Shown: positions 1 through 64,000 of the stretch, piece by piece
How the letters are laid out: each line of letters opens with the position of its first letter
Numbering within the stretch: the first letter of the stretch is position 1
Assembly: GCA_965267495.1 (NCBI GenBank)
Contig: OZ254078.1
Location: forward strand, 2,766,145-2,830,144
From: an uncultured Pseudohongiella sp.
GTDB taxonomy: Bacteria > Pseudomonadota > Gammaproteobacteria > Pseudomonadales > Pseudohongiellaceae
Length of the DNA: 64,000 bases
Direction: 5' to 3'
The notes under the pieces: model-generated
What the model was told of the DNA's origin: nothing
Databases searched by the model: none
The model's input: only the letters and a program-made list of their open reading frames with translations
Position numbers and translations under genes: made by a program

Positions 1-126
1 CTGCCTCTGCCTTTCCAGATCCGCACGTTCCGCAGGCGTTGAGAACAGCCGCAAAATCGTCTGTGCCTGTGCCGAATAGGGCAATAGCGTCAGCAGTAAA
101 ACTATGGTGAAGGTTATTTTGATCAT
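1..126 (-). CDS. Small secreted protein, N-terminal part only (gene continues past the window start); possibly MshK-like pilus biogenesis component
   Basis: ATG at 124-126 (minus), 5 nt after the stop of the upstream PilO-like gene. My translation is MIKITFTIVLLLTLLPYSAQAQ..., a typical signal peptide. The function is inferred from operon position only. Confidence 0.4.
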   Translation of the reverse strand, partial: MIKITFTIVLLLTLLPYSAQAQTILRLFSTPAERADLERQRQ

Positions 127-131
127 AGGAA

Positions 132-770
132 TTAAAACCCGAGATAGGGCTCCCTCTGATACGTATACCAATTAAAATCGCAAGCTGCTATTTGATGCTG
201 TACAACCTCCCTGGCCATGTCGGGATCTTCCAGCGCAGCGGTTACAGTGCAACTGGTCGGCACCATCAACCTGCCAGAGTCCATGATGTCGGCCAGGAAT
301 CGGGTGAGATCTTCCTCATGTAACAACGAGAACCGAACCTGTACCTGACTCGACCTCAGGGTAATCTGATCATCGGGGAAGTCCACGTCTTCCCCATACT
401 CCAATAGCAATCGATTCTGTTCACCGATCGCCACACTGATAGGAAACAACAGGTAACGCTCGCGGATATCGGTAATTTCTTCCAGCAGTGCAACCCGATC
501 TTCCTCACCCATGACACCGTTGGCTTCCATGGTGTTGTAGACACCGATACTGTTCACTACCGCTTGCTCTTCCTGTGCGATCTCCTGCACCTGAACAGAA
601 ATCAGCTCCATATCTGTCGTGGCATTGAATTCTCTGCGCTGCATATCGTTGCCATAGAATGACGCCGCGAAATATGCACCAATTGAGAGTGCCAGCACGA
701 CCGCCAACAGGATCATCGGGCCCCTCAGCCAGCGAATGTCTTCTCTGATGCTTCTTCTTCTCAGCGCCAT
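132..770 (-). CDS. PilO/GspM-like (MshJ-like) inner-membrane pilus assembly protein
   Basis: 212-aa ORF with a single N-terminal TM helix (GPMILLAVVLALSIGAYFAASFY) followed by a coiled-coil/ferredoxin-like periplasmic part. It is tightly packed after the PilMN-like gene in the pilus operon. Confidence 0.5.
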   Translation of the reverse strand: MALRRRSIREDIRWLRGPMILLAVVLALSIGAYFAASFYGNDMQRREFNATTDMELISVQVQEIAQEEQAVVNSIGVYNTMEANGVMGEEDRVALLEEITDIRERYLLFPISVAIGEQNRLLLEYGEDVDFPDDQITLRSSQVQVRFSLLHEEDLTRFLADIMDSGRLMVPTSCTVTAALEDPDMAREVVQHQIAACDFNWYTYQREPYLGF

Positions 771-772
771 GA

Positions 773-2317
773 CTAACTTTCCTGCCTGACCCGAATTGCA
801 AATTCGGCATCCACAGCATCGTCGTTAATTACCGTACTCACCTCACCATCAGGCCCGGATTCAACCGGCAGGCTAATCGGTGTTGCAACTGCACCTTCGA
901 TTCGATTAAGGGTCTGCAGAAAGACGCCAAGTTGGCGCTGGGAAGTAGCGATACTGCTTCCGCCGCGCACCGTCCCTACCAGATTAATTGACGGTGAGGC
1001 CTCTCCGGCAAGCAACGCATCGGTAGTTGTATTGTCCTCATTAAGCCCGGTCAGTTCCCACTCAACAGAGCTTAAGGTGACAGAAGGAAATCTAGCTACT
1101 ACGGCACTCACAGCACGCATCAATTCAATAGGGTTGCGAATCTGCTCGTTAAACAACTGATAATTGCTCACTGCCAACTGCATCGCCTCCGATGGAATTG
1201 GAGTCGCAGGGAATTCCGCCGTTAGCGAATCATACTGAAGCTGAATAGGCAGAATCTGCTCCATCAAGCTATCAATCCGGGCTGAGCGCCTGGTGGCATC
1301 CAACAAGAGCGGCATAAAAATGCCAGCGCTGATTAACACAGAAGCAACGCAGGTGATGTAGATGATTCTGCGCACCTGCCAAAGGTCGTTGAAGCGCAAG
1401 ACGGGAGGAGAAGCATAGCGATTTGCCAGTTGTCCATGGCGCACTCCCCAATCCAGGCAGAGTATAAGGGCTGTCTTGCTGCTATCAGATCCATGATAGT
1501 GATCCGGAGCAATCATCTCAGCAGGGCGGTGATGTTCGATCTTGCGGAAAAGGCCCTCGCCAAGATGCTCATGAAATTCTTCATTGTCCAGCTGTGGGGT
1601 AATAATATGCAGGTCCAGTTGCTCTCCGAATTTCGTCAGGCCGATGCGCTCCAGATATTCCTTCGACTGTCGGCAAGTGGCCATAATATCGCTCACCAGC
1701 TCGTCATTAGTGACCGCACTAGTCTGAGTGAGTCGACTGAACATCATGCGATTATTGGATACGAAGGTCTGACGAATACCGGTCGCCTCCCAATTGACCA
1801 GCAATGTATCTTTACTGGACAACAGCTCGTAGTGCTCTGCGACTTTGCACAGAGCAAATGCCGGTGTGGTGACCCCCTGGATAGGCACCTCTTCTTGCAG
1901 TAATACACGAATCCAGGGCTCGACTATCTGGTTTTTGGTCAATGCACTGAAAAGAACCTTGTCATTCTTCCTGCCACCAGGTTCCCGGCCAACGACACTC
2001 GATGAGCGATACTCCAGCGACCGAAAATGCTGTAGTGATTTGCGATTGAGAAATCCTTTACGATCGTAGTAGCTGACGTGAGGCAGTGATTCCACCAGAA
2101 AATCTTCAGCAACTGTATCCACAAGCAATGTAATAGGAGACAGAGTCTGTTCAGTGAGGTAGTTCCGGAAATTGGTATAACCAACATCCTCGTCAGAAAA
2201 CTTGGCATCGTGAATCAATTGCCCCTTGTGCAGCACATAGACAGAAAGCCCATCCGCATCAATGAGAGCGATGCGTTTGGATTTTTTCCTCCCCAGTCCA
2301 CCCAATATGCCTAGCAC
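773..2317 (-). CDS. PilM-like cytoplasmic domain fused through one TM helix to a PilN-like periplasmic domain (MshI-like)
   Basis: 514-aa ORF with an N-terminal ~320-aa soluble domain, a TM helix (IIYITCVASVLISAGIFMPLLL) and a C-terminal periplasmic part. It lies between the GspF-like and PilO-like genes. The assignment rests on architecture and context, not on a recognised motif. Confidence 0.45.
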   Translation of the reverse strand: MLGILGGLGRKKSKRIALIDADGLSVYVLHKGQLIHDAKFSDEDVGYTNFRNYLTEQTLSPITLLVDTVAEDFLVESLPHVSYYDRKGFLNRKSLQHFRSLEYRSSSVVGREPGGRKNDKVLFSALTKNQIVEPWIRVLLQEEVPIQGVTTPAFALCKVAEHYELLSSKDTLLVNWEATGIRQTFVSNNRMMFSRLTQTSAVTNDELVSDIMATCRQSKEYLERIGLTKFGEQLDLHIITPQLDNEEFHEHLGEGLFRKIEHHRPAEMIAPDHYHGSDSSKTALILCLDWGVRHGQLANRYASPPVLRFNDLWQVRRIIYITCVASVLISAGIFMPLLLDATRRSARIDSLMEQILPIQLQYDSLTAEFPATPIPSEAMQLAVSNYQLFNEQIRNPIELMRAVSAVVARFPSVTLSSVEWELTGLNEDNTTTDALLAGEASPSINLVGTVRGGSSIATSQRQLGVFLQTLNRIEGAVATPISLPVESGPDGEVSTVINDDAVDAEFAIRVRQES

Positions 2318-2325
2318 TTCACTAC

Positions 2326-3531
2326 CTATAGTTGCAGATTACTGATTGAAGAATAAACAGGCCCCATCACTGATAACATCACCCATCCCAGAATGCCACC
2401 CAAAACGATAGTCATGATAGGTTGAATCAGCGCCTGAACTCGCTCGATAGAGTCCTTAATATCCCGATCATAGAAGTAGCTCACATTCAGGAGCGCCTGA
2501 TCCAGCTGGCCGGTTGTTTCGCCGACGCGAATCATTCGCACCACCAGGGGTGGGAACAAACCGGTATTACGAAAACTGTCGGAAACTCCCTGCCCTTCCT
2601 GTATCTCTTCACGGGCTTTTGACAAGGCGTATCGAATCGCCACATTGCCCGCTGTTTTTTCAGTGATTTCAATACATTTCAACACCGGAATACCCGCCTT
2701 GTACATCAGGGCAAAGAGATTGGCGAAACGGGACAGGATGATTTTCTTCAGCACCGGGCCGATTTGCCAGACATTGAGCTTCAGGGCGTCAAGTCGGTAA
2801 CGGATCTCTTCGCTCATGGATGCCGCAGTCTTCAATAGCAACCAAACTATCAGCGGGGCAATCGTAAAGAGATACCAGTAAGCCACAATAAAATTTGATG
2901 TAGCAATGAGCACTCGAGTGTGTAGTGGTAATGTTGATCCAATGCCCTCAATAAAATTGATCAACTGCGGCACCAGATAGATCATCAAAAACCCGATTAC
3001 GCCAACAATTGCTGCTCCAACGAAGGCCGGGAATATAAGCAATTTCTTGGTGGACGTGATCAGTTCATCCTGCCATTTGATCATGCCATTGAGTGACAGA
3101 AAAACATCGGGCAATTGTCCGCTTTCCTCTCCAGCGGCAATAAGATTGACAAACATTTCATCAAACACCGCAGGATGCACAGCCAGTGCTTCTGAAAGCT
3201 TCTTGCCAGCTTCAATATCTTCGATTATCTGGGCGATTACAGCTCGGAAATTCGCCTGCTCAACACTGTCACGCAGGTCCATCAGGCCATCAAGGATAGA
3301 CACCCCTGATCTGGTGAGTTGCTCCATGTGGAAACAGAAATTAATAATGTCGATTCGGCGAATTGGCTGGCTGAGAAAGAGAGATTTTCGCTGTTCGACA
3401 AATCTGGCGCGCACCAGATCCAGACCCATTCTTGCGAGACGGTTCTCCAGATCCATCTCATTGGCAGCATCCAGTTTGCCGCTATGTTTGCGCCCTCTGT
3501 TATCGACGGCTTTGTAATTAAAGAGTGCCAC
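2326..3531 (-). CDS. GspF/PilC/MshG-family type II secretion / type IV pilus platform protein
   Basis: 401-aa ORF with the duplicated GspF repeat architecture, three TM segments and conserved stretches (LLIFPAFVGAAIVGVIGFLMIYLVPQ, RMIRVGETTGQLDQAL). It sits directly downstream of the GspE ATPase. Confidence 0.9.
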   Translation of the reverse strand: MALFNYKAVDNRGRKHSGKLDAANEMDLENRLARMGLDLVRARFVEQRKSLFLSQPIRRIDIINFCFHMEQLTRSGVSILDGLMDLRDSVEQANFRAVIAQIIEDIEAGKKLSEALAVHPAVFDEMFVNLIAAGEESGQLPDVFLSLNGMIKWQDELITSTKKLLIFPAFVGAAIVGVIGFLMIYLVPQLINFIEGIGSTLPLHTRVLIATSNFIVAYWYLFTIAPLIVWLLLKTAASMSEEIRYRLDALKLNVWQIGPVLKKIILSRFANLFALMYKAGIPVLKCIEITEKTAGNVAIRYALSKAREEIQEGQGVSDSFRNTGLFPPLVVRMIRVGETTGQLDQALLNVSYFYDRDIKDSIERVQALIQPIMTIVLGGILGWVMLSVMGPVYSSISNLQL

Positions 3532-3549
3532 CTGGCGTCCCGTTTGATG

Positions 3550-5271
3550 TTATCTACTGACTCTGCTGGTGAGGTCTACCTTGCGTGTTATCTCATCCAG
3601 ACTGGTCAGTCCTTCGATAACCCGCCGACAGGCATCATCGGCGAGAGTTTTAAAACCGGTTGCAACAGCTGCTTTCAACAATTCATGTGCTGAAGTTTGC
3701 TGGGAAATGAGCTTTTTCATGTAGTCGTTGATGCGCAATATTTCCACGATCGCAGTACGGCCACGATAGCCTGTGTGATCACAGGCGGCACATCCCTTTG
3801 GCGCATAGATAGTAAGATTCTGCACTGCATCATCCAGGCCCAACAGCTTTCGCTCTAGCTCACCAACCTCCTGGGGCTGCTTGCATTTTGTACAGAGACG
3901 ACGAATCAGGCGTTGAGCAACGATACCGATCAAATTGTCTGACAGGATATCCGGCAACACGCCCAGGTCCGAAAGGCGCGACATGGAACCCACTGCTGAA
4001 TTGGTGTGCAGAGTCGAAAACACCTGGTGACCCGTCATTGAAGCGCGAAAAGCCATCTCGGCCGTAATATCATCCCTTATCTCACCAACCAGGATGACGT
4101 CCGGGTCCTGACGCATCATTGAGCGAATACCTTCTGCAAAACCCATCTTGGCTGCTTCATTTATTGAAGTCTGGCGAATCATGGGCATGGGATACTCTAC
4201 CGGGTCTTCCATGGTCATGATATTGATTGCTTCTGTGTTGATATGACTCAGCACAGAGTAAAGGGTTGTGGTCTTTCCGCTGCCTGTGGGCCCGGTAACC
4301 AGTATCACCCCTTCGGGTTTTGCCAGCATGAGCTTGAGTGTATGCAGGTTAGACTCACTGAGGCCCAATTGCTCCATCGGCACAATGCCCTTGCGCCGAT
4401 CCAGCACACGCAAGACAACATTCTCACCGTAAGAGGTGGGCTGTGAAGCAACACGAAAGTCGATCTGCCGACCCATTAGTGACATGGACGTTCGTCCATC
4501 CTGGGGTGCACGGGATTCAGCGATATTCATCCCGCTGATGACTTTTAATCGCACAACCATTGCTGGCCAGTAGCTTTCATGCAGCGACCTGACCTGACGA
4601 AGTACGCCGTCGATTCGATATCGAATGCGCAAGAATCCTTCTTCCGGTTCGAAATGGATATCTGACGCATCTCTTTGCACAGCGTCGGCAAGCAATGCAT
4701 TGACCAATCGCACCATGGGGTGATTGTATTGATCACCTCCGGCCGCTTGTACAGCATCCAGGTCGATTTCGCCTGTTTCAATTTCCTGAAGAATGCCATC
4801 AATGGAAAGATCGAAACCATAGATTTCTTCAGTAATCCGGGCGATATCTGCATCGCCACCCAGCACAGGTTCTATTTCCAGTTCGTTATCGTGCAGCCCG
4901 CGAATCTGATCCAGCGCGACAATATTAAACGTATCTGCCATGGCGATAGTGAGCTTGTTTGCATCAACATCATAGGAGAGAGGCAGTACTTTAAAACGGC
5001 GTGCTACATCTTGGGGCACCATCTCGATAGCGTTGGCATCAATCACCACATTAGCGAGGTCGACGCTGCTGTAGCCAGTGTTCTCACTTAGTGCATCGCG
5101 AATAATTGAATCGGTGACGAATCCCAGCTCTATCAGGGTGGCACCGATGCGCTTGCCTCGTATCTTCTGTTCATGCAGACCAATGCGAAGCTGATCTTCA
5201 GTGATCATGCCTTTTTCGATCAGTTTTTCACCGAGCCGCTTCTTGGGCACCTGTTCTGTCGCTTCACTCAT
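3550..5271 (-). CDS. GspE/MshE/PilB-family secretion ATPase with an N-terminal MshEN-type domain
   Basis: Walker A GPTGSGKTTT, Asp/His boxes and a tetracysteine motif (CTKCKQP...CAACDHTGYRGR). The N-terminus carries RLGEKLIEKGMITEDQLRIGLHEQ and RIGATLIELGFVTDSIIRDALSEN. The ATG at 5271 overlaps the upstream TGA by 1 nt; a GTG at 5274 is an alternative start. Confidence 0.9.
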   Translation of the reverse strand: MSEATEQVPKKRLGEKLIEKGMITEDQLRIGLHEQKIRGKRIGATLIELGFVTDSIIRDALSENTGYSSVDLANVVIDANAIEMVPQDVARRFKVLPLSYDVDANKLTIAMADTFNIVALDQIRGLHDNELEIEPVLGGDADIARITEEIYGFDLSIDGILQEIETGEIDLDAVQAAGGDQYNHPMVRLVNALLADAVQRDASDIHFEPEEGFLRIRYRIDGVLRQVRSLHESYWPAMVVRLKVISGMNIAESRAPQDGRTSMSLMGRQIDFRVASQPTSYGENVVLRVLDRRKGIVPMEQLGLSESNLHTLKLMLAKPEGVILVTGPTGSGKTTTLYSVLSHINTEAINIMTMEDPVEYPMPMIRQTSINEAAKMGFAEGIRSMMRQDPDVILVGEIRDDITAEMAFRASMTGHQVFSTLHTNSAVGSMSRLSDLGVLPDILSDNLIGIVAQRLIRRLCTKCKQPQEVGELERKLLGLDDAVQNLTIYAPKGCAACDHTGYRGRTAIVEILRINDYMKKLISQQTSAHELLKAAVATGFKTLADDACRRVIEGLTSLDEITRKVDLTSRVSR

Positions 5272-7229
5272 CACAGATTTACCTCGGCCAATTCAATCAA
5301 TCTCTCCCTAGCTATGTTCACATCGAAACTGGCTGGAAACTCAGCGGCAAACGCCACCGCTTCCCGATAATAGACTTCAGCTGCTGCACCCTGGTTGAGA
5401 TGTTCGAGGCTGACTGCCAGGTTGAATGCATAGTCGGGATTGACCGGCAGCCCCTGAAGCGCATCGGTTTTTGCCTGTTGCAAGGCATTGAAATAGTGTC
5501 GCTGCGCATCAGTCCAACGACTCTGGCCAGCATAGAAATTGCCAAGCGCATAGTTAACCGGAGCAACTTGTGGATGAAGTTCCATCAGGCGGCGCAATTC
5601 CCGCTCCTGTTGCTCTGGTCCTCCCAAGGGCCTGAGCCCCATCAGGCCGGCGCGCGCCACCGCATCACTTGGGTCTCTGGCCAGGAGTCGCGAATACAAC
5701 TCCATTGCAAGATTTCTTTCTCCATTACTATTGGCAATCGCTGCCAGGCCAAGCAGTGCATCTCGATTGCGGGGCGAATTGCTCAACACTTGCTGGTACA
5801 GACTTTGAGCCAGCACCAGGTTGTCTCGTTGGAACGCGGCATAAGCATCCCGCAGCAGAGGATCTACCCCACCTGAGGATCCAGAGCGGGTAAAACTGAT
5901 GGTATTGCTTGGGCCCTGTGATTGCACCAGTTGCTGTGTGACTTCGGGCTCAAGCTCGCCCGGCGCGGATTGCTGCTCTTGACCGTCTGCAACCACTGGC
6001 TCCGAATCAGCAACAGCTGGCGCGATGTCTGCTTGTCCTGTGGTCGCTGTTTCGGTTTCTGGTTCAGCATCAGCATTGACCTGTTCTGCGGCATCGACAT
6101 CAGCAATAACTTGTGCCGCGTCATCAATCGCCGTCTCTTCAGGAATCTCGAAACTGAAATCGCCGTCAAGAGGTATCGATTCTTCCTCAATTGGTTCTTC
6201 AGTGACTGCAGCTACCTCCAGGCTCTCGTTGAAGTTCTCGGAAAAACTATCCTGATTCGCCAGGAACTGTGCAGGCACATTGAAGTTATCAGTTGTATTG
6301 TTCACCACGAAGAAATAGAAATAGGCACCTACTGCCACCATAAGAACGATGGTGATCTGGGCTGCCCATATCTTGGTGGAGCGACGTATGCGCAAGCGTT
6401 TGCGCTTACCTTGCTGCTTGGCGGCAAACAGATTTCTGGCACCCGAGCGGCTTGCGGCCGAGCGCTCGCTTATCGTTTCCTGCTGGGGTGTCAGCGTCAG
6501 CTTGTCCTTGGTCTCAGGAACGATTTCGTCTCGCTGATTGTTGGTCTCTATCTCATCCTGCAGTGAACCTTCTGATCTATCAGCAATCATTCGCTCTGGC
6601 GAAGGCTCAGAGATAGCCCGTTCCAGATTTTCCTGTGCCTGCAACTTCTCGTGACTGGCGCTAAGCGCGGCGCGCACGGCTTCCGGATTGTTAACTACGA
6701 CTCCATACTCCGGTGCTGACGAAGACTCTTCCTCGTTCGAATCTTCAGCGCTTTCAAAGTCATCATCCGTATGCGCTTGCATGGAATCAGATTCGTCAGC
6801 GGTGTCTTCAACTGCCTTAGTCGGCTCCACTGAGCTGGCAGTGCTGGTCAATTCCGCGGAATAGTCAGGTGTGTAGTCGGCATCGAAGCCTTGCCGGGTG
6901 GCACTGCTTAGCCGGTCATCGATTGGCTCGAGGCTGAGACTGTCTCCATCCGATTCAGAAAGCTGTTCTGTTGCGGACTCCGGCACCAAATCAGGCTCGG
7001 GGGATTCCGTCGCCTCACTTTCTGGTGAAGCTTCATCTGGTGGAGCCTCCGACTCAAATTCCAGGGCTACATCGGGAATGTTACCGGAATCGGCGCTATC
7101 GCCGGCGGGTGCAGACTCAGCAGCTGCTGAATCTGCATCGGGCTGCTCTTCCGGTTTCGCTTCATCGCCTTGCTCTGCCTGCTTCTTGGCTTCTTCGGCT
7201 TTGCGCAGCGCGTCCATTAAAAGGCTCAT
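5271..7229 (-). CDS. TPR-repeat pilus biogenesis protein (MshN-like) with long acidic low-complexity regions
   Basis: 652-aa ORF. It has an N-terminal MSLLMDALRKAEEAKKQ helix, ~280 aa of D/E/S-rich sequence, one TM helix (IWAAQITIVLMVAVGAYFYFFVV), a second acidic stretch and C-terminal TPR repeats (LAQSLYQQVLSNSPRNRDALLGLA...). Confidence 0.6.
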   Translation of the reverse strand: MSLLMDALRKAEEAKKQAEQGDEAKPEEQPDADSAAAESAPAGDSADSGNIPDVALEFESEAPPDEASPESEATESPEPDLVPESATEQLSESDGDSLSLEPIDDRLSSATRQGFDADYTPDYSAELTSTASSVEPTKAVEDTADESDSMQAHTDDDFESAEDSNEEESSSAPEYGVVVNNPEAVRAALSASHEKLQAQENLERAISEPSPERMIADRSEGSLQDEIETNNQRDEIVPETKDKLTLTPQQETISERSAASRSGARNLFAAKQQGKRKRLRIRRSTKIWAAQITIVLMVAVGAYFYFFVVNNTTDNFNVPAQFLANQDSFSENFNESLEVAAVTEEPIEEESIPLDGDFSFEIPEETAIDDAAQVIADVDAAEQVNADAEPETETATTGQADIAPAVADSEPVVADGQEQQSAPGELEPEVTQQLVQSQGPSNTISFTRSGSSGGVDPLLRDAYAAFQRDNLVLAQSLYQQVLSNSPRNRDALLGLAAIANSNGERNLAMELYSRLLARDPSDAVARAGLMGLRPLGGPEQQERELRRLMELHPQVAPVNYALGNFYAGQSRWTDAQRHYFNALQQAKTDALQGLPVNPDYAFNLAVSLEHLNQGAAAEVYYREAVAFAAEFPASFDVNIARERLIELAEVNL

Positions 7230-7258
7230 GGATTCTTCTCTCTGGCCTGGGCCGCGGG

Positions 7259-8899
7259 CTACTGATCAGAGCTGCCTTGGTTACGCACACTACCAACTGT
7301 TGCTGTTGGCAGAAACTCCCTGAATTGTTCTAGATCACCATTGATACTGGGTTGTCGAATCACCACTGGGCGAATAAAGATGATCAGTTCGGTCTTGATT
7401 GTGTTGTCATCACGATAACTGAATAAATCACCCACTACCGGTACCCGGTTCACACCTGGAATACCAGCCACATCAGTATCGATTGTGTCCTGCATCAGCC
7501 CGCCGAGAATCGCAATCTCACCGCTGTCCACCTTCAACACCGATTCGATTTCCCGTATTTGCAGTTCTGGAATGGAATTAACTACCTGTGCATCGGCCAG
7601 TGCCGGATTGGGGTCATTCACAAATCTAAGAATACGCGAGATTGTCGGCCGCACGTTCAGGGTGATGCGATCATCTTCACTAATTTGTGGTGTTACTGCC
7701 ATCGTAAAACCAACCGGGACCGTATGTACCGAGCTGGTAAAAGTTGGTGGAATGGCCGGACTCGTGGCCGTGGCCGGGAATCCCTGTTCAACCTCGATGG
7801 TGAAATAAATGCGATTATCAACAACCCGCAACATTGCGGTCTGATTGTTCAGTGCCATCAAGCGGGGGCTGGACAACACACGCAGATCACCAAACTCGGA
7901 CAAGGCGCGGATAGTCGCCGTGATACCATCAGGACCGGCACTCTTATCTATAGTCAGCACATTGGTGGGTGCAGTATCCAGGTTCAATCCAGTTAGGCTT
8001 TGTGAAAAGCTGACCTGACCGTTGTCTCTAGCCAGTGCAGACCAGTCGACCCCAGCCTGGTACCGGTCATTGAGGTTTACCTCGACAACAGTCGCTTCAA
8101 TCATCACCTGGTAGAGTGAACGGGTGCGCACGCTCTCAATAAAGTCATAGACCGCCGCGTGTTCACGGCTTGTTGCACGCACAGAGACGAGACCACTTTC
8201 CGGACTGATGACGATTGAACTGGCTGCGCCTTCTTCTTCCAGATTTTCTCCAAGCAGTGTTGCCAGGTTGGTGGACAAGGTAGCCCAGAATTCATTCGCC
8301 GATGTTTGTGCCAGGGTTGTTGTTGAATTGTTGCCTTCCTGGCTGCCGGTATCATCACCGACACCCCCGGTCACAGCAGACGATACATTCACAGCGGACT
8401 GGGTACTGCGAGCAATGTTGACATAGTCTATACGGTAGTTTCTCCACACTGGGATGTCGGCCTGCACGATCAGGTAGTCTGGCTGTTCAAAGCTCCAGGT
8501 AATATCGACCTGGCGAGAAATGCGCTCCAGAATCTGAGGCAGTGTCTGATCGATTGCGTTGATACTCACAACACCGGATACCGACATGGGCACATCAATA
8601 TTGATATTCGCATCTCTGGCCATGGCGAAAAGTAATTCACGCACCTCCACATCCTGAACAACAACAGAATACAGTTCCAAGGGCACTTCTTCCTGAGGCG
8701 GCGTGATCAACGGGATGGATTGCACGATCTCCGGTATTTCGGCGGTCTCGGTTTCCTGGGGTGGAGCAGTGATATGCCGATTATCCACTTCAAATTCCGC
8801 ATCTGACGCGGGTGGAGGCAAGGGCACCAGATTGCAGGCAGAAACCCCTGCAAGAACGAGGGCGGAGAAAACGATTTTACTACACACTCCAGAATTCAT
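7259..8899 (-). CDS. Secretin (MshL/PilQ/GspD family), predicted lipoprotein
   Basis: The C-terminal secretin motif is present (ILGGLMQDTIDTDVAGIPGVNRVPVVGDLFSYRDDNTIKTELIIFIRPVVI). I chose the start at ATG 8899, which gives MNSGVCSKIVFSALVLAGVSAC with a lipobox-like VSAC. It lies 4 nt after the upstream stop. The longer ORF to 9025 would overlap the upstream gene by 122 nt. Confidence 0.85.
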   Translation of the reverse strand: MNSGVCSKIVFSALVLAGVSACNLVPLPPPASDAEFEVDNRHITAPPQETETAEIPEIVQSIPLITPPQEEVPLELYSVVVQDVEVRELLFAMARDANINIDVPMSVSGVVSINAIDQTLPQILERISRQVDITWSFEQPDYLIVQADIPVWRNYRIDYVNIARSTQSAVNVSSAVTGGVGDDTGSQEGNNSTTTLAQTSANEFWATLSTNLATLLGENLEEEGAASSIVISPESGLVSVRATSREHAAVYDFIESVRTRSLYQVMIEATVVEVNLNDRYQAGVDWSALARDNGQVSFSQSLTGLNLDTAPTNVLTIDKSAGPDGITATIRALSEFGDLRVLSSPRLMALNNQTAMLRVVDNRIYFTIEVEQGFPATATSPAIPPTFTSSVHTVPVGFTMAVTPQISEDDRITLNVRPTISRILRFVNDPNPALADAQVVNSIPELQIREIESVLKVDSGEIAILGGLMQDTIDTDVAGIPGVNRVPVVGDLFSYRDDNTIKTELIIFIRPVVIRQPSINGDLEQFREFLPTATVGSVRNQGSSDQ

Positions 8900-8903
8900 T
8901 TGT

Positions 8904-10457
8904 TTACTCCAGGATAAGTGCGGCCACTGAGAAGTTGGCATTGCACTCGACACTACTAATGTTTTGCACGAAAGGCTTATAGTCAAAAAGTTGATCTGGA
9001 AGCTGATCGATAAAATTTTGCGCAATACTCAAGCCCGGGAAGGTGCCATGTTTAATTGTCCAATAGCTCTCTCCGTTCACTACAGACATGCACATGTAGG
9101 AATCATTGAGCAGATCATGACTCTGCAACTCCGCCAGGAAACCTTCTGCGAAGTCCATATTGTCGGTCTCTCCGGACATGAACTGCACGGTGTAGCCATT
9201 TCGGTCGACATTGTTTAGCCAGTCTATAGACGCCACGATTCGACCCGGCGCAAGCCGGTCTGATGTTAACGATTGCGGCACTCCCTCAGGCCGGGTTTCA
9301 GGAACAAGCGCTATTGGCTCTACATCTGCTTCCGGTTGCTGCTCCTCGAATTGGACAGGCGGTTCAGGCTCAGCTTCGAGCTGAATTTCGGCTATCTCCA
9401 ATGCCGGTACTGGTTGGGCAGTGTCGGTAGGCAGAGAAATTTGCCGCAGTGAAGCCACTGGCACGTCAGTTGCCAATACAGCTTGTTCCAACCGTCTGGC
9501 TTCGCCTGTACTCAGGGGCCAGAACAAGATGGAGAGCACCGCGAAAACGACGACTGCGCTGCCAGCAAAGAGTCGCAACGGAGAAAACAAGGTTTTCATG
9601 GCAAATGAGGAATACTCGCTATCTCGAATAGCTGCGACTACATGTCGCCAGCTGACAACCGGCGGTACGTCCGGGCTGAGGTTTTCTGGCGATTCCAGAA
9701 CATTGTCGGCAAAGGCGGCAAGTAATGCCTTGTCTGCCAGAATGTTGATGCGGCGAGTCAGCCCACCAGAAGCTTTGGCAATAAGCTTTTCGGCACCGTC
9801 AGTGAACAAATTGGGACAGGGACAACCAGCTGCTCCCAATCGAAATCGAATATAGTCGCCAACCTGTTCGCCTTTCAGCGGACTCAGATAAAAACTATGT
9901 GTTATGCGCTCCCGCAACTGGCGAATGTGTTTGGCACTGAGATTCTTGTCCAGTTCCGGTTGACCGAACAGAATGATCTGCATCAGTTTGTCACGATGGG
10001 TTTCCAGATTGCTGAACAGGCGAATCTCTTCGAGAGTTTCCAGGGGCATACCCTGTGCTTCTTCGATAATAACCAGCACCTTTCGATTCGCAGCATGTTG
10101 TTTCAGCAAGTAGTTTTGTAGCTGCTGCATCACCAACAGTTTCGTGGTGTCGCGACGGATGGGCAATTTCAGCTCGAAGGCAATGGCGTAGAGAATATCC
10201 TCGGCACTGAGATTTGGATTTGCCAGATAGACAACCTCGATGCTATCCGGGAGCCTTTCCTCCAGCATGCGACACAACATGGTCTTGCCGCTTCCCACTT
10301 CTCCAACGACCTTCAGGATGCCTTCGCCAGTCTCGATAGCGTACAACATGGCATCCAGCACCACGCCCCGGCCGTCGGAGCCACCGGAATAGAACAGGGA
10401 AGTATCTGGGGTGATGCGGAACGGATGTCGCGTCAGGGAGAAATAATCCAGATACAT
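8904..10457 (-). CDS. ExeA/GspA/MshM-like AAA ATPase fused through a TM segment to a C-terminal SPOR-like peptidoglycan-binding domain
   Basis: The N-terminus MYLDYFSLTRHPF plus Walker A GEVGSGKT and Walker B VLVIIEEAQ are typical of ExeA/MshM. A TM helix follows (FAGSAVVVFAVLSILFWPL). The C-terminal ~80 aa (GYTVQFMSGETDNMDFAEGFLAEL...YWTIKHGTFPGLSIAQNFIDQL) resemble a SPOR domain. Confidence 0.8.
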   Translation of the reverse strand: MYLDYFSLTRHPFRITPDTSLFYSGGSDGRGVVLDAMLYAIETGEGILKVVGEVGSGKTMLCRMLEERLPDSIEVVYLANPNLSAEDILYAIAFELKLPIRRDTTKLLVMQQLQNYLLKQHAANRKVLVIIEEAQGMPLETLEEIRLFSNLETHRDKLMQIILFGQPELDKNLSAKHIRQLRERITHSFYLSPLKGEQVGDYIRFRLGAAGCPCPNLFTDGAEKLIAKASGGLTRRINILADKALLAAFADNVLESPENLSPDVPPVVSWRHVVAAIRDSEYSSFAMKTLFSPLRLFAGSAVVVFAVLSILFWPLSTGEARRLEQAVLATDVPVASLRQISLPTDTAQPVPALEIAEIQLEAEPEPPVQFEEQQPEADVEPIALVPETRPEGVPQSLTSDRLAPGRIVASIDWLNNVDRNGYTVQFMSGETDNMDFAEGFLAELQSHDLLNDSYMCMSVVNGESYWTIKHGTFPGLSIAQNFIDQLPDQLFDYKPFVQNISSVECNANFSVAALILE

Positions 10458-10631
10458 TGATGCGCCCTTATTGTGATCAACTTCTTCAAATTTTATTGAG
10501 CCAGCAGGAAGGCCTGGGAATGCCCAGTTCTTCTACTTAGCATATCGGTCTAAGGGCTTGAAAATTGACGATTTTGAGGAAGTTTTTTGAAGATTTTCCT
10601 GGACCAGTTAAGGCATTGAAAATTGCCCTGA

Positions 10632-11294
10632 TCAGGAATCGATTTTCTCCCCCAATTCGAAATCGGGGAGCTCTTCATCTTCCTCTTTTGCACCGGCGAC
10701 CCAGGCCTGGATAGCCCGGTTTTCGACCAGCGTTTCCAGGTAGCGCATGGCGTCGGAATCGAGGCTGATTCCATAGGTTCTAAAGCGCAGGGCGATGGGA
10801 GCGAAAAATGCATCTGCCATCGAAAAACTGCCGAAAAGATAAGGACCTACGACACTATTCGCCTCTCTGGCTTCCGCCCACAGCGCCTCTATGCGAGCAA
10901 TTTCACCCTTGAGTTCAGGGCCAATTTCCACCCGACGGCGGGAGCGGCAATTCATGGGCAACTGATTACGAATCAGGGGAAAACCACTGTGCATTTCAGC
11001 ACAGTAGGCTCGACATTGAGCACGCTGAAACAGAGATTCAGGTAAAGCCCGGCCCTGAAGAAGCTTTTCACAAATGTATTCGCTAATAGCGAGGGAATCC
11101 CAAACAGTGAGATTGCCATCGACCAACACGGGCACCTTCAAGTTTGGGGAGTATTCAGCCAGGCGCTCTTGATAACCTTCGGTGAACAAGGGAATCCGTA
11201 TCTCCTCAAATTCCACGCCAAAGTGCATCATCAGCACCCAGGGGCGCATGGACCAGGAAGAATAGTTCTTGTTTCCGATCACCAGTTTGAGCAT
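10632..11294 (-). CDS. Glutathione S-transferase family protein
   Basis: The N-terminus (M)LKLVIGNKNYSSWSMRPW has a thioredoxin-like GST fold signature, and the C-terminal part is an alpha-helical domain. The ATG at 11294 is preferred over the TTG at 11297. Confidence 0.75.
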   Translation of the reverse strand: MLKLVIGNKNYSSWSMRPWVLMMHFGVEFEEIRIPLFTEGYQERLAEYSPNLKVPVLVDGNLTVWDSLAISEYICEKLLQGRALPESLFQRAQCRAYCAEMHSGFPLIRNQLPMNCRSRRRVEIGPELKGEIARIEALWAEAREANSVVGPYLFGSFSMADAFFAPIALRFRTYGISLDSDAMRYLETLVENRAIQAWVAGAKEEDEELPDFELGEKIDS

Positions 11295-11374
11295 CAAAAC
11301 AGCCTTTGCTTGTTTGCTTCTCGAAAGCTATGGGACTATAGCTAAGCTACTAGTTTGAGAAAAGGAGTTTTCAA

Positions 11375-12286
11375 TTGTCCCAGGCCCGTTTCACTGGCGT
11401 TCTCGCGCCTGTCATTACGCCTTTCACTGCAGATCTGACTCCGGATGCGAGGCTGTTGGGCAAGCATTGTCGCTGGTTAGTTTCCCAGGGCGCCGGCCTG
11501 GCGGTTTTCGGCACCAACAGCGAAGCGAATTCTCTTTCGGTGAAGGAAAAAAGACAGCTCATGGAAGCGCTCTGTGCAGATGACATCGATCCTGGCCGGA
11601 TGATGCCAGGCACTGGTGCCTGCGCCCTGACGGATGCCATCGAACTCACCACTCACGCAGCGTCCCTCGGCTGTAAGGGGGTGCTGATGTTGCCCCCTTT
11701 CTACTACAAGGGAGTGTCCGATGACGGTCTGTATGCGTTCTTCGCTGAGCTTATTGAGCGAGTGGGAGAGCAGACATTACAAATTTATCTTTACCATATC
11801 CCACCGATTTCACAGGTTTCAATCGGCCCTGCACTCATTGAGCGACTGGCGAAAAACTATCCAGACAATATCGCCGGCATTAAAGATAGCTCCGGCGACT
11901 GGAATAATACCCTGCTGCTAAATCAGTTGGGCATCGATGACTTTCGGGTGTTTTGTGGCTCAGAGTCATTTCTGCTGCAAAACATGCAGCACGGAGGAGC
12001 TGGTTGTATCTCGGCAACCGCCAATGTGAATCCCGCTGCAATAGTGGATCTGTATAAAAACTGGCAAGGGGAAAATGCCTCTCAGAAACAGCAGGAACTC
12101 AACCAGATCAGAGCCATATTCCAGTCCTTCCCGATGATCTCAGCGCTCAAGTCTGCTACTGCCGATTACAGCAAAGAGCCAGCCTGGCGGCAGCTGCGTC
12201 CTCCCCTGGTTTCCCTGACCGATTCCGAGCAGCAGGACCTGCTCCAGCAGCTGACTGCTGCAGGCTTTCAAATGCCTGATATTTAA
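11375..12286 (+). CDS. Dihydrodipicolinate synthase / N-acetylneuraminate lyase family (class I aldolase) protein
   Basis: 303-aa ORF with the family N-terminus GVLAPVITPF and GTNSEANSLS. It starts at TTG, with GGAG 7 nt upstream. Confidence 0.75.
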   Translation: MSQARFTGVLAPVITPFTADLTPDARLLGKHCRWLVSQGAGLAVFGTNSEANSLSVKEKRQLMEALCADDIDPGRMMPGTGACALTDAIELTTHAASLGCKGVLMLPPFYYKGVSDDGLYAFFAELIERVGEQTLQIYLYHIPPISQVSIGPALIERLAKNYPDNIAGIKDSSGDWNNTLLLNQLGIDDFRVFCGSESFLLQNMQHGGAGCISATANVNPAAIVDLYKNWQGENASQKQQELNQIRAIFQSFPMISALKSATADYSKEPAWRQLRPPLVSLTDSEQQDLLQQLTAAGFQMPDI

Positions 12287-12381
12287 GGGTTTTTAACTGC
12301 AGAGTTGAACCCCACAGCTGTAAAACTTGGTTACTTTTTCAGCGTAGACAAAGCCGGGTCCATCAGTTAGCCTCAAAGTGG

Positions 12382-12405
12382 TACGGGATTGCCCGTGGGG
12401 TTTTG
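12382..12405 (+). terminator. Weak terminator-like hairpin after the DapA-family gene
   Basis: ACGGG-ATTG-CCCGT stem-loop followed by GGGGTTTTGTATTT. Confidence 0.3.
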
Positions 12406-12501
12406 TATTTCTCTGATTTCATTGAATAAATTCACAGAGAAAGACGCCCACAGACTCCTGCACAGCGAAACTGAATTCAATTCTTCTCAGTGAGGCGCAA
12501 A

Positions 12502-14520
12502 ATGACAATAAGACTAAATATCCTGCAACGTCTCAGATCCGCCCTAATCGGCGCCTTGGTCTTTGCTTTTTCAGGAAGCTTGCTGGCACAAGACTCCATT
12601 GAGTGGTTCAGCCTTGGCAATGACCTGGGCAACACTCGTTTCACTCCTGCCAGTGAAATTACTTTTGATAACTTCGATGAACTGGAAGTCGCCTGGGAAT
12701 GGGATGGCGCCAGTATGGGTGCGGTCAGTGGCCGATCTACACCGAGCTACATCAACGGCACCTTGTATACCGTAGCCGGACCTCGCCGCCACGTCGTGGC
12801 CATCGATCCCAAGACCGGAGAGACTATCTGGAGCTATCGCCTGCCAAACACCGGCCGCTGGGAATACTCCATGCGTGCCGATTATGGAAAAGGTGTTACC
12901 TATTCTGAAGTAGATGGTCGTGGCGTAATCTATGTGATCACACCTGGCTTCTTCCTGGTTGCCCTGGATGCCAAGACCGGTGAGCCGCTGGATGGTTTCG
13001 GCGCGCCCGTCCCTGTCGATGGTTTCCCGGAAAGTGGCGTGGTAGACCTGCTGGCTGATCTCGGTCACCCCTATGATCCTTATGAAGGTGTGCCACTTGA
13101 AGTGGGCTACATCACCGCTTCATCTCCACCGGTAGTGGTTAATGACACAATCATCGTTGGCAATTCTGCTGAACAGGGTTATCACCAGTCTCGCATCGAG
13201 ATGATTCCTGGCGACATTCTCGCTTATGACAAGTCCACAGGGGACTTCAAGTGGAAGTTCAATGTGATTCCCCGTCCAGGTGAATATGGCCATGAAACCT
13301 GGGAAAACGATGCCTGGGAATGGACCGGAGATGTCTCATCATGGGCACCGATCTCTGCCGACCTGGAAGCTGGCATCGTCTACATTCCAACTAACGGTGC
13401 AACAATCGATTACTACGGTGGTTTCCGTCCTGGCGACAATCTGTACGGCACCAGCCTGATAGCACTCGATGCGGAAACCGGCTCGAGGGTGTGGCACTTC
13501 CAGATGGTCCACCATGATATCTGGAACTATGACAATCCCATGGCTCCGGTACTGCTGGACCTGGATGTACCAGGACAGGGGCAAATACCTGCAGTCATGC
13601 AGGCCACGAAGCAGAGCTTTGTGTATGCGTTTAACCGACTGACTGGTGAACCTATCTGGCCGATCGAAGAACGACCGGTTCCCCAATCCACGGTACCCGG
13701 CGAAGTGCTGTCTCCTACTCAGCCTTTCCCCACCAGACCTGCCCCCTTCGATATCCAGGGTGTGAGCATTGATGACCTGGTGGACTGGACTCCTGAGTTG
13801 CGTCAGCAGGCTATCACAGCCTACGCGGACTACCAGATGGGCCCATTGTTCAACCCCCCTATTCAGCGCGGACATGAGTCAGGCAAACGTGCAGCCATGT
13901 TCTGCCCAGGCGGCGGTGGTGGTGCCAACATCACTTCACCTTCAGTAGCGGATCCCACTACTAATATTCTGTATGTGTCTTCACATACTGCCTGTAGTGC
14001 AGTTCAGCTGGTACCCGGTGAAGAAGCAGACCTGCAATATGAACTGCCAACTGGCGTGACTTATGCGCAGTATGCCAATGGTCCGGGTGCAGGTGCTCCT
14101 CGCCACCCAGCCGGCATTCCGCTCTACAAGCCACCCTATAGCCGAATCACGGCGATCAACATGAACACCGGTGAGCACGAATGGATGATCCCAACAGGTG
14201 AAACTCCAGCGCGCGTGCAACGTGTGATTGATGATATGGGTCTGGATGTGCCCAACACTGGTACCGGCGCACTGGTACCCATGGTGGTAACACCTAACAT
14301 GCTGGTGTATTCAGATACTGCAACTGACGGCACACCGATGCTGTATGCCATCAACAAGGCAACCGGTGAAACTGAAGCGTCAATCGAAGTTCCAGCACGC
14401 AACCGCTATGGTATGAGCAGCTGGGTCCATGATGGACACCAATACATCATGCTGCAAACAGGCTCCAAGCTGACCGCGATGGCCCTGCCAGCGGCACAAG
14501 CGGAAGCTGGCGCGCACTAG
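12502..14520 (+). CDS. PQQ-dependent (quinoprotein) dehydrogenase, secreted
   Basis: Eight-bladed beta-propeller-type sequence with repeated W/G motifs typical of quinoprotein dehydrogenases. Signal peptide MTIRLNILQRLRSALIGALVFAFSGSLLAQD. The ATG at 12502 has GAGG 6 nt upstream; a GTG at 12490 is an alternative start. Confidence 0.75.
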   Translation: MTIRLNILQRLRSALIGALVFAFSGSLLAQDSIEWFSLGNDLGNTRFTPASEITFDNFDELEVAWEWDGASMGAVSGRSTPSYINGTLYTVAGPRRHVVAIDPKTGETIWSYRLPNTGRWEYSMRADYGKGVTYSEVDGRGVIYVITPGFFLVALDAKTGEPLDGFGAPVPVDGFPESGVVDLLADLGHPYDPYEGVPLEVGYITASSPPVVVNDTIIVGNSAEQGYHQSRIEMIPGDILAYDKSTGDFKWKFNVIPRPGEYGHETWENDAWEWTGDVSSWAPISADLEAGIVYIPTNGATIDYYGGFRPGDNLYGTSLIALDAETGSRVWHFQMVHHDIWNYDNPMAPVLLDLDVPGQGQIPAVMQATKQSFVYAFNRLTGEPIWPIEERPVPQSTVPGEVLSPTQPFPTRPAPFDIQGVSIDDLVDWTPELRQQAITAYADYQMGPLFNPPIQRGHESGKRAAMFCPGGGGGANITSPSVADPTTNILYVSSHTACSAVQLVPGEEADLQYELPTGVTYAQYANGPGAGAPRHPAGIPLYKPPYSRITAINMNTGEHEWMIPTGETPARVQRVIDDMGLDVPNTGTGALVPMVVTPNMLVYSDTATDGTPMLYAINKATGETEASIEVPARNRYGMSSWVHDGHQYIMLQTGSKLTAMALPAAQAEAGAH

Positions 14521-14540
14521 CTACAAGCTTAGAGCAAACA

Positions 14541-14576
14541 AAAAACCCGACCAGTTCATTTGGTCGGGTTTTTTTA
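14541..14576 (+). terminator. Rho-independent terminator between convergent genes
   Basis: AAAAACCCGACC-agttcattt-GGTCGGGTTTTTTT: a GC-rich stem flanked by an A-run and a T-run. Confidence 0.75.
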
Positions 14577-14612
14577 TGCCCAATCATTAAAGGGGACTAC
14601 GATCTTGCTAAC

Positions 14613-15125
14613 TCAGACTGGCCGACAAAACCTCATTTCTTCAATTGCCTTGTGAGATTCCTCAAGAAAAGTGCGCCGGTTACCATCGCTCTCAAAATTC
14701 AAAGATTGATAAAATTCTTTACCGCTGACGTTTGATTCGATCTCCCAGTAGACCATTTCAATGAAATCCGCATCCCCTGCTTCCTTCAACATCCGCTGAA
14801 AAAGCGCATGACCGATTCCCTGCCCCCAATAGGCCTGAAGAACAAAAACACCTATAAGTTCTGCAGAATGCGCTGCTGACAATCCGTCATTGTTTGGCTG
14901 CATCGTGGCAAATCCAACCAGTTCACCATCAATGCGAGCCAACACTGTGCAAACATGGGAACGACTAATCCATCCCCTCCAGGCTTCAACTCTGCGCTCA
15001 CTCACCGGGATATCAATATATTGACCTGGAATATGACTTGCGTAGTCAATTCTCACACACTGATTGTGCGCAACAGCAATCTCCGACGCATCACCTGCAT
15101 GGGCGGTATGAAAAGTGAGATCCAC
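14613..15125 (-). CDS. GNAT-family N-acetyltransferase
   Basis: 170-aa ORF with an acetyl-CoA-binding-like motif QAYWGQGIGHALFQRM. It starts at GTG. Confidence 0.7.
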   Translation of the reverse strand: MDLTFHTAHAGDASEIAVAHNQCVRIDYASHIPGQYIDIPVSERRVEAWRGWISRSHVCTVLARIDGELVGFATMQPNNDGLSAAHSAELIGVFVLQAYWGQGIGHALFQRMLKEAGDADFIEMVYWEIESNVSGKEFYQSLNFESDGNRRTFLEESHKAIEEMRFCRPV

Positions 15126-15142
15126 TGGATGTCCAATTCCGT

Positions 15143-16102
15143 TTAGGGTTCAGGGCTGAATTCTTCCTGCACTTCCAAAGTTCGCCAACCTGCCATGATG
15201 CCAGCCATTGAGTAATTGCCTTCGTGGCAGGCATATTCGTAAATCGGTTCCTGCGCTGAAACCATGGTGAACATTACAGTCCAGGGCTCAGTCCAGGTGC
15301 CTGGATCCTCGATCGTGAATTCATAGCCAATCGTGTTGTCATCAATGCGCCAGAATTTTTCGGTGAGCCGCATGTTCTCACTGGAATTACCAAAAGACGT
15401 TGCGCCAGCAAAATTACGTGTCTCCACGATTAGTTTGTCATCCTGCCAGTAGCCTATTGAGTCACCTTCCCACTTACGCGGCGCAGCTCGATGCTCGGTA
15501 TCATCCATCCGCACAATGCGTGCGTTGTGCACCATCTCATTGTGAATAATGAAATGATCTTCGGTTTGCACCAATTGCACATTATTATTGTACGCACTCG
15601 GTATCATGGGAGGCCCTGAGTTAAATCCCATGATGCATCGTTCAGACAAGGGGCGAACCTCAATACCTTCATTCAAGCTGGCCAGTCGACGCCGTTCCGC
15701 ATTCCGCGCTTGCGCAGCTTCGGTCAGAGACGGTATGCGGCCGTTTTCCGGAGAAATGATTAAGGAAGTTCTGACGTCACCATCGAGCTGCTTTCCTCTG
15801 TCATACCAGAAGTCGTTGTAGTCACCAGTTTGTGTGGTATCGGTGAAATTATCCCGATTGCGTAATTCAACCTGCGCTGCTTCAAATTCCGCTGCCTGTG
15901 CTGGCGTCAGGGTCGCCTGGTTGCCAAGTTCAACAGGGCGTTGCAGTGGTGTGATAGTGCGGAAATCCCAGGTGCCTTGCAGATCGGGGAGCCCATTGCT
16001 GAGTCGGGGGATTTCAGTTTGTTGCGCCGTTACAGCTGAGGCAAGCATTACCAGGACAACTAATGCGCCAAACGGCCATGTTCTAATGCTGATTCTGGCC
16101 AT
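15143..16102 (-). CDS. Secreted conserved hypothetical protein
   Basis: Start at ATG 16102 with GAGGAG upstream. Signal peptide MARISIRTWPFGALVVLVMLASAVTAQQ. I recognise no catalytic motif. A YEYACHEGNY motif lies near the C-terminus. Confidence 0.6.
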   Translation of the reverse strand: MARISIRTWPFGALVVLVMLASAVTAQQTEIPRLSNGLPDLQGTWDFRTITPLQRPVELGNQATLTPAQAAEFEAAQVELRNRDNFTDTTQTGDYNDFWYDRGKQLDGDVRTSLIISPENGRIPSLTEAAQARNAERRRLASLNEGIEVRPLSERCIMGFNSGPPMIPSAYNNNVQLVQTEDHFIIHNEMVHNARIVRMDDTEHRAAPRKWEGDSIGYWQDDKLIVETRNFAGATSFGNSSENMRLTEKFWRIDDNTIGYEFTIEDPGTWTEPWTVMFTMVSAQEPIYEYACHEGNYSMAGIMAGWRTLEVQEEFSPEP

Positions 16103-16235
16103 CTTCTTCTCCTCAGATTGAGAAAGAATAGGCCTCAAGATTACGCCCGCAGGAGCCATAAATCCAGTTCCTGACACTGGATTTAAGAACCGAAGACCAG
16201 GCTCAGGCGACAGCTTATCGAAGGGACAATCTTAA

Positions 16236-16355
16236 GTAGCGAGCGAGAGGATGCAGGACGAGGCAAAAGCGTTTTTTGAGTCAGGAGTTTACTGACAGTA
16301 ATTGACTGGCTCGAGAAACGCTTTTAACGAAGTCATGCGTTCTCGTAGCCGCTAC
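16236..16355. repeat. ~120-bp imperfect palindrome in the intergenic region downstream of the orphan ATPase
   Basis: The outer arms are GTAGCGAGCGAGAGG... and ...CTCGTAGCCGCTAC. The inner perfect 10-bp arms are AAAAGCGTTT (16265-16274) and AAACGCTTTT (16316-16325). Nested short palindromes lie in the centre. Confidence 0.5.
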
Positions 16356-16360
16356 GTCAA

Positions 16361-18847
16361 TTAGATTGTGCGGATTTGGGTATAGTCAGTGTAACCCATC
16401 AGGATTTTCTCAATACCATCCTGCTTGCGGGTACGCATGCCACTTGCAACACCCTCGAAATGAATCTCAGCGGCAGGTGCCTTGCGCAAAATCATCTTCT
16501 TGATATCCGGCGTGCTCATCAGCAGTTCGTGCACACCCATACGACCACGATAGCCAGTGTCGAGACAGGCCGGGCACCCGGGTGCCTTGTAAAGAGTGAA
16601 CTCACCATCATGAGAGAATTCCTCCTTCCACAGCTCCAGCTGTTTCTGCACCGCCTCTTCCGGTGGATCAGAGCGAGTGCCATCCGGAATCCCTTCCCGA
16701 CAATACTCCGTGGCGAGAAACTCTATTTCACTGTCTTCCGGTACATAGGACTTCTTGCAGGAATTACACAGAGTCTTGGTAAGCCGTTGAGACAGAATAC
16801 CAATCATGGCATCGGCGAAGTTGAATGGATCCATATCCATATCCAGCAGCCGCACAATACTCTCGGCGGCACTGTTGGTGTGTAGCGTGGAAAGCACCAG
16901 GTGACCAGTGAGAGAAGCTTCAATTGCTGTGCCAGAAGTTTCATGGTCACGCATCTCACCCACCATAATGATATCCGGGTCAGCGCGGAGAAAAGCGCGC
17001 ATTGCATGGGCGAATGTCATGCCGACTTTCTCGTTAACTTCCACCTGCCTTAAACCGGGCTGGGTGATCTCCACTGGATCTTCTGCAGTCCAGATCTTGC
17101 GCTCATTGTTATTCAGGTAATTGAGGATCGAGTGAAGCGTAGTACTCTTACCGGAACCGGTAGGACCACAAACCAGAAATAGCCCATAAGGTTTCGAAAC
17201 ACCGGCCAGCAAATTGTCCAGGTTGGGTGTGCTCAGACCGATCGCATTGACCGGCATACACTTTCCGCCGGACAGAATCCGGATCACAACGTCTTCGATC
17301 CCACCCTGGGTTGGAATGGTAGCAACACGAAGTTCAATGTCTATTGGCGCAAAATGGCGAAAATTGATCTTGCCATCCTGCGGCCTGTTCTTGTTGGAAA
17401 TGTCCAGGTGAGCCATGACCTTGATTCGGGAAACGAAGACCGAGCGATACTTACTGGGAAATTTATAGTAAGTAGTAAGCACACCGTCTTTACGAAAGCG
17501 CACGATGACTTTTTGCTTGCCCGTGCCCGGCTCAATATGGATGTCTGATACCTTCTGTCGATGACCATCTTCAATGATCTTGTTGACAATCTTTACGACT
17601 ACGTTGTCCGTAACCTGCTGAGTCTCGACTGCGGAAAAGATGGTGGAATCATAGTCATCATCCTCTCCCTCAACTTCCATGTCCTCATCGTATTCCGCGA
17701 TAGTGGATTCGATGTCTTCCGAGGAATAGTAAAACTGCAATGCCCAGTTAATGTCTTCGGGTGAAGCCATTACCGGCTCAACGTACTTGTTGATGGTAAA
17801 ACTCAGTGCATCGGTTACCTGCCAGTCCATTGGGTTCTCGATAGCAACTACAATCTTGCCCTCATAGACGTAGAGAGGCACCACCTTGTGCTTGAATGCT
17901 ATTGCGGCAGTGAGTAGACGAATAACATCTGGCTCGACAGTAAACTCACGCAGGTTTACAAACGGAATGCCTAACTTCTTGGCCAGCGCTTGCTGGATTT
18001 CTTCCTTGGCAATCAAGCCACGATTGACAAGAATCTCACCCAAGGCACCCTTTCGTTTCTTCTTTTGTTCCTTCAGCGCTTCGGTAAGCTGAGCCTCACT
18101 TACCAGGTCTTCGCCAACCAGAATCTCACCAAGTTTCAGGTTGGGCATGTGCTTCTGTCGGGAAAGCGCGTTCTCCAGTTCGGCTGAATCCACAATCTTC
18201 TGCGTGACCAGGTATTCACCCAGTAGCCGTGAACGCTCTTCCTGCTGGTCCTGCAGCGCATCATCCAGGACTTCCTGGGAGATGGCCTTTTCTTCCACCA
18301 GCATCTCACCGATCTGTCCACCAATGATGTGATTATCAACAGCGGCATGGGCAACAAAGAGGTGAGTGCAATAACGCCACTTTCGCCCAACCTTGGTTTG
18401 TTCGTAGAGGTGAATGCCGTTCTTGTCGGTGCGGGTACCGAAGGTATTGCCGGATAGTTCAGACTGGTCCTTGAAGAAGACCTCGAATGATCGGGCATCG
18501 GCATCCATATTGATACCGCCGGGGTTGCTGGAGCCAGCCTGTTTTAACAGCTGATAAGGTTTCTCCAGTCGCATGTATTTAACCGAAGACATTTCCAGCT
18601 CTGTCGGAGTAACCGCATTGGGCTCCATGATGGAGATGGCTTCCGATGAAGCATTGAACTGAAGCAATGTTCCTTTGAGGCGATGGGAGTTAGTGAGCTC
18701 TACGGTGACCGCCGATTTTTCATACTCGGGACCATCGTGAACTTCAGCAAAGGGAGGCGGTTGCAGATCGATCTGATTGGAAGCCGGAATTTCTACCTCG
18801 ACTTCTTCGTCTTCTGCCTCTACTGCGATTGCGGTTTCTGCTTGCAT
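16361..18847 (-). CDS. Orphan GspE/PilB-family secretion ATPase with an extended N-terminus (unknown ~175-aa domain plus four MshEN-type motifs)
   Basis: 828-aa ORF with Walker A GPTGSGKSTT, His box LSTLHTN and a tetracysteine motif (CNSCKKSY...GCPACLDTGYRGR). Residues ~178-291 carry four consecutive ~24-aa xLGExLV...L..AL..Q motifs. No platform, secretin or pilin gene is adjacent. Confidence 0.85.
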   Translation of the reverse strand: MQAETAIAVEAEDEEVEVEIPASNQIDLQPPPFAEVHDGPEYEKSAVTVELTNSHRLKGTLLQFNASSEAISIMEPNAVTPTELEMSSVKYMRLEKPYQLLKQAGSSNPGGINMDADARSFEVFFKDQSELSGNTFGTRTDKNGIHLYEQTKVGRKWRYCTHLFVAHAAVDNHIIGGQIGEMLVEEKAISQEVLDDALQDQQEERSRLLGEYLVTQKIVDSAELENALSRQKHMPNLKLGEILVGEDLVSEAQLTEALKEQKKKRKGALGEILVNRGLIAKEEIQQALAKKLGIPFVNLREFTVEPDVIRLLTAAIAFKHKVVPLYVYEGKIVVAIENPMDWQVTDALSFTINKYVEPVMASPEDINWALQFYYSSEDIESTIAEYDEDMEVEGEDDDYDSTIFSAVETQQVTDNVVVKIVNKIIEDGHRQKVSDIHIEPGTGKQKVIVRFRKDGVLTTYYKFPSKYRSVFVSRIKVMAHLDISNKNRPQDGKINFRHFAPIDIELRVATIPTQGGIEDVVIRILSGGKCMPVNAIGLSTPNLDNLLAGVSKPYGLFLVCGPTGSGKSTTLHSILNYLNNNERKIWTAEDPVEITQPGLRQVEVNEKVGMTFAHAMRAFLRADPDIIMVGEMRDHETSGTAIEASLTGHLVLSTLHTNSAAESIVRLLDMDMDPFNFADAMIGILSQRLTKTLCNSCKKSYVPEDSEIEFLATEYCREGIPDGTRSDPPEEAVQKQLELWKEEFSHDGEFTLYKAPGCPACLDTGYRGRMGVHELLMSTPDIKKMILRKAPAAEIHFEGVASGMRTRKQDGIEKILMGYTDYTQIRTI

Positions 18848-19080
18848 GATTGTTGTACTGATGCACTCAACAAAATTAGGTCAATCACACTGCTGACAAG
18901 CATGGCGATTTTCACACAATGCTTGTCGCTCGACTTCTCATCGCACAGGGTGAAGTTGACACTGTTCACCACGACCAGAAGTCTTAATTACTTTAGCAGG
19001 TATTGCAGACCTAAACAATTTGGTAAATATTCTAGGCCACTGATTTAACGCAAGATTTCCGGTGAAAACCCCGGATTCTC

Positions 19081-19974
19081 CTAAGCTTCGTGGCCTTTCT
19101 TGCCGGGCCAGGGCAACCGCCCAGTGGTCATACCCACACCCAGCAGCACCAGCATACAGCCAATGATGGTAAATAATGTGATGCTCTCCGCAAGAAACAG
19201 GTTTCCCCAGAAGATACTGAAGATCGGTACCAGATAAGTCGTCATGATTGCCTGGCTGGACCCGATGCGTGTGACCAGTCGGTAGAACATCAGGTAGGCC
19301 AGTCCGGTGCACAAGATACCAAGTGTCAGAACGCTGAACCACACCTCAATGCCGGGCAGGGATTCAGGCACATTTGTCACGGCAAATGGTAGAAGCACGA
19401 TTGAAGATATCAATAAACTTCCGGTAGTAATGGTGATGCCAGAGATCGATTGCATTTTGTAAGCGACAAGATTGAGGGCAAGCCCATACAGCGAACAGGC
19501 AAACAATGCAGCAGGAACGGCCCATACGGAACCTGTACCAAGCGCATCAGGGTCGACTGCCAGCACCACCACACCCGAAAATCCAACAGCCATACCCGCC
19601 ACTCCCAACCAGGGAAGTCGCTGGCTAAAGATTAGAAATCCAAGCAGTGCTGTAAAGAAAGGCACTGTAGCATTGATAATTGAGAGTAGCCCTGCACCGG
19701 CGCTTAGCGCTGCATAAGCAAAGAAGCAGAATGGTATCGCCATGTTGGACAAACCAATGACACAAACCATCTTCCAGTGTTGTTTGAACTCACCCCATTT
19801 CCCTTTCCACAGCAACAGGGGCAACATCACAATCAAGGCACTCGATACACGCATCTCCACCAGGAAAACAGGACCGAGTTCGGGTGATGCCACACGCAGG
19901 AACAGGAAGGAAAATCCCCATATTGCGGAGAGCAACAACAATTCTGCGTAGTCTCGTATCGAGGCCTTGGCCAT
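19081..19974 (-). CDS. EamA/DMT-family transporter
   Basis: 297-aa ORF predicted to have ten TM helices, with two EamA-like halves. Confidence 0.8.
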   Translation of the reverse strand: MAKASIRDYAELLLLSAIWGFSFLFLRVASPELGPVFLVEMRVSSALIVMLPLLLWKGKWGEFKQHWKMVCVIGLSNMAIPFCFFAYAALSAGAGLLSIINATVPFFTALLGFLIFSQRLPWLGVAGMAVGFSGVVVLAVDPDALGTGSVWAVPAALFACSLYGLALNLVAYKMQSISGITITTGSLLISSIVLLPFAVTNVPESLPGIEVWFSVLTLGILCTGLAYLMFYRLVTRIGSSQAIMTTYLVPIFSIFWGNLFLAESITLFTIIGCMLVLLGVGMTTGRLPWPGKKGHEA

Positions 19975-20039
19975 GGTGGTTCCTGAAGCACAACAACAAG
20001 TTGCGCTGCGATTGAGCCTGTGAATCAGGCCCGGAGCGT

Positions 20040-21218
20040 TTAAGTGGAATAGACTGCCTGTGCTGCGGCAACGGCACTCGCTGGATCACAGTCATGTCCA
20101 AGTGCGCTAAGCACATTGCCCAGGGCTGACAGGCACAGATTGACATTAGTTGGATTGCTGGAAAAACCCATCAAACCGACGCGCCATACTTTGCCTGCAA
20201 GCGCACCCAGTCCGGCGCCAATTTCCAGGTCGTAGTCATTGAGAAGAGCGCTTCGCACCGCAGCATCATCAACAGAATCAGGAAAGGCAACCGCATTCAG
20301 TTGTGGCAAGCGAAATTCTGGCTCCACAACGAAGCTCAGTCCCAGCGATTCTATACCAGCAGCGAAAGCGGCGTGATTTCTCGCGTGTCGCTGCCAGGCG
20401 TTCTCGAGCCCTTCCTCTTGCAGAATAGTGAGCGCTTCATGAAGCGCGTACAAAGAATTTACCGGCGCAGTATGATGGTAGGACCGCTTGGCATTACCCC
20501 CCCAGTAGCCCATCACCAGGTTGGTATCGAGAAACCAGCTCTGTACTTTGGTTTTGCGATTCTGAATCTTCTCGACTGCACTGGATGAGAAGCTTACAGG
20601 TGAGAGTCCCGGCACACAGGACAGACACTTCTGGGTACCCGAATATATTGCATCAATACCCCAGGCATCCACGCTCACTTCAATACCACCAAGAGAAGTT
20701 ACGGCATCGACAATGGACAAGCAGCCCTGTTGTTGTGCGAGTTCGCAAAGCGCCCTGGCATCACTTCGTGCGCCAGTTGATGTTTCCGCATGTACGAATG
20801 CCAGTGCCGCGGCATCCGGATTTGCTCGCAAGGTTTCTGAGACTTTATCCAGATCAACAGCGCTGCCCCAGGAGTCTTCCACCACAATGGCTTCACCCCC
20901 GCAGCGCTCCACATTTTCTTTCATGCGGCCGCCAAACACGCCATTCTGACAAATGACCACCTTCTCCCCTGCCTCAATCAGGTTGGTAAACACGGCTTCC
21001 ATGCCTGCGGATCCGGGAGCGGAAACCGGAATGGTCAATTCATTGTCGGTCTGAAAGGCATACTGCAGCAATGACTTCACTTCATCCATCATAGTGATGA
21101 AAGCCGGATCAAGATGCCCGATAGTCGGACGCGACAGGGCCTCCAGAATGCGTGGATTGACGTCAGAAGGACCAGGTCCCATGAGGGTGCGTACTGGTGG
21201 ATGAAATGAGCCGGGCAT
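20040..21218 (-). CDS. Class V PLP-dependent aminotransferase (serine-pyruvate / alanine-glyoxylate aminotransferase family)
   Basis: 392-aa ORF. The N-terminus LMGPGPSDVNPRILEA and the SGTQKCL lysine motif are typical of the family. Confidence 0.8.
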   Translation of the reverse strand: MPGSFHPPVRTLMGPGPSDVNPRILEALSRPTIGHLDPAFITMMDEVKSLLQYAFQTDNELTIPVSAPGSAGMEAVFTNLIEAGEKVVICQNGVFGGRMKENVERCGGEAIVVEDSWGSAVDLDKVSETLRANPDAAALAFVHAETSTGARSDARALCELAQQQGCLSIVDAVTSLGGIEVSVDAWGIDAIYSGTQKCLSCVPGLSPVSFSSSAVEKIQNRKTKVQSWFLDTNLVMGYWGGNAKRSYHHTAPVNSLYALHEALTILQEEGLENAWQRHARNHAAFAAGIESLGLSFVVEPEFRLPQLNAVAFPDSVDDAAVRSALLNDYDLEIGAGLGALAGKVWRVGLMGFSSNPTNVNLCLSALGNVLSALGHDCDPASAVAAAQAVYST

Positions 21219-21263
21219 AGGGATTCCTTGTTAGATCAGGCTTATTGCTTACAGTCGAGCAAT

Positions 21264-21319
21264 AAAAAACCCGATCAGCGATTCTGGTTGATAAAGATGA
21301 ATCAGCGGACCGGGTTTTT
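21264..21319 (-). terminator. Terminator hairpin downstream of rplQ (end of the alpha operon)
   Basis: On the minus strand: AAAAACCCGGTCCGCTGATTC...GAATCGCTGATCGGGTTTTTTATT. This is a long imperfect stem followed by a T-run. Confidence 0.6.
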
Positions 21320-21337
21320 GATGTTACTCGAAGGACT

Positions 21338-21748
21338 TTATTCCTCTTCGTTAGACTCCACTGCGTCATCATAGTCGTCGGCATCATGCACCGGACGATC
21401 TACCAACTCCACATAGGCCATGGGAGCTTTATCACCGGCACGCTCACCGCACTTGAGAATACGGATATAACCGCCCGGGCGATCCGCGTAGCGGGGTCCC
21501 AGTTCGTTGAATAATTTGCCAACGGTCGCCTTGTTGCGGGTTCGGCTGAATGCCAGACGACGATTGGCAACACTGTCATTCTTGGCCAGTGTAATCAGGG
21601 GCTCCGCCACAGTTCGCAGTTCCTTTGCCTTCACCAGCGTAGTCTTGATGATCTCATGCTCTACCAGTGAAGCAGTCATGTTGCGAAACATGGCTGTGCG
21701 GTGCGAACTATTACGATTCAGTTGGCGACCGCTGTGTCGATGACGCAT
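21338..21748 (-). CDS. rplQ: 50S ribosomal protein L17
   Basis: [17 protein letters not shown]... is the conserved L17 N-terminus. The gene follows rpoA. Confidence 0.97.
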
Positions 21749-21776
21749 AACTTTCTACCTTCTTTATTAGTCTGCC

Positions 21777-22775
21777 TTACGCAGCCCGGTCATCAGACTT
21801 GAGACTCGATGGCGGCCAGTTTTCCAGGCGCAGACCCAGTGACAGTCCGCGAGTGGCCAGCACGTCCTTGATCTCAGTCAGAGACTTCTTGCCCAGGTTT
21901 GGCGTCTTCAGCAGCTCAACTTCTGTGCGCTGAATCAGATCGCCGATGTAGTAAATATCCTCAGCCTTGAGACAGTTGGCAGAACGCACTGTCAATTCAA
22001 GGTCATCCACCGGACGCAACAGAATAGGATCGATTTCATCCTCATGCTCTTCCGGCTCAGCAATAATTTCGCTCTGCAGATCCACGAACACGCTCAGCTG
22101 ATGCTGCAGAATCGTAGCGGCACGGCGAATAGCTTCTTCAGGATCGATAGTTCCATTGGTTTCCAGGTCGATGATCAGCTTGTCCAGATCGGTACGTTGC
22201 TCAACACGAGCGTTCTCAACCGAGTAAGACACACGTACCACCGGACTGTAGGAAGCATCCAGTAACAGTTTGCCAACAGCACGAGTTTCTTCTTCATCAC
22301 CACTTCGCGAATCGGCAGGTGAGTAGCCACGCCCCTTACGTACGGTGATGCGCATGTTGAGCTCACCGTTATTGTTCAGATTCGCAATAACGTGATCCGG
22401 ATTGATGATTTCAACATCATGATCCAGTTCGATGTCACCCGCAGTCACAGTGCCAGATCCTTTCTTGGACAGACTCAACACTGCTTCGTCACGATTATTC
22501 AGGACAACCGCTACACCTTTGAGATTGAGAAGGATCTCAATGACATCTTCTCGTACTCCTTCAATGGTGCTGTATTCATGAACCACACCATCAATTTCCA
22601 CTTCCTCTACCGCGCTACCTGGCATGGAAGAAAGCAGAATACGACGCAAGGCGTTACCCAGAGTATGACCGAAGCCGCGCTCAAGCGGTTCCAGCACAAC
22701 CTTAGAATGACACTTGTCGAACTCATCAACCTGTATCACTTGCGGCGTAAGGAAATCAGATAAAGAAATTTGCAT
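21777..22775 (-). CDS. rpoA: DNA-directed RNA polymerase subunit alpha
   Basis: 332 aa. The conserved sequence [23 protein letters not shown] is present, and the gene sits in the alpha operon position. Confidence 0.97.
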
Positions 22776-22802
22776 GTATATTCACCCTTTGCGTGGTTAG
22801 CA

Positions 22803-23423
22803 CTACTTGGAATAAAGCTCGACAATCAGACTTTCGTTGATTTCAGAAGGTAGATCTTCGCGATCCGGAATACGCGTGAACTTGCCTTCGAGCTTGCCGG
22901 AATCGACAGTGACCCAGTCTACGTCACTGCGCTGCGCAGCCAATTCCAATGCAGATTTGATTCTCAGTTGTTGCTTGGATTTCTCACGAATGGACACAAC
23001 GTCGCCTGCATTCATTTGATAGGAAGGCACATTCACGACTTCGCCATTCACCATAATAGATTTATGAGAAACCAACTGTCTGGCTTCGGCACGAGTAGAG
23101 CCAAAGCCCATTCGATAAACAACGTTATCGAGGCGACATTCAAGCAACTGCAGCAGGTTTTCACCGGTTGCGCCTTTGCGTCTGGCTGCTTCCTTGTAGT
23201 AACCACGGAACTGCTTTTCCAGCACACCGTAGGTACGTCTTACCTTCTGCTTTTCGCGCAACTGCACACCATAGTCTGACAGGCGACCACGACGCTGCCC
23301 GTGCTGACCAGGAATGGTGTCAGTCTTGCATTTGCTGTCTATAGGGCGCACACCGCTCTTCAGGAAAAGATCTGTACCTTCCCGGCGAGACAGCTTGCAC
23401 TTGGGGCCTAGATAGCGGGCCAT
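22803..23423 (-). CDS. rpsD: 30S ribosomal protein S4
   Basis: [23 protein letters not shown]... is conserved S4 sequence. Confidence 0.97.
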
Positions 23424-23438
23424 ACTTTTTCTCCTAGT

Positions 23439-23828
23439 TTACACTCGCCGCTTCTTGGGCGGTCGGCAACCGTTATGAGGAATCGGGGTGATATCAGTGA
23501 TATTGCTCACCCTGAGGCCACAATTATTCAATGCACGTACGGCAGATTCGCGTCCCGGACCAGGACCTTTCACCTTAACGTCCAGATTCTTCAGTCCGTA
23601 CAGCTCCATCGCAGATTTACCTGCCTTTTCTGCTGCTACCTGTGCAGCAAAAGGCGTGGATTTTCTTGATCCACGGAATCCGGAACCACCAGCGGTGGCC
23701 CAGGCCAGGGCATTGCCCTGACGATCAGTGATTGTGATGATCGTGTTATTAAAAGAAGCATGAATAAACGCGATTCCATCTACCACTGTAGAACGCGATT
23801 TCTTTTTGCCTGATGTCGATGTGGCCAT
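23439..23828 (-). CDS. rpsK: 30S ribosomal protein S11
   Basis: Conserved S11 sequence ([24 protein letters not shown]...[13 protein letters not shown]). Confidence 0.97.
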
Positions 23829-23895
23829 GTTGTCTTCCAGTTATTTCGATCGAAATCTGAATCGCTTCTATCGAAAATTTTCCAGTTAATCTCTT

Positions 23896-24252
23896 CTATT
23901 TACGTATCGGTTTCCTGGGACCCTTGCGAGTTCGGGCATTTGTCTTGGTACGCTGCCCGCGTACTGGCAAGGAACGACGATGACGGATACCCCGGTTGCA
24001 ACCCAGGTCCATCAATCGCTTGATGTTCATGGAGATTTCCCGACGCAGATCACCTTCAGTAGGTAATTTGGCTACCTCTGCACGGACGGCATCGAGCTGC
24101 TCCGGGCTGAGATCGCTGGTCTTGGTTGAAGGCTCAATACCAGTGGCTTCACAAATAGTCTTCGCATGAGTCGGCCCAATGCCGAACACATAACGCAGTG
24201 AAATCACGATATGCTTGTTGTCTGGTATGTTAACCCCGGCAATACGTGCCAT
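23896..24252 (-). CDS. rpsM: 30S ribosomal protein S13
   Basis: [14 protein letters not shown]... is conserved S13 sequence. Confidence 0.97.
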
Positions 24253-24290
24253 AGATTTACTCCGTCTCTAAACTCTTATTCTGCCTGTAC

Positions 24291-24407
24291 CTAACCCTGA
24301 CGCTGCTTGTGTCGGGGTTCTGCACTGCAAATCACTCGTACCGAACCGTTGCGCTTGATCACTTTACAGTTGCGGCAGATTTTCTTGACTGATGCTCGTA
24401 CTTTCAT
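24291..24407 (-). CDS. rpmJ: 50S ribosomal protein L36
   Basis: This gene is below the ORF-track size cut-off, so I translated it by hand: [38 protein letters not shown] (38 aa). It has ATG at 24405-24407 and TAG at 24291-24293, and lies between secY and rpsM. Confidence 0.93.
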
Positions 24408-24429
24408 CGTTACTCTCCCTTGCTAGGGC

Positions 24430-25755
24430 TTAAATTCCTGAACGGCCGTAATTACCCAGCTTGGACTTCTTCATCAGAGAGTCATACTGATGTGACATCA
24501 GGTGTGACTGCACTTGCGACCAGAAGTCCATGGTGACTACAACCGAAATCAACAGTGCTGTACCGCCAAGATTAAAGGGCACATTGGCCAGCATCTGCAT
24601 GAAATTCGGCAACAGGCAAACCAGGGTGATGTAAACTGCACCAAACATAGTCAGACGCGTAATCACGCCATCGATATACTTGGCAGTTTGTTCACCAGGG
24701 CGAATGCCTGGAATAAATGCGCCAGAGCGCTTCAAATTTTCTGCCACATCCCGCGGATTAAAAACCAGTGCGGTATAGAAGAAGCAGAAGAATATAATCA
24801 TGGCACTGAATATGATGATATACAGTGGCTGACCCGGGCCAATTAACAAAGCCAGATCCTGCAGCCACTCTGCGCCTTCAGACTGCCCAAACCATTGCCC
24901 AAGTGATGCTGGGAACAGCAGAATGGAACTGGCAAAAATTGCGGGAATAACTCCCGCCATATTAATTTTCAACGGTAAGTGACTGGACTGGGCCTGGTAC
25001 ATCTTGCGACCCTGCTGACGCTTGGCGTAGTTCACGGTGATGCGGCGCTGGGCACGTTCCACATAGACGATGCATGCGATAACACCTATAGCAATCAGGC
25101 CCACAACCAACAACAGCACACCACTGATCTGACCTTCGTAGGCCTGTGTCAGCGAAGTACCAACCGCAGCCGGAAAACCAGCGACAATGCCGGCAAATAT
25201 CAACATCGAGATACCGTTACCAATGCCCTTCTCGGTAATCTGTTCACCCAGCCACATCAGGAACATGGCACCGGTTACCAGAGAAATAATCGCGGTGAGA
25301 TTAAAAGCCAGACCAGGGTTGTAGGCCATGGGAGCCAACAAGCCGACTGTCATACCTGCACCCTGAACAGTCGCCAATACCAATGCACCATAACGGGTGT
25401 ACTGGGTAATCTTACGGCGACCTGATTCACCTTCCTTCTTCAGCTGATCCAGTTGCGGTGATACCGCGGTGAGCAGCTGCATAATAATAGACGCGGAAAT
25501 ATAGGGCATGATGCCCAGAGCCACGATGCTCATCCGCTCCAGTGCGCCGCCGGAAAACATATTGAAGAGATCCGCAAACGTACCTTCCTGTTGATTAAAG
25601 AAAGCTTGAAGCTGTAATGGATCGATTCCAGGAACCGGTATATGGGTACCAATGCGATAGACGAAAATCGCAAACAACAGAAACAGCAGGCGTGACTTGA
25701 GCTCGCCAAGTCCGGCGCCGATGTTTTCTGGATTGATGTTGGGTTTATTTGCCAT
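24430..25755 (-). CDS. secY: Preprotein translocase subunit SecY
   Basis: 441 aa, ten TM segments, conserved SecY sequence, and it sits at the end of the spc operon. Confidence 0.97.
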
Positions 25756-25775
25756 TTTCGTCTATTGCTTCTGAA

Positions 25776-26309
25776 TTACTCTTCTGACTCTTTATCAGCT
25801 GCTGGCGCTTCATCAACCGCTGGCGCTGCTTCAGCCTTTGCCTTCTTCACTGGTTTGGCCTTCTCGACTGGCGCCGCTTCGACTACCTTGCCACCAGCTT
25901 TCTCAATAGCCTCTTTCGCACCTTTGCTGACACGAATACCTTCTATAGTAAGTTTGCGAGACACATCACCCGACAACATGACTTTAGCGCGAGTGATGTT
26001 GGATGTGATCAGTCCGGCTTTACGCAGAGAATCCAGATTCACTACATCACCATCAACAAGACCTAACTCACTGGTACGGATCTCCGCAGTCTGGCGACCT
26101 ACTCTCGAAGTGAAGCCATACTTGGGCAGACGCATTTGCAGTGGCATCTGACCACCTTCGAAACCCGGCTTGACCGTGCCTCCGCTACGGGATTTCTGGC
26201 CTTTATGTCCAGTACCACAGGTCTTGCCCCAACCACTGCCGGTGCCACGACCTACACGTTTCTTGGCTTTGGTGCTGCCTGCAGCTGGGCTTAATTCATT
26301 CAGTTGCAT
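25776..26309 (-). CDS. rplO: 50S ribosomal protein L15 with a ~33-aa K/A/E-rich C-terminal extension
   Basis: Conserved L15 core ([12 protein letters not shown]...[11 protein letters not shown]). The ORF reads on past the usual ...AGGK(I/V)xE end into [33 protein letters not shown]. Confidence 0.95.
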
Positions 26310-26348
26310 CTCGATATTCCTTGCTCGTCTCTCTGCCTTAATACAGTC

Positions 26349-26534
26349 TTACTCGACTGCGAGCATGTAGCTGATCTTGTTAATCATGCCGCGCACCGCC
26401 GGAGTATCTTCTACTTCCACAGTCTGATGCATGCGACGCAGACCCAGACCTTGCAGGCACAGCTTATGTTTGGGCAGCGAGCCAATCGGGCTTCTGACCA
26501 GAGTAACTTTAACTGTCTTGTTTGCTTTAGCCAT
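26349..26534 (-). CDS. rpmD: 50S ribosomal protein L30
   Basis: 61-aa [21 protein letters not shown]..., in the spc operon position. Confidence 0.95.
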
Positions 26535-26543
26535 TTTCGTTCA

Positions 26544-27053
26544 CTATCCCACTATCTCTTCAACGCTCTTGCCGCGCTTCAGAGCAACTTCCTCAGGAGA
26601 ACGCATATCGCGCAAACCATTAAAGGTTGCTCGCACAACGTTCACAGGATTGGTTGAGCCATAGCATTTCGCCAGTACGTTTTGCACACCAGCAAGTTCC
26701 AGAATTGCGCGCATGGCACCACCCGCAATAACACCGGTACCTTCAGATGCTGGCTGCATGTAAACCTTGGATGCGCCGTGGCGCGCCTTAATGGGGTACT
26801 GCAGCGTGTGGCCATCCAGGTTCACAGTAATCATATTGCGACGAGCAGACTCCATGGCCTTCTGAATCGCCAGAGGCACCTCACGTGCCTTGCCGCGACC
26901 AAATCCCACACGGCCGTTTCCATCACCAACAGCAGTCAATGCGGTGAAACCGAAAATCCGACCACCTTTAACCACCTTGGCTACACGATTCACCTGGATC
27001 AGCTTTTCCTGCAGGCCTTCTTCGTTTGCGCCTGACTCTTCTTTAAATGCCAT
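26544..27053 (-). CDS. rpsE: 30S ribosomal protein S5
   Basis: Conserved S5 sequence ([35 protein letters not shown]). Confidence 0.97.
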
Positions 27054-27092
27054 ATCAAATAATCCGTCGTATCCTGGGACTATGAATCCCGA

Positions 27093-27443
27093 TTAAAACT
27101 GTAATCCACCTTCGCGAGCTGCTTCAGCCAGAGCTTTCACCCGGCCATGATAGGCGTAGCCTGAGCGATCAAATGCCACTTGCTCAATTCCTGCTTTCTT
27201 GGCGCGCTCGGCGATCAACTTGCCAACATTTCCGGCAGCCTCAATGTTACCTGTTGCACCGCTACGACCTTCTTTCTCCACCGTTGAAGCACTTGCCAGC
27301 ACTTCGCTACCAGCAGGAGAAATAATCTGGGCATAAATATGCTTAGGTGAGCGATACACACAAAGACGATTCATACGCAGCTCACTGATCTTTGCTCTTG
27401 CTCGCTTCGCTCTGCGAAGTCGAGATGTTTTTTTGATACTCAT
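27093..27443 (-). CDS. rplR: 50S ribosomal protein L18
   Basis: 116 aa. The conserved ending [26 protein letters not shown] is present. Confidence 0.97.
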
Positions 27444-27477
27444 TTCGTTTCCAGTCTCTTGAATCTAGTTACCAGAA

Positions 27478-28011
27478 TTACTTCTTCTTCGCTTCTTTTC
27501 TGTAAACGCGCTCGTCTACATAGCGAATGCCCTTACCCTTGTATGGCTCGGGTGGTCTGAATTCGCGAATCTCAGCTGCTACCTGCCCTACTAGTTGCTT
27601 GTCTGCACCTGTGATAACAATTTCTGTCTGTGAAGGGGTTTCCGCTTTCACACCTTCTGGCAATTTGTAGTCAATAGGATGGGAATAACCGACGGTCAGG
27701 TTTACTGTTTGACCAGAGGCTTTGGCTCGATAACCAACTCCCTGCAACTCCAGCTTCTTCTCGAAGCCTTCACTCACTCCAACAACCATATTGTTGATCA
27801 GCGCACGGAAAGTACCTGCCATAGCGTTGGCAGTGCGCGATTCATCCCGGGCACTGACTTTCAGTTCTTCACCTTCCTGCGCAACCCCAACCAGCGCGTG
27901 TAGCGCGAGCTCCAGAGAGCCTTTTCCGCCTTTCACAGAGATCTGAGAAGCGCTGATGGTCGCCTCGACACCCTTGGGTAGTGCTACTGGTGCATTTGCT
28001 ATTCTGGACAT
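27478..28011 (-). CDS. rplF: 50S ribosomal protein L6
   Basis: 177 aa. [16 protein letters not shown]... is conserved L6 sequence. Confidence 0.97.
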
Positions 28012-28049
28012 TGCTACGTCACTCTTTCCTAAATTTCACAGGCACCGGC

Positions 28050-28445
28050 TTAGAAAACGGTGCAAAGTACCTCACCACCGATTCCAGCGGCCTCCGCCTG
28101 ACGATCAGTCATCAGGCCTTTGTTCGTGGACATGATTGCGATGCCCAGACCAGCGCGATTCTTTGGTATATCTTCCTTGCCTTTGTATGCTCGAAGACCA
28201 GGACGGCTAACACGCTTGATCTCCTCGATCACTGGCTTGCCCTGAAAGTACTTGAGCTCTACATTAATCGTTGGTTTGCCACCCTCTTCCTTAATGGCGT
28301 ATCCACTGATATAGCCCTCATCCTGTAATACCTTGCTGATCGCTTCCTTGATCTTGGAAGAAGGACAGCTCACATTCGGTAACTGCGCCATTTGCGCATT
28401 GCGAATACGGGTCAAAAAATCTGCAATTGGGTCTGACATGCTCAT
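28050..28445 (-). CDS. rpsH: 30S ribosomal protein S8
   Basis: [18 protein letters not shown]... is the conserved S8 N-terminus. Confidence 0.97.
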
Positions 28446-28459
28446 AATTCGTTTCTCGC

Positions 28460-28765
28460 TTACCAGCTTGCCTTGGTCAGGCCTGGAACATCTCCGCGCA
28501 TGGCGGCTTCACGCAACTTGTTTCGACACAGCCCAAACTTGCGATACACACCGTGGGGGCGACCTGTTACACGACAACGACGCTGTTGACGAATGGGGCT
28601 GGCATCTCGCGGCATTTTTTGCAGCTTGATCTGTGCCTGCCATTTCTCATCATCGCTGGCATTGACGTCCTTCAGAACGGCTTTCAGTTCAGCACGCTTG
28701 GCCGCGTACTTTTCAACCGTTCTCGCTCGCTTGTTCTCTCGGGCTATCATCGAAGCTTTAGCCAT
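28460..28765 (-). CDS. rpsN: 30S ribosomal protein S14
   Basis: I chose ATG 28765, giving [14 protein letters not shown]...GLTKASW (101 aa), the canonical S14 length. The 153-aa ORF-track version reads through the rplE tail in another frame. Confidence 0.95.
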
Positions 28766-28766
28766 A

Positions 28767-29453
28767 TCAGGATTCCTCTTTACCTTCATCCGCAGAATCA
28801 TCTGCCTCAGGTGCTTCTTCTGCTGCGGGTGCTTCTTCTGCAGGTGCTTCCTCCGGGGCAGCTTCCTGCTGTGCTTCAGGTTTCTTGTCTTCTTTCTCGT
28901 CCGCGCTTGGCGCCATGCCACGGAAAGGAAAACGCATGGCTGTCAGTAAGGCACGACCTTCATCATCATTCTGTGCTGTCGTAGTAATAGTGATATCCAA
29001 TCCACGCAAGGTGTCGATCTTGTCATAATCGATTTCGGGGAAAATAATCTGCTCATTCACTCCCATGGCAAAATTACCGCGGCCATCGAATGACTTCGGG
29101 CTAAGACCACGGAAGTCGCGAATACGTGGTATCGCGATACCTACCAGACGCTCAAGGAACTCATACATACGCTCGCCACGCAGAGTGACTTTCAAACCAA
29201 TTGGCCAACCTTCACGAATCTTGAATCCCGCGATACTCTTTCTCGCTTTGGTCACAACAACTTTCTGACCACTGATCATTTCCAGATCATTCGCCGCATT
29301 CTCTAGGATCTTCTTGTCGGCCACAGCCTCGCCCAAACCCATGTTCAGAACCACCTTGGTGATTTTTGGGACGCGCATAGGATTGCCGAAGCCAAACTGC
29401 TGCATTAGCGCAGGGGCCACTTCTTTCTGGTAATACTCTCTAAACTGAGCCAT
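28767..29453 (-). CDS. rplE: 50S ribosomal protein L5 with a ~47-aa acidic C-terminal extension
   Basis: The L5 core runs up to ...[11 protein letters not shown]. The ORF then continues [49 protein letters not shown]. The stop (28767-28769) is 1 nt from the rpsN ATG. Confidence 0.93.
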
Positions 29454-29455
29454 GA

Positions 29456-29770
29456 CTAATCTATTTCCTGACCGTTTGATCTGAAGACGCGCTTCTTCTC
29501 ACCGTCTTCCAACACCTTGATACCGACGCGATCAGCTTTGTCGGTCTCAGAATTAAAAATCGCCACATTGGAGATATGCAACGGTGCTTCCTTCTCCACG
29601 ATGCCACCTGGTTGTCCCGCATTCGGGTTTGGTTTGGTGTGACGCTTTACCATATTCACACCATGAACCAGCACCTGATCATCACCAACCAATTGAGAGA
29701 TAGTGCCGCGCTTGCCTTTGTCCTTTCCGGCGATAACAATTACTTCATCATCACGTCTTAATCTGTTCAT
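29456..29770 (-). CDS. rplX: 50S ribosomal protein L24
   Basis: 104 aa with a KOW motif ([15 protein letters not shown]). Confidence 0.96.
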
Positions 29771-29818
29771 CTTTCTTTCTCTGCTCTATCTCTCAGCTCT
29801 ACTCTGGCGCCGGATTAC

Positions 29819-30187
29819 TTAAAGTACTTCCGGTGCCAGCGAAATAATTCGCATAAATTTTTCGTTGCGCAGCTCACGGGTAACCGGACCAAATACACGG
29901 GTACCAATGGGCGCTTCCTGGTTGTTCAACAAGATCGCTGCATTGTCGTCAAATCGAATCAAAGAGCCATCGCCACGACGAACACCTTTCTTGGTGCGAA
30001 CAACCAGCGCATTAAGCACCTGTCCCTTTTTCACCTTGCCGCGAGGAATTGCTTCCTTCACAGTGACCTTGATGACATCACCAATACGTGCATAACGGCG
30101 ATGAGATCCACCCAGCACCTTGATGCACATTACGCGTCTAGCGCCGCTGTTGTCGGCAACATCCAAATATGACTGCACTTGAATCAT
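29819..30187 (-). CDS. rplN: 50S ribosomal protein L14
   Basis: Start at ATG 30187, giving [18 protein letters not shown]... (122 aa, the canonical length). Confidence 0.96.
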
Positions 30188-30244
30188 CGATTCGCTCCAT
30201 CTGGTACCCAATCAACGGGTACAGACCTATTACCTCTAATACTG

Positions 30245-30529
30245 TTAAACCTGGGTCGCTCTTTCGTCTATGGAAACGAGAGACCAGGACTTGTTCTTGG
30301 AAATCGGACGTACTTCCTTGATGGTGACTTCATCACCAATCAAGCAGTCGTTGTTGGCATCATGGGCCTGTATCTTGGTGGATCGCTTGATGATCTTGCC
30401 GTATACAGGGTGTTTCACCCGACGCTCCACCAATACAACGATGGACTTGTCCATCTTGTTGCTTACAACTCTGCCGGATGCTGTGCGTGCCAGCGTTTCC
30501 TGGCTGCTTTGAATTTCACTGTCCGCCAT
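30245..30529 (-). CDS. rpsQ: 30S ribosomal protein S17
   Basis: Conserved core [27 protein letters not shown]. Confidence 0.96.
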
Positions 30530-30531
30530 GA

Positions 30532-30729
30532 TTAACCTTCACTCTTCTGTTTCTCAGTGATGATGGTCTTGATGCGAGCAATATCGCTCTTCACATCGCC
30601 AATCAGATGTACCTGACCGAGCTGACCAGTTGTGTTCTGCATGCGATAGTTAAACTGATCCTTATAGAGCTCCTGCAACTGGGTCTGCAGTTCGTCTATT
30701 GATTTCTCTCTCAACTCGCTCGCTTTCAT
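30532..30729 (-). CDS. rpmC: 50S ribosomal protein L29
   Basis: [18 protein letters not shown].... The ATG at 30729 overlaps the rplP TGA by 1 nt. The GTG at 30732 is the ORF-track start. Confidence 0.95.
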
Positions 30730-31142
30730 CACATCACCGTTCGCTTAACGAAAGTAGTGTCGAAAGGCAGCTTGGCTGAAGCAAGAGAAAACGCCTCCCG
30801 AGCCAATTCTTCATCGACACCTTCAATTTCAAACATGATTCGGCCTGGCTGAATCTGGGCAACCCAGTATTCAACGGAGCCCTTACCTTTACCCTGACGC
30901 ACTTCCAGTGGCTTCTGGGTAATCGGCTTGTCCGGAAATACACGAATCCAGATCTTCGCACCACGCTTCACTTTTCGGGTCATGGCACGTCGTGCCGCCT
31001 CGATCTGCCGCGCAGTGAGTCGACCACGGGACACGGCCTTCAGGCCATATTCACCGAAATCTACTTTGCTGCCTCGATGTGCCAGACCACGATTACGGCC
31101 CTTTTGCATCTTGCGAAATTTTGTACGCTTGGGTTGTAACAC
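30729..31142 (-). CDS. rplP: 50S ribosomal protein L16
   Basis: [19 protein letters not shown]... is conserved L16 sequence. Confidence 0.97.
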
Positions 31143-31154
31143 GTCTTTCTACCT

Positions 31155-31823
31155 CTAATTCGCCGCGGGCTGTGTCGGCACAATCGCCTCATCCAGGTCC
31201 AGAATCTCACCTTTGAAGATCCACACTTTTACGCCGATGATGCCGTAAGTAGTGCTAGCTTCAGAGGTGGCGTAATCGATATCTGCACGCAGGGTATGCA
31301 AAGGCACACGCCCTTCGCGGTACCACTCAGAACGCGCAATTTCAGCGCCTCCCAGTCGACCACCTACCTGCACTTTGATTCCCTCAGCGCCCTGGCGCAT
31401 GGCGTTTTGAACAGCACGCTTCATAGCACGGCGAAACATCACCCGGCGCTCGAGCTGCTGCGCAACACTGTCTGCAACCAGCTGTGCGTCGAGATCCGGC
31501 TTACGGACCTCTTCAATATTGATCTGTACTGGTACACCCATTTTCTGGGACAGAATGCCACGGAGTTTTTCTACATCTTCACCCTTCTTGCCGATGACAA
31601 TACCGGGTCGCGCGGTATAAACAGTCAACTTGGCGGTTTGGGCTGGACGCTCAATTTCTACCCGGGATACGGAAGCATTAGCCAATCGCTTCTTGACGAA
31701 ATCCCGAACCTGTAAATCATTCAGCAGGTTATCAGCATATTCTTTCCCTTCGGCAAACCAGGTAGAGGTATGTCTCTTCACGATGCCAAGGCGAATGCCT
31801 GTTGGATGTACCTTTTGGCCCAT
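31155..31823 (-). CDS. rpsC: 30S ribosomal protein S3
   Basis: [16 protein letters not shown]... is conserved S3 sequence. Confidence 0.97.
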
Positions 31824-31835
31824 TACGTTTTACTC

Positions 31836-32165
31836 CTAATCCGCGACCGTGATGGTGATATGACAGGATCGCTTCAGAATGCGATCTGCACGGCCCTTGG
31901 CTCTGGGCATAATGCGCTTCATTGTCATACCTTCATCAACATAAATAGTTGCTACCTTTAGCTCATCCACGTCTGCACCTTCGTTGTGCTCTGCGTTTGC
32001 AATCGCGGAATTTAAAACCTTCCTAATAATGCCTGCGCCCTTCTTGGTGCTAAAACTGAGCAACTCAAGCGCTTCTTCAACGCCCTTGCCTCGAATCTGG
32101 TCAGCAACCAGTCTTGCTTTCTGGGCTGACAGGCGGGCGCCTTTTAATTTTGCTGAAACTTGCAT
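31836..32165 (-). CDS. rplV: 50S ribosomal protein L22
   Basis: 109 aa with conserved L22 sequence, in the S10 operon position. Confidence 0.96.
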
Positions 32166-32174
32166 CGTAAACTC

Positions 32175-32447
32175 CTAGCGCGCCTTCTTGTCCGCAGCAT
32201 GGCCACGATAAGTGCGTGTCTGAGCAAACTCACCCAATTTGTGGCCAACCATATCTTCGCTAATAAACACAGGCACATGCTGTCGACCGTTGTGTACCGC
32301 AATGGTCAAACCGATCATCTCCGGAGAGATCATGGAACGACGCGACCAGGTTTTGATGGGTCGCTTGTCATTGTTCTCAACAGCAGTCTGTACTTTCTTC
32401 ATCAAGTGAAGATCAAGAAACGGACCTTTTTTAAGTGAACGTGGCAC
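32175..32447 (-). CDS. rpsS: 30S ribosomal protein S19
   Basis: [19 protein letters not shown]... is conserved S19 sequence. Confidence 0.97.
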
Positions 32448-32471
32448 GAATAAATTCCTCTATCACTTGCC

Positions 32472-33302
32472 TTAGCGGCTTGATTTCCTGCGTCGGACAA
32501 TCATCTTGTCAGTACGCTTGTTAGTTCTTGTCTTGTAACCCTTGGTAGGTGTACCCCAGGGAGATACCGGATGACGACCTCCAGAAGTACGACCTTCACC
32601 ACCACCATGAGGGTGATCAACCGGATTCATGGCAACACCACGAACCGTTGGCCGCACACCACGCCAACGCTTGGCGCCAGCCTTACCCAGTGAACGCAGT
32701 GAGTGTTCTGAATTTGACACTTCGCCAAGCGTTGCTCGGCATTCGCTCAGTACTTTGCGCATCTCACCAGAGCGCAATCGCAAAGTTGCGTAGTCACCTT
32801 CCCGGGCAACCAGTTGCAGCGAGGTGCCTGCGCTACGCGCAATCTGCGCACCTTTACCTGGCTTCATTTCCACACAATGCACTGTGCTTCCCAGCGGGAT
32901 GTTGCGCAGCGGCAGGCAATTACCTACCTTGATTGGCGCATCATCACCGGACTGAACCACATCGCCTGCGGAGATCTTGGCCGGCGCAATGATGTAGCGA
33001 CGCTCACCATCGGCGTACAGCAACAGCGCTATGTTGGCAGAGCGATTAGGATCATATTCCAGGCGCTCAACCTTGGCTTCGATGCCGTCTTTGTTGCGAC
33101 GGAAATCGATAATGCGATACTTCTGCTTGTGGCCACCGCCCTGGTGACGACGAGTAATGCGTCCCTTATTGTTACGACCACCAGTCTTTGACTTGGGCGC
33201 AGTGAGGGGTGCATATGGCTCGCCTTTATGCAGATCGGGATTGACAACCTTGACGACGAAACGACGTCCTGGTGATGTCGGTTTTGCTTTAACTACTGGC
33301 AT
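32472..33302 (-). CDS. rplB: 50S ribosomal protein L2
   Basis: 276 aa with the conserved motif [13 protein letters not shown]. Confidence 0.97.
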
Positions 33303-33333
33303 GACTTAACCCTCTATCTACCTTCTTTCCCGA

Positions 33334-33633
33334 TCAACCGATCTCAGCAAAATCAATTTCATGCCCGGCTTCGAGTCGGACATAAGCTTTCTTCCAATTC
33401 TTGCGACGTCGAACCTTGCCGCGAACTGAGCGCTTGGTCTTGCCTTTCACATTCAATACCTGGAGATCTTCCACGATTACATTGAAAATCGATTCAACAG
33501 CCTGCTTGATCTCCGGCTTGGTAGCATCAACAGCAACCTTGAAGGCGTATTGATTGCTTCCCTCTGACATCAATGTAGATTTCTCAGAGACATGAGGCTC
33601 AAGGATGACTGAATACATGCGATCCTGATTCAT
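33334..33633 (-). CDS. rplW: 50S ribosomal protein L23
   Basis: 99 aa with conserved L23 sequence. The start of the gene overlaps the end of rplD by 4 nt. Confidence 0.96.
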
Positions 33634-34250
33634 GACAGCATCTCCTCAATCTTCTTAAGCGCAGGAACGGTAATCAGCACCTTCTCGAAACCAATCAGGC
33701 TTACAGGGTCCACACCAGACACGTCCAACACATCAACCTTGTGAAGGTTGCGTGCCGCGAGATAAAGATTTTTTTCTACTTGATCTGAAACGATCAGGAC
33801 GTTGTCGAGTTCGAACTCTTTAAGCTTGTTAACCAAGTCTTTTGTTTTATGGCTTTCGACTGTGAAATCATTAACGGCAATCAGTCGTTCTTGCCGGATC
33901 AGTTCTGAGAGAATGCATTGCATTGCTCCGCGGTACATCTTCTTGTTCAGTTTCTTGCTGTAGTCCTGCGGACGTGCTGCGAAGGTCACACCACCGCTGC
34001 GCCAGATCGGGCTGCGGATGGTACCGGCGCGCGCACGGCCAGTACCCTTCTGGCGCCATGGCTTGCGGCCGCCGCCCTGTACTTCGGAACGATTCTTCTG
34101 CTTTACCGTTCCCTGGCGCGCGCCAGCCATGTAGGTGACTACGGATTGATGAACCAGTGGCTCGTTGTATTCACGACCGAAAGATTCATCAGAGACTGAA
34201 ACTGTTTCTTTGCCCTTTTTCTTGCCGGGCAGTGCAAGTGCTAATTCCAT
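33630..34250 (-). CDS. rplD: 50S ribosomal protein L4
   Basis: 206 aa with the conserved motif [14 protein letters not shown]. Confidence 0.97.
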
Positions 34251-34263
34251 GACTTACCTACCC

Positions 34264-34902
34264 TTACCTTTTAACCTTGACCGCCGGACGGACAATGACA
34301 TTTGACCCTGTTGCACCTGGTAGTGCTCCCTTGATTAGCAGCAGATTGTTTTCTGCATCTACCCTGACCACTTCCAGGCTCTGGGTTGTCTTTTGTTCGG
34401 AACCCATCTGACCTGCCATCTTCTTGCCTTTGAAGACCCGGCCAGGCGTCTGGCACTGACCGATTGAACCAGGCGCACGGTGGGAGATTGAATTGCCGTG
34501 AGTGGCATCCTGCATACGAAAGTTGTGACGCTTCACTCCACCCTGAAAACCCTTTCCTTTTGAAGTACCGGTGACATCCACTTTGGCACCAGCTTCAAAC
34601 AATTCCACGGTGATCTCTTTACCAAGTTCCATCTCTTCCAGGTCATCAGTGCGGAATTCCCACAGACCGCTACCGGCCTCGGCATTTGCCTTGGCGAAAT
34701 GACCGGCCATGGCCTTGTTGACATGAGAAGCCTTGCGCGAACCGGTAGTTACCTGGATTGCACTATAGCCATCAGTCTCAGCTGTTTTGATCTGAGTGAC
34801 ACGATTGGGCTGAACCTCCACCACGGTAACCGGGACAGAAGCGCCTTCTTCAGTGAAAACGCGGGTCATGCCGCTTTTTCGACCGACTAAACCTATCGAC
34901 AT
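34264..34902 (-). CDS. rplC: 50S ribosomal protein L3
   Basis: Start at ATG 34902 with AAGAGG 8 nt upstream, giving [16 protein letters not shown]... (212 aa). The ORF-track version adds 54 non-conserved residues that read through the spacer. Confidence 0.95.
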
Positions 34903-35090
34903 TGTTATAAGACCTCTTAGTGCAAGGGGCTCAAACCCGCTCTGGCCGCTGACGCGTTGCACTTGGTTTGCCGTCGCTTCGCCTCTTTCCGAGCCGGGAG
35001 GACAGCCAGATATTTCAGTGCGCCAAAACTTTTTAAAAAAGGGTAGCGAGGACTGATTACTCACTACCTGGTTATGTTATTTGCCAGGGA
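34903..35090 (-). promoter_or_regulatory. Unusually long structured rpsJ-rplC spacer containing a terminator/attenuator-like hairpin
   Basis: On the minus strand, 21 nt after the rpsJ stop: GGUAGUGAG-uaaucaguc-CUCGCUACC, then C and U6 (35035-35069). About 128 nt of GC-rich sequence follows before the rplC RBS. Confidence 0.5.
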
Positions 35091-35402
<312 letters not shown>

Positions 35403-35492
35403 CTACGTAAAACTCCAAAAAATCGTTGTAAAAGAACAAGTTACTGCCATCTTTCCTGGCCGTTGTTTTTATAATGCCAAAAAAGGATGCGA

Positions 35493-35521
35493 ATTTTATA
35501 GGGGTATGACTGGCTAGTCAA
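35493..35521 (-). promoter_or_regulatory. Sigma-70 promoter of the S10 operon
   Basis: On the minus strand: TTGACT (35516-35521), a 17-nt spacer, then TAAAAT (35493-35498). It lies about 90 nt upstream of the rpsJ ATG. Confidence 0.7.
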
Positions 35522-35670
35522 GGAAATGCAGGCCGCAAAGCCTTAAATTCTGGGGCCTTCAGCGGAGTTGTGGCTACTGCAAAATCGGGTGTTTTCCCAC
35601 TATTTATGTGGGATATTTTCGATTTTTTTGCCGATGCGCGTAAAATCCTTGGACACCGCTTATTCTTAGC

Positions 35671-36273
35671 TCACTGCACGCTGACGCCGCGACACAATGT
35701 CTGAAAAGCAAGTTCCGCCAGTTTTTCGTCTGAGTAGCCCTTCACAGTTCTCATTATCCAGGCAGGATAGAGCAAGGCATCAATCGCATTGACCACCCAG
35801 TCTGTGGCCAGGTCTCTGCTTACCGAACCTTCCTTCTTTGCCATCTCGACCAAAGCTCGCATGTCCTCCTGCTGCTCCTCATAGAGTTTCACCAGTTCCA
35901 GATCATCTGGAGCAAAGCTGCTGAGATTAATAATGAACTGCATTTCTTCGGCCAGGGGCACGATCGCATGATAGAACATGCGAATAGCGTCCAGGGCAGA
36001 TTTCGCCTCGTTCTCTATGTGTTCAGTGGCCAGATCAAAGGTCCGCAAGCAATCTTTTGCTATGGCAAGCAGCAATTCCTCCTTGGTCTCAAATGACCTG
36101 TATAAGGTTGCCCTCCCGACGCCGGCATGGCTCGCAATCTCGCTCATACTGGTTTCGTAGTTCTTGTTGAGCAACTGTCTCCCTGCCTGAATCAGTGCCT
36201 TTCGCGACTTTACAACACGGGCATCAGTATTTTGTGCCGCCGGGGAGCTTGAAGAATTCTCAGTTTTTGTCAT
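35671..36273 (-). CDS. TetR/AcrR-family transcriptional regulator
   Basis: N-terminal HTH (SMSEIASHAGVGRATLYRSFETKEELL). The gene is divergent from an MFP-RND operon. The ATG at 36273 is preferred; the GTG at 36279 is the ORF-track start. Confidence 0.85.
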   Translation of the reverse strand: MTKTENSSSSPAAQNTDARVVKSRKALIQAGRQLLNKNYETSMSEIASHAGVGRATLYRSFETKEELLLAIAKDCLRTFDLATEHIENEAKSALDAIRMFYHAIVPLAEEMQFIINLSSFAPDDLELVKLYEEQQEDMRALVEMAKKEGSVSRDLATDWVVNAIDALLYPAWIMRTVKGYSDEKLAELAFQTLCRGVSVQ

Positions 36274-36300
36274 AGCCACCTACTAGATTTATGAAACAGG

Positions 36301-36346
36301 GTTGTATCATAACTTTTAAAGAGATATGATACAACACTGTATCATA
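36301..36346. promoter_or_regulatory. Candidate TetR operator in the divergent promoter region
   Basis: Perfect 11-bp inverted repeat GTTGTATCATA (36301-36311) and TATGATACAAC (36325-36335), plus a third half-site TGTATCATA (36338-36346). Confidence 0.6.
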
Positions 36347-36375
36347 TATTTTGCTAACCGTAAGGAGTTTTTGCT

Positions 36376-37515
36376 GTGAACAGGCCACTGATCCGAAAAG
36401 GAAGACTCCTGTCGATTGTAGCTACGCTTGGATTTTGCGCAGTTCTGATTTGGACAATGAGCGGGCCGAATGAAGACGAGCAAGCAACAGTGAGTCAATC
36501 GCCAGTCTTGTCAGTAACTGTTTTGGAAGCGCGCCCCACCCAGATCACGCTCGGAGTGGAAGCACTCGGACTCAGCCAGGCACGTTGGCCGACTGCGATC
36601 ACAGCATCGGTTTCCGGGCGCGTAGAATTTCTAAACGAACATTTGAATCCCGGGACTTTGCTAAGCGAAGGCACCGTGTTGTTAAAACTTCAAGACGAGT
36701 TGTACCGCGCCGAACTTGCACGATCACACGCACACGTCGCGGAAGCGGAATTGCAACTTGCTCAGATAGAAAACGAACAGTATGTGCTAACAGAACTCAA
36801 GGAATCCACTTCTGCCTTTGGCCGTAGGGAACCCCATGTCAAAGCAGCGCAGGCACAATTATCAGCCCAACAAGCTGGTATCGAAAATGCAGAACAACAG
36901 TTGGCTAACGCGACTATTTCAACGCCTTTCGATGCAATAGTGGTCAGCGAAAGTGTTTCTCCCGGGCAGTGGATCAATGCTGGTGAAGAACTTTTTCGCA
37001 TCGCCTCGAGTGAGTCAGTGGACATCATTATTGAGCTGTCAGCAGATCAATGGCAACGCCTTGGCCCACTTAACAGTCAGCAATCGACAAAAATTATCAC
37101 ACCGGATGGAAAACAATGGGTGGCAAAGATTAGGTACATAAGTCCGGAGCTGAATCCAGTCACACGTCAACGAAGTCTGACTCTCAGTGTCGAGAATCCC
37201 TATTCCCATACAGATCCATTGCTGCCCAATCAACAAGTCCGGGCATTCTTAAAAGGGCGGATGCTCAGCCATGTTGTTGAAGTACCGGCAACTGCACTCA
37301 CAGAAGACGGAAATGTCTGGAGCGTTGGCGAGGGAGTATTGGTTAAGGAATCAATTGAATTACTGGATGAAACGCCGGAATCAGTTCTGTTTCGCTTTCG
37401 ACAGGCACCGGAACGCGCACGTACCCTGGTGCGCTTTCCAACGAGCAGCATGTTGAGTGGTCAGCGCGTAACTGAACGGATTGATACCTACAAGTCAGGA
37501 GAACAACGCTTGTGA
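36376..37515 (+). CDS. RND efflux periplasmic adaptor (HlyD/MFP family)
   Basis: 379 aa with an N-terminal TM anchor and coiled-coil hairpin (ELARSHAHVAEAELQLAQIENEQ...AQAQLSAQQAGIENAEQQL), then beta-barrel regions. It starts at GTG with AAGGAG 8 nt upstream. Its stop overlaps the RND gene start. Confidence 0.85.
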   Translation: MNRPLIRKGRLLSIVATLGFCAVLIWTMSGPNEDEQATVSQSPVLSVTVLEARPTQITLGVEALGLSQARWPTAITASVSGRVEFLNEHLNPGTLLSEGTVLLKLQDELYRAELARSHAHVAEAELQLAQIENEQYVLTELKESTSAFGRREPHVKAAQAQLSAQQAGIENAEQQLANATISTPFDAIVVSESVSPGQWINAGEELFRIASSESVDIIIELSADQWQRLGPLNSQQSTKIITPDGKQWVAKIRYISPELNPVTRQRSLTLSVENPYSHTDPLLPNQQVRAFLKGRMLSHVVEVPATALTEDGNVWSVGEGVLVKESIELLDETPESVLFRFRQAPERARTLVRFPTSSMLSGQRVTERIDTYKSGEQRL

Positions 37516-40500
37516 AATTCATAACCCGATGGTTTCTGGATAATCCCGTAGCGGCAAACTTAGTGATGGCATTCATTCTTGTCGCCGGCTTACTCACATA
37601 CAACACGCTTCGGGTCGAGAGCTTTCCACAGATTCCAGCGACCCAGCTAACAATTTCCGTATCTTATCCGGGAGGTACTCCGCGGCAGGTCGACGAGGGA
37701 ATTACACAACGTATTGAGGATGCCATTAGTGGGGTGCCTGGCATACATAGCATCCGCAGTGAGTCCTGGCGTGGTTCAGCCAATATTACTGTGAAGAAAA
37801 ATACCGGCATTGATCTCGACAGATTAATGGAGGACGTGCGAAACGAAGTGGAGAGTATTGTCGGCTTTCCCGACGCGGCAGAACGACCGCGTATTTTTCG
37901 GGATGAATATGGAAATCTTGCAGCATTTGTCATTGTCTACGGCGGACAAGACAGGGACCTGTTGCAAACAGTTTCCACACGAGTCGAGACGGCGTTAAAA
38001 AAGCACCCCGAGATTTCGAAAGTTTTGAATTGGGGCAAGCGCCAAAAGCAACTGCTGATCGAACCAAGAGCCGAAGCTCTGCAGCGCTATGGTTTGGATA
38101 TGGAGAACCTTGCCAATCGAATTCACCAGTGGTCACTGGAGACTCGTAGTGGGGAGTTAAAGACTGCCAGAGGCACAATTACTCTGAGTGGCAGCCAGTA
38201 TGCGGACGACCTGCTGGCGCTTGAACGTCTCCCCATCATCAACAATGCCCAGACCAGCGTGCGCTTGAGAGATGTTGCTGATATCCGACGCACATTCCAG
38301 GAAGACGAATCACTGGTGCGCTACAACGATGCCAACGCAGTCACGCTTATGGTGAACACCAGCCAAAAAGACCACTTGATGCGAATCAGTGCAGCCATAG
38401 ATGAAGTAATCGCGGAGATGGAACCTACATTGCCAGACGACATGAAGATCGCAGTTATGGCTGACATGGCACCTTATATAACAGAACAGCTGGATTTACT
38501 GGGTACTAATGCGTGGCAAGGCCTTATCATCGTGTTGATTGTATTAGGCATCTTTCTGGAGATTCGACTCGCATTCTGGGTCGCACTTGGAATTCCGATC
38601 TCTGTCGCAGGTGCACTGTCACTGATGGGTTTGCCTGCCCTTGACTATAGTATTAATGACATCACCCTGTTCGGCATGATTCTGGTCCTGGGCATACTGG
38701 TTGATGACGCAGTTGTTGTTGGAGAGGCAATTCACAGCGCGAGACAAAACACTAAGGACCCGAAGGAGGCAGCATGGCGCGGCGTAGAATCAGTAGCCAT
38801 TGCGACCGTATTTGGCGTTCTAACTACGATCGCGGCATTTTCGCCCATGCTGTGGATAGAAAACGAGCTGGCGAAAGTCCTTGCTGGCTTTTCCGCTGTA
38901 GTGATCTTCGCGCTGATCTTCTCCCTGATCGAAAGTAAATTCATATTGCCGACCCATTTAGCGATGGAATATCGCGACAGTTCGACCACCAACTCCTTTA
39001 CCAGGCTACTGCTGAGCATTCGCCATCTCTGCAATTCCGCATTGGAACGATTCAGCAGAAAAGTCTATCAACCCACTTTGCAAAAGGCGCTCAACAACAA
39101 ATGGACCGCCTTGATGGTATTTAGCAGCGTCATGCTTTTCAGCTATGGCGCCCTCAACAAAGGGCTGATCTCCTCCACCTTTTTTCCTGAAATTCCAGGT
39201 CGTTTTGCGACCGTCCAAGTTGACATGGATCAGGACGCAGCCAGATCCCTGACCTTGCGTAACGCAGATCAACTTGAAACTGCAATCGCAGTAAGCAATC
39301 GAATACTGGCTGATGAGTATCAATTGCCAGACGCTCCGATAGAGAGATACATCGTTGCAATGACTGGCCCACTCAGTATTGAACTAACCGCCGAGCTAAG
39401 CGAAAACGCCTTGGCAGAAATTCCAAGTGCCCGCTTCCTCGACACATGGAGAGAGGCTACTGGACAGCTTGAGGGGAGTTACGCGGTGAGTTATCGATTG
39501 GCTGAAGAAGTGGCGGGTGGCACAGCAATCACCGTTGCTGCCAATGATCGTGCGCTGGCACGCCAGGTTGCTGCAGAAGTGAGGCAAGAACTCGATCAGC
39601 TCCCTGGTGTTAATGACGTTTACGACGATAGTCAGAGCGGGAAACGCCAGCTGAACATAAACTTGAATGAACGAGGCATCCGGCTGGGTATTGACCAACG
39701 GCAATTGGCCACTTTGGTCGGTGGCGCCTTCGGTAATTTTGAGATTCATCGACTACTGGACGATTCTCAGGAAATGCTGGTTCAGGTAAAGCTCCCGGAA
39801 GATGACGCGCGAACTCTTGAACAGCTCAAAAATACCGCTGTTCGCATTCCCCAAGGGGGTTATGTCAGTTTGGGAGAAATCAGCCACTTCACCCATAGTC
39901 GTGAGCCGGAAGTTTTATATCGGCGCAACCGCAATGAAGTGGTGACAGTTTACTGGAACCAGGACCGCAGCATCAGTTCACCCGAGGCGATCTGGCAACG
40001 ACTGTCCGATCAGGCAATTCCAGATCTGAACGCCAAATATCCTGGGGTCATCATTGAAGCGGTAGGTGAATTCGATGAAATTGGTGAAGTCCAAACCGGA
40101 TTCAGAAAAGCCATGATCCTGACGCTACTGTTAATCTATGTGTTACTTGCTGTCCCGCTGCAATCCTATTGGCAGCCATTCGTGATCATGTCGGTAATTC
40201 CCTTCGGCTTCGCCGGCGCAATACTTGGTCACGGATTGATGGATTTGTCGTTTAGCCTGCTATCAATGTTTGGCCTGATGGCGATGACGGGTGTGGTGAT
40301 TAACGACTCCCTGGTATTAATGACACGCTTTAATCAACTGTTAAGAGAAGGCTTTCCAGTAAGCGAGGCCCTGGTCGAAGCAGGCAAGAGTCGATTGCGC
40401 GCAATCTTTCTGACAACAGTGACCACTGTATGTGGACTGCTGCCACTACTGAGTGAAACGTCGGAGCAAGCTCAGTATCTCAAGCCCGCAGCTGTTTCGC

Positions 40501-40640
40501 TGGTCTTTGGAGAATTGTTCGCCACTCCAATCACTCTGGTGTTGATTCCGTTGCTGCTATCGTTCGGTAAATACCAGCATAAAAAGAAAAACAGCAAAGA
40601 AACTGACAGTCCGATAACTGGCATGGCTTCACCAGCTTGA
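37512..40640 (+). CDS. RND-family efflux permease (AcrB/AcrD/AcrF superfamily)
   Basis: 1042 aa with a 12-TM architecture and two large periplasmic loops. The N-terminus is typical (FITRWFLDNPVAANLVMAFILVAGL). Confidence 0.9.
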   Translation: MKFITRWFLDNPVAANLVMAFILVAGLLTYNTLRVESFPQIPATQLTISVSYPGGTPRQVDEGITQRIEDAISGVPGIHSIRSESWRGSANITVKKNTGIDLDRLMEDVRNEVESIVGFPDAAERPRIFRDEYGNLAAFVIVYGGQDRDLLQTVSTRVETALKKHPEISKVLNWGKRQKQLLIEPRAEALQRYGLDMENLANRIHQWSLETRSGELKTARGTITLSGSQYADDLLALERLPIINNAQTSVRLRDVADIRRTFQEDESLVRYNDANAVTLMVNTSQKDHLMRISAAIDEVIAEMEPTLPDDMKIAVMADMAPYITEQLDLLGTNAWQGLIIVLIVLGIFLEIRLAFWVALGIPISVAGALSLMGLPALDYSINDITLFGMILVLGILVDDAVVVGEAIHSARQNTKDPKEAAWRGVESVAIATVFGVLTTIAAFSPMLWIENELAKVLAGFSAVVIFALIFSLIESKFILPTHLAMEYRDSSTTNSFTRLLLSIRHLCNSALERFSRKVYQPTLQKALNNKWTALMVFSSVMLFSYGALNKGLISSTFFPEIPGRFATVQVDMDQDAARSLTLRNADQLETAIAVSNRILADEYQLPDAPIERYIVAMTGPLSIELTAELSENALAEIPSARFLDTWREATGQLEGSYAVSYRLAEEVAGGTAITVAANDRALARQVAAEVRQELDQLPGVNDVYDDSQSGKRQLNINLNERGIRLGIDQRQLATLVGGAFGNFEIHRLLDDSQEMLVQVKLPEDDARTLEQLKNTAVRIPQGGYVSLGEISHFTHSREPEVLYRRNRNEVVTVYWNQDRSISSPEAIWQRLSDQAIPDLNAKYPGVIIEAVGEFDEIGEVQTGFRKAMILTLLLIYVLLAVPLQSYWQPFVIMSVIPFGFAGAILGHGLMDLSFSLLSMFGLMAMTGVVINDSLVLMTRFNQLLREGFPVSEALVEAGKSRLRAIFLTTVTTVCGLLPLLSETSEQAQYLKPAAVSLVFGELFATPITLVLIPLLLSFGKYQHKKKNSKETDSPITGMASPA

Positions 40641-40780
40641 ATGCGGCTGTTTGAGTAAGATTTTAAGCGGATAGGTTTCGGCATCGCAGGCATTCAGTCC
40701 ATCCATGGACATAAGCCTGGTTCCGGAATCCTATAATCGCCACGCCCTGAGCGGGCAAAACACGATGAGTGCAGACTCTT

Positions 40781-42115
40781 CTAGTCCGAGCCGCTCTGGC
40801 GCTGTGCCAACCTGGCATTCCGCTCTGCCAGCATCCTCTCATAGTCTTCCTGACCAAGATAAGTGACATCGACCCAGTTGTGCGCCATCTCATCCACGGT
40901 GCGATCACCCCAACCAACCCACTGATTGGGGTCAGGATTATTGGGATTGTTCGCTGTGTTGTCATGCCATGCACGGGTTATGAGCATGGTACCAGCGGGC
41001 ACAATCGGCGCGGCGTCTTCACCAAACACGTAGTTGATTTGCCAGTTCCACTGAAAGTTGTCGACAAAAGCGAGCACTTCCCGGTTGCCATTGGGAAAGA
41101 TGGCTTCCATGGACATGGCCTTGCCACGCATATGCATATGAGGCTGGAAGTTTTCTATTCGCGCGGGAGCCGAAAGCACAAAGGTGCCTTGAGTCACTGC
41201 AATCTCATTAGGAGGAATATCCAGACTATGTGGGCCCTGGGCGTCCAACATACTGAGAATGGTTCGATGGGCAGGCTGCTCGTCATGAAACCAGACGCCA
41301 ATTTCCACCTGTGCATCTGGCACTCTTTCCCCCATGGCATGCAAATGCACTTCCCACATAATTTGCGAGCCAGGCAACATCAATTTGCCTGAATCTGGCC
41401 GAAAGATCTGTCCCGCTTTTCCAACCGCCCATTCCATAAACAGACTTGGGCCGAATGGAATATCAACATCCGTTGGCAGTCCTTTTCTTTCAGTATCATT
41501 CTGAATCAGGAAAGCCAAAGCATGATGCACCACGCGACGGCTTGCATCGTCAACTGGCCGAATCTCGATTGCCTTGACCCATTTTTCTTCCGTCAGACCA
41601 GTTTCCACCATGGGGCGGAACCACTTGTCCTGAGTGACAGCCGCCAAATCGAAAGGCTCGGATTTCAACATCAGATCTGGCGCCGAACCCATTTGCTCTT
41701 CGAGGCGCCAGACCAGTTCGTCGTTGAACTCCACTGGAGATGGCGCGTTTCGCATATTCCCCTGGGGTGCTCCCTGGTCCACCCAATCGATTATCGTCTG
41801 GCGCTCGCTCTGGGTCAGGCCCCGATCATTGACGAACTCCTGAATGCCAACCTGGGGATTAAGATGCCAGGGTGGCATGACCCGGTTTTCCACTCGATAT
41901 TTGATGACTGGCGCAAAGGGTCGTACCTGGTCATAGGTCTGCAACGCCATCGGCGCAATTGAGTTTGGTCGATGACACTCCATACACTTCTGCTGAAAAA
42001 TCGGCATGACATCTTCAGCCCAGGTGAGCTCTTCCTGTGCGACTGACATTGCCGGTACCAGCAGAGCAACGACCGCCAATACAAGCTGCAAAGTGTCTTT
42101 CTTGAGAATTTTCAT
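40781..42115 (-). CDS. Secreted fusion of a mono-heme cytochrome c domain and a PHM/DBH-type copper monooxygenase-like core
   Basis: Start at ATG 42115 with a GGAG 9 nt upstream. Signal peptide MKILKKDTLQLVLAVVALLVPAMSVAQE. Heme motif CMECH (codons at 41972-41986). It also carries VVHHALAF, WEVHLHAMG, QPHMHMRGKAM and RTVDEMAH, which match the copper type II ascorbate-dependent monooxygenase signatures HHM..F and H.H..G and the DEM(C) methionine ligand. Confidence 0.7.
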   Translation of the reverse strand: MKILKKDTLQLVLAVVALLVPAMSVAQEELTWAEDVMPIFQQKCMECHRPNSIAPMALQTYDQVRPFAPVIKYRVENRVMPPWHLNPQVGIQEFVNDRGLTQSERQTIIDWVDQGAPQGNMRNAPSPVEFNDELVWRLEEQMGSAPDLMLKSEPFDLAAVTQDKWFRPMVETGLTEEKWVKAIEIRPVDDASRRVVHHALAFLIQNDTERKGLPTDVDIPFGPSLFMEWAVGKAGQIFRPDSGKLMLPGSQIMWEVHLHAMGERVPDAQVEIGVWFHDEQPAHRTILSMLDAQGPHSLDIPPNEIAVTQGTFVLSAPARIENFQPHMHMRGKAMSMEAIFPNGNREVLAFVDNFQWNWQINYVFGEDAAPIVPAGTMLITRAWHDNTANNPNNPDPNQWVGWGDRTVDEMAHNWVDVTYLGQEDYERMLAERNARLAQRQSGSD

Positions 42116-42170
42116 TTGAATAGTCTCCTTCAGAAGGATAGACATCCTTCTTAGCTAAGTTTCTTGTGCA

Positions 42171-43058
42171 TTAACGAACGTTTACCTTTAAAAAACCATT
42201 TGTCCAACAGCACTGCGAATGACCTGACATTTCGGGTCCAGAGAATTCTGTAACCCGCGCTCGCAGAACGTACTCTCCCGGTTGCGAAAAAGTAGCCTCT
42301 GTTGTGGCGACTCCCCCTTCGACCGGAACTTTGTTGTTTGTCTCACTGAATTCTACTGAGCCTGGACCTCTGTGCTTAAACCAGTCCACATTCATTGGCG
42401 GGGTAGCACCTCCTTGCGCCAGAAACAATGAGGCGAGCCCGCTGCCCTTGCCATCATCTTGTGCCCAGGCATTGACAGTGACTGCCCGACCAGCTCTTGC
42501 ATCAATCGGTCCTTCTGTTATGCCGGCAGGTCCATGACCCCAGACACTTTCTTCGCTAAAACGAACCTCAGGCGGAAAATTGCCGCCTGCATCACCAACA
42601 ATGGCGTCGATAATAAAATCTGTATGCTTGTTTGCTGGTATATGGAAGGTTCTGCCCTGATTCTCCAGATGCCAGACAATTTCACCGTCATGATCGGCAG
42701 GTACTTTTACTGTGAATACACCCCAGTGGCGCTCAACGGAAAAGTGAGTGGGCTGTCCCTGGTCAGGATTTCCATCAGGCGCACCTATAATGCGGTTGGC
42801 TGGTCCAACCGGTATATCCAGCTTTTCTTCGGTATTGCGATTGTAGTAACCAAATGAGTAGGCAACCATGCCATCATCGTCTACATACCAACCTTCATAA
42901 GCAGGCGTCACTGTTTGGCCTGAGCTTATGCCGATGTCCTTGCCCAGCGGCAGGGATTCAACCGCCAGGGGAACTCCCTGGGCAACGACCAGATTTGCTG
43001 TCAGCAGACAAACGCCAAGCAGCAAGGAATTCACCATAGAGAAAACTGACTTCTTCAT
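42171..43058 (-). CDS. Secreted hypothetical protein, probably co-transcribed with the heme/copper protein
   Basis: Start at ATG 43058 with GGAGG upstream. Signal peptide MKKSVFSMVNSLLLGVCLLTANLVVAQG. The sequence looks beta-rich and has no recognised motif. The gap to the downstream gene is 55 nt with no terminator. Confidence 0.6.
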   Translation of the reverse strand: MKKSVFSMVNSLLLGVCLLTANLVVAQGVPLAVESLPLGKDIGISSGQTVTPAYEGWYVDDDGMVAYSFGYYNRNTEEKLDIPVGPANRIIGAPDGNPDQGQPTHFSVERHWGVFTVKVPADHDGEIVWHLENQGRTFHIPANKHTDFIIDAIVGDAGGNFPPEVRFSEESVWGHGPAGITEGPIDARAGRAVTVNAWAQDDGKGSGLASLFLAQGGATPPMNVDWFKHRGPGSVEFSETNNKVPVEGGVATTEATFSQPGEYVLRARVTEFSGPEMSGHSQCCWTNGFLKVNVR

Positions 43059-43182
43059 TTGACCTCCGGAATTCGAAGTTGAGATTCTGCCGTACAGCAT
43101 CGTCGAATAGTGTGACGTTACCGAGTGTAACACTTGCCGCTGGTCTCTGAGAATCCATTTTCATTCGCTGTTAGACCAGCAT

Positions 43183-43216
43183 AAAAAAGGCCAGCTTGGA
43201 AAATCCAAGCTGGCCT
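43183..43216 (-). terminator. Rho-independent terminator after tufA (end of the str operon)
   Basis: On the minus strand: GGCCAGCTTGG-attttc-CCAAGCTGGCC followed by TTTTTT. Confidence 0.85.
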
Positions 43217-43236
43217 CTTCGAGCTAATATTGAGAT

Positions 43237-44427
43237 TTACTCAATGATCTTGGAAACTACGCCAGCTCCAACAGTTCGACCACCCTCACGAATCGCGAAA
43301 CGAAGGCCCTCGTCCATCGCAATCGGTGCAATCAGATCAACTGTCATCTTGATGTTGTCACCAGGCATCACCATCTCAGTGCCTTCAGGCAGCTCAACGT
43401 TGCCAGTCACGTCCGTAGTACGGAAGTAGAACTGGGGACGATAGCCCTTGAAGAAAGGGGTATGACGACCACCCTCATCCTTGCTCAGAATATACACTTC
43501 ACACTCGAACTTGGTGTGTGGCGTAATTGAACCAGGTGCAGCCAGTACCTGACCACGCTCAACTTCCTCACGCTTGGTACCACGCAGAAGTACACCCACG
43601 TTCTCACCAGCTCGGCCTTCGTCCAGCAGCTTGCGGAACATCTCAACACCAGTACAGGTAGTCTTCTCAGTGTCCTTGATGCCGACAATCTCGATCTCTT
43701 CACCAACCTTGATCACACCGCGCTCAACACGACCAGTCACTACCGTGCCGCGACCAGAGATGGAGAACACGTCTTCGATTGGCATCAGGAATGGCTTTTC
43801 TACATCACGCTCAGGCTCAGGAATGTAATCATCCAGTGTCTCAACCAGCTTCTGTACCGCAGGGGCACCGATGTCAGAGTCGTCACCTTCCAGGGCTTTC
43901 AACGCAGAACCAATAATGATCGGTGTATCGTCACCAGGAAATTCGTACTGATCCAGCAGCTCACGGATTTCCATCTCAACCAGTTCCAGCAGCTCCGCAT
44001 CGTCTACCATGTCCGCCTTGTTCATGAACACAACGATGTAAGGAACACCTACCTGACGGGACAGCAGGATGTGCTCTCGAGTCTGGGGCATGGGGCCATC
44101 AGCCGCACTCACCACCAGGATCGCACCGTCCATCTGCGCAGCACCGGTGATCATGTTCTTCACATAGTCAGCGTGGCCCGGGCAGTCTACGTGAGCGTAG
44201 TGACGGTTCGGGGAATCGTATTCAACGTGAGACGTCGCGATGGTAATACCACGCTCTTTCTCTTCAGGGGCGTTATCGATTTCATCGAAATTCTTCAGAT
44301 CGCCACCATAAGCTTCCGCACACACCTTCGTCAGTGCTGCTGTCAACGTCGTCTTACCGTGGTCTACGTGACCAATCGTTCCTACGTTAACGTGGACTTT
44401 CGTTCTTTCAAATTTTTCCTTAGACAC
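43237..44427 (-). CDS. tufA: Elongation factor Tu (copy A, str operon)
   Basis: 396 aa with [17 protein letters not shown] and NKADM motifs. It starts at GTG (44425-44427) and follows fusA. Confidence 0.97.
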
Positions 44428-44460
44428 TGTAGTTTCCTCTTACCTTATCTAGTTCTGTAA

Positions 44461-46557
<2,097 letters not shown>

Positions 46558-46600
46558 AGCTTTACCCTCAAATATAATAGATGATCAATTAAAAACAGAT

Positions 46601-47071
46601 TTAGAAACGATAGTGTGAGAACGCGCGGTTGGCTTCAGCCATACGGTGTACATCTTCACGCTTTTTAACGGCACTGCCGCGACCTTCTGCAGCATCACTA
46701 ATCTCACCAGCGAGGCGCAATACCATGGACTTCTCACCACGGGCTCGTGAATGCTCCACCAGCCAACGCATGGCCAGGGCACTGCGACGCTCAGCTCGCA
46801 CTTCAACCGGCACCTGATAGGTAGCACCACCAACACGGCGAGACTTCACCTCGACCATGGGCGCGATACTGTCCAGGGCTTTTTCAAAAGTTTCGAGTGG
46901 ATCGCCACCGCTTCTTTCAGCGACGATGTCGAGAGCACCATAGACGATCTTCTCGGCAACAGACTTCTTGCCGTCAACCATCACATGGTTCATGAATTTT
47001 GCTAGGATTTTTGATCCGAATTTGGGATCAGGCAAAACTTCGCGTTTTGCCACTTCTCTTCTTCTAGGCAT
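46601..47071 (-). CDS. rpsG: 30S ribosomal protein S7
   Basis: [20 protein letters not shown]... is conserved S7 sequence. Confidence 0.97.
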
Positions 47072-47227
47072 TAGACGACCTCATGTTAATTCAGGTTAAT
47101 CCGGGACTCTACGGCTTCAATCTGCACACCCGGCCTTACTCAATCTCATCCCATTGTTTAACGAGCCGGGATGAGTCACGCATTCCTTGCGCTTGTGATT
47201 GGCTCTGTAACTGTTTGGAGAACTGTT

Positions 47228-47599
47228 TTACTTGGGACGCTTGGCGCCGTACTTCGACCGGCGTTGCTTGCGATCAGCCACACCGGAAGTATCCAGGCTA
47301 CCGCGGACAGTGTGATAGCGCACACCAGGCAGGTCCTTCACACGACCACCACGAATCAGCACTACGGAGTGCTCCTGGAGATTGTGGCCTTCACCGCCAA
47401 TATAAGAGGTAACTTCATAGCCATTAACCAGGCGCACACGACAAACCTTGCGAAGTGCTGAATTTGGCTTCTTCGGCGTGGTGGTGTAGACGCGAGTGCA
47501 AACCCCGCGCTTCTGCGGAGATCGTTGCAGCGCAGGCACGTCGCTCTTGCTGATCTTGCTCTTGCGCGGCTTGCGAACTAATTGATTAATTGTGGCCAT
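47228..47599 (-). CDS. rpsL: 30S ribosomal protein S12
   Basis: [15 protein letters not shown]...[11 protein letters not shown] is conserved S12 sequence. Confidence 0.97.
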
Positions 47600-47664
47600 A
47601 TTGGTCTCAGGGTTCCTGTTCTCTTGTCATCAATTTTTGGTCTACTGACCTGGGTAGCTGACAA

Positions 47665-47693
47665 GGGAGGCGAGAGTTTAATGACCTCTCCCC
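47665..47693 (-). promoter_or_regulatory. Candidate sigma-70 promoter of the str operon
   Basis: On the minus strand: TTGACT (47688-47693), a 17-nt spacer, then TAAACT (47665-47670). It lies about 65 nt upstream of the rpsL ATG. Confidence 0.55.
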
Positions 47694-47718
47694 GCTTAGT
47701 CAACCTTTCCGTATCTTG

Positions 47719-47745
47719 TCAGAATTGCTGCAGGCCCCGTAACTC
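47719..47745 (-). terminator. Hairpin after rpoC (weak terminator candidate)
   Basis: TGCAGGCC-N11-GGCCTGCA, an 8-bp GC-rich stem. No clear U-tract follows it. Confidence 0.35.
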
Positions 47746-47768
47746 GAGGCCTGCAAGCCAGTTTCGTA

Positions 47769-50700
47769 CTACTCCTCGGTTGCTTCCTCGGCACTGGCAG
47801 CACTATCACTACTCTCGGCACTTTCAGCCAGGGCCTCACTCAGCGCAGCTTCAACATCGCTGGCACTGATACCTTCGCCGTCAAACTCCTCGGCAGCCTG
47901 CTTCTTGCGGGCTTCATGGTAAGCCAGGCCGGTACCCGCTGGAATCAATCGACCCACAACCACGTTCTCCTTCAATCCCCGAAGGAAATCGCGTTTACCA
48001 GTGACCGCGGCTTCAGTCAGCACGCGCGTGGTTTCCTGGAACGATGCCGCTGAAATGAAGGAGTCTGTCGCCAATGAAGCCTTGGTAATACCCAGCAGCA
48101 TGCGCTCAAACCTGGCTGGCTCCTTGCCATCGGCAACCAGGTTGTCATTCACTTCCAGGATCTGGGTGTAAGTCATCTGCTCACCCTTGATCAGGTTGGA
48201 ATCGCCTGGCGCAGTAATCTCCACCTTGCGCAGCATCTGACGCACGATGACTTCTATGTGCTTGTCATTGATACGCACACCCTGCAAGCGATACACATCC
48301 TGCACTTCGTTCACGATGTACTGGGCAAGTGCTTCAACACCTTTCAGACGCAGAATGTCATGCGGTGCGGGTGGGCCTTCAGAGACCACTTCACCCTTCT
48401 CAATCGATTCACCTTCGAACACAGTCATGGTGCGCCACTTGGGAATCAGGGTTTCGTAGTGATCAGATCCGTCAATGGGATTCACACCGTCGACAGGCGT
48501 AATGACCAGACGCCGCTTGCCCTTGGTTTCCTTACCGAAGCTGACGGTGCCGGAAATCTCAGCGAGAATGGCCGGCTCTTTCGGCTTACGCGCCTCAAAC
48601 AAGTCAGCAACTCTTGGCAGACCACCGGTAATGTCACGTGTCTTCGAACCTTCCTGAGGAATACGAGCGATTACATCGCCGATACTCAGATCCGCGCCAT
48701 CTTTCAATGAAATGATGGCGTTTGCCGGCAAGTGATAAAGAGCAGGCATATTAGTACCGGGCAGACACACATCCTTACCCTTACCATCGATGACACGAAT
48801 AGCTGGACGCAGTTCTTTCGCCGAAGAAGCGCGCTCTGCCGGATCAATCACACTCCAGGTAGTCAGACCGGTAATCTCATCAGTCTGTTCACGTACAGTG
48901 ATGCCTTCTTCCATGGCCTCGAACGCCACCTTACCAGCCACCTCAGAAATGATTGGGTGAGTGTGTGGATCCCAGGTTGCAACCATCTGCCCGGCTTCAA
49001 CTTCCTTCTTTTTGCCAACCGTGATGATGGCCCCATAAGGCAGTTTGTAGAGTTCCTTCTCGCGTCCATTGGTGTCGTGAACAATCAACTCACCGGAACG
49101 GGATACCACGACCAGTTCTTCTTTCGAGTTCTCAACCGTCTTCATGTTGTTGAGATGAATGGTGCCCGTATTTTTTACCTGCACGCTGTCAGAAGCAGTC
49201 GCTCGTGATGCCGCACCACCGATGTGGAAGGTACGCATCGTTAACTGGGTGCCAGGCTCACCGATAGACTGGGCAGCGATAACACCAACCGCCTCACCTA
49301 CATTGGCAAGATGACCACGAGCCAGGTCGCGGCCATAGCACTGGGAACAGATTCCGAATCGGGTTTCACAGGTGATTGGTGATCGCACGAATACCTGGTC
49401 CACACCCTGGGTTTCCAGTTTTTCAACCATGCGTTCATCAATCAGCGTGCCAGTTTCGGCAATCACTTCGCCTGAATCTTCGTGGACTACATCGGCAGCA
49501 AGCACACGACCGAGTACGCGATCACCCAGCGGTGCGATGATGTCGCCCCCTTCGATGATTGGCGCCATGGTTAGGCCCTGAGTGGTACCACAGTCTTCTT
49601 CCGTGATTACCAGGTCCTGGGAAATATCCACCAGGCGACGAGTCAGGTAACCAGAGTTAGCCGTCTTCAATGCGGTATCGGCCAGACCTTTACGCGCACC
49701 GTGAGTCGAGGTGAAGTATTGGGACACGCTCAGCCCTTCACGGAAGTTTGCTGTAATGGGCGTCTCAATAATCGAGCCATCCGGACGAGCCATCAGGCCA
49801 CGCATTCCGGCCAGCTGACGAATCTGGGCAGGAGAACCCCGCGCACCAGAGTCCGCATAGACATAGACCGAGTTGAAGGATTCCTGCTCCTCTTCATCAC
49901 CTTCTTTATTTGTCACAGGTTCAGAAGACAGGCCTTCCATCATTGACTTGGCCACCAGGTCGTTGGCACGGGACCAGATATCGATAACCTTGTTGTACTT
50001 CTCACCCTGGGTTACCAGGCCGGAAGCAAACTGGGATTCGATCTCGACTACTTCAGAGTTGGCCTGATCGATGATTGCAGCTTTCTCATCAGGAATTTCG
50101 AAATCATTAACACCAATTGAAGAACCGGACATGGTCGAGTACTTGTAGCCGGTATACATCAATTGGTCAGCGAAGATGACCGTTTCTTTCAAGCCCACGT
50201 TGCGATAGCAGGCATTGAGAATCTGGGAAATCGGCTTCTTGGACATCTTCTGGTTGACCATGGAGAACGGCAGGCCTTCCGGCACGATATCGAACAACAA
50301 CACGCGACCAACAGTCGTATCGACCAGTTCTGTGTTAACGACTTTTTCGCCATTCTCATCAACGGTGGTATCTGTAATACGCGCCTTGATACGCGCTTGC
50401 AGATGCACGTTCTTGGAATCGTAGGCGCGCAGCACTTCCTTGGCATTACTGAACACCATGCCCTCGCCCTTGGCATTCACGCGCTCGCGAGTCATGTAGT
50501 ACAGACCCAACACCACGTCCTGGGAAGGTACGATGATTGGTTCACCATTGGCTGGTGCCAGGATATTGTTGGTGGACATCATCAGGGTACGTGCTTCCAA
50601 TTGCGCTTCCAGCGTCAATGGCACGTGTACCGCCATCTGGTCACCGTCGAAGTCAGCGTTATAAGCCGCACAAACCAGTGGGTGCAACTGGATCGCCTTA

Positions 50701-52031
50701 CCTTCAATCAGCACAGGCTCGAATGCCTGAATACCCAGACGGTGCAACGTAGGCGCACGGTTCAGCAGTACCGGATGCTCGCGGATCACTTCGGCCAGGA
50801 TATCCCAGACCTCGGCAGTCTCGCGCTCTACCATCTTCTTGGCAGCCTTGATTGTCGTTGCAAGACCACGACGCTCCAACTTGCCGAAAATAAAAGGCTT
50901 GAACAGTTCCAGCGCCATCTTCTTGGGAAGTCCGCACTGATGTAGTTTCAATGTCGGACCTACCACGATTACAGAACGGCCGGAGTAATCCACACGCTTA
51001 CCCAGAAGGTTCTGACGGAAACGACCCTGCTTGCCTTTAATCATGTCAGCCAGGGATTTGAGCGGACGCTTGTTGGAGCCAGTGATCGCGCGACCTCGAC
51101 GACCATTGTCCAGAAGTGCATCCACCGCTTCCTGCAGCATACGCTTTTCATTACGCACAATGATGTCCGGCGCGTTCAGGTCTAACAGACGCTTGAGTCG
51201 GTTGTTGCGGTTGATCACGCGACGATAGAGATCATTCAGATCAGAAGTCGCGAAGCGACCGCCGTCCAGCGGTACCAGAGGACGGAGATCCGGTGGCAGC
51301 ACTGGCAAGACATTCATCACCATCCATTCGGGCTTGTTGCCGGAATCGACGAAGGCTTCAAGCAGCTTCAGGCGTTTGGACAGCTTCTTCAGTTTGGTTT
51401 CAGAATTGGTTTGAGGGATCTCTTCGCGCAGACGTGTCGCTTCCGCTTCCACGTCCATGTCGTTCATGAGTTCCTGAACAGCTTCCGCACCCATCTTGGC
51501 TTCGAACTCATCACTCCATTCTTCCATGGCCTCGTAATACTGCTCATCAGTAAGCAATTGACCACGTTCCAGAGTGGTCATACCTGGCTCGGTTACCACA
51601 AAGGACTCGAAATACAGAATGCGCTCAATATCCCGCAGCGTCATATCAAGCAGCAGACCAATACGGGAAGGCAGCGACTTGAGGAACCAGATGTGAGCAA
51701 CAGGACTGGCCAGCTCGATATGACCCATGCGCTCGCGTCGCACCTTCGAAAGAGCAACTTCTACACCACACTTCTCACAGATCACACCACGATGCTTGAG
51801 ACGCTTGTACTTGCCGCAAAGACACTCGTAGTCCTTTACTGGACCAAAGATCTTGGCGCAAAACAGACCATCTCGCTCAGGCTTGAAAGTTCTGTAATTA
51901 ATGGTTTCCGGCTTTTTAACTTCACCGAATGACCACGCTCGGATCATCTCAGGCGACGCCAGGCCAATTCGAATAGAATCAAACTCATCTGTTTGCGATT
52001 GAGATTTCAACAACCCTAAAAGGTCTTTCAT
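47769..52031 (-). CDS. rpoC: DNA-directed RNA polymerase subunit beta-prime
   Basis: Start at ATG 52031 with GGAGG upstream, giving [11 protein letters not shown]... (1420 aa). The [12 protein letters not shown] catalytic motif is present. Confidence 0.97.
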
Positions 52032-52122
52032 TCTATTTCCTCCGCTGACCACCATGTGATGGCCAGACTTCGATAATCAATAATTCTTCTCTACGAACCG
52101 TTCTTTACGCTACTGATGCGCC

Positions 52123-55100
52123 CTACTCGCCACTGACATCCAATTCCATGTCAATGCCAAGAGAACGAATCTCCTTGACCAGCACGTTGAACGATTCGGG
52201 CATCGCCGGCTCCATTCGATGGTCTCCGTCCACGATGTTCTTGTACATCTTGGTACGTCCAGCCACGTCGTCGGACTTCACTGTCAGCATTTCCTGCAGG
52301 GTATAGGCGGCGCCATAGGCTTCAAGAGCCCACACTTCCATTTCCCCGAATCGCTGACCACCGAATTGCGCCTTACCACCCAGCGGCTGCTGGGTAACCA
52401 GGCTGTAAGAACCAGTGGAGCGAGCATGCATCTTGTCATCAACCAGGTGGTTGAGCTTCAGCATGTACATGATGCCGACTGTTACTGGGCGATCGAAAGC
52501 GTCGCCGGTACGGCCATCAAAGAGGGTGACCTGACCGCTGTCAGCCATGTCAGCCAGGGCTAACATCTCCTTGATTTCAGTTTCCGCCGCACCATCAAAT
52601 ACTGGTGTTGCCATGGGTACACCTGCACGCAGGTTACCGGCCAACTCAAACAGTTCTCCTTCGTCCAGAGACTTGATGTCTTCGGTACGCTCACCGATCT
52701 TGTTGTAGACATCGGTAACCAGCTTGCGGACTTCGGTGATCTTGGCCTGGGCATCGAGAAGCTTTCCGATCTTCTCACCGAGCCCCTTTGAAGCGGCACC
52801 CAGATGAGTTTCCAGAATCTGACCCACGTTCATTCGCGAAGGCACACCCAGTGGATTCAAGACAATGTCCACAGGAACACCGTTTTCGTCATAAGGCATA
52901 TCCTCTTCAGGCATGACTACCGAAATCACACCCTTGTTTCCGTGGCGTCCTGCCATCTTGTCACCAGGCTGGATAGTGCGCTTGATAGCCAGGTATACCT
53001 TGACAATCTTCAACACGCCCGGCGCCAGGTCATCACCCTGGGTAAGCTTGTTCTTCTTGTCTTCGAAGCGCTCGTCCAGATCCTTCTGACGCTCTTTTAA
53101 TTGCTCTTCGGCACGCTCGAGCTGCTTGTTCATTGCCTCATTGGACATGCGCAGCTTGAACCAGTCTTCCCGTGGCAGGTTGCTCAGGTAGTCATTGGTG
53201 ACTTTCTGCCCCTTTTTGAGCTTGGGACCACCAGCAACTACTTTACCAACCAGGGCTTTCTGCAGACGCTCATAGGTAGCATCTTCGACGATTCGATATT
53301 CGTCATCGATATCCTTGCGCACCTGAGCCAGTTGCATTTCTTCAATTTCGATAGCGCGCTGGTCTTTTTCAAGACCGTCTCTCGTGAAGACCTGCACATC
53401 TATTACAGTGCCTTTGACACTCGTAGGCACTCTGAGCGAGGTATCTTTCACATCAGAGGCTTTCTCGCCAAAGATTGCGCGTAACAGTTTCTCTTCCGGT
53501 GTCAGCTGAGTTTCGCCCTTTGGAGTGACCTTGCCGACCAGGATATCGCCAGCACCCACTTCAGCACCGATGTAAACAATGCCGGACTCATCCAGCTTGC
53601 TCAGGGCACCCTCACCCACATTAGGGATATCAGCAGTGATCTCTTCCGATCCCAGCTTGGTATCTCGAGCCACACAGGTGAGCTCCTGAATATGAATCGA
53701 GGTGAATCGATCTTCCTTTACCACGCGCTCTGAAATGAGGATTGAATCCTCGAAGTTGTAACCATTCCAGGGCATGAAGGCGATGCGCATGTTCTGACCC
53801 AGGGCCAGTTCCCCCATATCGATAGATGGGCCATCAGCGAGGATATCCCCGCGGGCAATCACATCACCGTCTTTCACCAGAGGCTTCTGGGATATACAGG
53901 TGTTCTGATTGGAACGGGTGTACTTGGTGAGGTTGTAAATATCCACACCTGCTTCACCAGCGTCGGTTTCATCGTCGTTAACGCGAACAATAATACGGCC
54001 GGCATCAACGCTCTCGATAACACCACCGCGAAATGCGACAACACAAACACCAGAGTCTCGCGCCACGTTGCGCTCCATACCGGTACCGATCAGAGGCTTC
54101 TCAGTCTTCAGCGTTGGTACAGCCTGGCGCTGCATGTTCGATCCCATCAGGGCCCGGTTAGCATCGTCGTGCTCAAGGAACGGGATCAGTGCGGCAGCAA
54201 CAGAGACCATCTGTTGTGGCGCCACATCCATATAGTCGATCTCTTCCTTGGGCTTGAGCGTGGTTTCACCCTTGTAACGCACCGTGACCAGGTCATCGAC
54301 AAAATTGCCTTTCTTGTCGAGCGGGGCACTGGCCTGTGCAATGACGAAATCACTTTCATCAATAGCTGAAAGGAAATCGATCTCATCAGTTACCTTGTGG
54401 TTCTTCACTTTACGATAAGGGCTTTCCAGGAAACCGAAATCGTTGGTGCGTGCATAGGTCGCCAGCGAGTTGATCAAACCGATATTTGGACCTTCCGGCG
54501 TTTCAATTGGACAGACACGACCGTAGTGAGTCGGGTGTACGTCTCGTACTTCAAAACCGGCACGTTCCCGGGTCAGCCCGCCCGGCCCAAGAGCCGAGAC
54601 GCGACGCTTGTGAGTGACCTCAGAGAGCGGGTTGTTTTGATCCATAAACTGGGAAAGCTGACTGCTGCCAAAAAATTCCTTGATCGCCGCAGCAACTGGC
54701 TTTGCATTGATCATGTCCTGAGGCATCAGCCCTTCCGAATCCGCCATGCTCAAGCGCTCTTTAACAGCACGCTCAACACGAACCAGTCCAACGCGGAATT
54801 GGTTCTCGGCCATTTCACCTACCGAACGAATACGGCGGTTACCCAGATGATCGATGTCATCAACAGAGCCGAAGCCGTTGCGAATACCAACCAGGGTTTT
54901 CAACACGTCAACGATATCGTCTGTGTCCAGAACTGAATTTCCTTCGGCGCTGGGTCTGCCCAGGCGACGATTGAACTTCATGCGACCAACAGCAGACAGG
55001 TCATAGCGCTCTGGTGAAAAGAACAGATTTGAGAACAGATTTTCTGCAGATTCCTTCGTTGGTGGTTCACCTGGACGCATCATGCGATAAATCTCAACCA

Positions 55101-56211
55101 TTGCTTCCAGCTGAGAAGTGGTAGTGTCAATTCGCAAGGTATCGGATACGAAAGGCCCACAATCCAGGTCATTGGTAAATATGGTATGGAATTCCTTGAT
55201 TTCCTTTTCGATAAACTGTTCTACCATTTCCGCCGTGATTTCGGCGTTACAGGGGAACAGAACTTCACCGGTTTCTTCATCTATTACGTCAGCCGCGAGT
55301 GAATTGCCTTCAATAAACTCTGAAGGAACCTCCAATGCGGTAAGTTTTGCAGTTTCCATCTGGCGAATGTGGCGGCTGGTGATTCGGCGCCCTTCCTCTA
55401 CGATCACCTTGCCTTTCTTGTCCTTGATCGGGAACGTCAACACTTCACCGCGCAAGCGTGAGGCCACCAGCTCCAGAGCGATGCTTGGCTCCTTGCCCTT
55501 CTTGACCTTGAATGTGTTGTTCTCGTAGAACATTTCCAGAATTTGCTGTGAGCTGAATCCAAGAGCACGCAGCAATACAGTCGCAGGAAGTTTCCGGCGA
55601 CGGTCAATTCGCACATAAACCATGTCCTTTGGATCGAACTCAAAATCCAGCCATGAACCACGGTAAGGAATAACGCGTGCAGAATAGAGCAACTTGCCCG
55701 AGCTGTGCGTCTTGCCACGATCGTGATCGAAGAACACACCAGGTGATCTATGCAACTGAGAAACCACTACGCGCTCAGTACCGTTGATAACGAATGTGCC
55801 AGACTCAGTCATCAATGGGATTTCACCCATGTAGACTTCCTGCTCCTTGATGTCCTTAATGGTCTGGGTCGTTGATTCCTTATCATAGAGAATCAAACGT
55901 ACCTTGACGCGCAACGACACTGAATAAGTGGAGCCTCTAAGCTGACATTCCTTGACATCGAATGCCGGCTTACCCAATTCATAGCTGACATATTCCAGGA
56001 CGGCTTTTCCTGAATAGCTGACAATTGGGAATACAGATTTGAATGCGGCGTGTAAGCCTTGATCCAGGCGTTCCTCGACGGGAATGCCGGCCTGAGTAAA
56101 CTGTCGATAAGAATCAATCTGTATGGACAATAAATAAGGTATGTCCATAGCGCTTGGCAGTTTGCCAAAATTCTTTCGAATTCGCTTTTTCTCGGTATAC
56201 GAATAGGCCAT
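52123..56211 (-). CDS. rpoB: DNA-directed RNA polymerase subunit beta
   Basis: 1362 aa. [17 protein letters not shown]... is the conserved RpoB N-terminus. Confidence 0.97.
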
Positions 56212-56298
56212 TTTGTGTTCCTAGCTTTGAGTTCTGTCTGTGGTTTCGAACCGCGCGGGTTCAGTACCCTGCTATTTACTACTATCTATCAAACACAG

Positions 56299-56336
56299 GC
56301 ACACACCGAGCCCGATCCCGTCGAGTCCGGTGTGCG
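56299..56336 (-). promoter_or_regulatory. Attenuator-like hairpin in the rplL-rpoB spacer
   Basis: On the minus strand: GCACACCGG...CGGTGTGTGC stem followed by CTGTGTTTG. A second hairpin, GAACCCGCGCGGTTC, lies downstream. Its position matches the known E. coli rplL-rpoB attenuator. Confidence 0.4.
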
Positions 56337-56358
56337 ATTGTGTTGGTGTTGCCGCTTA

Positions 56359-56739
56359 TTACTTAAGCTCAACGGTTGCGCCAGCTTCTTCCAGAGCCTT
56401 CTTGGCTTCTTCAGCTTCAGCCTTCGGAGCAGCTTCCTTAAGTGTGGAAGGTGCGCCATCAACCATTTCTTTCGCTTCTTTCAGGCCGAGACCTGTAATG
56501 GTGCGAACTGCCTTAATGACGTTAACTTTCTTGTCGCCCGCCGCAGCAAGAACGATATCAAACTCGTCCTTCTCTTCGGCTGGGGCAGCATCACCACCGG
56601 CAGCAGCTGCTGGAGCTGCAGCCACAGCGGCCGCTGCAGATACGCCAAATTTTTCTTCCATTGCTTCAACCAGCTGGACTACGTCCATTACTGACATATC
56701 AGCAATTGCGTCTAGTACTTCTTCTCGTGATAGAGACAT
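56359..56739 (-). CDS. rplL: 50S ribosomal protein L7/L12
   Basis: 126 aa with an Ala-rich hinge and the conserved C-terminus [15 protein letters not shown]. Confidence 0.97.
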
Positions 56740-56786
56740 GGTTCTTATCTCCTGCTCTTAATTAAATAATCGAAAAATCAAAGGAA

Positions 56787-57317
56787 TTAGGCTGCTTCCT
56801 GCTTCTGGTCACGAACCGCTGCAACCGCTCGAGTAACTTTCGAGGGCACTTCATTAACAGTTCTGGCCAGCTTGGTGACAGGCGCCAACATGACACTCAT
56901 TAACATAGAGCGTGCCTGATCCAGTGTTGGCAGTTTTGCCAGCACATCGATCTGGTTCGCTTCCATGAGGTTGCCACCGATGGACAGGGCTTTGATTTCA
57001 AAATCGTCATTCTCTTTGGCGAAATCCTTCAGCACGCGCGCAGCGGCACCGGGATCTTCCTGAGAAAGCGCGATAATTGTTGGACCAACCAGCGCATCCT
57101 GAATGCACTCAAACTCAGTATCTGCAACCGCACGCTTGAGCAGCGTGTTTCTTACTACGCGCAGATAAACTTTGTTGTCACGAGCATTCTTGCGAAGCGC
57201 AGTCATGTCCTCCACAGTGACACCGCGATAATCGGCGAGCACTGCGGACAAAGCACTACTAGCAGCCTGATTGACTTCCGAGACTATTTGTTGCTTGTCT
57301 TCAAGTCGAATAGCCAC
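56787..57317 (-). CDS. rplJ: 50S ribosomal protein L10
   Basis: 176 aa, starting at GTG (57315-57317), with conserved L10 sequence. Confidence 0.96.
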
Positions 57318-57565
57318 TTGCTAACTCCTTCAGTTCAGATATTTCATGCTTCAATTACTGCAAGCATTCCATATCCACGTTTGCGGCAATGAACATCATT
57401 GCCATCTAGTTCGGTGATAAGAACAGGAGTTACAAAATCCGGTTCTGGTTTCACCATCTGCGTAGGAAATTAAGAGAGAGCCAGTACCTGCACTACCTCA
57501 CCTACGGTCTTTGATGATCTCGGCTTGCAGATCACTGCAAACGAAACCAACCAAAGCCTTTATAT
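57318..57565 (-). promoter_or_regulatory. rplJ leader region (candidate L10 autoregulatory leader plus internal promoter)
   Basis: The rplA-rplJ intergenic region is 294 nt long. This is the position of the known L10 leader in gammaproteobacteria. I did not fold the structure in detail. Confidence 0.45.
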
Positions 57566-57603
57566 AAATGGGTCAGAGTAAAAAATTTACTCTGATCCCA
57601 TTT
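57566..57603 (-). terminator. Long hairpin immediately after rplA
   Basis: AAATGGGATCAGAGTAAA-ttt-TTTACTCTGACCCATTT, a 17-bp stem with one bulge. It is followed by ATATAAA rather than a clean U-tract. Confidence 0.45.
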
Positions 57604-57611
57604 ATGATTTC

Positions 57612-58307
57612 TTAAATAGTCAGTGAAGATTGGTCGATCAGTACGCCCGGACCCATGGTGGACGAGATGACAACCTTCTTAAAATACACACCCTTGGACG
57701 AAGACGGCTTGGCCTTCTTGAGATCTGCCAGCAGCGCTTCGAGATTGGACCGGATAGCCGCTCCATCGAATCCCACTTTGCCGATTCCGCCATGAACAAT
57801 GCCGTTCTTGTCTGTGCGATATCGCACCTGACCTGCCTTGGCATTCTTCACCGCAGCCTCAACATCTGGTGTGACTGTGCCGACCTTCGGGTTTGGCATC
57901 AGTCCGCGAGGACCGAGCACCTGGCCCAACTGTCCAACAACACGCATGGCATCGGGTGTGGCGATTACCACATCGAAGTCCATATTGCCGCCCTTGATGG
58001 ATTCAGCCAGGTCTTCGAATCCAACGATGTCAGCACCAGCTTCTTTAGCTTTGTCGGCGTTTGCTCCCTGAGCAAATACTGCGACGCGAACGTCCTTGCC
58101 AGTACCTGCTGGAAGAATAGTAGAACCACGAACTACCTGATCGGATTTGCGTGGATCAACGCCCAGGTTGATGCATACATCAATAGATTCTTTAAACTTG
58201 GGTGATGCGAATTCTGAAATCAGGGTAACCGCCTCTTCCAGTGGATAGGCTTTACCTGGCTCGATTTTTTCTGCAATCAGTTTTCTTTTCTTGGATAGCT
58301 TGGCCAT
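57612..58307 (-). CDS. rplA: 50S ribosomal protein L1
   Basis: 231 aa. [21 protein letters not shown]... is conserved L1 sequence. Confidence 0.97.
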
Positions 58308-58741
58308 TACTCTACCCCCTCTACTTCCAGACCAGCGCTGCGGGCACTGCCGGCGAGCGTGCGGACAGCAGCATCCATATCAGCTGCAGTCAGATCTGGC
58401 ATCTTCTGAGTGGCGATCTCTTCCAGTTGTGCGCGGTTCACCTTGCCAACCTTTTCTGTGTTCGGACGGCCACTACCTTTCTTCACACCAGCCGCTTTTC
58501 TTAACAGCACTGCCGCAGGTGGAGTCTTGGTAATAAAGGTAAAGCTGCGATCGGCATAGACCGTTATCACAACTGGAATTGGCAAGCCTGGCTCAGTGCC
58601 CTGTGTCTGGGCATTGAACGCCTTACAGAATTCCATGATATTGACGCCGTGCTGGCCCAATGCGGGCCCTACCGGCGGACTTGGGTTTGCTTGACCTGCA
58701 CCAACCTGTAGCTTGATGTAAGCCAGTACTTTCTTAGCCAT
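58307..58741 (-). CDS. rplK: 50S ribosomal protein L11
   Basis: 144 aa. The conserved sequence [35 protein letters not shown] is present. Confidence 0.97.
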
Positions 58742-58900
58742 TGTGTTATCTCCTTGGGTTCAAGCGTTGGTCTCTCTTAGGAACTCAATTAAGAATTCGC
58801 TTGAGAACACAACTCCCCTGCCCACCCTTGAACATGGCTAGATGTTTAAGGGATCGAAAAGCCAACTCACTATGGAGCGGCACCTGTTGGCCAACCGAAG

Positions 58901-59434
58901 TCAGCTCTTCTCTACTTGACCGAATTCCAATTCGACTGGTGTAGAGCGACCAAAAATCAAAACAGCAACGCGAAGGCGACTCTTTTCGTAGTTAACTTCT
59001 TCCACCGTACCGGTGAAATCGTTAAAGGGCCCATCGATAACGCGGACCATTTCACCTGGCTCATAAACAATCTTATGAGTCGGTGCTTCTTCGCTATCCT
59101 CCATTCGCTGGAGAATCTTGTTCGCTTCTTTATCGGTAATTGGTGCTGGCTTCTCTGCCGTACCACCAATAAAACCCATCACGCGCGGTGTTTCTTTCAC
59201 CAGATGCCAGGTATCGTCGTTGAGTTCCATATGTACCAGCACATAGCCCGGGAAGAACTTGCGCTCACTCTTACGCTTCTGACCTGCTCGCATTTCCAGT
59301 ACTTCTTCGGTGGGTACCAGCACCTCATCGAAGTAGTCTTCCATGCCGGAAAGAGATATCCGCTCTTTCAAAGCGTGCATCACTTTTTTCTCGTAGCCCG
59401 AATAGGCGTGGACTACATACCAGCGTTTAGCCAT
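58901..59434 (-). CDS. nusG: Transcription termination/antitermination factor NusG
   Basis: 177 aa. It has [18 protein letters not shown]... and a C-terminal KOW domain. Confidence 0.97.
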
Positions 59435-59455
59435 TTCCGTCCTCTGGGGTTATCC

Positions 59456-59824
59456 CTAACCTATAATAGAAGAAACAACACCGTTCAGACCCCAATCCAG
59501 CAACCAAAGGATCAGGGCGACGATGAATATGACGATCAGTACGACGATCGTGGTTTGCGTTGTTTCTTGCCTGGTCGGCCAAACGACCTTCCTGATTTCT
59601 ACCCGAGCCTCTAGACAGAGATTAATAAAGGCCCTGCCTTTCACAGTCTGTGAACCAATCCAACCTGCGATTCCCGCAGCCACCAGAAGCCCCACTGTGC
59701 GAATTAGCAGTGATTCGGCAGCAAAGTAGGAGTTGCCATAGACTGCGGCGGCAACAATGACAGCCACCACGGCCCATTTCGCCCAATCCAGTTTGCCTTC
59801 TTCGCTTTCTATCTTTTCAACCAT
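59456..59824 (-). CDS. secE: Preprotein translocase subunit SecE
   Basis: Start at ATG 59824 (122 aa). It has three TM helices, the conserved motif VRKVVWPTRQET, and lies upstream of nusG. Confidence 0.93.
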   Translation of the reverse strand: MVEKIESEEGKLDWAKWAVVAVIVAAAVYGNSYFAAESLLIRTVGLLVAAGIAGWIGSQTVKGRAFINLCLEARVEIRKVVWPTRQETTQTTIVVLIVIFIVALILWLLDWGLNGVVSSIIG

Positions 59825-59889
59825 CGTTTGTTCTGTCTTTATAAACCTGTGTAAAACCAATCGATCTCTACACCATGGCTGCCATTAAA

Positions 59890-59965
<76 letters not shown>

Positions 59966-60008
59966 TTGATTCGGGACCGTGCCGGCTGCAGGCACGGAAT
60001 CCTTCGTT

Positions 60009-60069
60009 GAAAGGAAATTTTGAAGTAGTCATTTACCAACCGTAAACTCCCACTTCAAAATTTCCTTTC
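60009..60069. repeat. Perfect 18-bp inverted repeat with a 25-nt loop in the tufB to tRNA-Trp spacer
   Basis: GAAAGGAAATTTTGAAGT (60009-60026) and ACTTCAAAATTTCCTTTC (60052-60069). The flanks partly extend the pairing. Confidence 0.7.
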
Positions 60070-60196
60070 GCCTCGACTTCCGCGCCCTCGCTCGCCACTA
60101 GTTCAGGGCGGCAATCTTTCTTCTTTTATATATGCGCTGAGCCGAATTCTGGGTTCGATAAACTGCTCTCGAACCTGCTTCTATTAAAGACGACTA

Positions 60197-60228
60197 AGCC
60201 GGAACCCCCCTTTGGAGAGTTCCGGCTT
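60197..60228 (-). terminator. Hairpin after tufB (terminator candidate)
   Basis: AAGCCGGAAC-N12-GTTCCGGCTT, starting 20 nt after the tufB stop. The downstream sequence is only moderately T-rich. Confidence 0.5.
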
Positions 60229-60248
60229 CGAAAATTTCGGTCCTGCTT

Positions 60249-61439
60249 TTATTCGATGATCTTGGAAACTACGCCAGCTCCAACAGTTCGACCACCCTCA
60301 CGAATCGCGAAACGAAGGCCTTCGTCCATCGCAATCGGTGCAATCAGATCAACTGTCATCTTGATGTTGTCACCAGGCATCACCATCTCAGTGCCTTCAG
60401 GCAGCTCAACGTTGCCAGTCACGTCCGTAGTACGGAAGTAGAACTGGGGACGATAACCCTTGAAGAATGGTGTATGACGACCACCCTCATCCTTGCTCAG
60501 AATATACACTTCACACTCGAACTTGGTGTGTGGCGTGATTGAGCCCGGCGCAGCCAGTACCTGACCACGCTCAACTTCCTCACGCTTGGTACCACGCAGA
60601 AGTACACCCACGTTCTCACCAGCTCGGCCTTCATCCAGCAGCTTGCGGAACATCTCAACACCAGTACAGGTGGTCTTCTCAGTGTCCTTGATACCAACAA
60701 TCTCGATCTCTTCACCAACCTTGATCACACCGCGCTCAACACGACCAGTCACTACCGTGCCACGACCAGAGATGGAGAACACGTCTTCGATTGGCATCAG
60801 GAAAGGCTTTTCTACATCACGCTCAGGCTCAGGAATGTAATCATCCAGTGTCTCAACCAGCTTCTGTACCGCAGGGGCACCGATGTCAGAGTCGTCACCT
60901 TCCAGGGCCTTCAACGCAGAACCGATGATGATCGGTGTGTCGTCACCAGGAAATTCGTACTGATCCAGCAGCTCACGGATTTCCATCTCAACCAGTTCCA
61001 GCAGCTCCGCATCGTCTACCATGTCCGCCTTGTTCATGAACACAACGATGTAAGGAACACCTACCTGACGGGACAGCAGGATGTGCTCTCGAGTCTGGGG
61101 CATGGGGCCATCAGCCGCACTCACCACCAGGATCGCACCGTCCATCTGTGCCGCACCGGTGATCATGTTCTTCACATAGTCAGCGTGGCCCGGGCAGTCT
61201 ACGTGAGCGTAGTGACGGTTCGGGGAATCATATTCAACGTGAGACGTCGCGATGGTAATACCACGCTCTTTCTCTTCAGGGGCGTTATCGATTTCATCGA
61301 AATTCTTCAGATCGCCACCATAAGCTTCCGCACACACCTTCGTCAGTGCTGCTGTCAACGTCGTCTTACCGTGGTCTACGTGACCAATCGTTCCTACGTT
61401 AACGTGGACTTTCGTTCTTTCAAATTTTTCCTTAGACAT
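60249..61439 (-). CDS. tufB: Elongation factor Tu (copy B, tRNA-tufB operon)
   Basis: The protein is identical to the copy at 43237-44427. It starts at ATG and is preceded by tRNA-Tyr, tRNA-Gly and tRNA-Thr. Confidence 0.97.
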
Positions 61440-61513
61440 GTCTAGACAGCCCCTACTTTCGAAATTTTTTCTTTCCTGAGCTTGATCTCAACAAAACAAG
61501 ATACAAGCAATTC

Positions 61514-61589
61514 TGGTGCTCACTCCCGGAGTTGAACCGGGGACCTCTTCATTACCAATGAAGTGCTCTACCGCCTGAGCTAAGCGAGC
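61514..61589 (-). tRNA. tRNA-Thr (anticodon GGT)
   Basis: GCTCGCTTAGCTCAGGCGGTAGAGCACTTCATTGGTAATGAAGAGGTCCCCGGTTCAACTCCGGGAGTGAGCACCA. The cloverleaf folds, with anticodon loop TTGGTAA. Confidence 0.95.
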
Positions 61590-61664
61590 CGAAACACTAA
61601 AATCAATGCCTCTGTCCGCTGGCCAAAAGCTCAGCAGTTTCGCTAATCCAACTGCTAAATGATT

Positions 61665-61738
61665 TGGAGCGGGTAGCGGGAATCGAACCCGCGCAACCAG
61701 CTTGGAAGGCTGGGGTTCTACCTCTGAACTATACCCGC
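61665..61738 (-). tRNA. tRNA-Gly (anticodon TCC)
   Basis: GCGGGTATAGTTCAGAGGTAGAAC...CCAGCCTTCCAAGCTGG...GCGGGTTCGATTCCCGCTACCCGCTCCA. The anticodon loop is CTTCCAA. Confidence 0.95.
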
Positions 61739-61800
61739 CAGATCGAAGCGAGTTCGCCGTTCATCCACTTCACTGATCACCTTCACACAGTTGATTCAGT

Positions 61801-61884
61801 TGGTGGAGGGGGGTGGATTCGAACCACCGAAGCTTGCGCGTCAGATTTACAGTCTGATCCCTTTGGCCACTCGGGAACCCCTCC
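61801..61884 (-). tRNA. tRNA-Tyr (anticodon GTA), long variable arm
   Basis: GGAGGGGTTCCCGAGTGGCCAAAGGGATCAGACTGTAAATCTGA...GGTTCGAATCCACCCCCCTCCACCA. The anticodon loop is CTGTAAA and the variable arm is 13 nt. Confidence 0.95.
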
Positions 61885-61935
61885 CAAAAGATCTCCCAAG
61901 GGTCAAAATCCCTGGCTCTCTCACTCAGGGGCGGC

Positions 61936-61964
61936 ATTTTATTGGAATTGGGATGCTTGTGCAA
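61936..61964 (-). promoter_or_regulatory. Candidate promoter of the tRNA-tufB operon, overlapping the stop codon of the upstream gene
   Basis: On the minus strand: TTGCAC (61959-61964), a 17-nt spacer, then TAAAAT (61936-61941), followed by the GC-rich discriminator GCCGCCCC. The -10 hexamer contains the TAA stop of the SPOR-like gene. Confidence 0.55.
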
Positions 61965-62619
61965 TCGTTTGGCAGAGATTTTCAAGGCGGGTCAAATTGC
62001 CAATTTCTGCTGATAAATCAAGCCATTCAGCGTCATTGATCCGATCGGAATTGGGCGGTCGAAGCCATACCTGAACCGCGGCTGCCGGACCTGCTATTTC
62101 TTCTATAAAAGGGGTATATCCCAGGCTCAAAACCTGGGTCTGAACTGCTTCTGCAGCCCCGCGATCTTCATAGACACCCAGGGCCACCGCGTTTTCCAGA
62201 TCACCACGGGTAATCAGGTAAGTATCCACGCTCAATTCTGCCGCCTGCAGTCGGTCAGCGATGTCATCCAGAGTGAGATTGGCGATCTCTCGGGAGGGCG
62301 TCGGCGGTAAATAGAGCCGAAACTGGGCTGGTTCGGTGGATGGTGTCAGCTCCAAAAAAGCCTCCAATCCGCTGACGCGGGCCAGCTCCATGAAGCTTTC
62401 GGCCTCTTGAGAGTCAGCAAATCCACTTACCAGTGAACACTGCCTGCGTGCCTCAATCGCCAGAGCACTGGTATCAGCTTCAAACTCACTCACCAATGTC
62501 AGGCCCGTATTGAGCAGAGGCCTTGGCGAAGCCTCTTCCGCAACCGGCAGAGGCTGATAAGAATTCCAGGCGAAAAAACCCAGATTTACCAGTACTAACA
62601 AGATCAGGATGTACTTCAT
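61939..62619 (-). CDS. Membrane-anchored SPOR-like domain protein
   Basis: 226 aa with an N-terminal TM helix (MKYILILLVLVNLGFFAW) and C-terminal SPOR-like repeats (e.g. ALGVYEDRGAAEAVQTQVLSLGY). It lies between coaX and the tRNAs, as in Pseudomonas-type gene order. Confidence 0.6.
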   Translation of the reverse strand: MKYILILLVLVNLGFFAWNSYQPLPVAEEASPRPLLNTGLTLVSEFEADTSALAIEARRQCSLVSGFADSQEAESFMELARVSGLEAFLELTPSTEPAQFRLYLPPTPSREIANLTLDDIADRLQAAELSVDTYLITRGDLENAVALGVYEDRGAAEAVQTQVLSLGYTPFIEEIAGPAAAVQVWLRPPNSDRINDAEWLDLSAEIGNLTRLENLCQTIAQASQFQ

Positions 62620-63389
62620 CTGGATACAGCTTCCTGTGGCGCGGGCACGGCGATAGCGAGACCGTCCAGCACAAGATTAGGCCGGATAGAGACTTTCCCA
62701 GCCACTCCTTGTTGTAGCGCTTCCTTGAGAATTGCAGCATCCCCACCCGAAAGCACGATATTCACACCGGGGTCTTGTCTCTCAAGATCCGCAGCGCTTT
62801 TTTCAATCAGCGCTGTGCAACTTGCCAGGCTACCATTGTATACCGCCTCTTCAGTCACCAAGCCGGGACGCGTCGACACTTGCACAGCCTTGCCTTGCAG
62901 ACGAATGCCGGTATTCGATTGCAGCGCATGGGCCATCATGGTCAGTCCGGGCAATATGTATCCACCCTGGTGCTGTCCATCCGCTGCAACAAGGTCAATA
63001 GTAAGGGCGGTACCCGCACTGACCACCAGACAGGAAGATTCGAAGACACTATATGCCGCCAACATGGCCAGCCATCGATCAACGCCCATTCGACTGACAT
63101 CCTGGTAAGCATTAACCACACCACCGCAGGTCGGCGTGACTGAAGCAACAGAGCACTCCAGCTGCCAATGCGCTGAAATCCAGTCCTGCAACCTAGAGAC
63201 ACTGTCATCTGCACGCACACTGGATAAACGAACAAAGTCGGGCGCTTGCCGGATGAAATCGGAGGTCAGCAGCTGCTGCACTGTGTCGGCGACACCCTCG
63301 ATGCCTTCGACAACCCCAGCACCGTCTTCGCTGCTAAGCAGACGCCACTTGATTCGCGTATTGCCCAGGTCTAATTCCAGAATATTCAC
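62616..63389 (-). CDS. coaX: Type III pantothenate kinase
   Basis: 257 aa. MNILELDLGNTRIKWRL... is the typical CoaX N-terminus, and the gene is downstream of birA. Confidence 0.9.
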   Translation of the reverse strand: MNILELDLGNTRIKWRLLSSEDGAGVVEGIEGVADTVQQLLTSDFIRQAPDFVRLSSVRADDSVSRLQDWISAHWQLECSVASVTPTCGGVVNAYQDVSRMGVDRWLAMLAAYSVFESSCLVVSAGTALTIDLVAADGQHQGGYILPGLTMMAHALQSNTGIRLQGKAVQVSTRPGLVTEEAVYNGSLASCTALIEKSAADLERQDPGVNIVLSGGDAAILKEALQQGVAGKVSIRPNLVLDGLAIAVPAPQEAVSR

Positions 63390-63414
63390 GATTCAACGAG
63401 CTCTTATTACGCCA

Positions 63415-64000
63415 TTAGGCCAGACCGAGGGATGGAAAGACTTCACCACCGGATATTCGTCGCCGCCCCGATTGCGTATCCAATAACAGCGCGCCGGCCT
63501 TGTCGACTCCTCGGTGTTTACCGGTCAATTTTTCCGCGCCATTGTCGATGATTACGTCCTGTCCGATATACCCGTCAGCAGTATTCCAATCTTGCTGGAA
63601 GGATTCAAAGCCACACTCTAGATACCGGTCTATCCCATGCCACAATGCTCGAACCAAATTTGCGATCAGCTCTATCCGGACAATTGGTGTTGCTACCAGG
63701 TCACCCAGATTAGTCAGCTTGCGATCGACCTCGGCCTGTTCCTCTGCGGAGAACGACAGGTTGATACCAATACCAAAGACTACCGCGATCTGGTCTGGTA
63801 ACTGTCGGGATTCGAGCAGGATGCCGGCCAGCTTGCTGCCTCGATGCAACACATCGTTCGGCCACTTTAACTGTAGATGCCCGATATTCTCGGTGCTGCC
63901 ACTGCGCACGGCCTCCAATTTTACGAGGGATTGCCATACTGTCAGGGCAGTCACAAGACTCAACCCGGCAAGAGTTTCTGAACCTCCCTGCAGTATCCGA
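63415..64000 (-). CDS. birA: Biotin-[acetyl-CoA-carboxylase] ligase (BirA), C-terminal part; the gene continues past the window end
   Basis: The LKWPNDVL and KLAGILLE motifs of the BirA catalytic domain are present. The reading frame stays open to position 64000. Confidence 0.85.
   Translation of the reverse strand, partial: RILQGGSETLAGLSLVTALTVWQSLVKLEAVRSGSTENIGHLQLKWPNDVLHRGSKLAGILLESRQLPDQIAVVFGIGINLSFSAEEQAEVDRKLTNLGDLVATPIVRIELIANLVRALWHGIDRYLECGFESFQQDWNTADGYIGQDVIIDNGAEKLTGKHRGVDKAGALLLDTQSGRRRISGGEVFPSLGLA

What the first reader, a model, noticed from the sequence alone, without database searches (positions are those of the whole stretch)
40781..43058. Two-gene periplasmic module with a c-type heme domain fused to a PHM/DBH-type binuclear copper monooxygenase core
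- **Heme domain:** the 444-aa protein (40781-42115) has a signal peptide and a single CMECH heme-binding site, followed by a conserved RVMPPWH stretch.
- **Copper core:** further on it carries the hallmark ligand sets of copper type II ascorbate-dependent monooxygenases. These are HH in VVHHALAF (compare the HHM..F signature), a further His pair in WEVHLHAMG, H.H..G in QPHMHMRGKAM (compare H-T-H-x2-G), and the DEM methionine in RTVDEMAH (compare DEMC).
- **Why it matters:** in animal PHM/DBH enzymes, soluble ascorbate reduces the two coppers. A covalently fused heme c domain suggests a bacterial solution in which a built-in cytochrome delivers the electrons.
- **Context:** an uncharacterised secreted beta-rich protein (42171-43058) lies 55 nt upstream with no terminator between the two genes, so they are probably co-transcribed. 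I know of no characterised bacterial member with this architecture. Its substrate is open.
Basis: partly seen in the sequence, partly recalled or inferred. Interest (0 to 1): 0.72.

Follow-up and report, generated by a model that had tools for sequence, protein, structure and literature searches.

The report
Bacterial heme-fused PHM-like copper enzyme pair
Two co-transcribed genes encode a secreted bacterial relative of the animal copper enzymes that make noradrenaline and amidated peptide hormones, here fused to its own cytochrome c and always paired with a small cysteine-bearing partner; the family is very large, uncharacterised, and common in marine and soil bacteria.

Summary

- **Enzyme (40781-42115, minus strand, 444 aa):** signal peptide, one heme c site (C44-x-x-C47-H48, invariant M80), then a two-domain PHM/DBH-type copper core.
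- **Homology to PHM/DBH:** Pfam misses the window protein. A profile of 50 homologues hits human DBH (E=2.6e-10) and rat PHM (E=1.3e-8) with all six copper ligands in register. A confident AlphaFold2 model (pLDDT 90.8) retrieves only DBH/PHM as its top 31 PDB matches.
- **Ligands:** H197/H198/H257 (CuH) and H326/H328/M410 (CuM) are essentially invariant across 150 superfamily representatives. H259 is not. PHM's peptide-anchoring residues are absent.
- **Partner (42171-43058, 295 aa):** sits directly upstream in 79 of 79 testable genomes from three phyla. It is fused to the enzyme in many Acidobacteriota proteins, so it is a bound subunit. It carries an invariant H-x-Q-C-C-W-x-N motif.
- **Context in other genomes:** 28 of 80 loci, and all three fused-form loci examined, have a PQQ alcohol-type dehydrogenase nearby, in eight loci with a small cytochrome c next to it. 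This suggests an electron-supply chain.
- **Open:** substrate, chemistry and the role of the Cys-Cys motif are inferred or unknown. I found no characterised bacterial member.

The parts
42171..43058 (-). Partner gene (295 aa): secreted two-domain beta-rich subunit
   Evidence: ORF and translation. 4791 homologues. Directly upstream of the enzyme gene on the same strand in 79 of 80 loci; the one exception has no contig upstream. Fused to the enzyme in other lineages.
42981..43058 (-). Partner signal peptide (aa 1-26, cleavage after VVA, mature N-terminus Q27)
   Evidence: Read from the sequence. A26 is nearly invariant and Q27 invariant in alignment A2.
42198..42224 (-). Partner motif G-H-S-Q-C-C-W-T-N (aa 279-287), holding the only two cysteines of the mature protein
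   Evidence: Q282, C283, C284, W285 and N287 are invariant and H280 is at least 90% conserved in 34 sequences. CCW is present in 118 of 120 partner homologues and in 115 of 116 partner-enzyme fusions.
43063..43067 (-). GGAGG ribosome-binding site of the partner gene
   Evidence: Read from the sequence.
42116..42170 (-). 55-nt intergenic spacer with no terminator; holds AGGAG (42125-42129) for the enzyme gene
   Evidence: Sequence. The fold is not different from shuffles (z = -0.86) and there is no U-run.
40781..42115 (-). Enzyme gene (444 aa): signal peptide, mono-heme c domain, PHM/DBH-type two-copper core, C-terminal helix
42038..42115 (-). Enzyme Sec signal peptide (aa 1-26, cleavage after SVA)
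   Evidence: Read from the sequence. This region has low pLDDT in the model.
41741..42037 (-). Heme c domain (aa 27-125), three-helix cytochrome c-like
   Evidence: Weak Haem_bd, Cytochrome_CBB3 and PccH hits. 46 of 50 family members hit Cytochrome_CBB3. The family profile hits the hydrazine synthase alpha heme domain 5c2v (E=1e-4) and PccH 4rlr. Helices 32-43, 61-76 and 102-113 in the model.
41972..41986 (-). CMECH heme-attachment site (C44, C47, H48)
   Evidence: Invariant in 131 of 131 aligned representatives.
41867..41878 (-). MPPW motif; M80 is the candidate distal heme ligand
   Evidence: M80 is invariant in 137 of 137 aligned representatives. Its role as a ligand is inferred.
41240..41683 (-). 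N-terminal beta-sandwich of the copper core (about aa 145-292) carrying the CuH ligands H197, H198 (41522-41527) and H257 (41345-41347)
   Evidence: These align with PHM H107, H108 and H172. Conserved in 137/138, 135/137 and 135/136 aligned representatives. Beta strands in the model.
40856..41224 (-). C-terminal beta-sandwich of the copper core (about aa 298-420) carrying the CuM ligands H326, H328 (41132-41140) and M410 (40886-40888)
   Evidence: These align with PHM H242, H244 and M314. Conserved in 134/134, 133/134 and 126/127 aligned representatives. PF03712 hits over this region in relatives.
40790..40852 (-). C-terminal amphipathic helix (aa 422-442)
   Evidence: Helix 422-442 in the model. 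Function unknown.
43183..43216 (-). Intrinsic terminator of tuf, marking the upstream boundary of the two-gene unit
   Evidence: 13-bp perfect stem followed by U6; -30.7 kcal/mol, z = -6.6, and none of 200 shuffles folds as well.
12490..14520 (+). Candidate companion, unlinked in this genome: soluble PQQ-dependent dehydrogenase
   Evidence: PF01011 E=8e-159. 68% identical to the PQQ dehydrogenase next to the module in L012. Any connection to the module in this genome is an inference from other genomes.

Best explanation
**What it is:** a two-subunit periplasmic metalloenzyme.

**Large subunit.** It is exported by a Sec signal peptide. It carries one covalently bound heme c (C44-x-x-C47-H48, probably with M80 as the sixth ligand). 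The heme domain is joined to a PHM/DBH-type catalytic core of two beta-sandwiches. The first sandwich holds the electron-transfer copper CuH (H197, H198, H257). The second holds the oxygen-activating copper CuM (H326, H328, M410).

**Small subunit.** It is a secreted two-domain beta-rich protein that stays bound to the enzyme. It contributes an invariant His/Cys-Cys/Trp site whose role is open: a third copper site, a redox-active vicinal dithiol/disulfide, or a structural element.

**Proposed mechanism (inferred).**
1. Periplasmic c-type cytochromes reduce the fused heme.
2. The heme passes two electrons, one at a time, to CuH and on to CuM. This replaces the ascorbate and cytochrome b561 supply used by the animal enzymes.
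3. CuM binds O2 and hydroxylates a C-H bond of a substrate that is still unknown.

**Substrate.** It is not a glycine-extended peptide, because PHM's carboxylate and backbone anchors are absent.

**Electron source.** In many genomes the electrons probably come from a neighbouring PQQ alcohol-type dehydrogenase and its cytochrome c.

**Shown here:** gene structure, heme motif, PHM/DBH fold, ligand set and its invariance, obligate pairing and fusion with the partner, and the recurrent PQQ-dehydrogenase neighbourhood.

**Inferred:** copper occupancy, direction of electron flow, monooxygenase chemistry, and the role of the partner's motif.
For: - **Homology to PHM/DBH:** the family profile hits DBH at E=2.6e-10 and PHM at E=1.3e-8 over both sub-domains, with VHH, H, PHxH..G and DEM in register.
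- **Fold:** the model has pLDDT 90.8 and pTM 0.86. Its top 31 Foldseek hits are all DBH or PHM, followed by a gap of about seven orders of magnitude in E-value.
- **Ligands:** the heme and copper ligands are conserved in 126/127 to 137/137 aligned positions across 150 representatives of a superfamily with 13,785 clusters at 50% identity.
- **Pfam on relatives:** 27 of 50 members hit PF03712 and 8 of 50 hit PF01082.
- **Partner adjacency:** 79 of 79 testable loci in Gammaproteobacteria, Gemmatimonadota and Acidobacteriota.
- **Fusions in three topologies:** the partner-then-enzyme form occurs in at least 120 clusters at 90% identity from many samples. Of 116 full-length fusions, 115 keep CCW and 103 have exactly four cysteines.
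- **PQQ dehydrogenase nearby:** present within 5 kb in 28 of 80 loci. In ten it lies within about 170 nt downstream of the enzyme's matched region; 13 copies are divergent upstream. A small cytochrome c lies next to it in eight loci. A cytochrome-c-fused PQQ dehydrogenase lies upstream in all three fused-form loci examined.
- **Type of dehydrogenase:** the closest solved relatives of both types are quinohemoprotein and PQQ alcohol or sorbose dehydrogenases. From established knowledge, enzymes of that class donate electrons to c-type cytochromes.
Against: - No biochemical data exist for any member.
- Pfam's PHM/DBH models do not match the window protein itself.
The RMSD to PHM is about 7 Å over about 300 columns, so the orientation of the domains may differ.
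- The PQQ dehydrogenase is absent from most module neighbourhoods. In this window it lies 26 kb away.
- Many superfamily members carry AhpC/TSA-redoxin domains. That could point to peroxide or thiol chemistry rather than O2-dependent hydroxylation.
- PHM's five-disulfide framework (as I recall it) and its substrate anchors are absent.
Confidence: 0.6

Rival explanations
1. The protein is a periplasmic oxidase or peroxidase, not a monooxygenase. Electrons arriving from cytochromes c at the heme are used at the copper sites to reduce O2, superoxide or H2O2. This would serve as an electron sink for quinoprotein dehydrogenases or as an oxidative-stress defence, with no organic substrate being hydroxylated.
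For: Many superfamily members are fused to AhpC/TSA-redoxin (peroxiredoxin-like) domains. The companions are dehydrogenases that need an electron acceptor. No substrate-binding residues can be identified, and the PHM substrate anchors are missing.
Against: The complete PHM-type ligand set, including the CuM methionine, is invariant. From established knowledge of PHM and DBH, that arrangement is tuned for substrate-coupled O2 activation, and reduced PHM does not react with O2 without substrate (PMC9064607 abstract). The window subfamily has no redoxin domain. From established knowledge, respiratory oxidases would be a more economical electron sink.
Confidence: 0.13
2. The enzyme is a protein-modifying maturase and the partner is its substrate. 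The PHM-like core would hydroxylate or cross-link the invariant Cys-Cys-Trp site to build a protein-derived cofactor, comparable to cysteine tryptophylquinone. The modified partner would then be the functional product.
For: PHM itself acts on peptide chains (established knowledge). The partner's only invariant cluster is H-x-Q-C-C-W-x-N. The genes are strictly paired one to one. Known Trp-quinone cofactors are made by dedicated heme or flavin maturases encoded next to their targets (established knowledge; not tested here).
Against: The partner-like domains are fused to the enzyme in both orders, and in P0257, P0258 and P0253 they lack the Cys-Cys motif altogether. The partner scaffold is therefore retained even where there is nothing to modify. 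A permanently fused substrate allows only one turnover, which is hard to reconcile with an elaborate electron-supply chain.
Confidence: 0.1
3. The partner is a transient copper chaperone or 'caddie' that loads the two copper sites in the periplasm and then dissociates. The comparison is MelC1, encoded upstream of Streptomyces tyrosinase. The His plus two Cys would form a Sco-like Cu(I) site.
For: His280, Cys283 and Cys284 form a plausible Cu(I) ligand set, and Trp285 could cap it (inference from the motif). The upstream-small-gene arrangement resembles melC1-melC2 (recalled from memory). No catalytic domain is detectable in the partner.
Against: Stable fusions are abundant and occur in three topologies. 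This argues for a permanent subunit. Fused relatives without the Cys-Cys motif keep the scaffold.
Confidence: 0.1
4. The protein is a non-catalytic copper- and heme-binding protein, for example for copper buffering, sensing or electron shuttling, that merely retains a PHM-like fold.
For: There are no activity data, and the genomic context varies widely.
Against: Both complete ligand sets are essentially invariant over thousands of divergent sequences. The orthologue group is 51-65% identical across phyla. Both observations indicate strong selection on a precise two-site geometry, which is not expected for a buffer protein.
Confidence: 0.04

Closest known systems
Peptidylglycine alpha-hydroxylating monooxygenase (PHM, catalytic core of PAM; PDB 1phm, 1opm, 1sdw)
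   Same: Same two-beta-sandwich fold (Foldseek E about 1e-12, TM 0.54-0.67 on PHM length). Same ligand sets in the same order and with similar spacing: HH + H for CuH and HxH + M for CuM. The PHxHxxG and DEM motifs are shared.
   Different: - Bacterial and periplasmic.
- Has a fused N-terminal heme c domain and an obligate partner subunit.
- Has no cysteines outside CXXCH, so it lacks PHM's disulfides.
- PHM's substrate anchors R240, N316 and Y318 are Q324, H412 and W414 here, and those positions vary across the superfamily.
- Sequence identity is about 15-17%, and the protein scores below the Pfam thresholds.
- The reductant is presumably a cytochrome rather than ascorbate.
Dopamine beta-hydroxylase (human DBH, PDB 4zel), tyramine beta-hydroxylase and MOXD1
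   Same: Best sequence-profile hit (E=2.6e-10) and best structural hit (E=2.1e-13). Both are multidomain enzymes in which the copper core is joined to extra beta-rich domains (DOMON in DBH).
   Different: No DOMON domain or dimerisation domain is detectable. The accessory beta-rich domains are on a separate polypeptide (the partner), and no relationship between the partner and DOMON was found. The heme c domain has no counterpart in DBH.
Redoxin (AhpC/TSA)-cytochrome c-Cu2_monoox_C multidomain proteins of bacteria (uncharacterised; for example P0243, P0284, P0296, P0335, P0388)
   Same: Same superfamily: 30-37% identity over the heme and copper core, with all ligands conserved.
   Different: They carry an N-terminal thiol-disulfide oxidoreductase domain and often further domains. 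I did not check them for a partner gene. The window subfamily lacks the redoxin domain and has the Cys-Cys partner instead.
Copper monooxygenases fed by dehydrogenase/cytochrome partners: fungal LPMOs with cellobiose dehydrogenase or the AA12 PQQ pyranose dehydrogenase, and the proposed pMMO-methanol dehydrogenase coupling (recalled from memory; analogy only)
   Same: The functional logic may be shared: a PQQ or flavin dehydrogenase passes electrons through a cytochrome domain to an extracytoplasmic copper oxygenase. Here PQQ dehydrogenases, with cytochrome c, recur next to the module.
   Different: The copper domains have unrelated folds (LPMO histidine brace, CuMMO). The heme is c-type and is fused to the oxygenase rather than only to the dehydrogenase. 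No experiment links the components here.
Cytochrome c-fused copper nitrite reductases (recalled from memory; analogy only)
   Same: A periplasmic copper enzyme with a tethered c-type heme as a built-in electron donor.
   Different: NirK has a cupredoxin fold with type 1 and type 2 coppers. It is unrelated to the PHM fold and does different chemistry.

Membership tests
Copper type II ascorbate-dependent monooxygenases (PHM/DBH/TBH; Pfam PF01082 + PF03712) | Catalytic core made of two beta-sandwich sub-domains | tested here: met
   The AlphaFold2 model (pLDDT 90.8) has DBH or PHM as all of its top 31 Foldseek PDB hits (E 2e-13 to 1e-9, TM 0.54-0.67 on target length).
Copper type II ascorbate-dependent monooxygenases (PHM/DBH/TBH; Pfam PF01082 + PF03712) | CuH site: an HH pair plus a third His about 60-65 residues later | tested here: met
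   H197, H198 and H257 align with PHM H107, H108 and H172 and are conserved in 135-137 of 136-138 aligned representatives.
Copper type II ascorbate-dependent monooxygenases (PHM/DBH/TBH; Pfam PF01082 + PF03712) | CuM site: HxH plus a Met in a D-E-M motif | tested here: met
   H326, H328 and M410 align with PHM H242, H244 and M314 and are conserved in 134/134, 133/134 and 126/127 aligned representatives.
Copper type II ascorbate-dependent monooxygenases (PHM/DBH/TBH; Pfam PF01082 + PF03712) | Score above the Pfam gathering threshold for PF01082 or PF03712 | tested here: not met
   The window protein has no hit even at E<=10. Relatives are mostly below threshold: 27 of 50 hit PF03712 at E<=0.1 (best 3.3e-7) and 8 of 50 hit PF01082 (best 5.5e-3).
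Copper type II ascorbate-dependent monooxygenases (PHM/DBH/TBH; Pfam PF01082 + PF03712) | Significant profile-to-sequence similarity to solved family members across both sub-domains | tested here: met
   The A1 profile hits 4zel at E=2.6e-10 and 1opm/1phm at E=1.3e-8, aligning profile positions 142-406 to PHM residues 17-280.
Copper type II ascorbate-dependent monooxygenases (PHM/DBH/TBH; Pfam PF01082 + PF03712) | PHM-type substrate anchors (R240, N316, Y318) for a peptidyl-glycine carboxylate | tested here: not met
   The equivalent residues are Q324, H412 and W414 (register). They vary across the superfamily, and Arg is not among the six commonest residues at the R240 position.
Copper type II ascorbate-dependent monooxygenases (PHM/DBH/TBH; Pfam PF01082 + PF03712) | Conserved intradomain disulfides of the animal enzymes | tested here: not met
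   The protein has only two cysteines, both in CXXCH.
Copper type II ascorbate-dependent monooxygenases (PHM/DBH/TBH; Pfam PF01082 + PF03712) | Two mononuclear coppers about 11 Å apart across a solvent cleft | not testable with these tools
   Model coordinates are not exposed and the prediction does not include metals.
Copper type II ascorbate-dependent monooxygenases (PHM/DBH/TBH; Pfam PF01082 + PF03712) | Ascorbate-dependent, O2-dependent C-H hydroxylation | not testable with these tools
   This needs biochemistry. The fused heme c suggests a different reductant.
Mono-heme c-type cytochrome domain | A CXXCH motif in an exported protein | tested here: met
   C44-M-E-C47-H48 follows a Sec signal peptide and is invariant in 131 of 131 aligned representatives.
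Mono-heme c-type cytochrome domain | A distal axial ligand (Met or His) downstream of CXXCH | tested here: inconclusive
   M80 in MPPW is invariant in 137 of 137 aligned representatives, but its ligation to the heme cannot be shown here.
Mono-heme c-type cytochrome domain | A match to a curated cytochrome c model above threshold | tested here: not met
   Haem_bd scores 18.4 bits against a cut-off of 27, and Cytochrome_CBB3 14.4 against 27. 46 of 50 relatives hit Cytochrome_CBB3 at E<=0.1. The family profile hits the 5c2v heme domain at E=1e-4.
PKD/Ig-like beta-sandwich proteins (for the partner) | A match to PKD or bacterial Ig-like models | tested here: inconclusive
   23 of 34 partner homologues give weak PKD hits (best E=8.5e-4), all below threshold. 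The window partner gives none. The partner profile has no PDB sequence hit.
Quinoprotein dehydrogenase / cytochrome c / oxygenase gene cluster (hypothetical system) | A PQQ dehydrogenase encoded next to the module | tested here: not met
   In the window the nearest PQQ dehydrogenase (12490-14520) is 26 kb away. The feature is met in 28 of 80 related loci and in all three fused-form loci examined.

The most novel reading that the evidence does not exclude
The module would be the oxygenase half of a self-contained periplasmic 'hydroxylate, then dehydrogenate' loop:
1. The heme-fused copper monooxygenase, with its Cys-Cys partner, hydroxylates a C-H bond.
2. A PQQ dehydrogenase oxidises the alcohol that is formed.
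3. The two electrons released return through c-type cytochromes to the fused heme.

O2-dependent C-H activation would then need no NAD(P)H, ascorbate or membrane quinol. This is the coupling long proposed, but never settled, for pMMO and methanol dehydrogenase. In this reading the partner's His/Cys-Cys/Trp site is a third redox or copper centre on the electron path.
Probability: 0.18. Interest if true: 0.88.

Novelty: new variant of a known kind. Interest (0 to 1): 0.72.

Why it matters
- **The family is treated as eukaryote-only.** PHM and DBH are textbook animal enzymes, and a 2020 metalloproteome review lists them among the cuproproteins of eukaryotes only (PMC7435645).
- **There is a very large bacterial branch.** I found 13,785 clusters at 50% identity. 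The window's orthologue group alone occurs in at least 596 species-level genomes of abundant marine bacteria (Pseudohongiella, OM182, SAR86) and soil bacteria (Gemmatimonadota, Acidobacteriota). None is characterised.
- **The architecture is new.** The copper core is fused to a covalently bound heme c and is locked to a Cys-Cys-bearing partner.
- **If it is an oxygenase, three things follow.** It would add a new class of periplasmic C-H-activating enzymes to marine and soil carbon turnover. It would show how bacteria replace ascorbate with a cytochrome. It would also give enzymologists a PHM-type enzyme with a built-in spectroscopic electron donor, which makes the long-debated CuH-to-CuM electron transfer directly measurable.
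- **It matters for annotation.** These genes are currently labelled 'cytochrome c' or 'hypothetical'.

Tried and rejected
- **Single-sequence AlphaFold2:** pLDDT 35, useless. It cost one of the two structure jobs, so the partner and the complex could not be modelled.
- **Pfam and NCBIfam on the window proteins:** no PHM/DBH hit and no NCBIfam family.
- **phmmer of the window protein against PDB sequences:** nothing significant. Only the family profile worked.
- **The search for related loci with the diverse alignment A1:** I repeated it with the single protein.
- **Partner profile against PDB and Pfam:** no relative found beyond weak Ig/PKD hints.
- **Seven literature searches and two papers read:** no characterised bacterial member, and no mention of bacterial homologues in a 2025 PHM review.
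- **Exact look-up of P0001:** Its nearest named relatives are Pseudohongiella.
- **Search for a shared tuf/rpsJ/RND context in 90 related loci:** none found, so the window's placement tells us nothing about function.
- **Terminator-like site inside the partner gene (42569-42589):** considered and rejected. Four sites were found in the region against 3.2 expected from shuffles, so it is consistent with chance.
- **Antisense ORFs at 40769-41392, 41522-41962 and 42459-42857:** treated as shadows of the real genes.
- **H259 as a copper ligand:** rejected because it is not conserved.

Full report
**1. The observation**

Two ORFs lie head to tail on the minus strand.
- The partner gene is 42171-43058 (295 aa from the ATG at 43058, preceded by GGAGG).
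- The enzyme gene is 40781-42115 (444 aa from the ATG at 42115, preceded by AGGAG).
- Identical gene products are on record in public collections, from one 3.86-Mb contig (P0001, P0121).
- A 13-bp perfect stem followed by U6 (43183-43216; -30.7 kcal/mol, z = -6.6) terminates tuf just upstream.
- The 55-nt spacer between the two genes has no significant structure (z = -0.86) and no U-run.

The pair is therefore its own transcription unit and is very probably co-transcribed.

**2. Is the copper core really PHM/DBH-like?**

- Pfam gives only weak heme-domain hits, nothing for PF01082 or PF03712, and NCBIfam gives nothing.
- phmmer against PDB sequences gives nothing.

This turns out to be a sensitivity problem.
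- The protein belongs to a very large superfamily: 13,785 clusters at 50% identity with E<=1e-3, and 1,474 with E<=1e-30.
- Six of ten divergent members give consistently placed sub-threshold PF03712 hits. Of the 50 sequences in alignment A1, 27 hit PF03712 (best E 3.3e-7) and 8 hit PF01082.
- A profile built from A1 hits human DBH (4zel, E=2.6e-10) and rat PHM (1opm, 1phm and others, E=1.3e-8). The alignment spans both sub-domains, profile positions 142-406 against PHM residues 17-280.
- In that alignment vHHalvf pairs with VHHMLLF, lHyh with VHYG, PHmHlrGk with VHTHHLGK, and deM with DEMC.
- With A1 as input, AlphaFold2 (no templates) gives pLDDT 90.8 and pTM 0.86.
- Foldseek against the PDB returns DBH or PHM for all of the top 31 hits (E 2e-13 to 1e-9, TM 0.54-0.67 on PHM length). 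It then drops to viral jelly rolls at E about 1e-5 and TM about 0.2.
- The PDB holds no bacterial member.

**3. Ligands**

| Site | Residues | Conservation |
|---|---|---|
| Heme attachment | C44, C47, H48 | invariant in A1; 131/131 each across the 150 representatives |
| Candidate distal heme ligand | M80 | invariant in A1; 137/137 |
| CuH | H197, H198, H257 | invariant in A1; 137/138, 135/137, 135/136 |
| CuM | H326, H328 | invariant in A1; 134/134, 133/134 |
| CuM | M410 | at least 90% in A1; 126/127 |

- The residues equivalent to PHM's peptidyl-glycine anchors R240, N316 and Y318 are Q324, H412 and W414 here. They vary across the superfamily, so the substrate is not a glycine-extended peptide.
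- The protein has no cysteine outside CXXCH, so the disulfides of the animal enzymes are absent.
- The heme domain resembles the C-terminal heme domain of hydrazine synthase alpha (5c2v, E=1e-4) and PccH (4rlr) at profile level.

**4. The partner**

- It has thousands of homologues, none with a Pfam domain. Its profile has no PDB sequence relative. Only weak PKD/Ig-like hits appear, in 23 of 34 members.
- It is highly conserved, with an invariant C-terminal Q-C-C-W-x-N preceded by a nearly invariant His. The mature N-terminal Gln is also invariant.
- The two adjacent cysteines are the only ones in the mature protein.

*Adjacency*
- In 80 loci from named genomes (Pseudohongiella and other Pseudomonadales, SAR86, Gemmatimonadota, Acidobacteriota; at least 596 genomes matched), the partner lies directly upstream on the same strand in 79. 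The exception has only 36 nt of contig upstream.
- I checked orthology by hand for Gemmatimonadales, Vicinamibacterales and an unclassified bacterium: 51-65% identity, all ligands intact, and gene spacing from a 4-nt overlap to a 28-nt gap.
- The flanking genes differ everywhere.

*Fusions*
- P0245 is signal peptide, then partner (with HCCWTN), then a linker, then the enzyme without a second signal peptide.
- P0257 and P0258 are enzyme followed by partner-like domains, without the Cys-Cys motif.
- P0253 has the enzyme inserted between the partner's two domains.
- The P0245 architecture recurs in at least 120 clusters at 90% identity, 680-700 aa long, from many samples.
- Of 116 full-length fusions, 115 keep CCWxN and 103 have exactly four cysteines, meaning CC plus CXXCH.

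I conclude that the partner is a permanently associated subunit. Its Cys-Cys pair is either a vicinal disulfide or a metal- or redox-active dithiol acting in cis. The data do not settle which.

**5. A recurrent third component**

- Clustering all flanking ORFs showed one further recurrent family, a soluble PQQ-dependent dehydrogenase (PF01011, E 1e-155 to 1e-178). It scores below the cut-off of every named NCBIfam subfamily.
- It is present in 28 of 80 loci, in all three phyla.

| Arrangement | Copies (32 in 28 loci) |
|---|---|
| Same strand, starting within about 170 nt of the end of the enzyme's matched region | 10 |
| Divergent, upstream of the partner | 13 |
| Same strand, further downstream (about 1-3 kb) | 6 |
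| Same strand, upstream of the partner | 3 |

- A small cytochrome c lies next to the dehydrogenase in eight loci.
- All three fused-form loci I examined carry a different, cytochrome-c-fused PQQ dehydrogenase upstream on the same strand, preceded by a CHRD-domain protein.
- The nearest solved relatives of both types are quinohemoprotein and PQQ alcohol or sorbose dehydrogenases. From established knowledge, enzymes of that class donate electrons to c-type cytochromes.
- The window has a 68%-identical copy at 12490-14520, but it lies 26 kb away, behind a DHDPS-family gene.
- The association is therefore frequent but not obligatory. I could not compute a rigorous background rate. My rough estimate, assuming about ten paralogues in a 5-Mb genome, is an enrichment of more than tenfold.

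**6. Mechanism**

*Shown:* an exported mono-heme c domain joined to a PHM/DBH-type two-site copper core, an obligate Cys-Cys partner, and a frequent PQQ-dehydrogenase and cytochrome c neighbourhood.

*Inferred:*
- Periplasmic cytochromes reduce the fused heme.
- The heme reduces CuH.
- CuH reduces CuM.
- CuM activates O2 and hydroxylates an unknown, non-peptidylglycine substrate.

*Alternatives I cannot exclude:*
- an oxidase or peroxidase role, suggested by the AhpC/TSA-redoxin fusions elsewhere in the superfamily;
- a maturase acting on the partner's CCW site;
- a chaperone role for the partner.

**7. Comparison and novelty**

- The protein works like, and is homologous to, PHM and DBH.
- It passes the fold, ligand and profile-similarity tests. 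It fails the curated Pfam thresholds, the substrate-anchor test and the disulfide test.
- I therefore file it as a distant bacterial branch of that superfamily, not as a PHM or a DBH.
- Seven full-text searches found no characterised bacterial member.
- A 2025 PHM review does not mention bacterial homologues. A 2020 review tabulates PHM and DBM under eukaryotes only.
- Domain databases probably already tag some distant members with PF03712 (best E 3.3e-7). So the bare domain relationship is not entirely new, although the window's subfamily escapes it.
- What I believe is new: the recognition of a heme-c-fused core with an obligate Cys-Cys partner that is sometimes fused to it, its scale and ecological spread, and the PQQ-dehydrogenase link.

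**Verdict:** a new variant of a known kind, interest 0.72.

Noticed in passing
window 35671-43133: The two-gene module, a TetR regulator (35671-36279, minus strand) and an MFP + RND efflux pair (36376-40640, plus strand) form an insert of about 7.8 kb between rpsJ (35091-35402) and tuf (43237-44427). As I recall, those two genes are adjacent in most Gammaproteobacteria. None of 90 related loci shares this placement, which suggests an island-like acquisition or a rearrangement.
   Followed up: partly
window 11375-14520: A DHDPS-family gene (11375-12286) is followed by a soluble PQQ-dependent dehydrogenase (12490-14520). The dehydrogenase is 68% identical to the one encoded next to the module in a related Gammaproteobacteria MAG (L012).
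   Followed up: partly
P0243, P0284, P0296, P0335, P0366, P0388, P0267 (superfamily representatives): Other branches of the superfamily fuse the heme + copper core to N-terminal AhpC/TSA-redoxin domains. Some also carry a BlaR1-type M56 peptidase plus CBM48, EF-hands, or a GDSL lipase. This points to diverse, unexplored functions and perhaps thiol-based electron supply.
   Followed up: partly
P0245 and P0391-P0509; loci L091-L093: In Vicinamibacterales-type soil bacteria the partner and the enzyme are one polypeptide of 680-700 aa. These loci have a CHRD-domain protein and a cytochrome-c-fused PQQ dehydrogenase upstream on the same strand.
   Followed up: yes
L013:6346-7332, L014:2951-3946, L016:6181-7266: In Pseudohongiella and related Pseudomonadales loci, a conserved secreted protein of about 330 aa with no assigned family lies between the enzyme gene and the PQQ dehydrogenase.
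   Followed up: no
L007:1604-5954, L008:1-993: In Vicinamibacterales a PAS/GAF histidine kinase and a sigma-54 activator lie directly upstream of the partner gene on the same strand, so the module may be sigma-54 regulated there.
   Followed up: no
window 5271-10457 and 16361-18847: Genes of MSHA or type II secretion pilus type: a TPR protein, a secretin (7259-9025), an AAA_22 ATPase (8904-10457) and an MshE-type ATPase with an MshEN domain (16361-18847).
   Followed up: no
L012 and L032 (both from MAG D1-CHI-14): One Gammaproteobacteria MAG carries two copies of the module on different contigs, 82% and 90% identical to the window enzyme. This fits the non-adjacent locus tags seen for P0009 and P0128, so paralogous modules exist within a single genome.
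   Followed up: no
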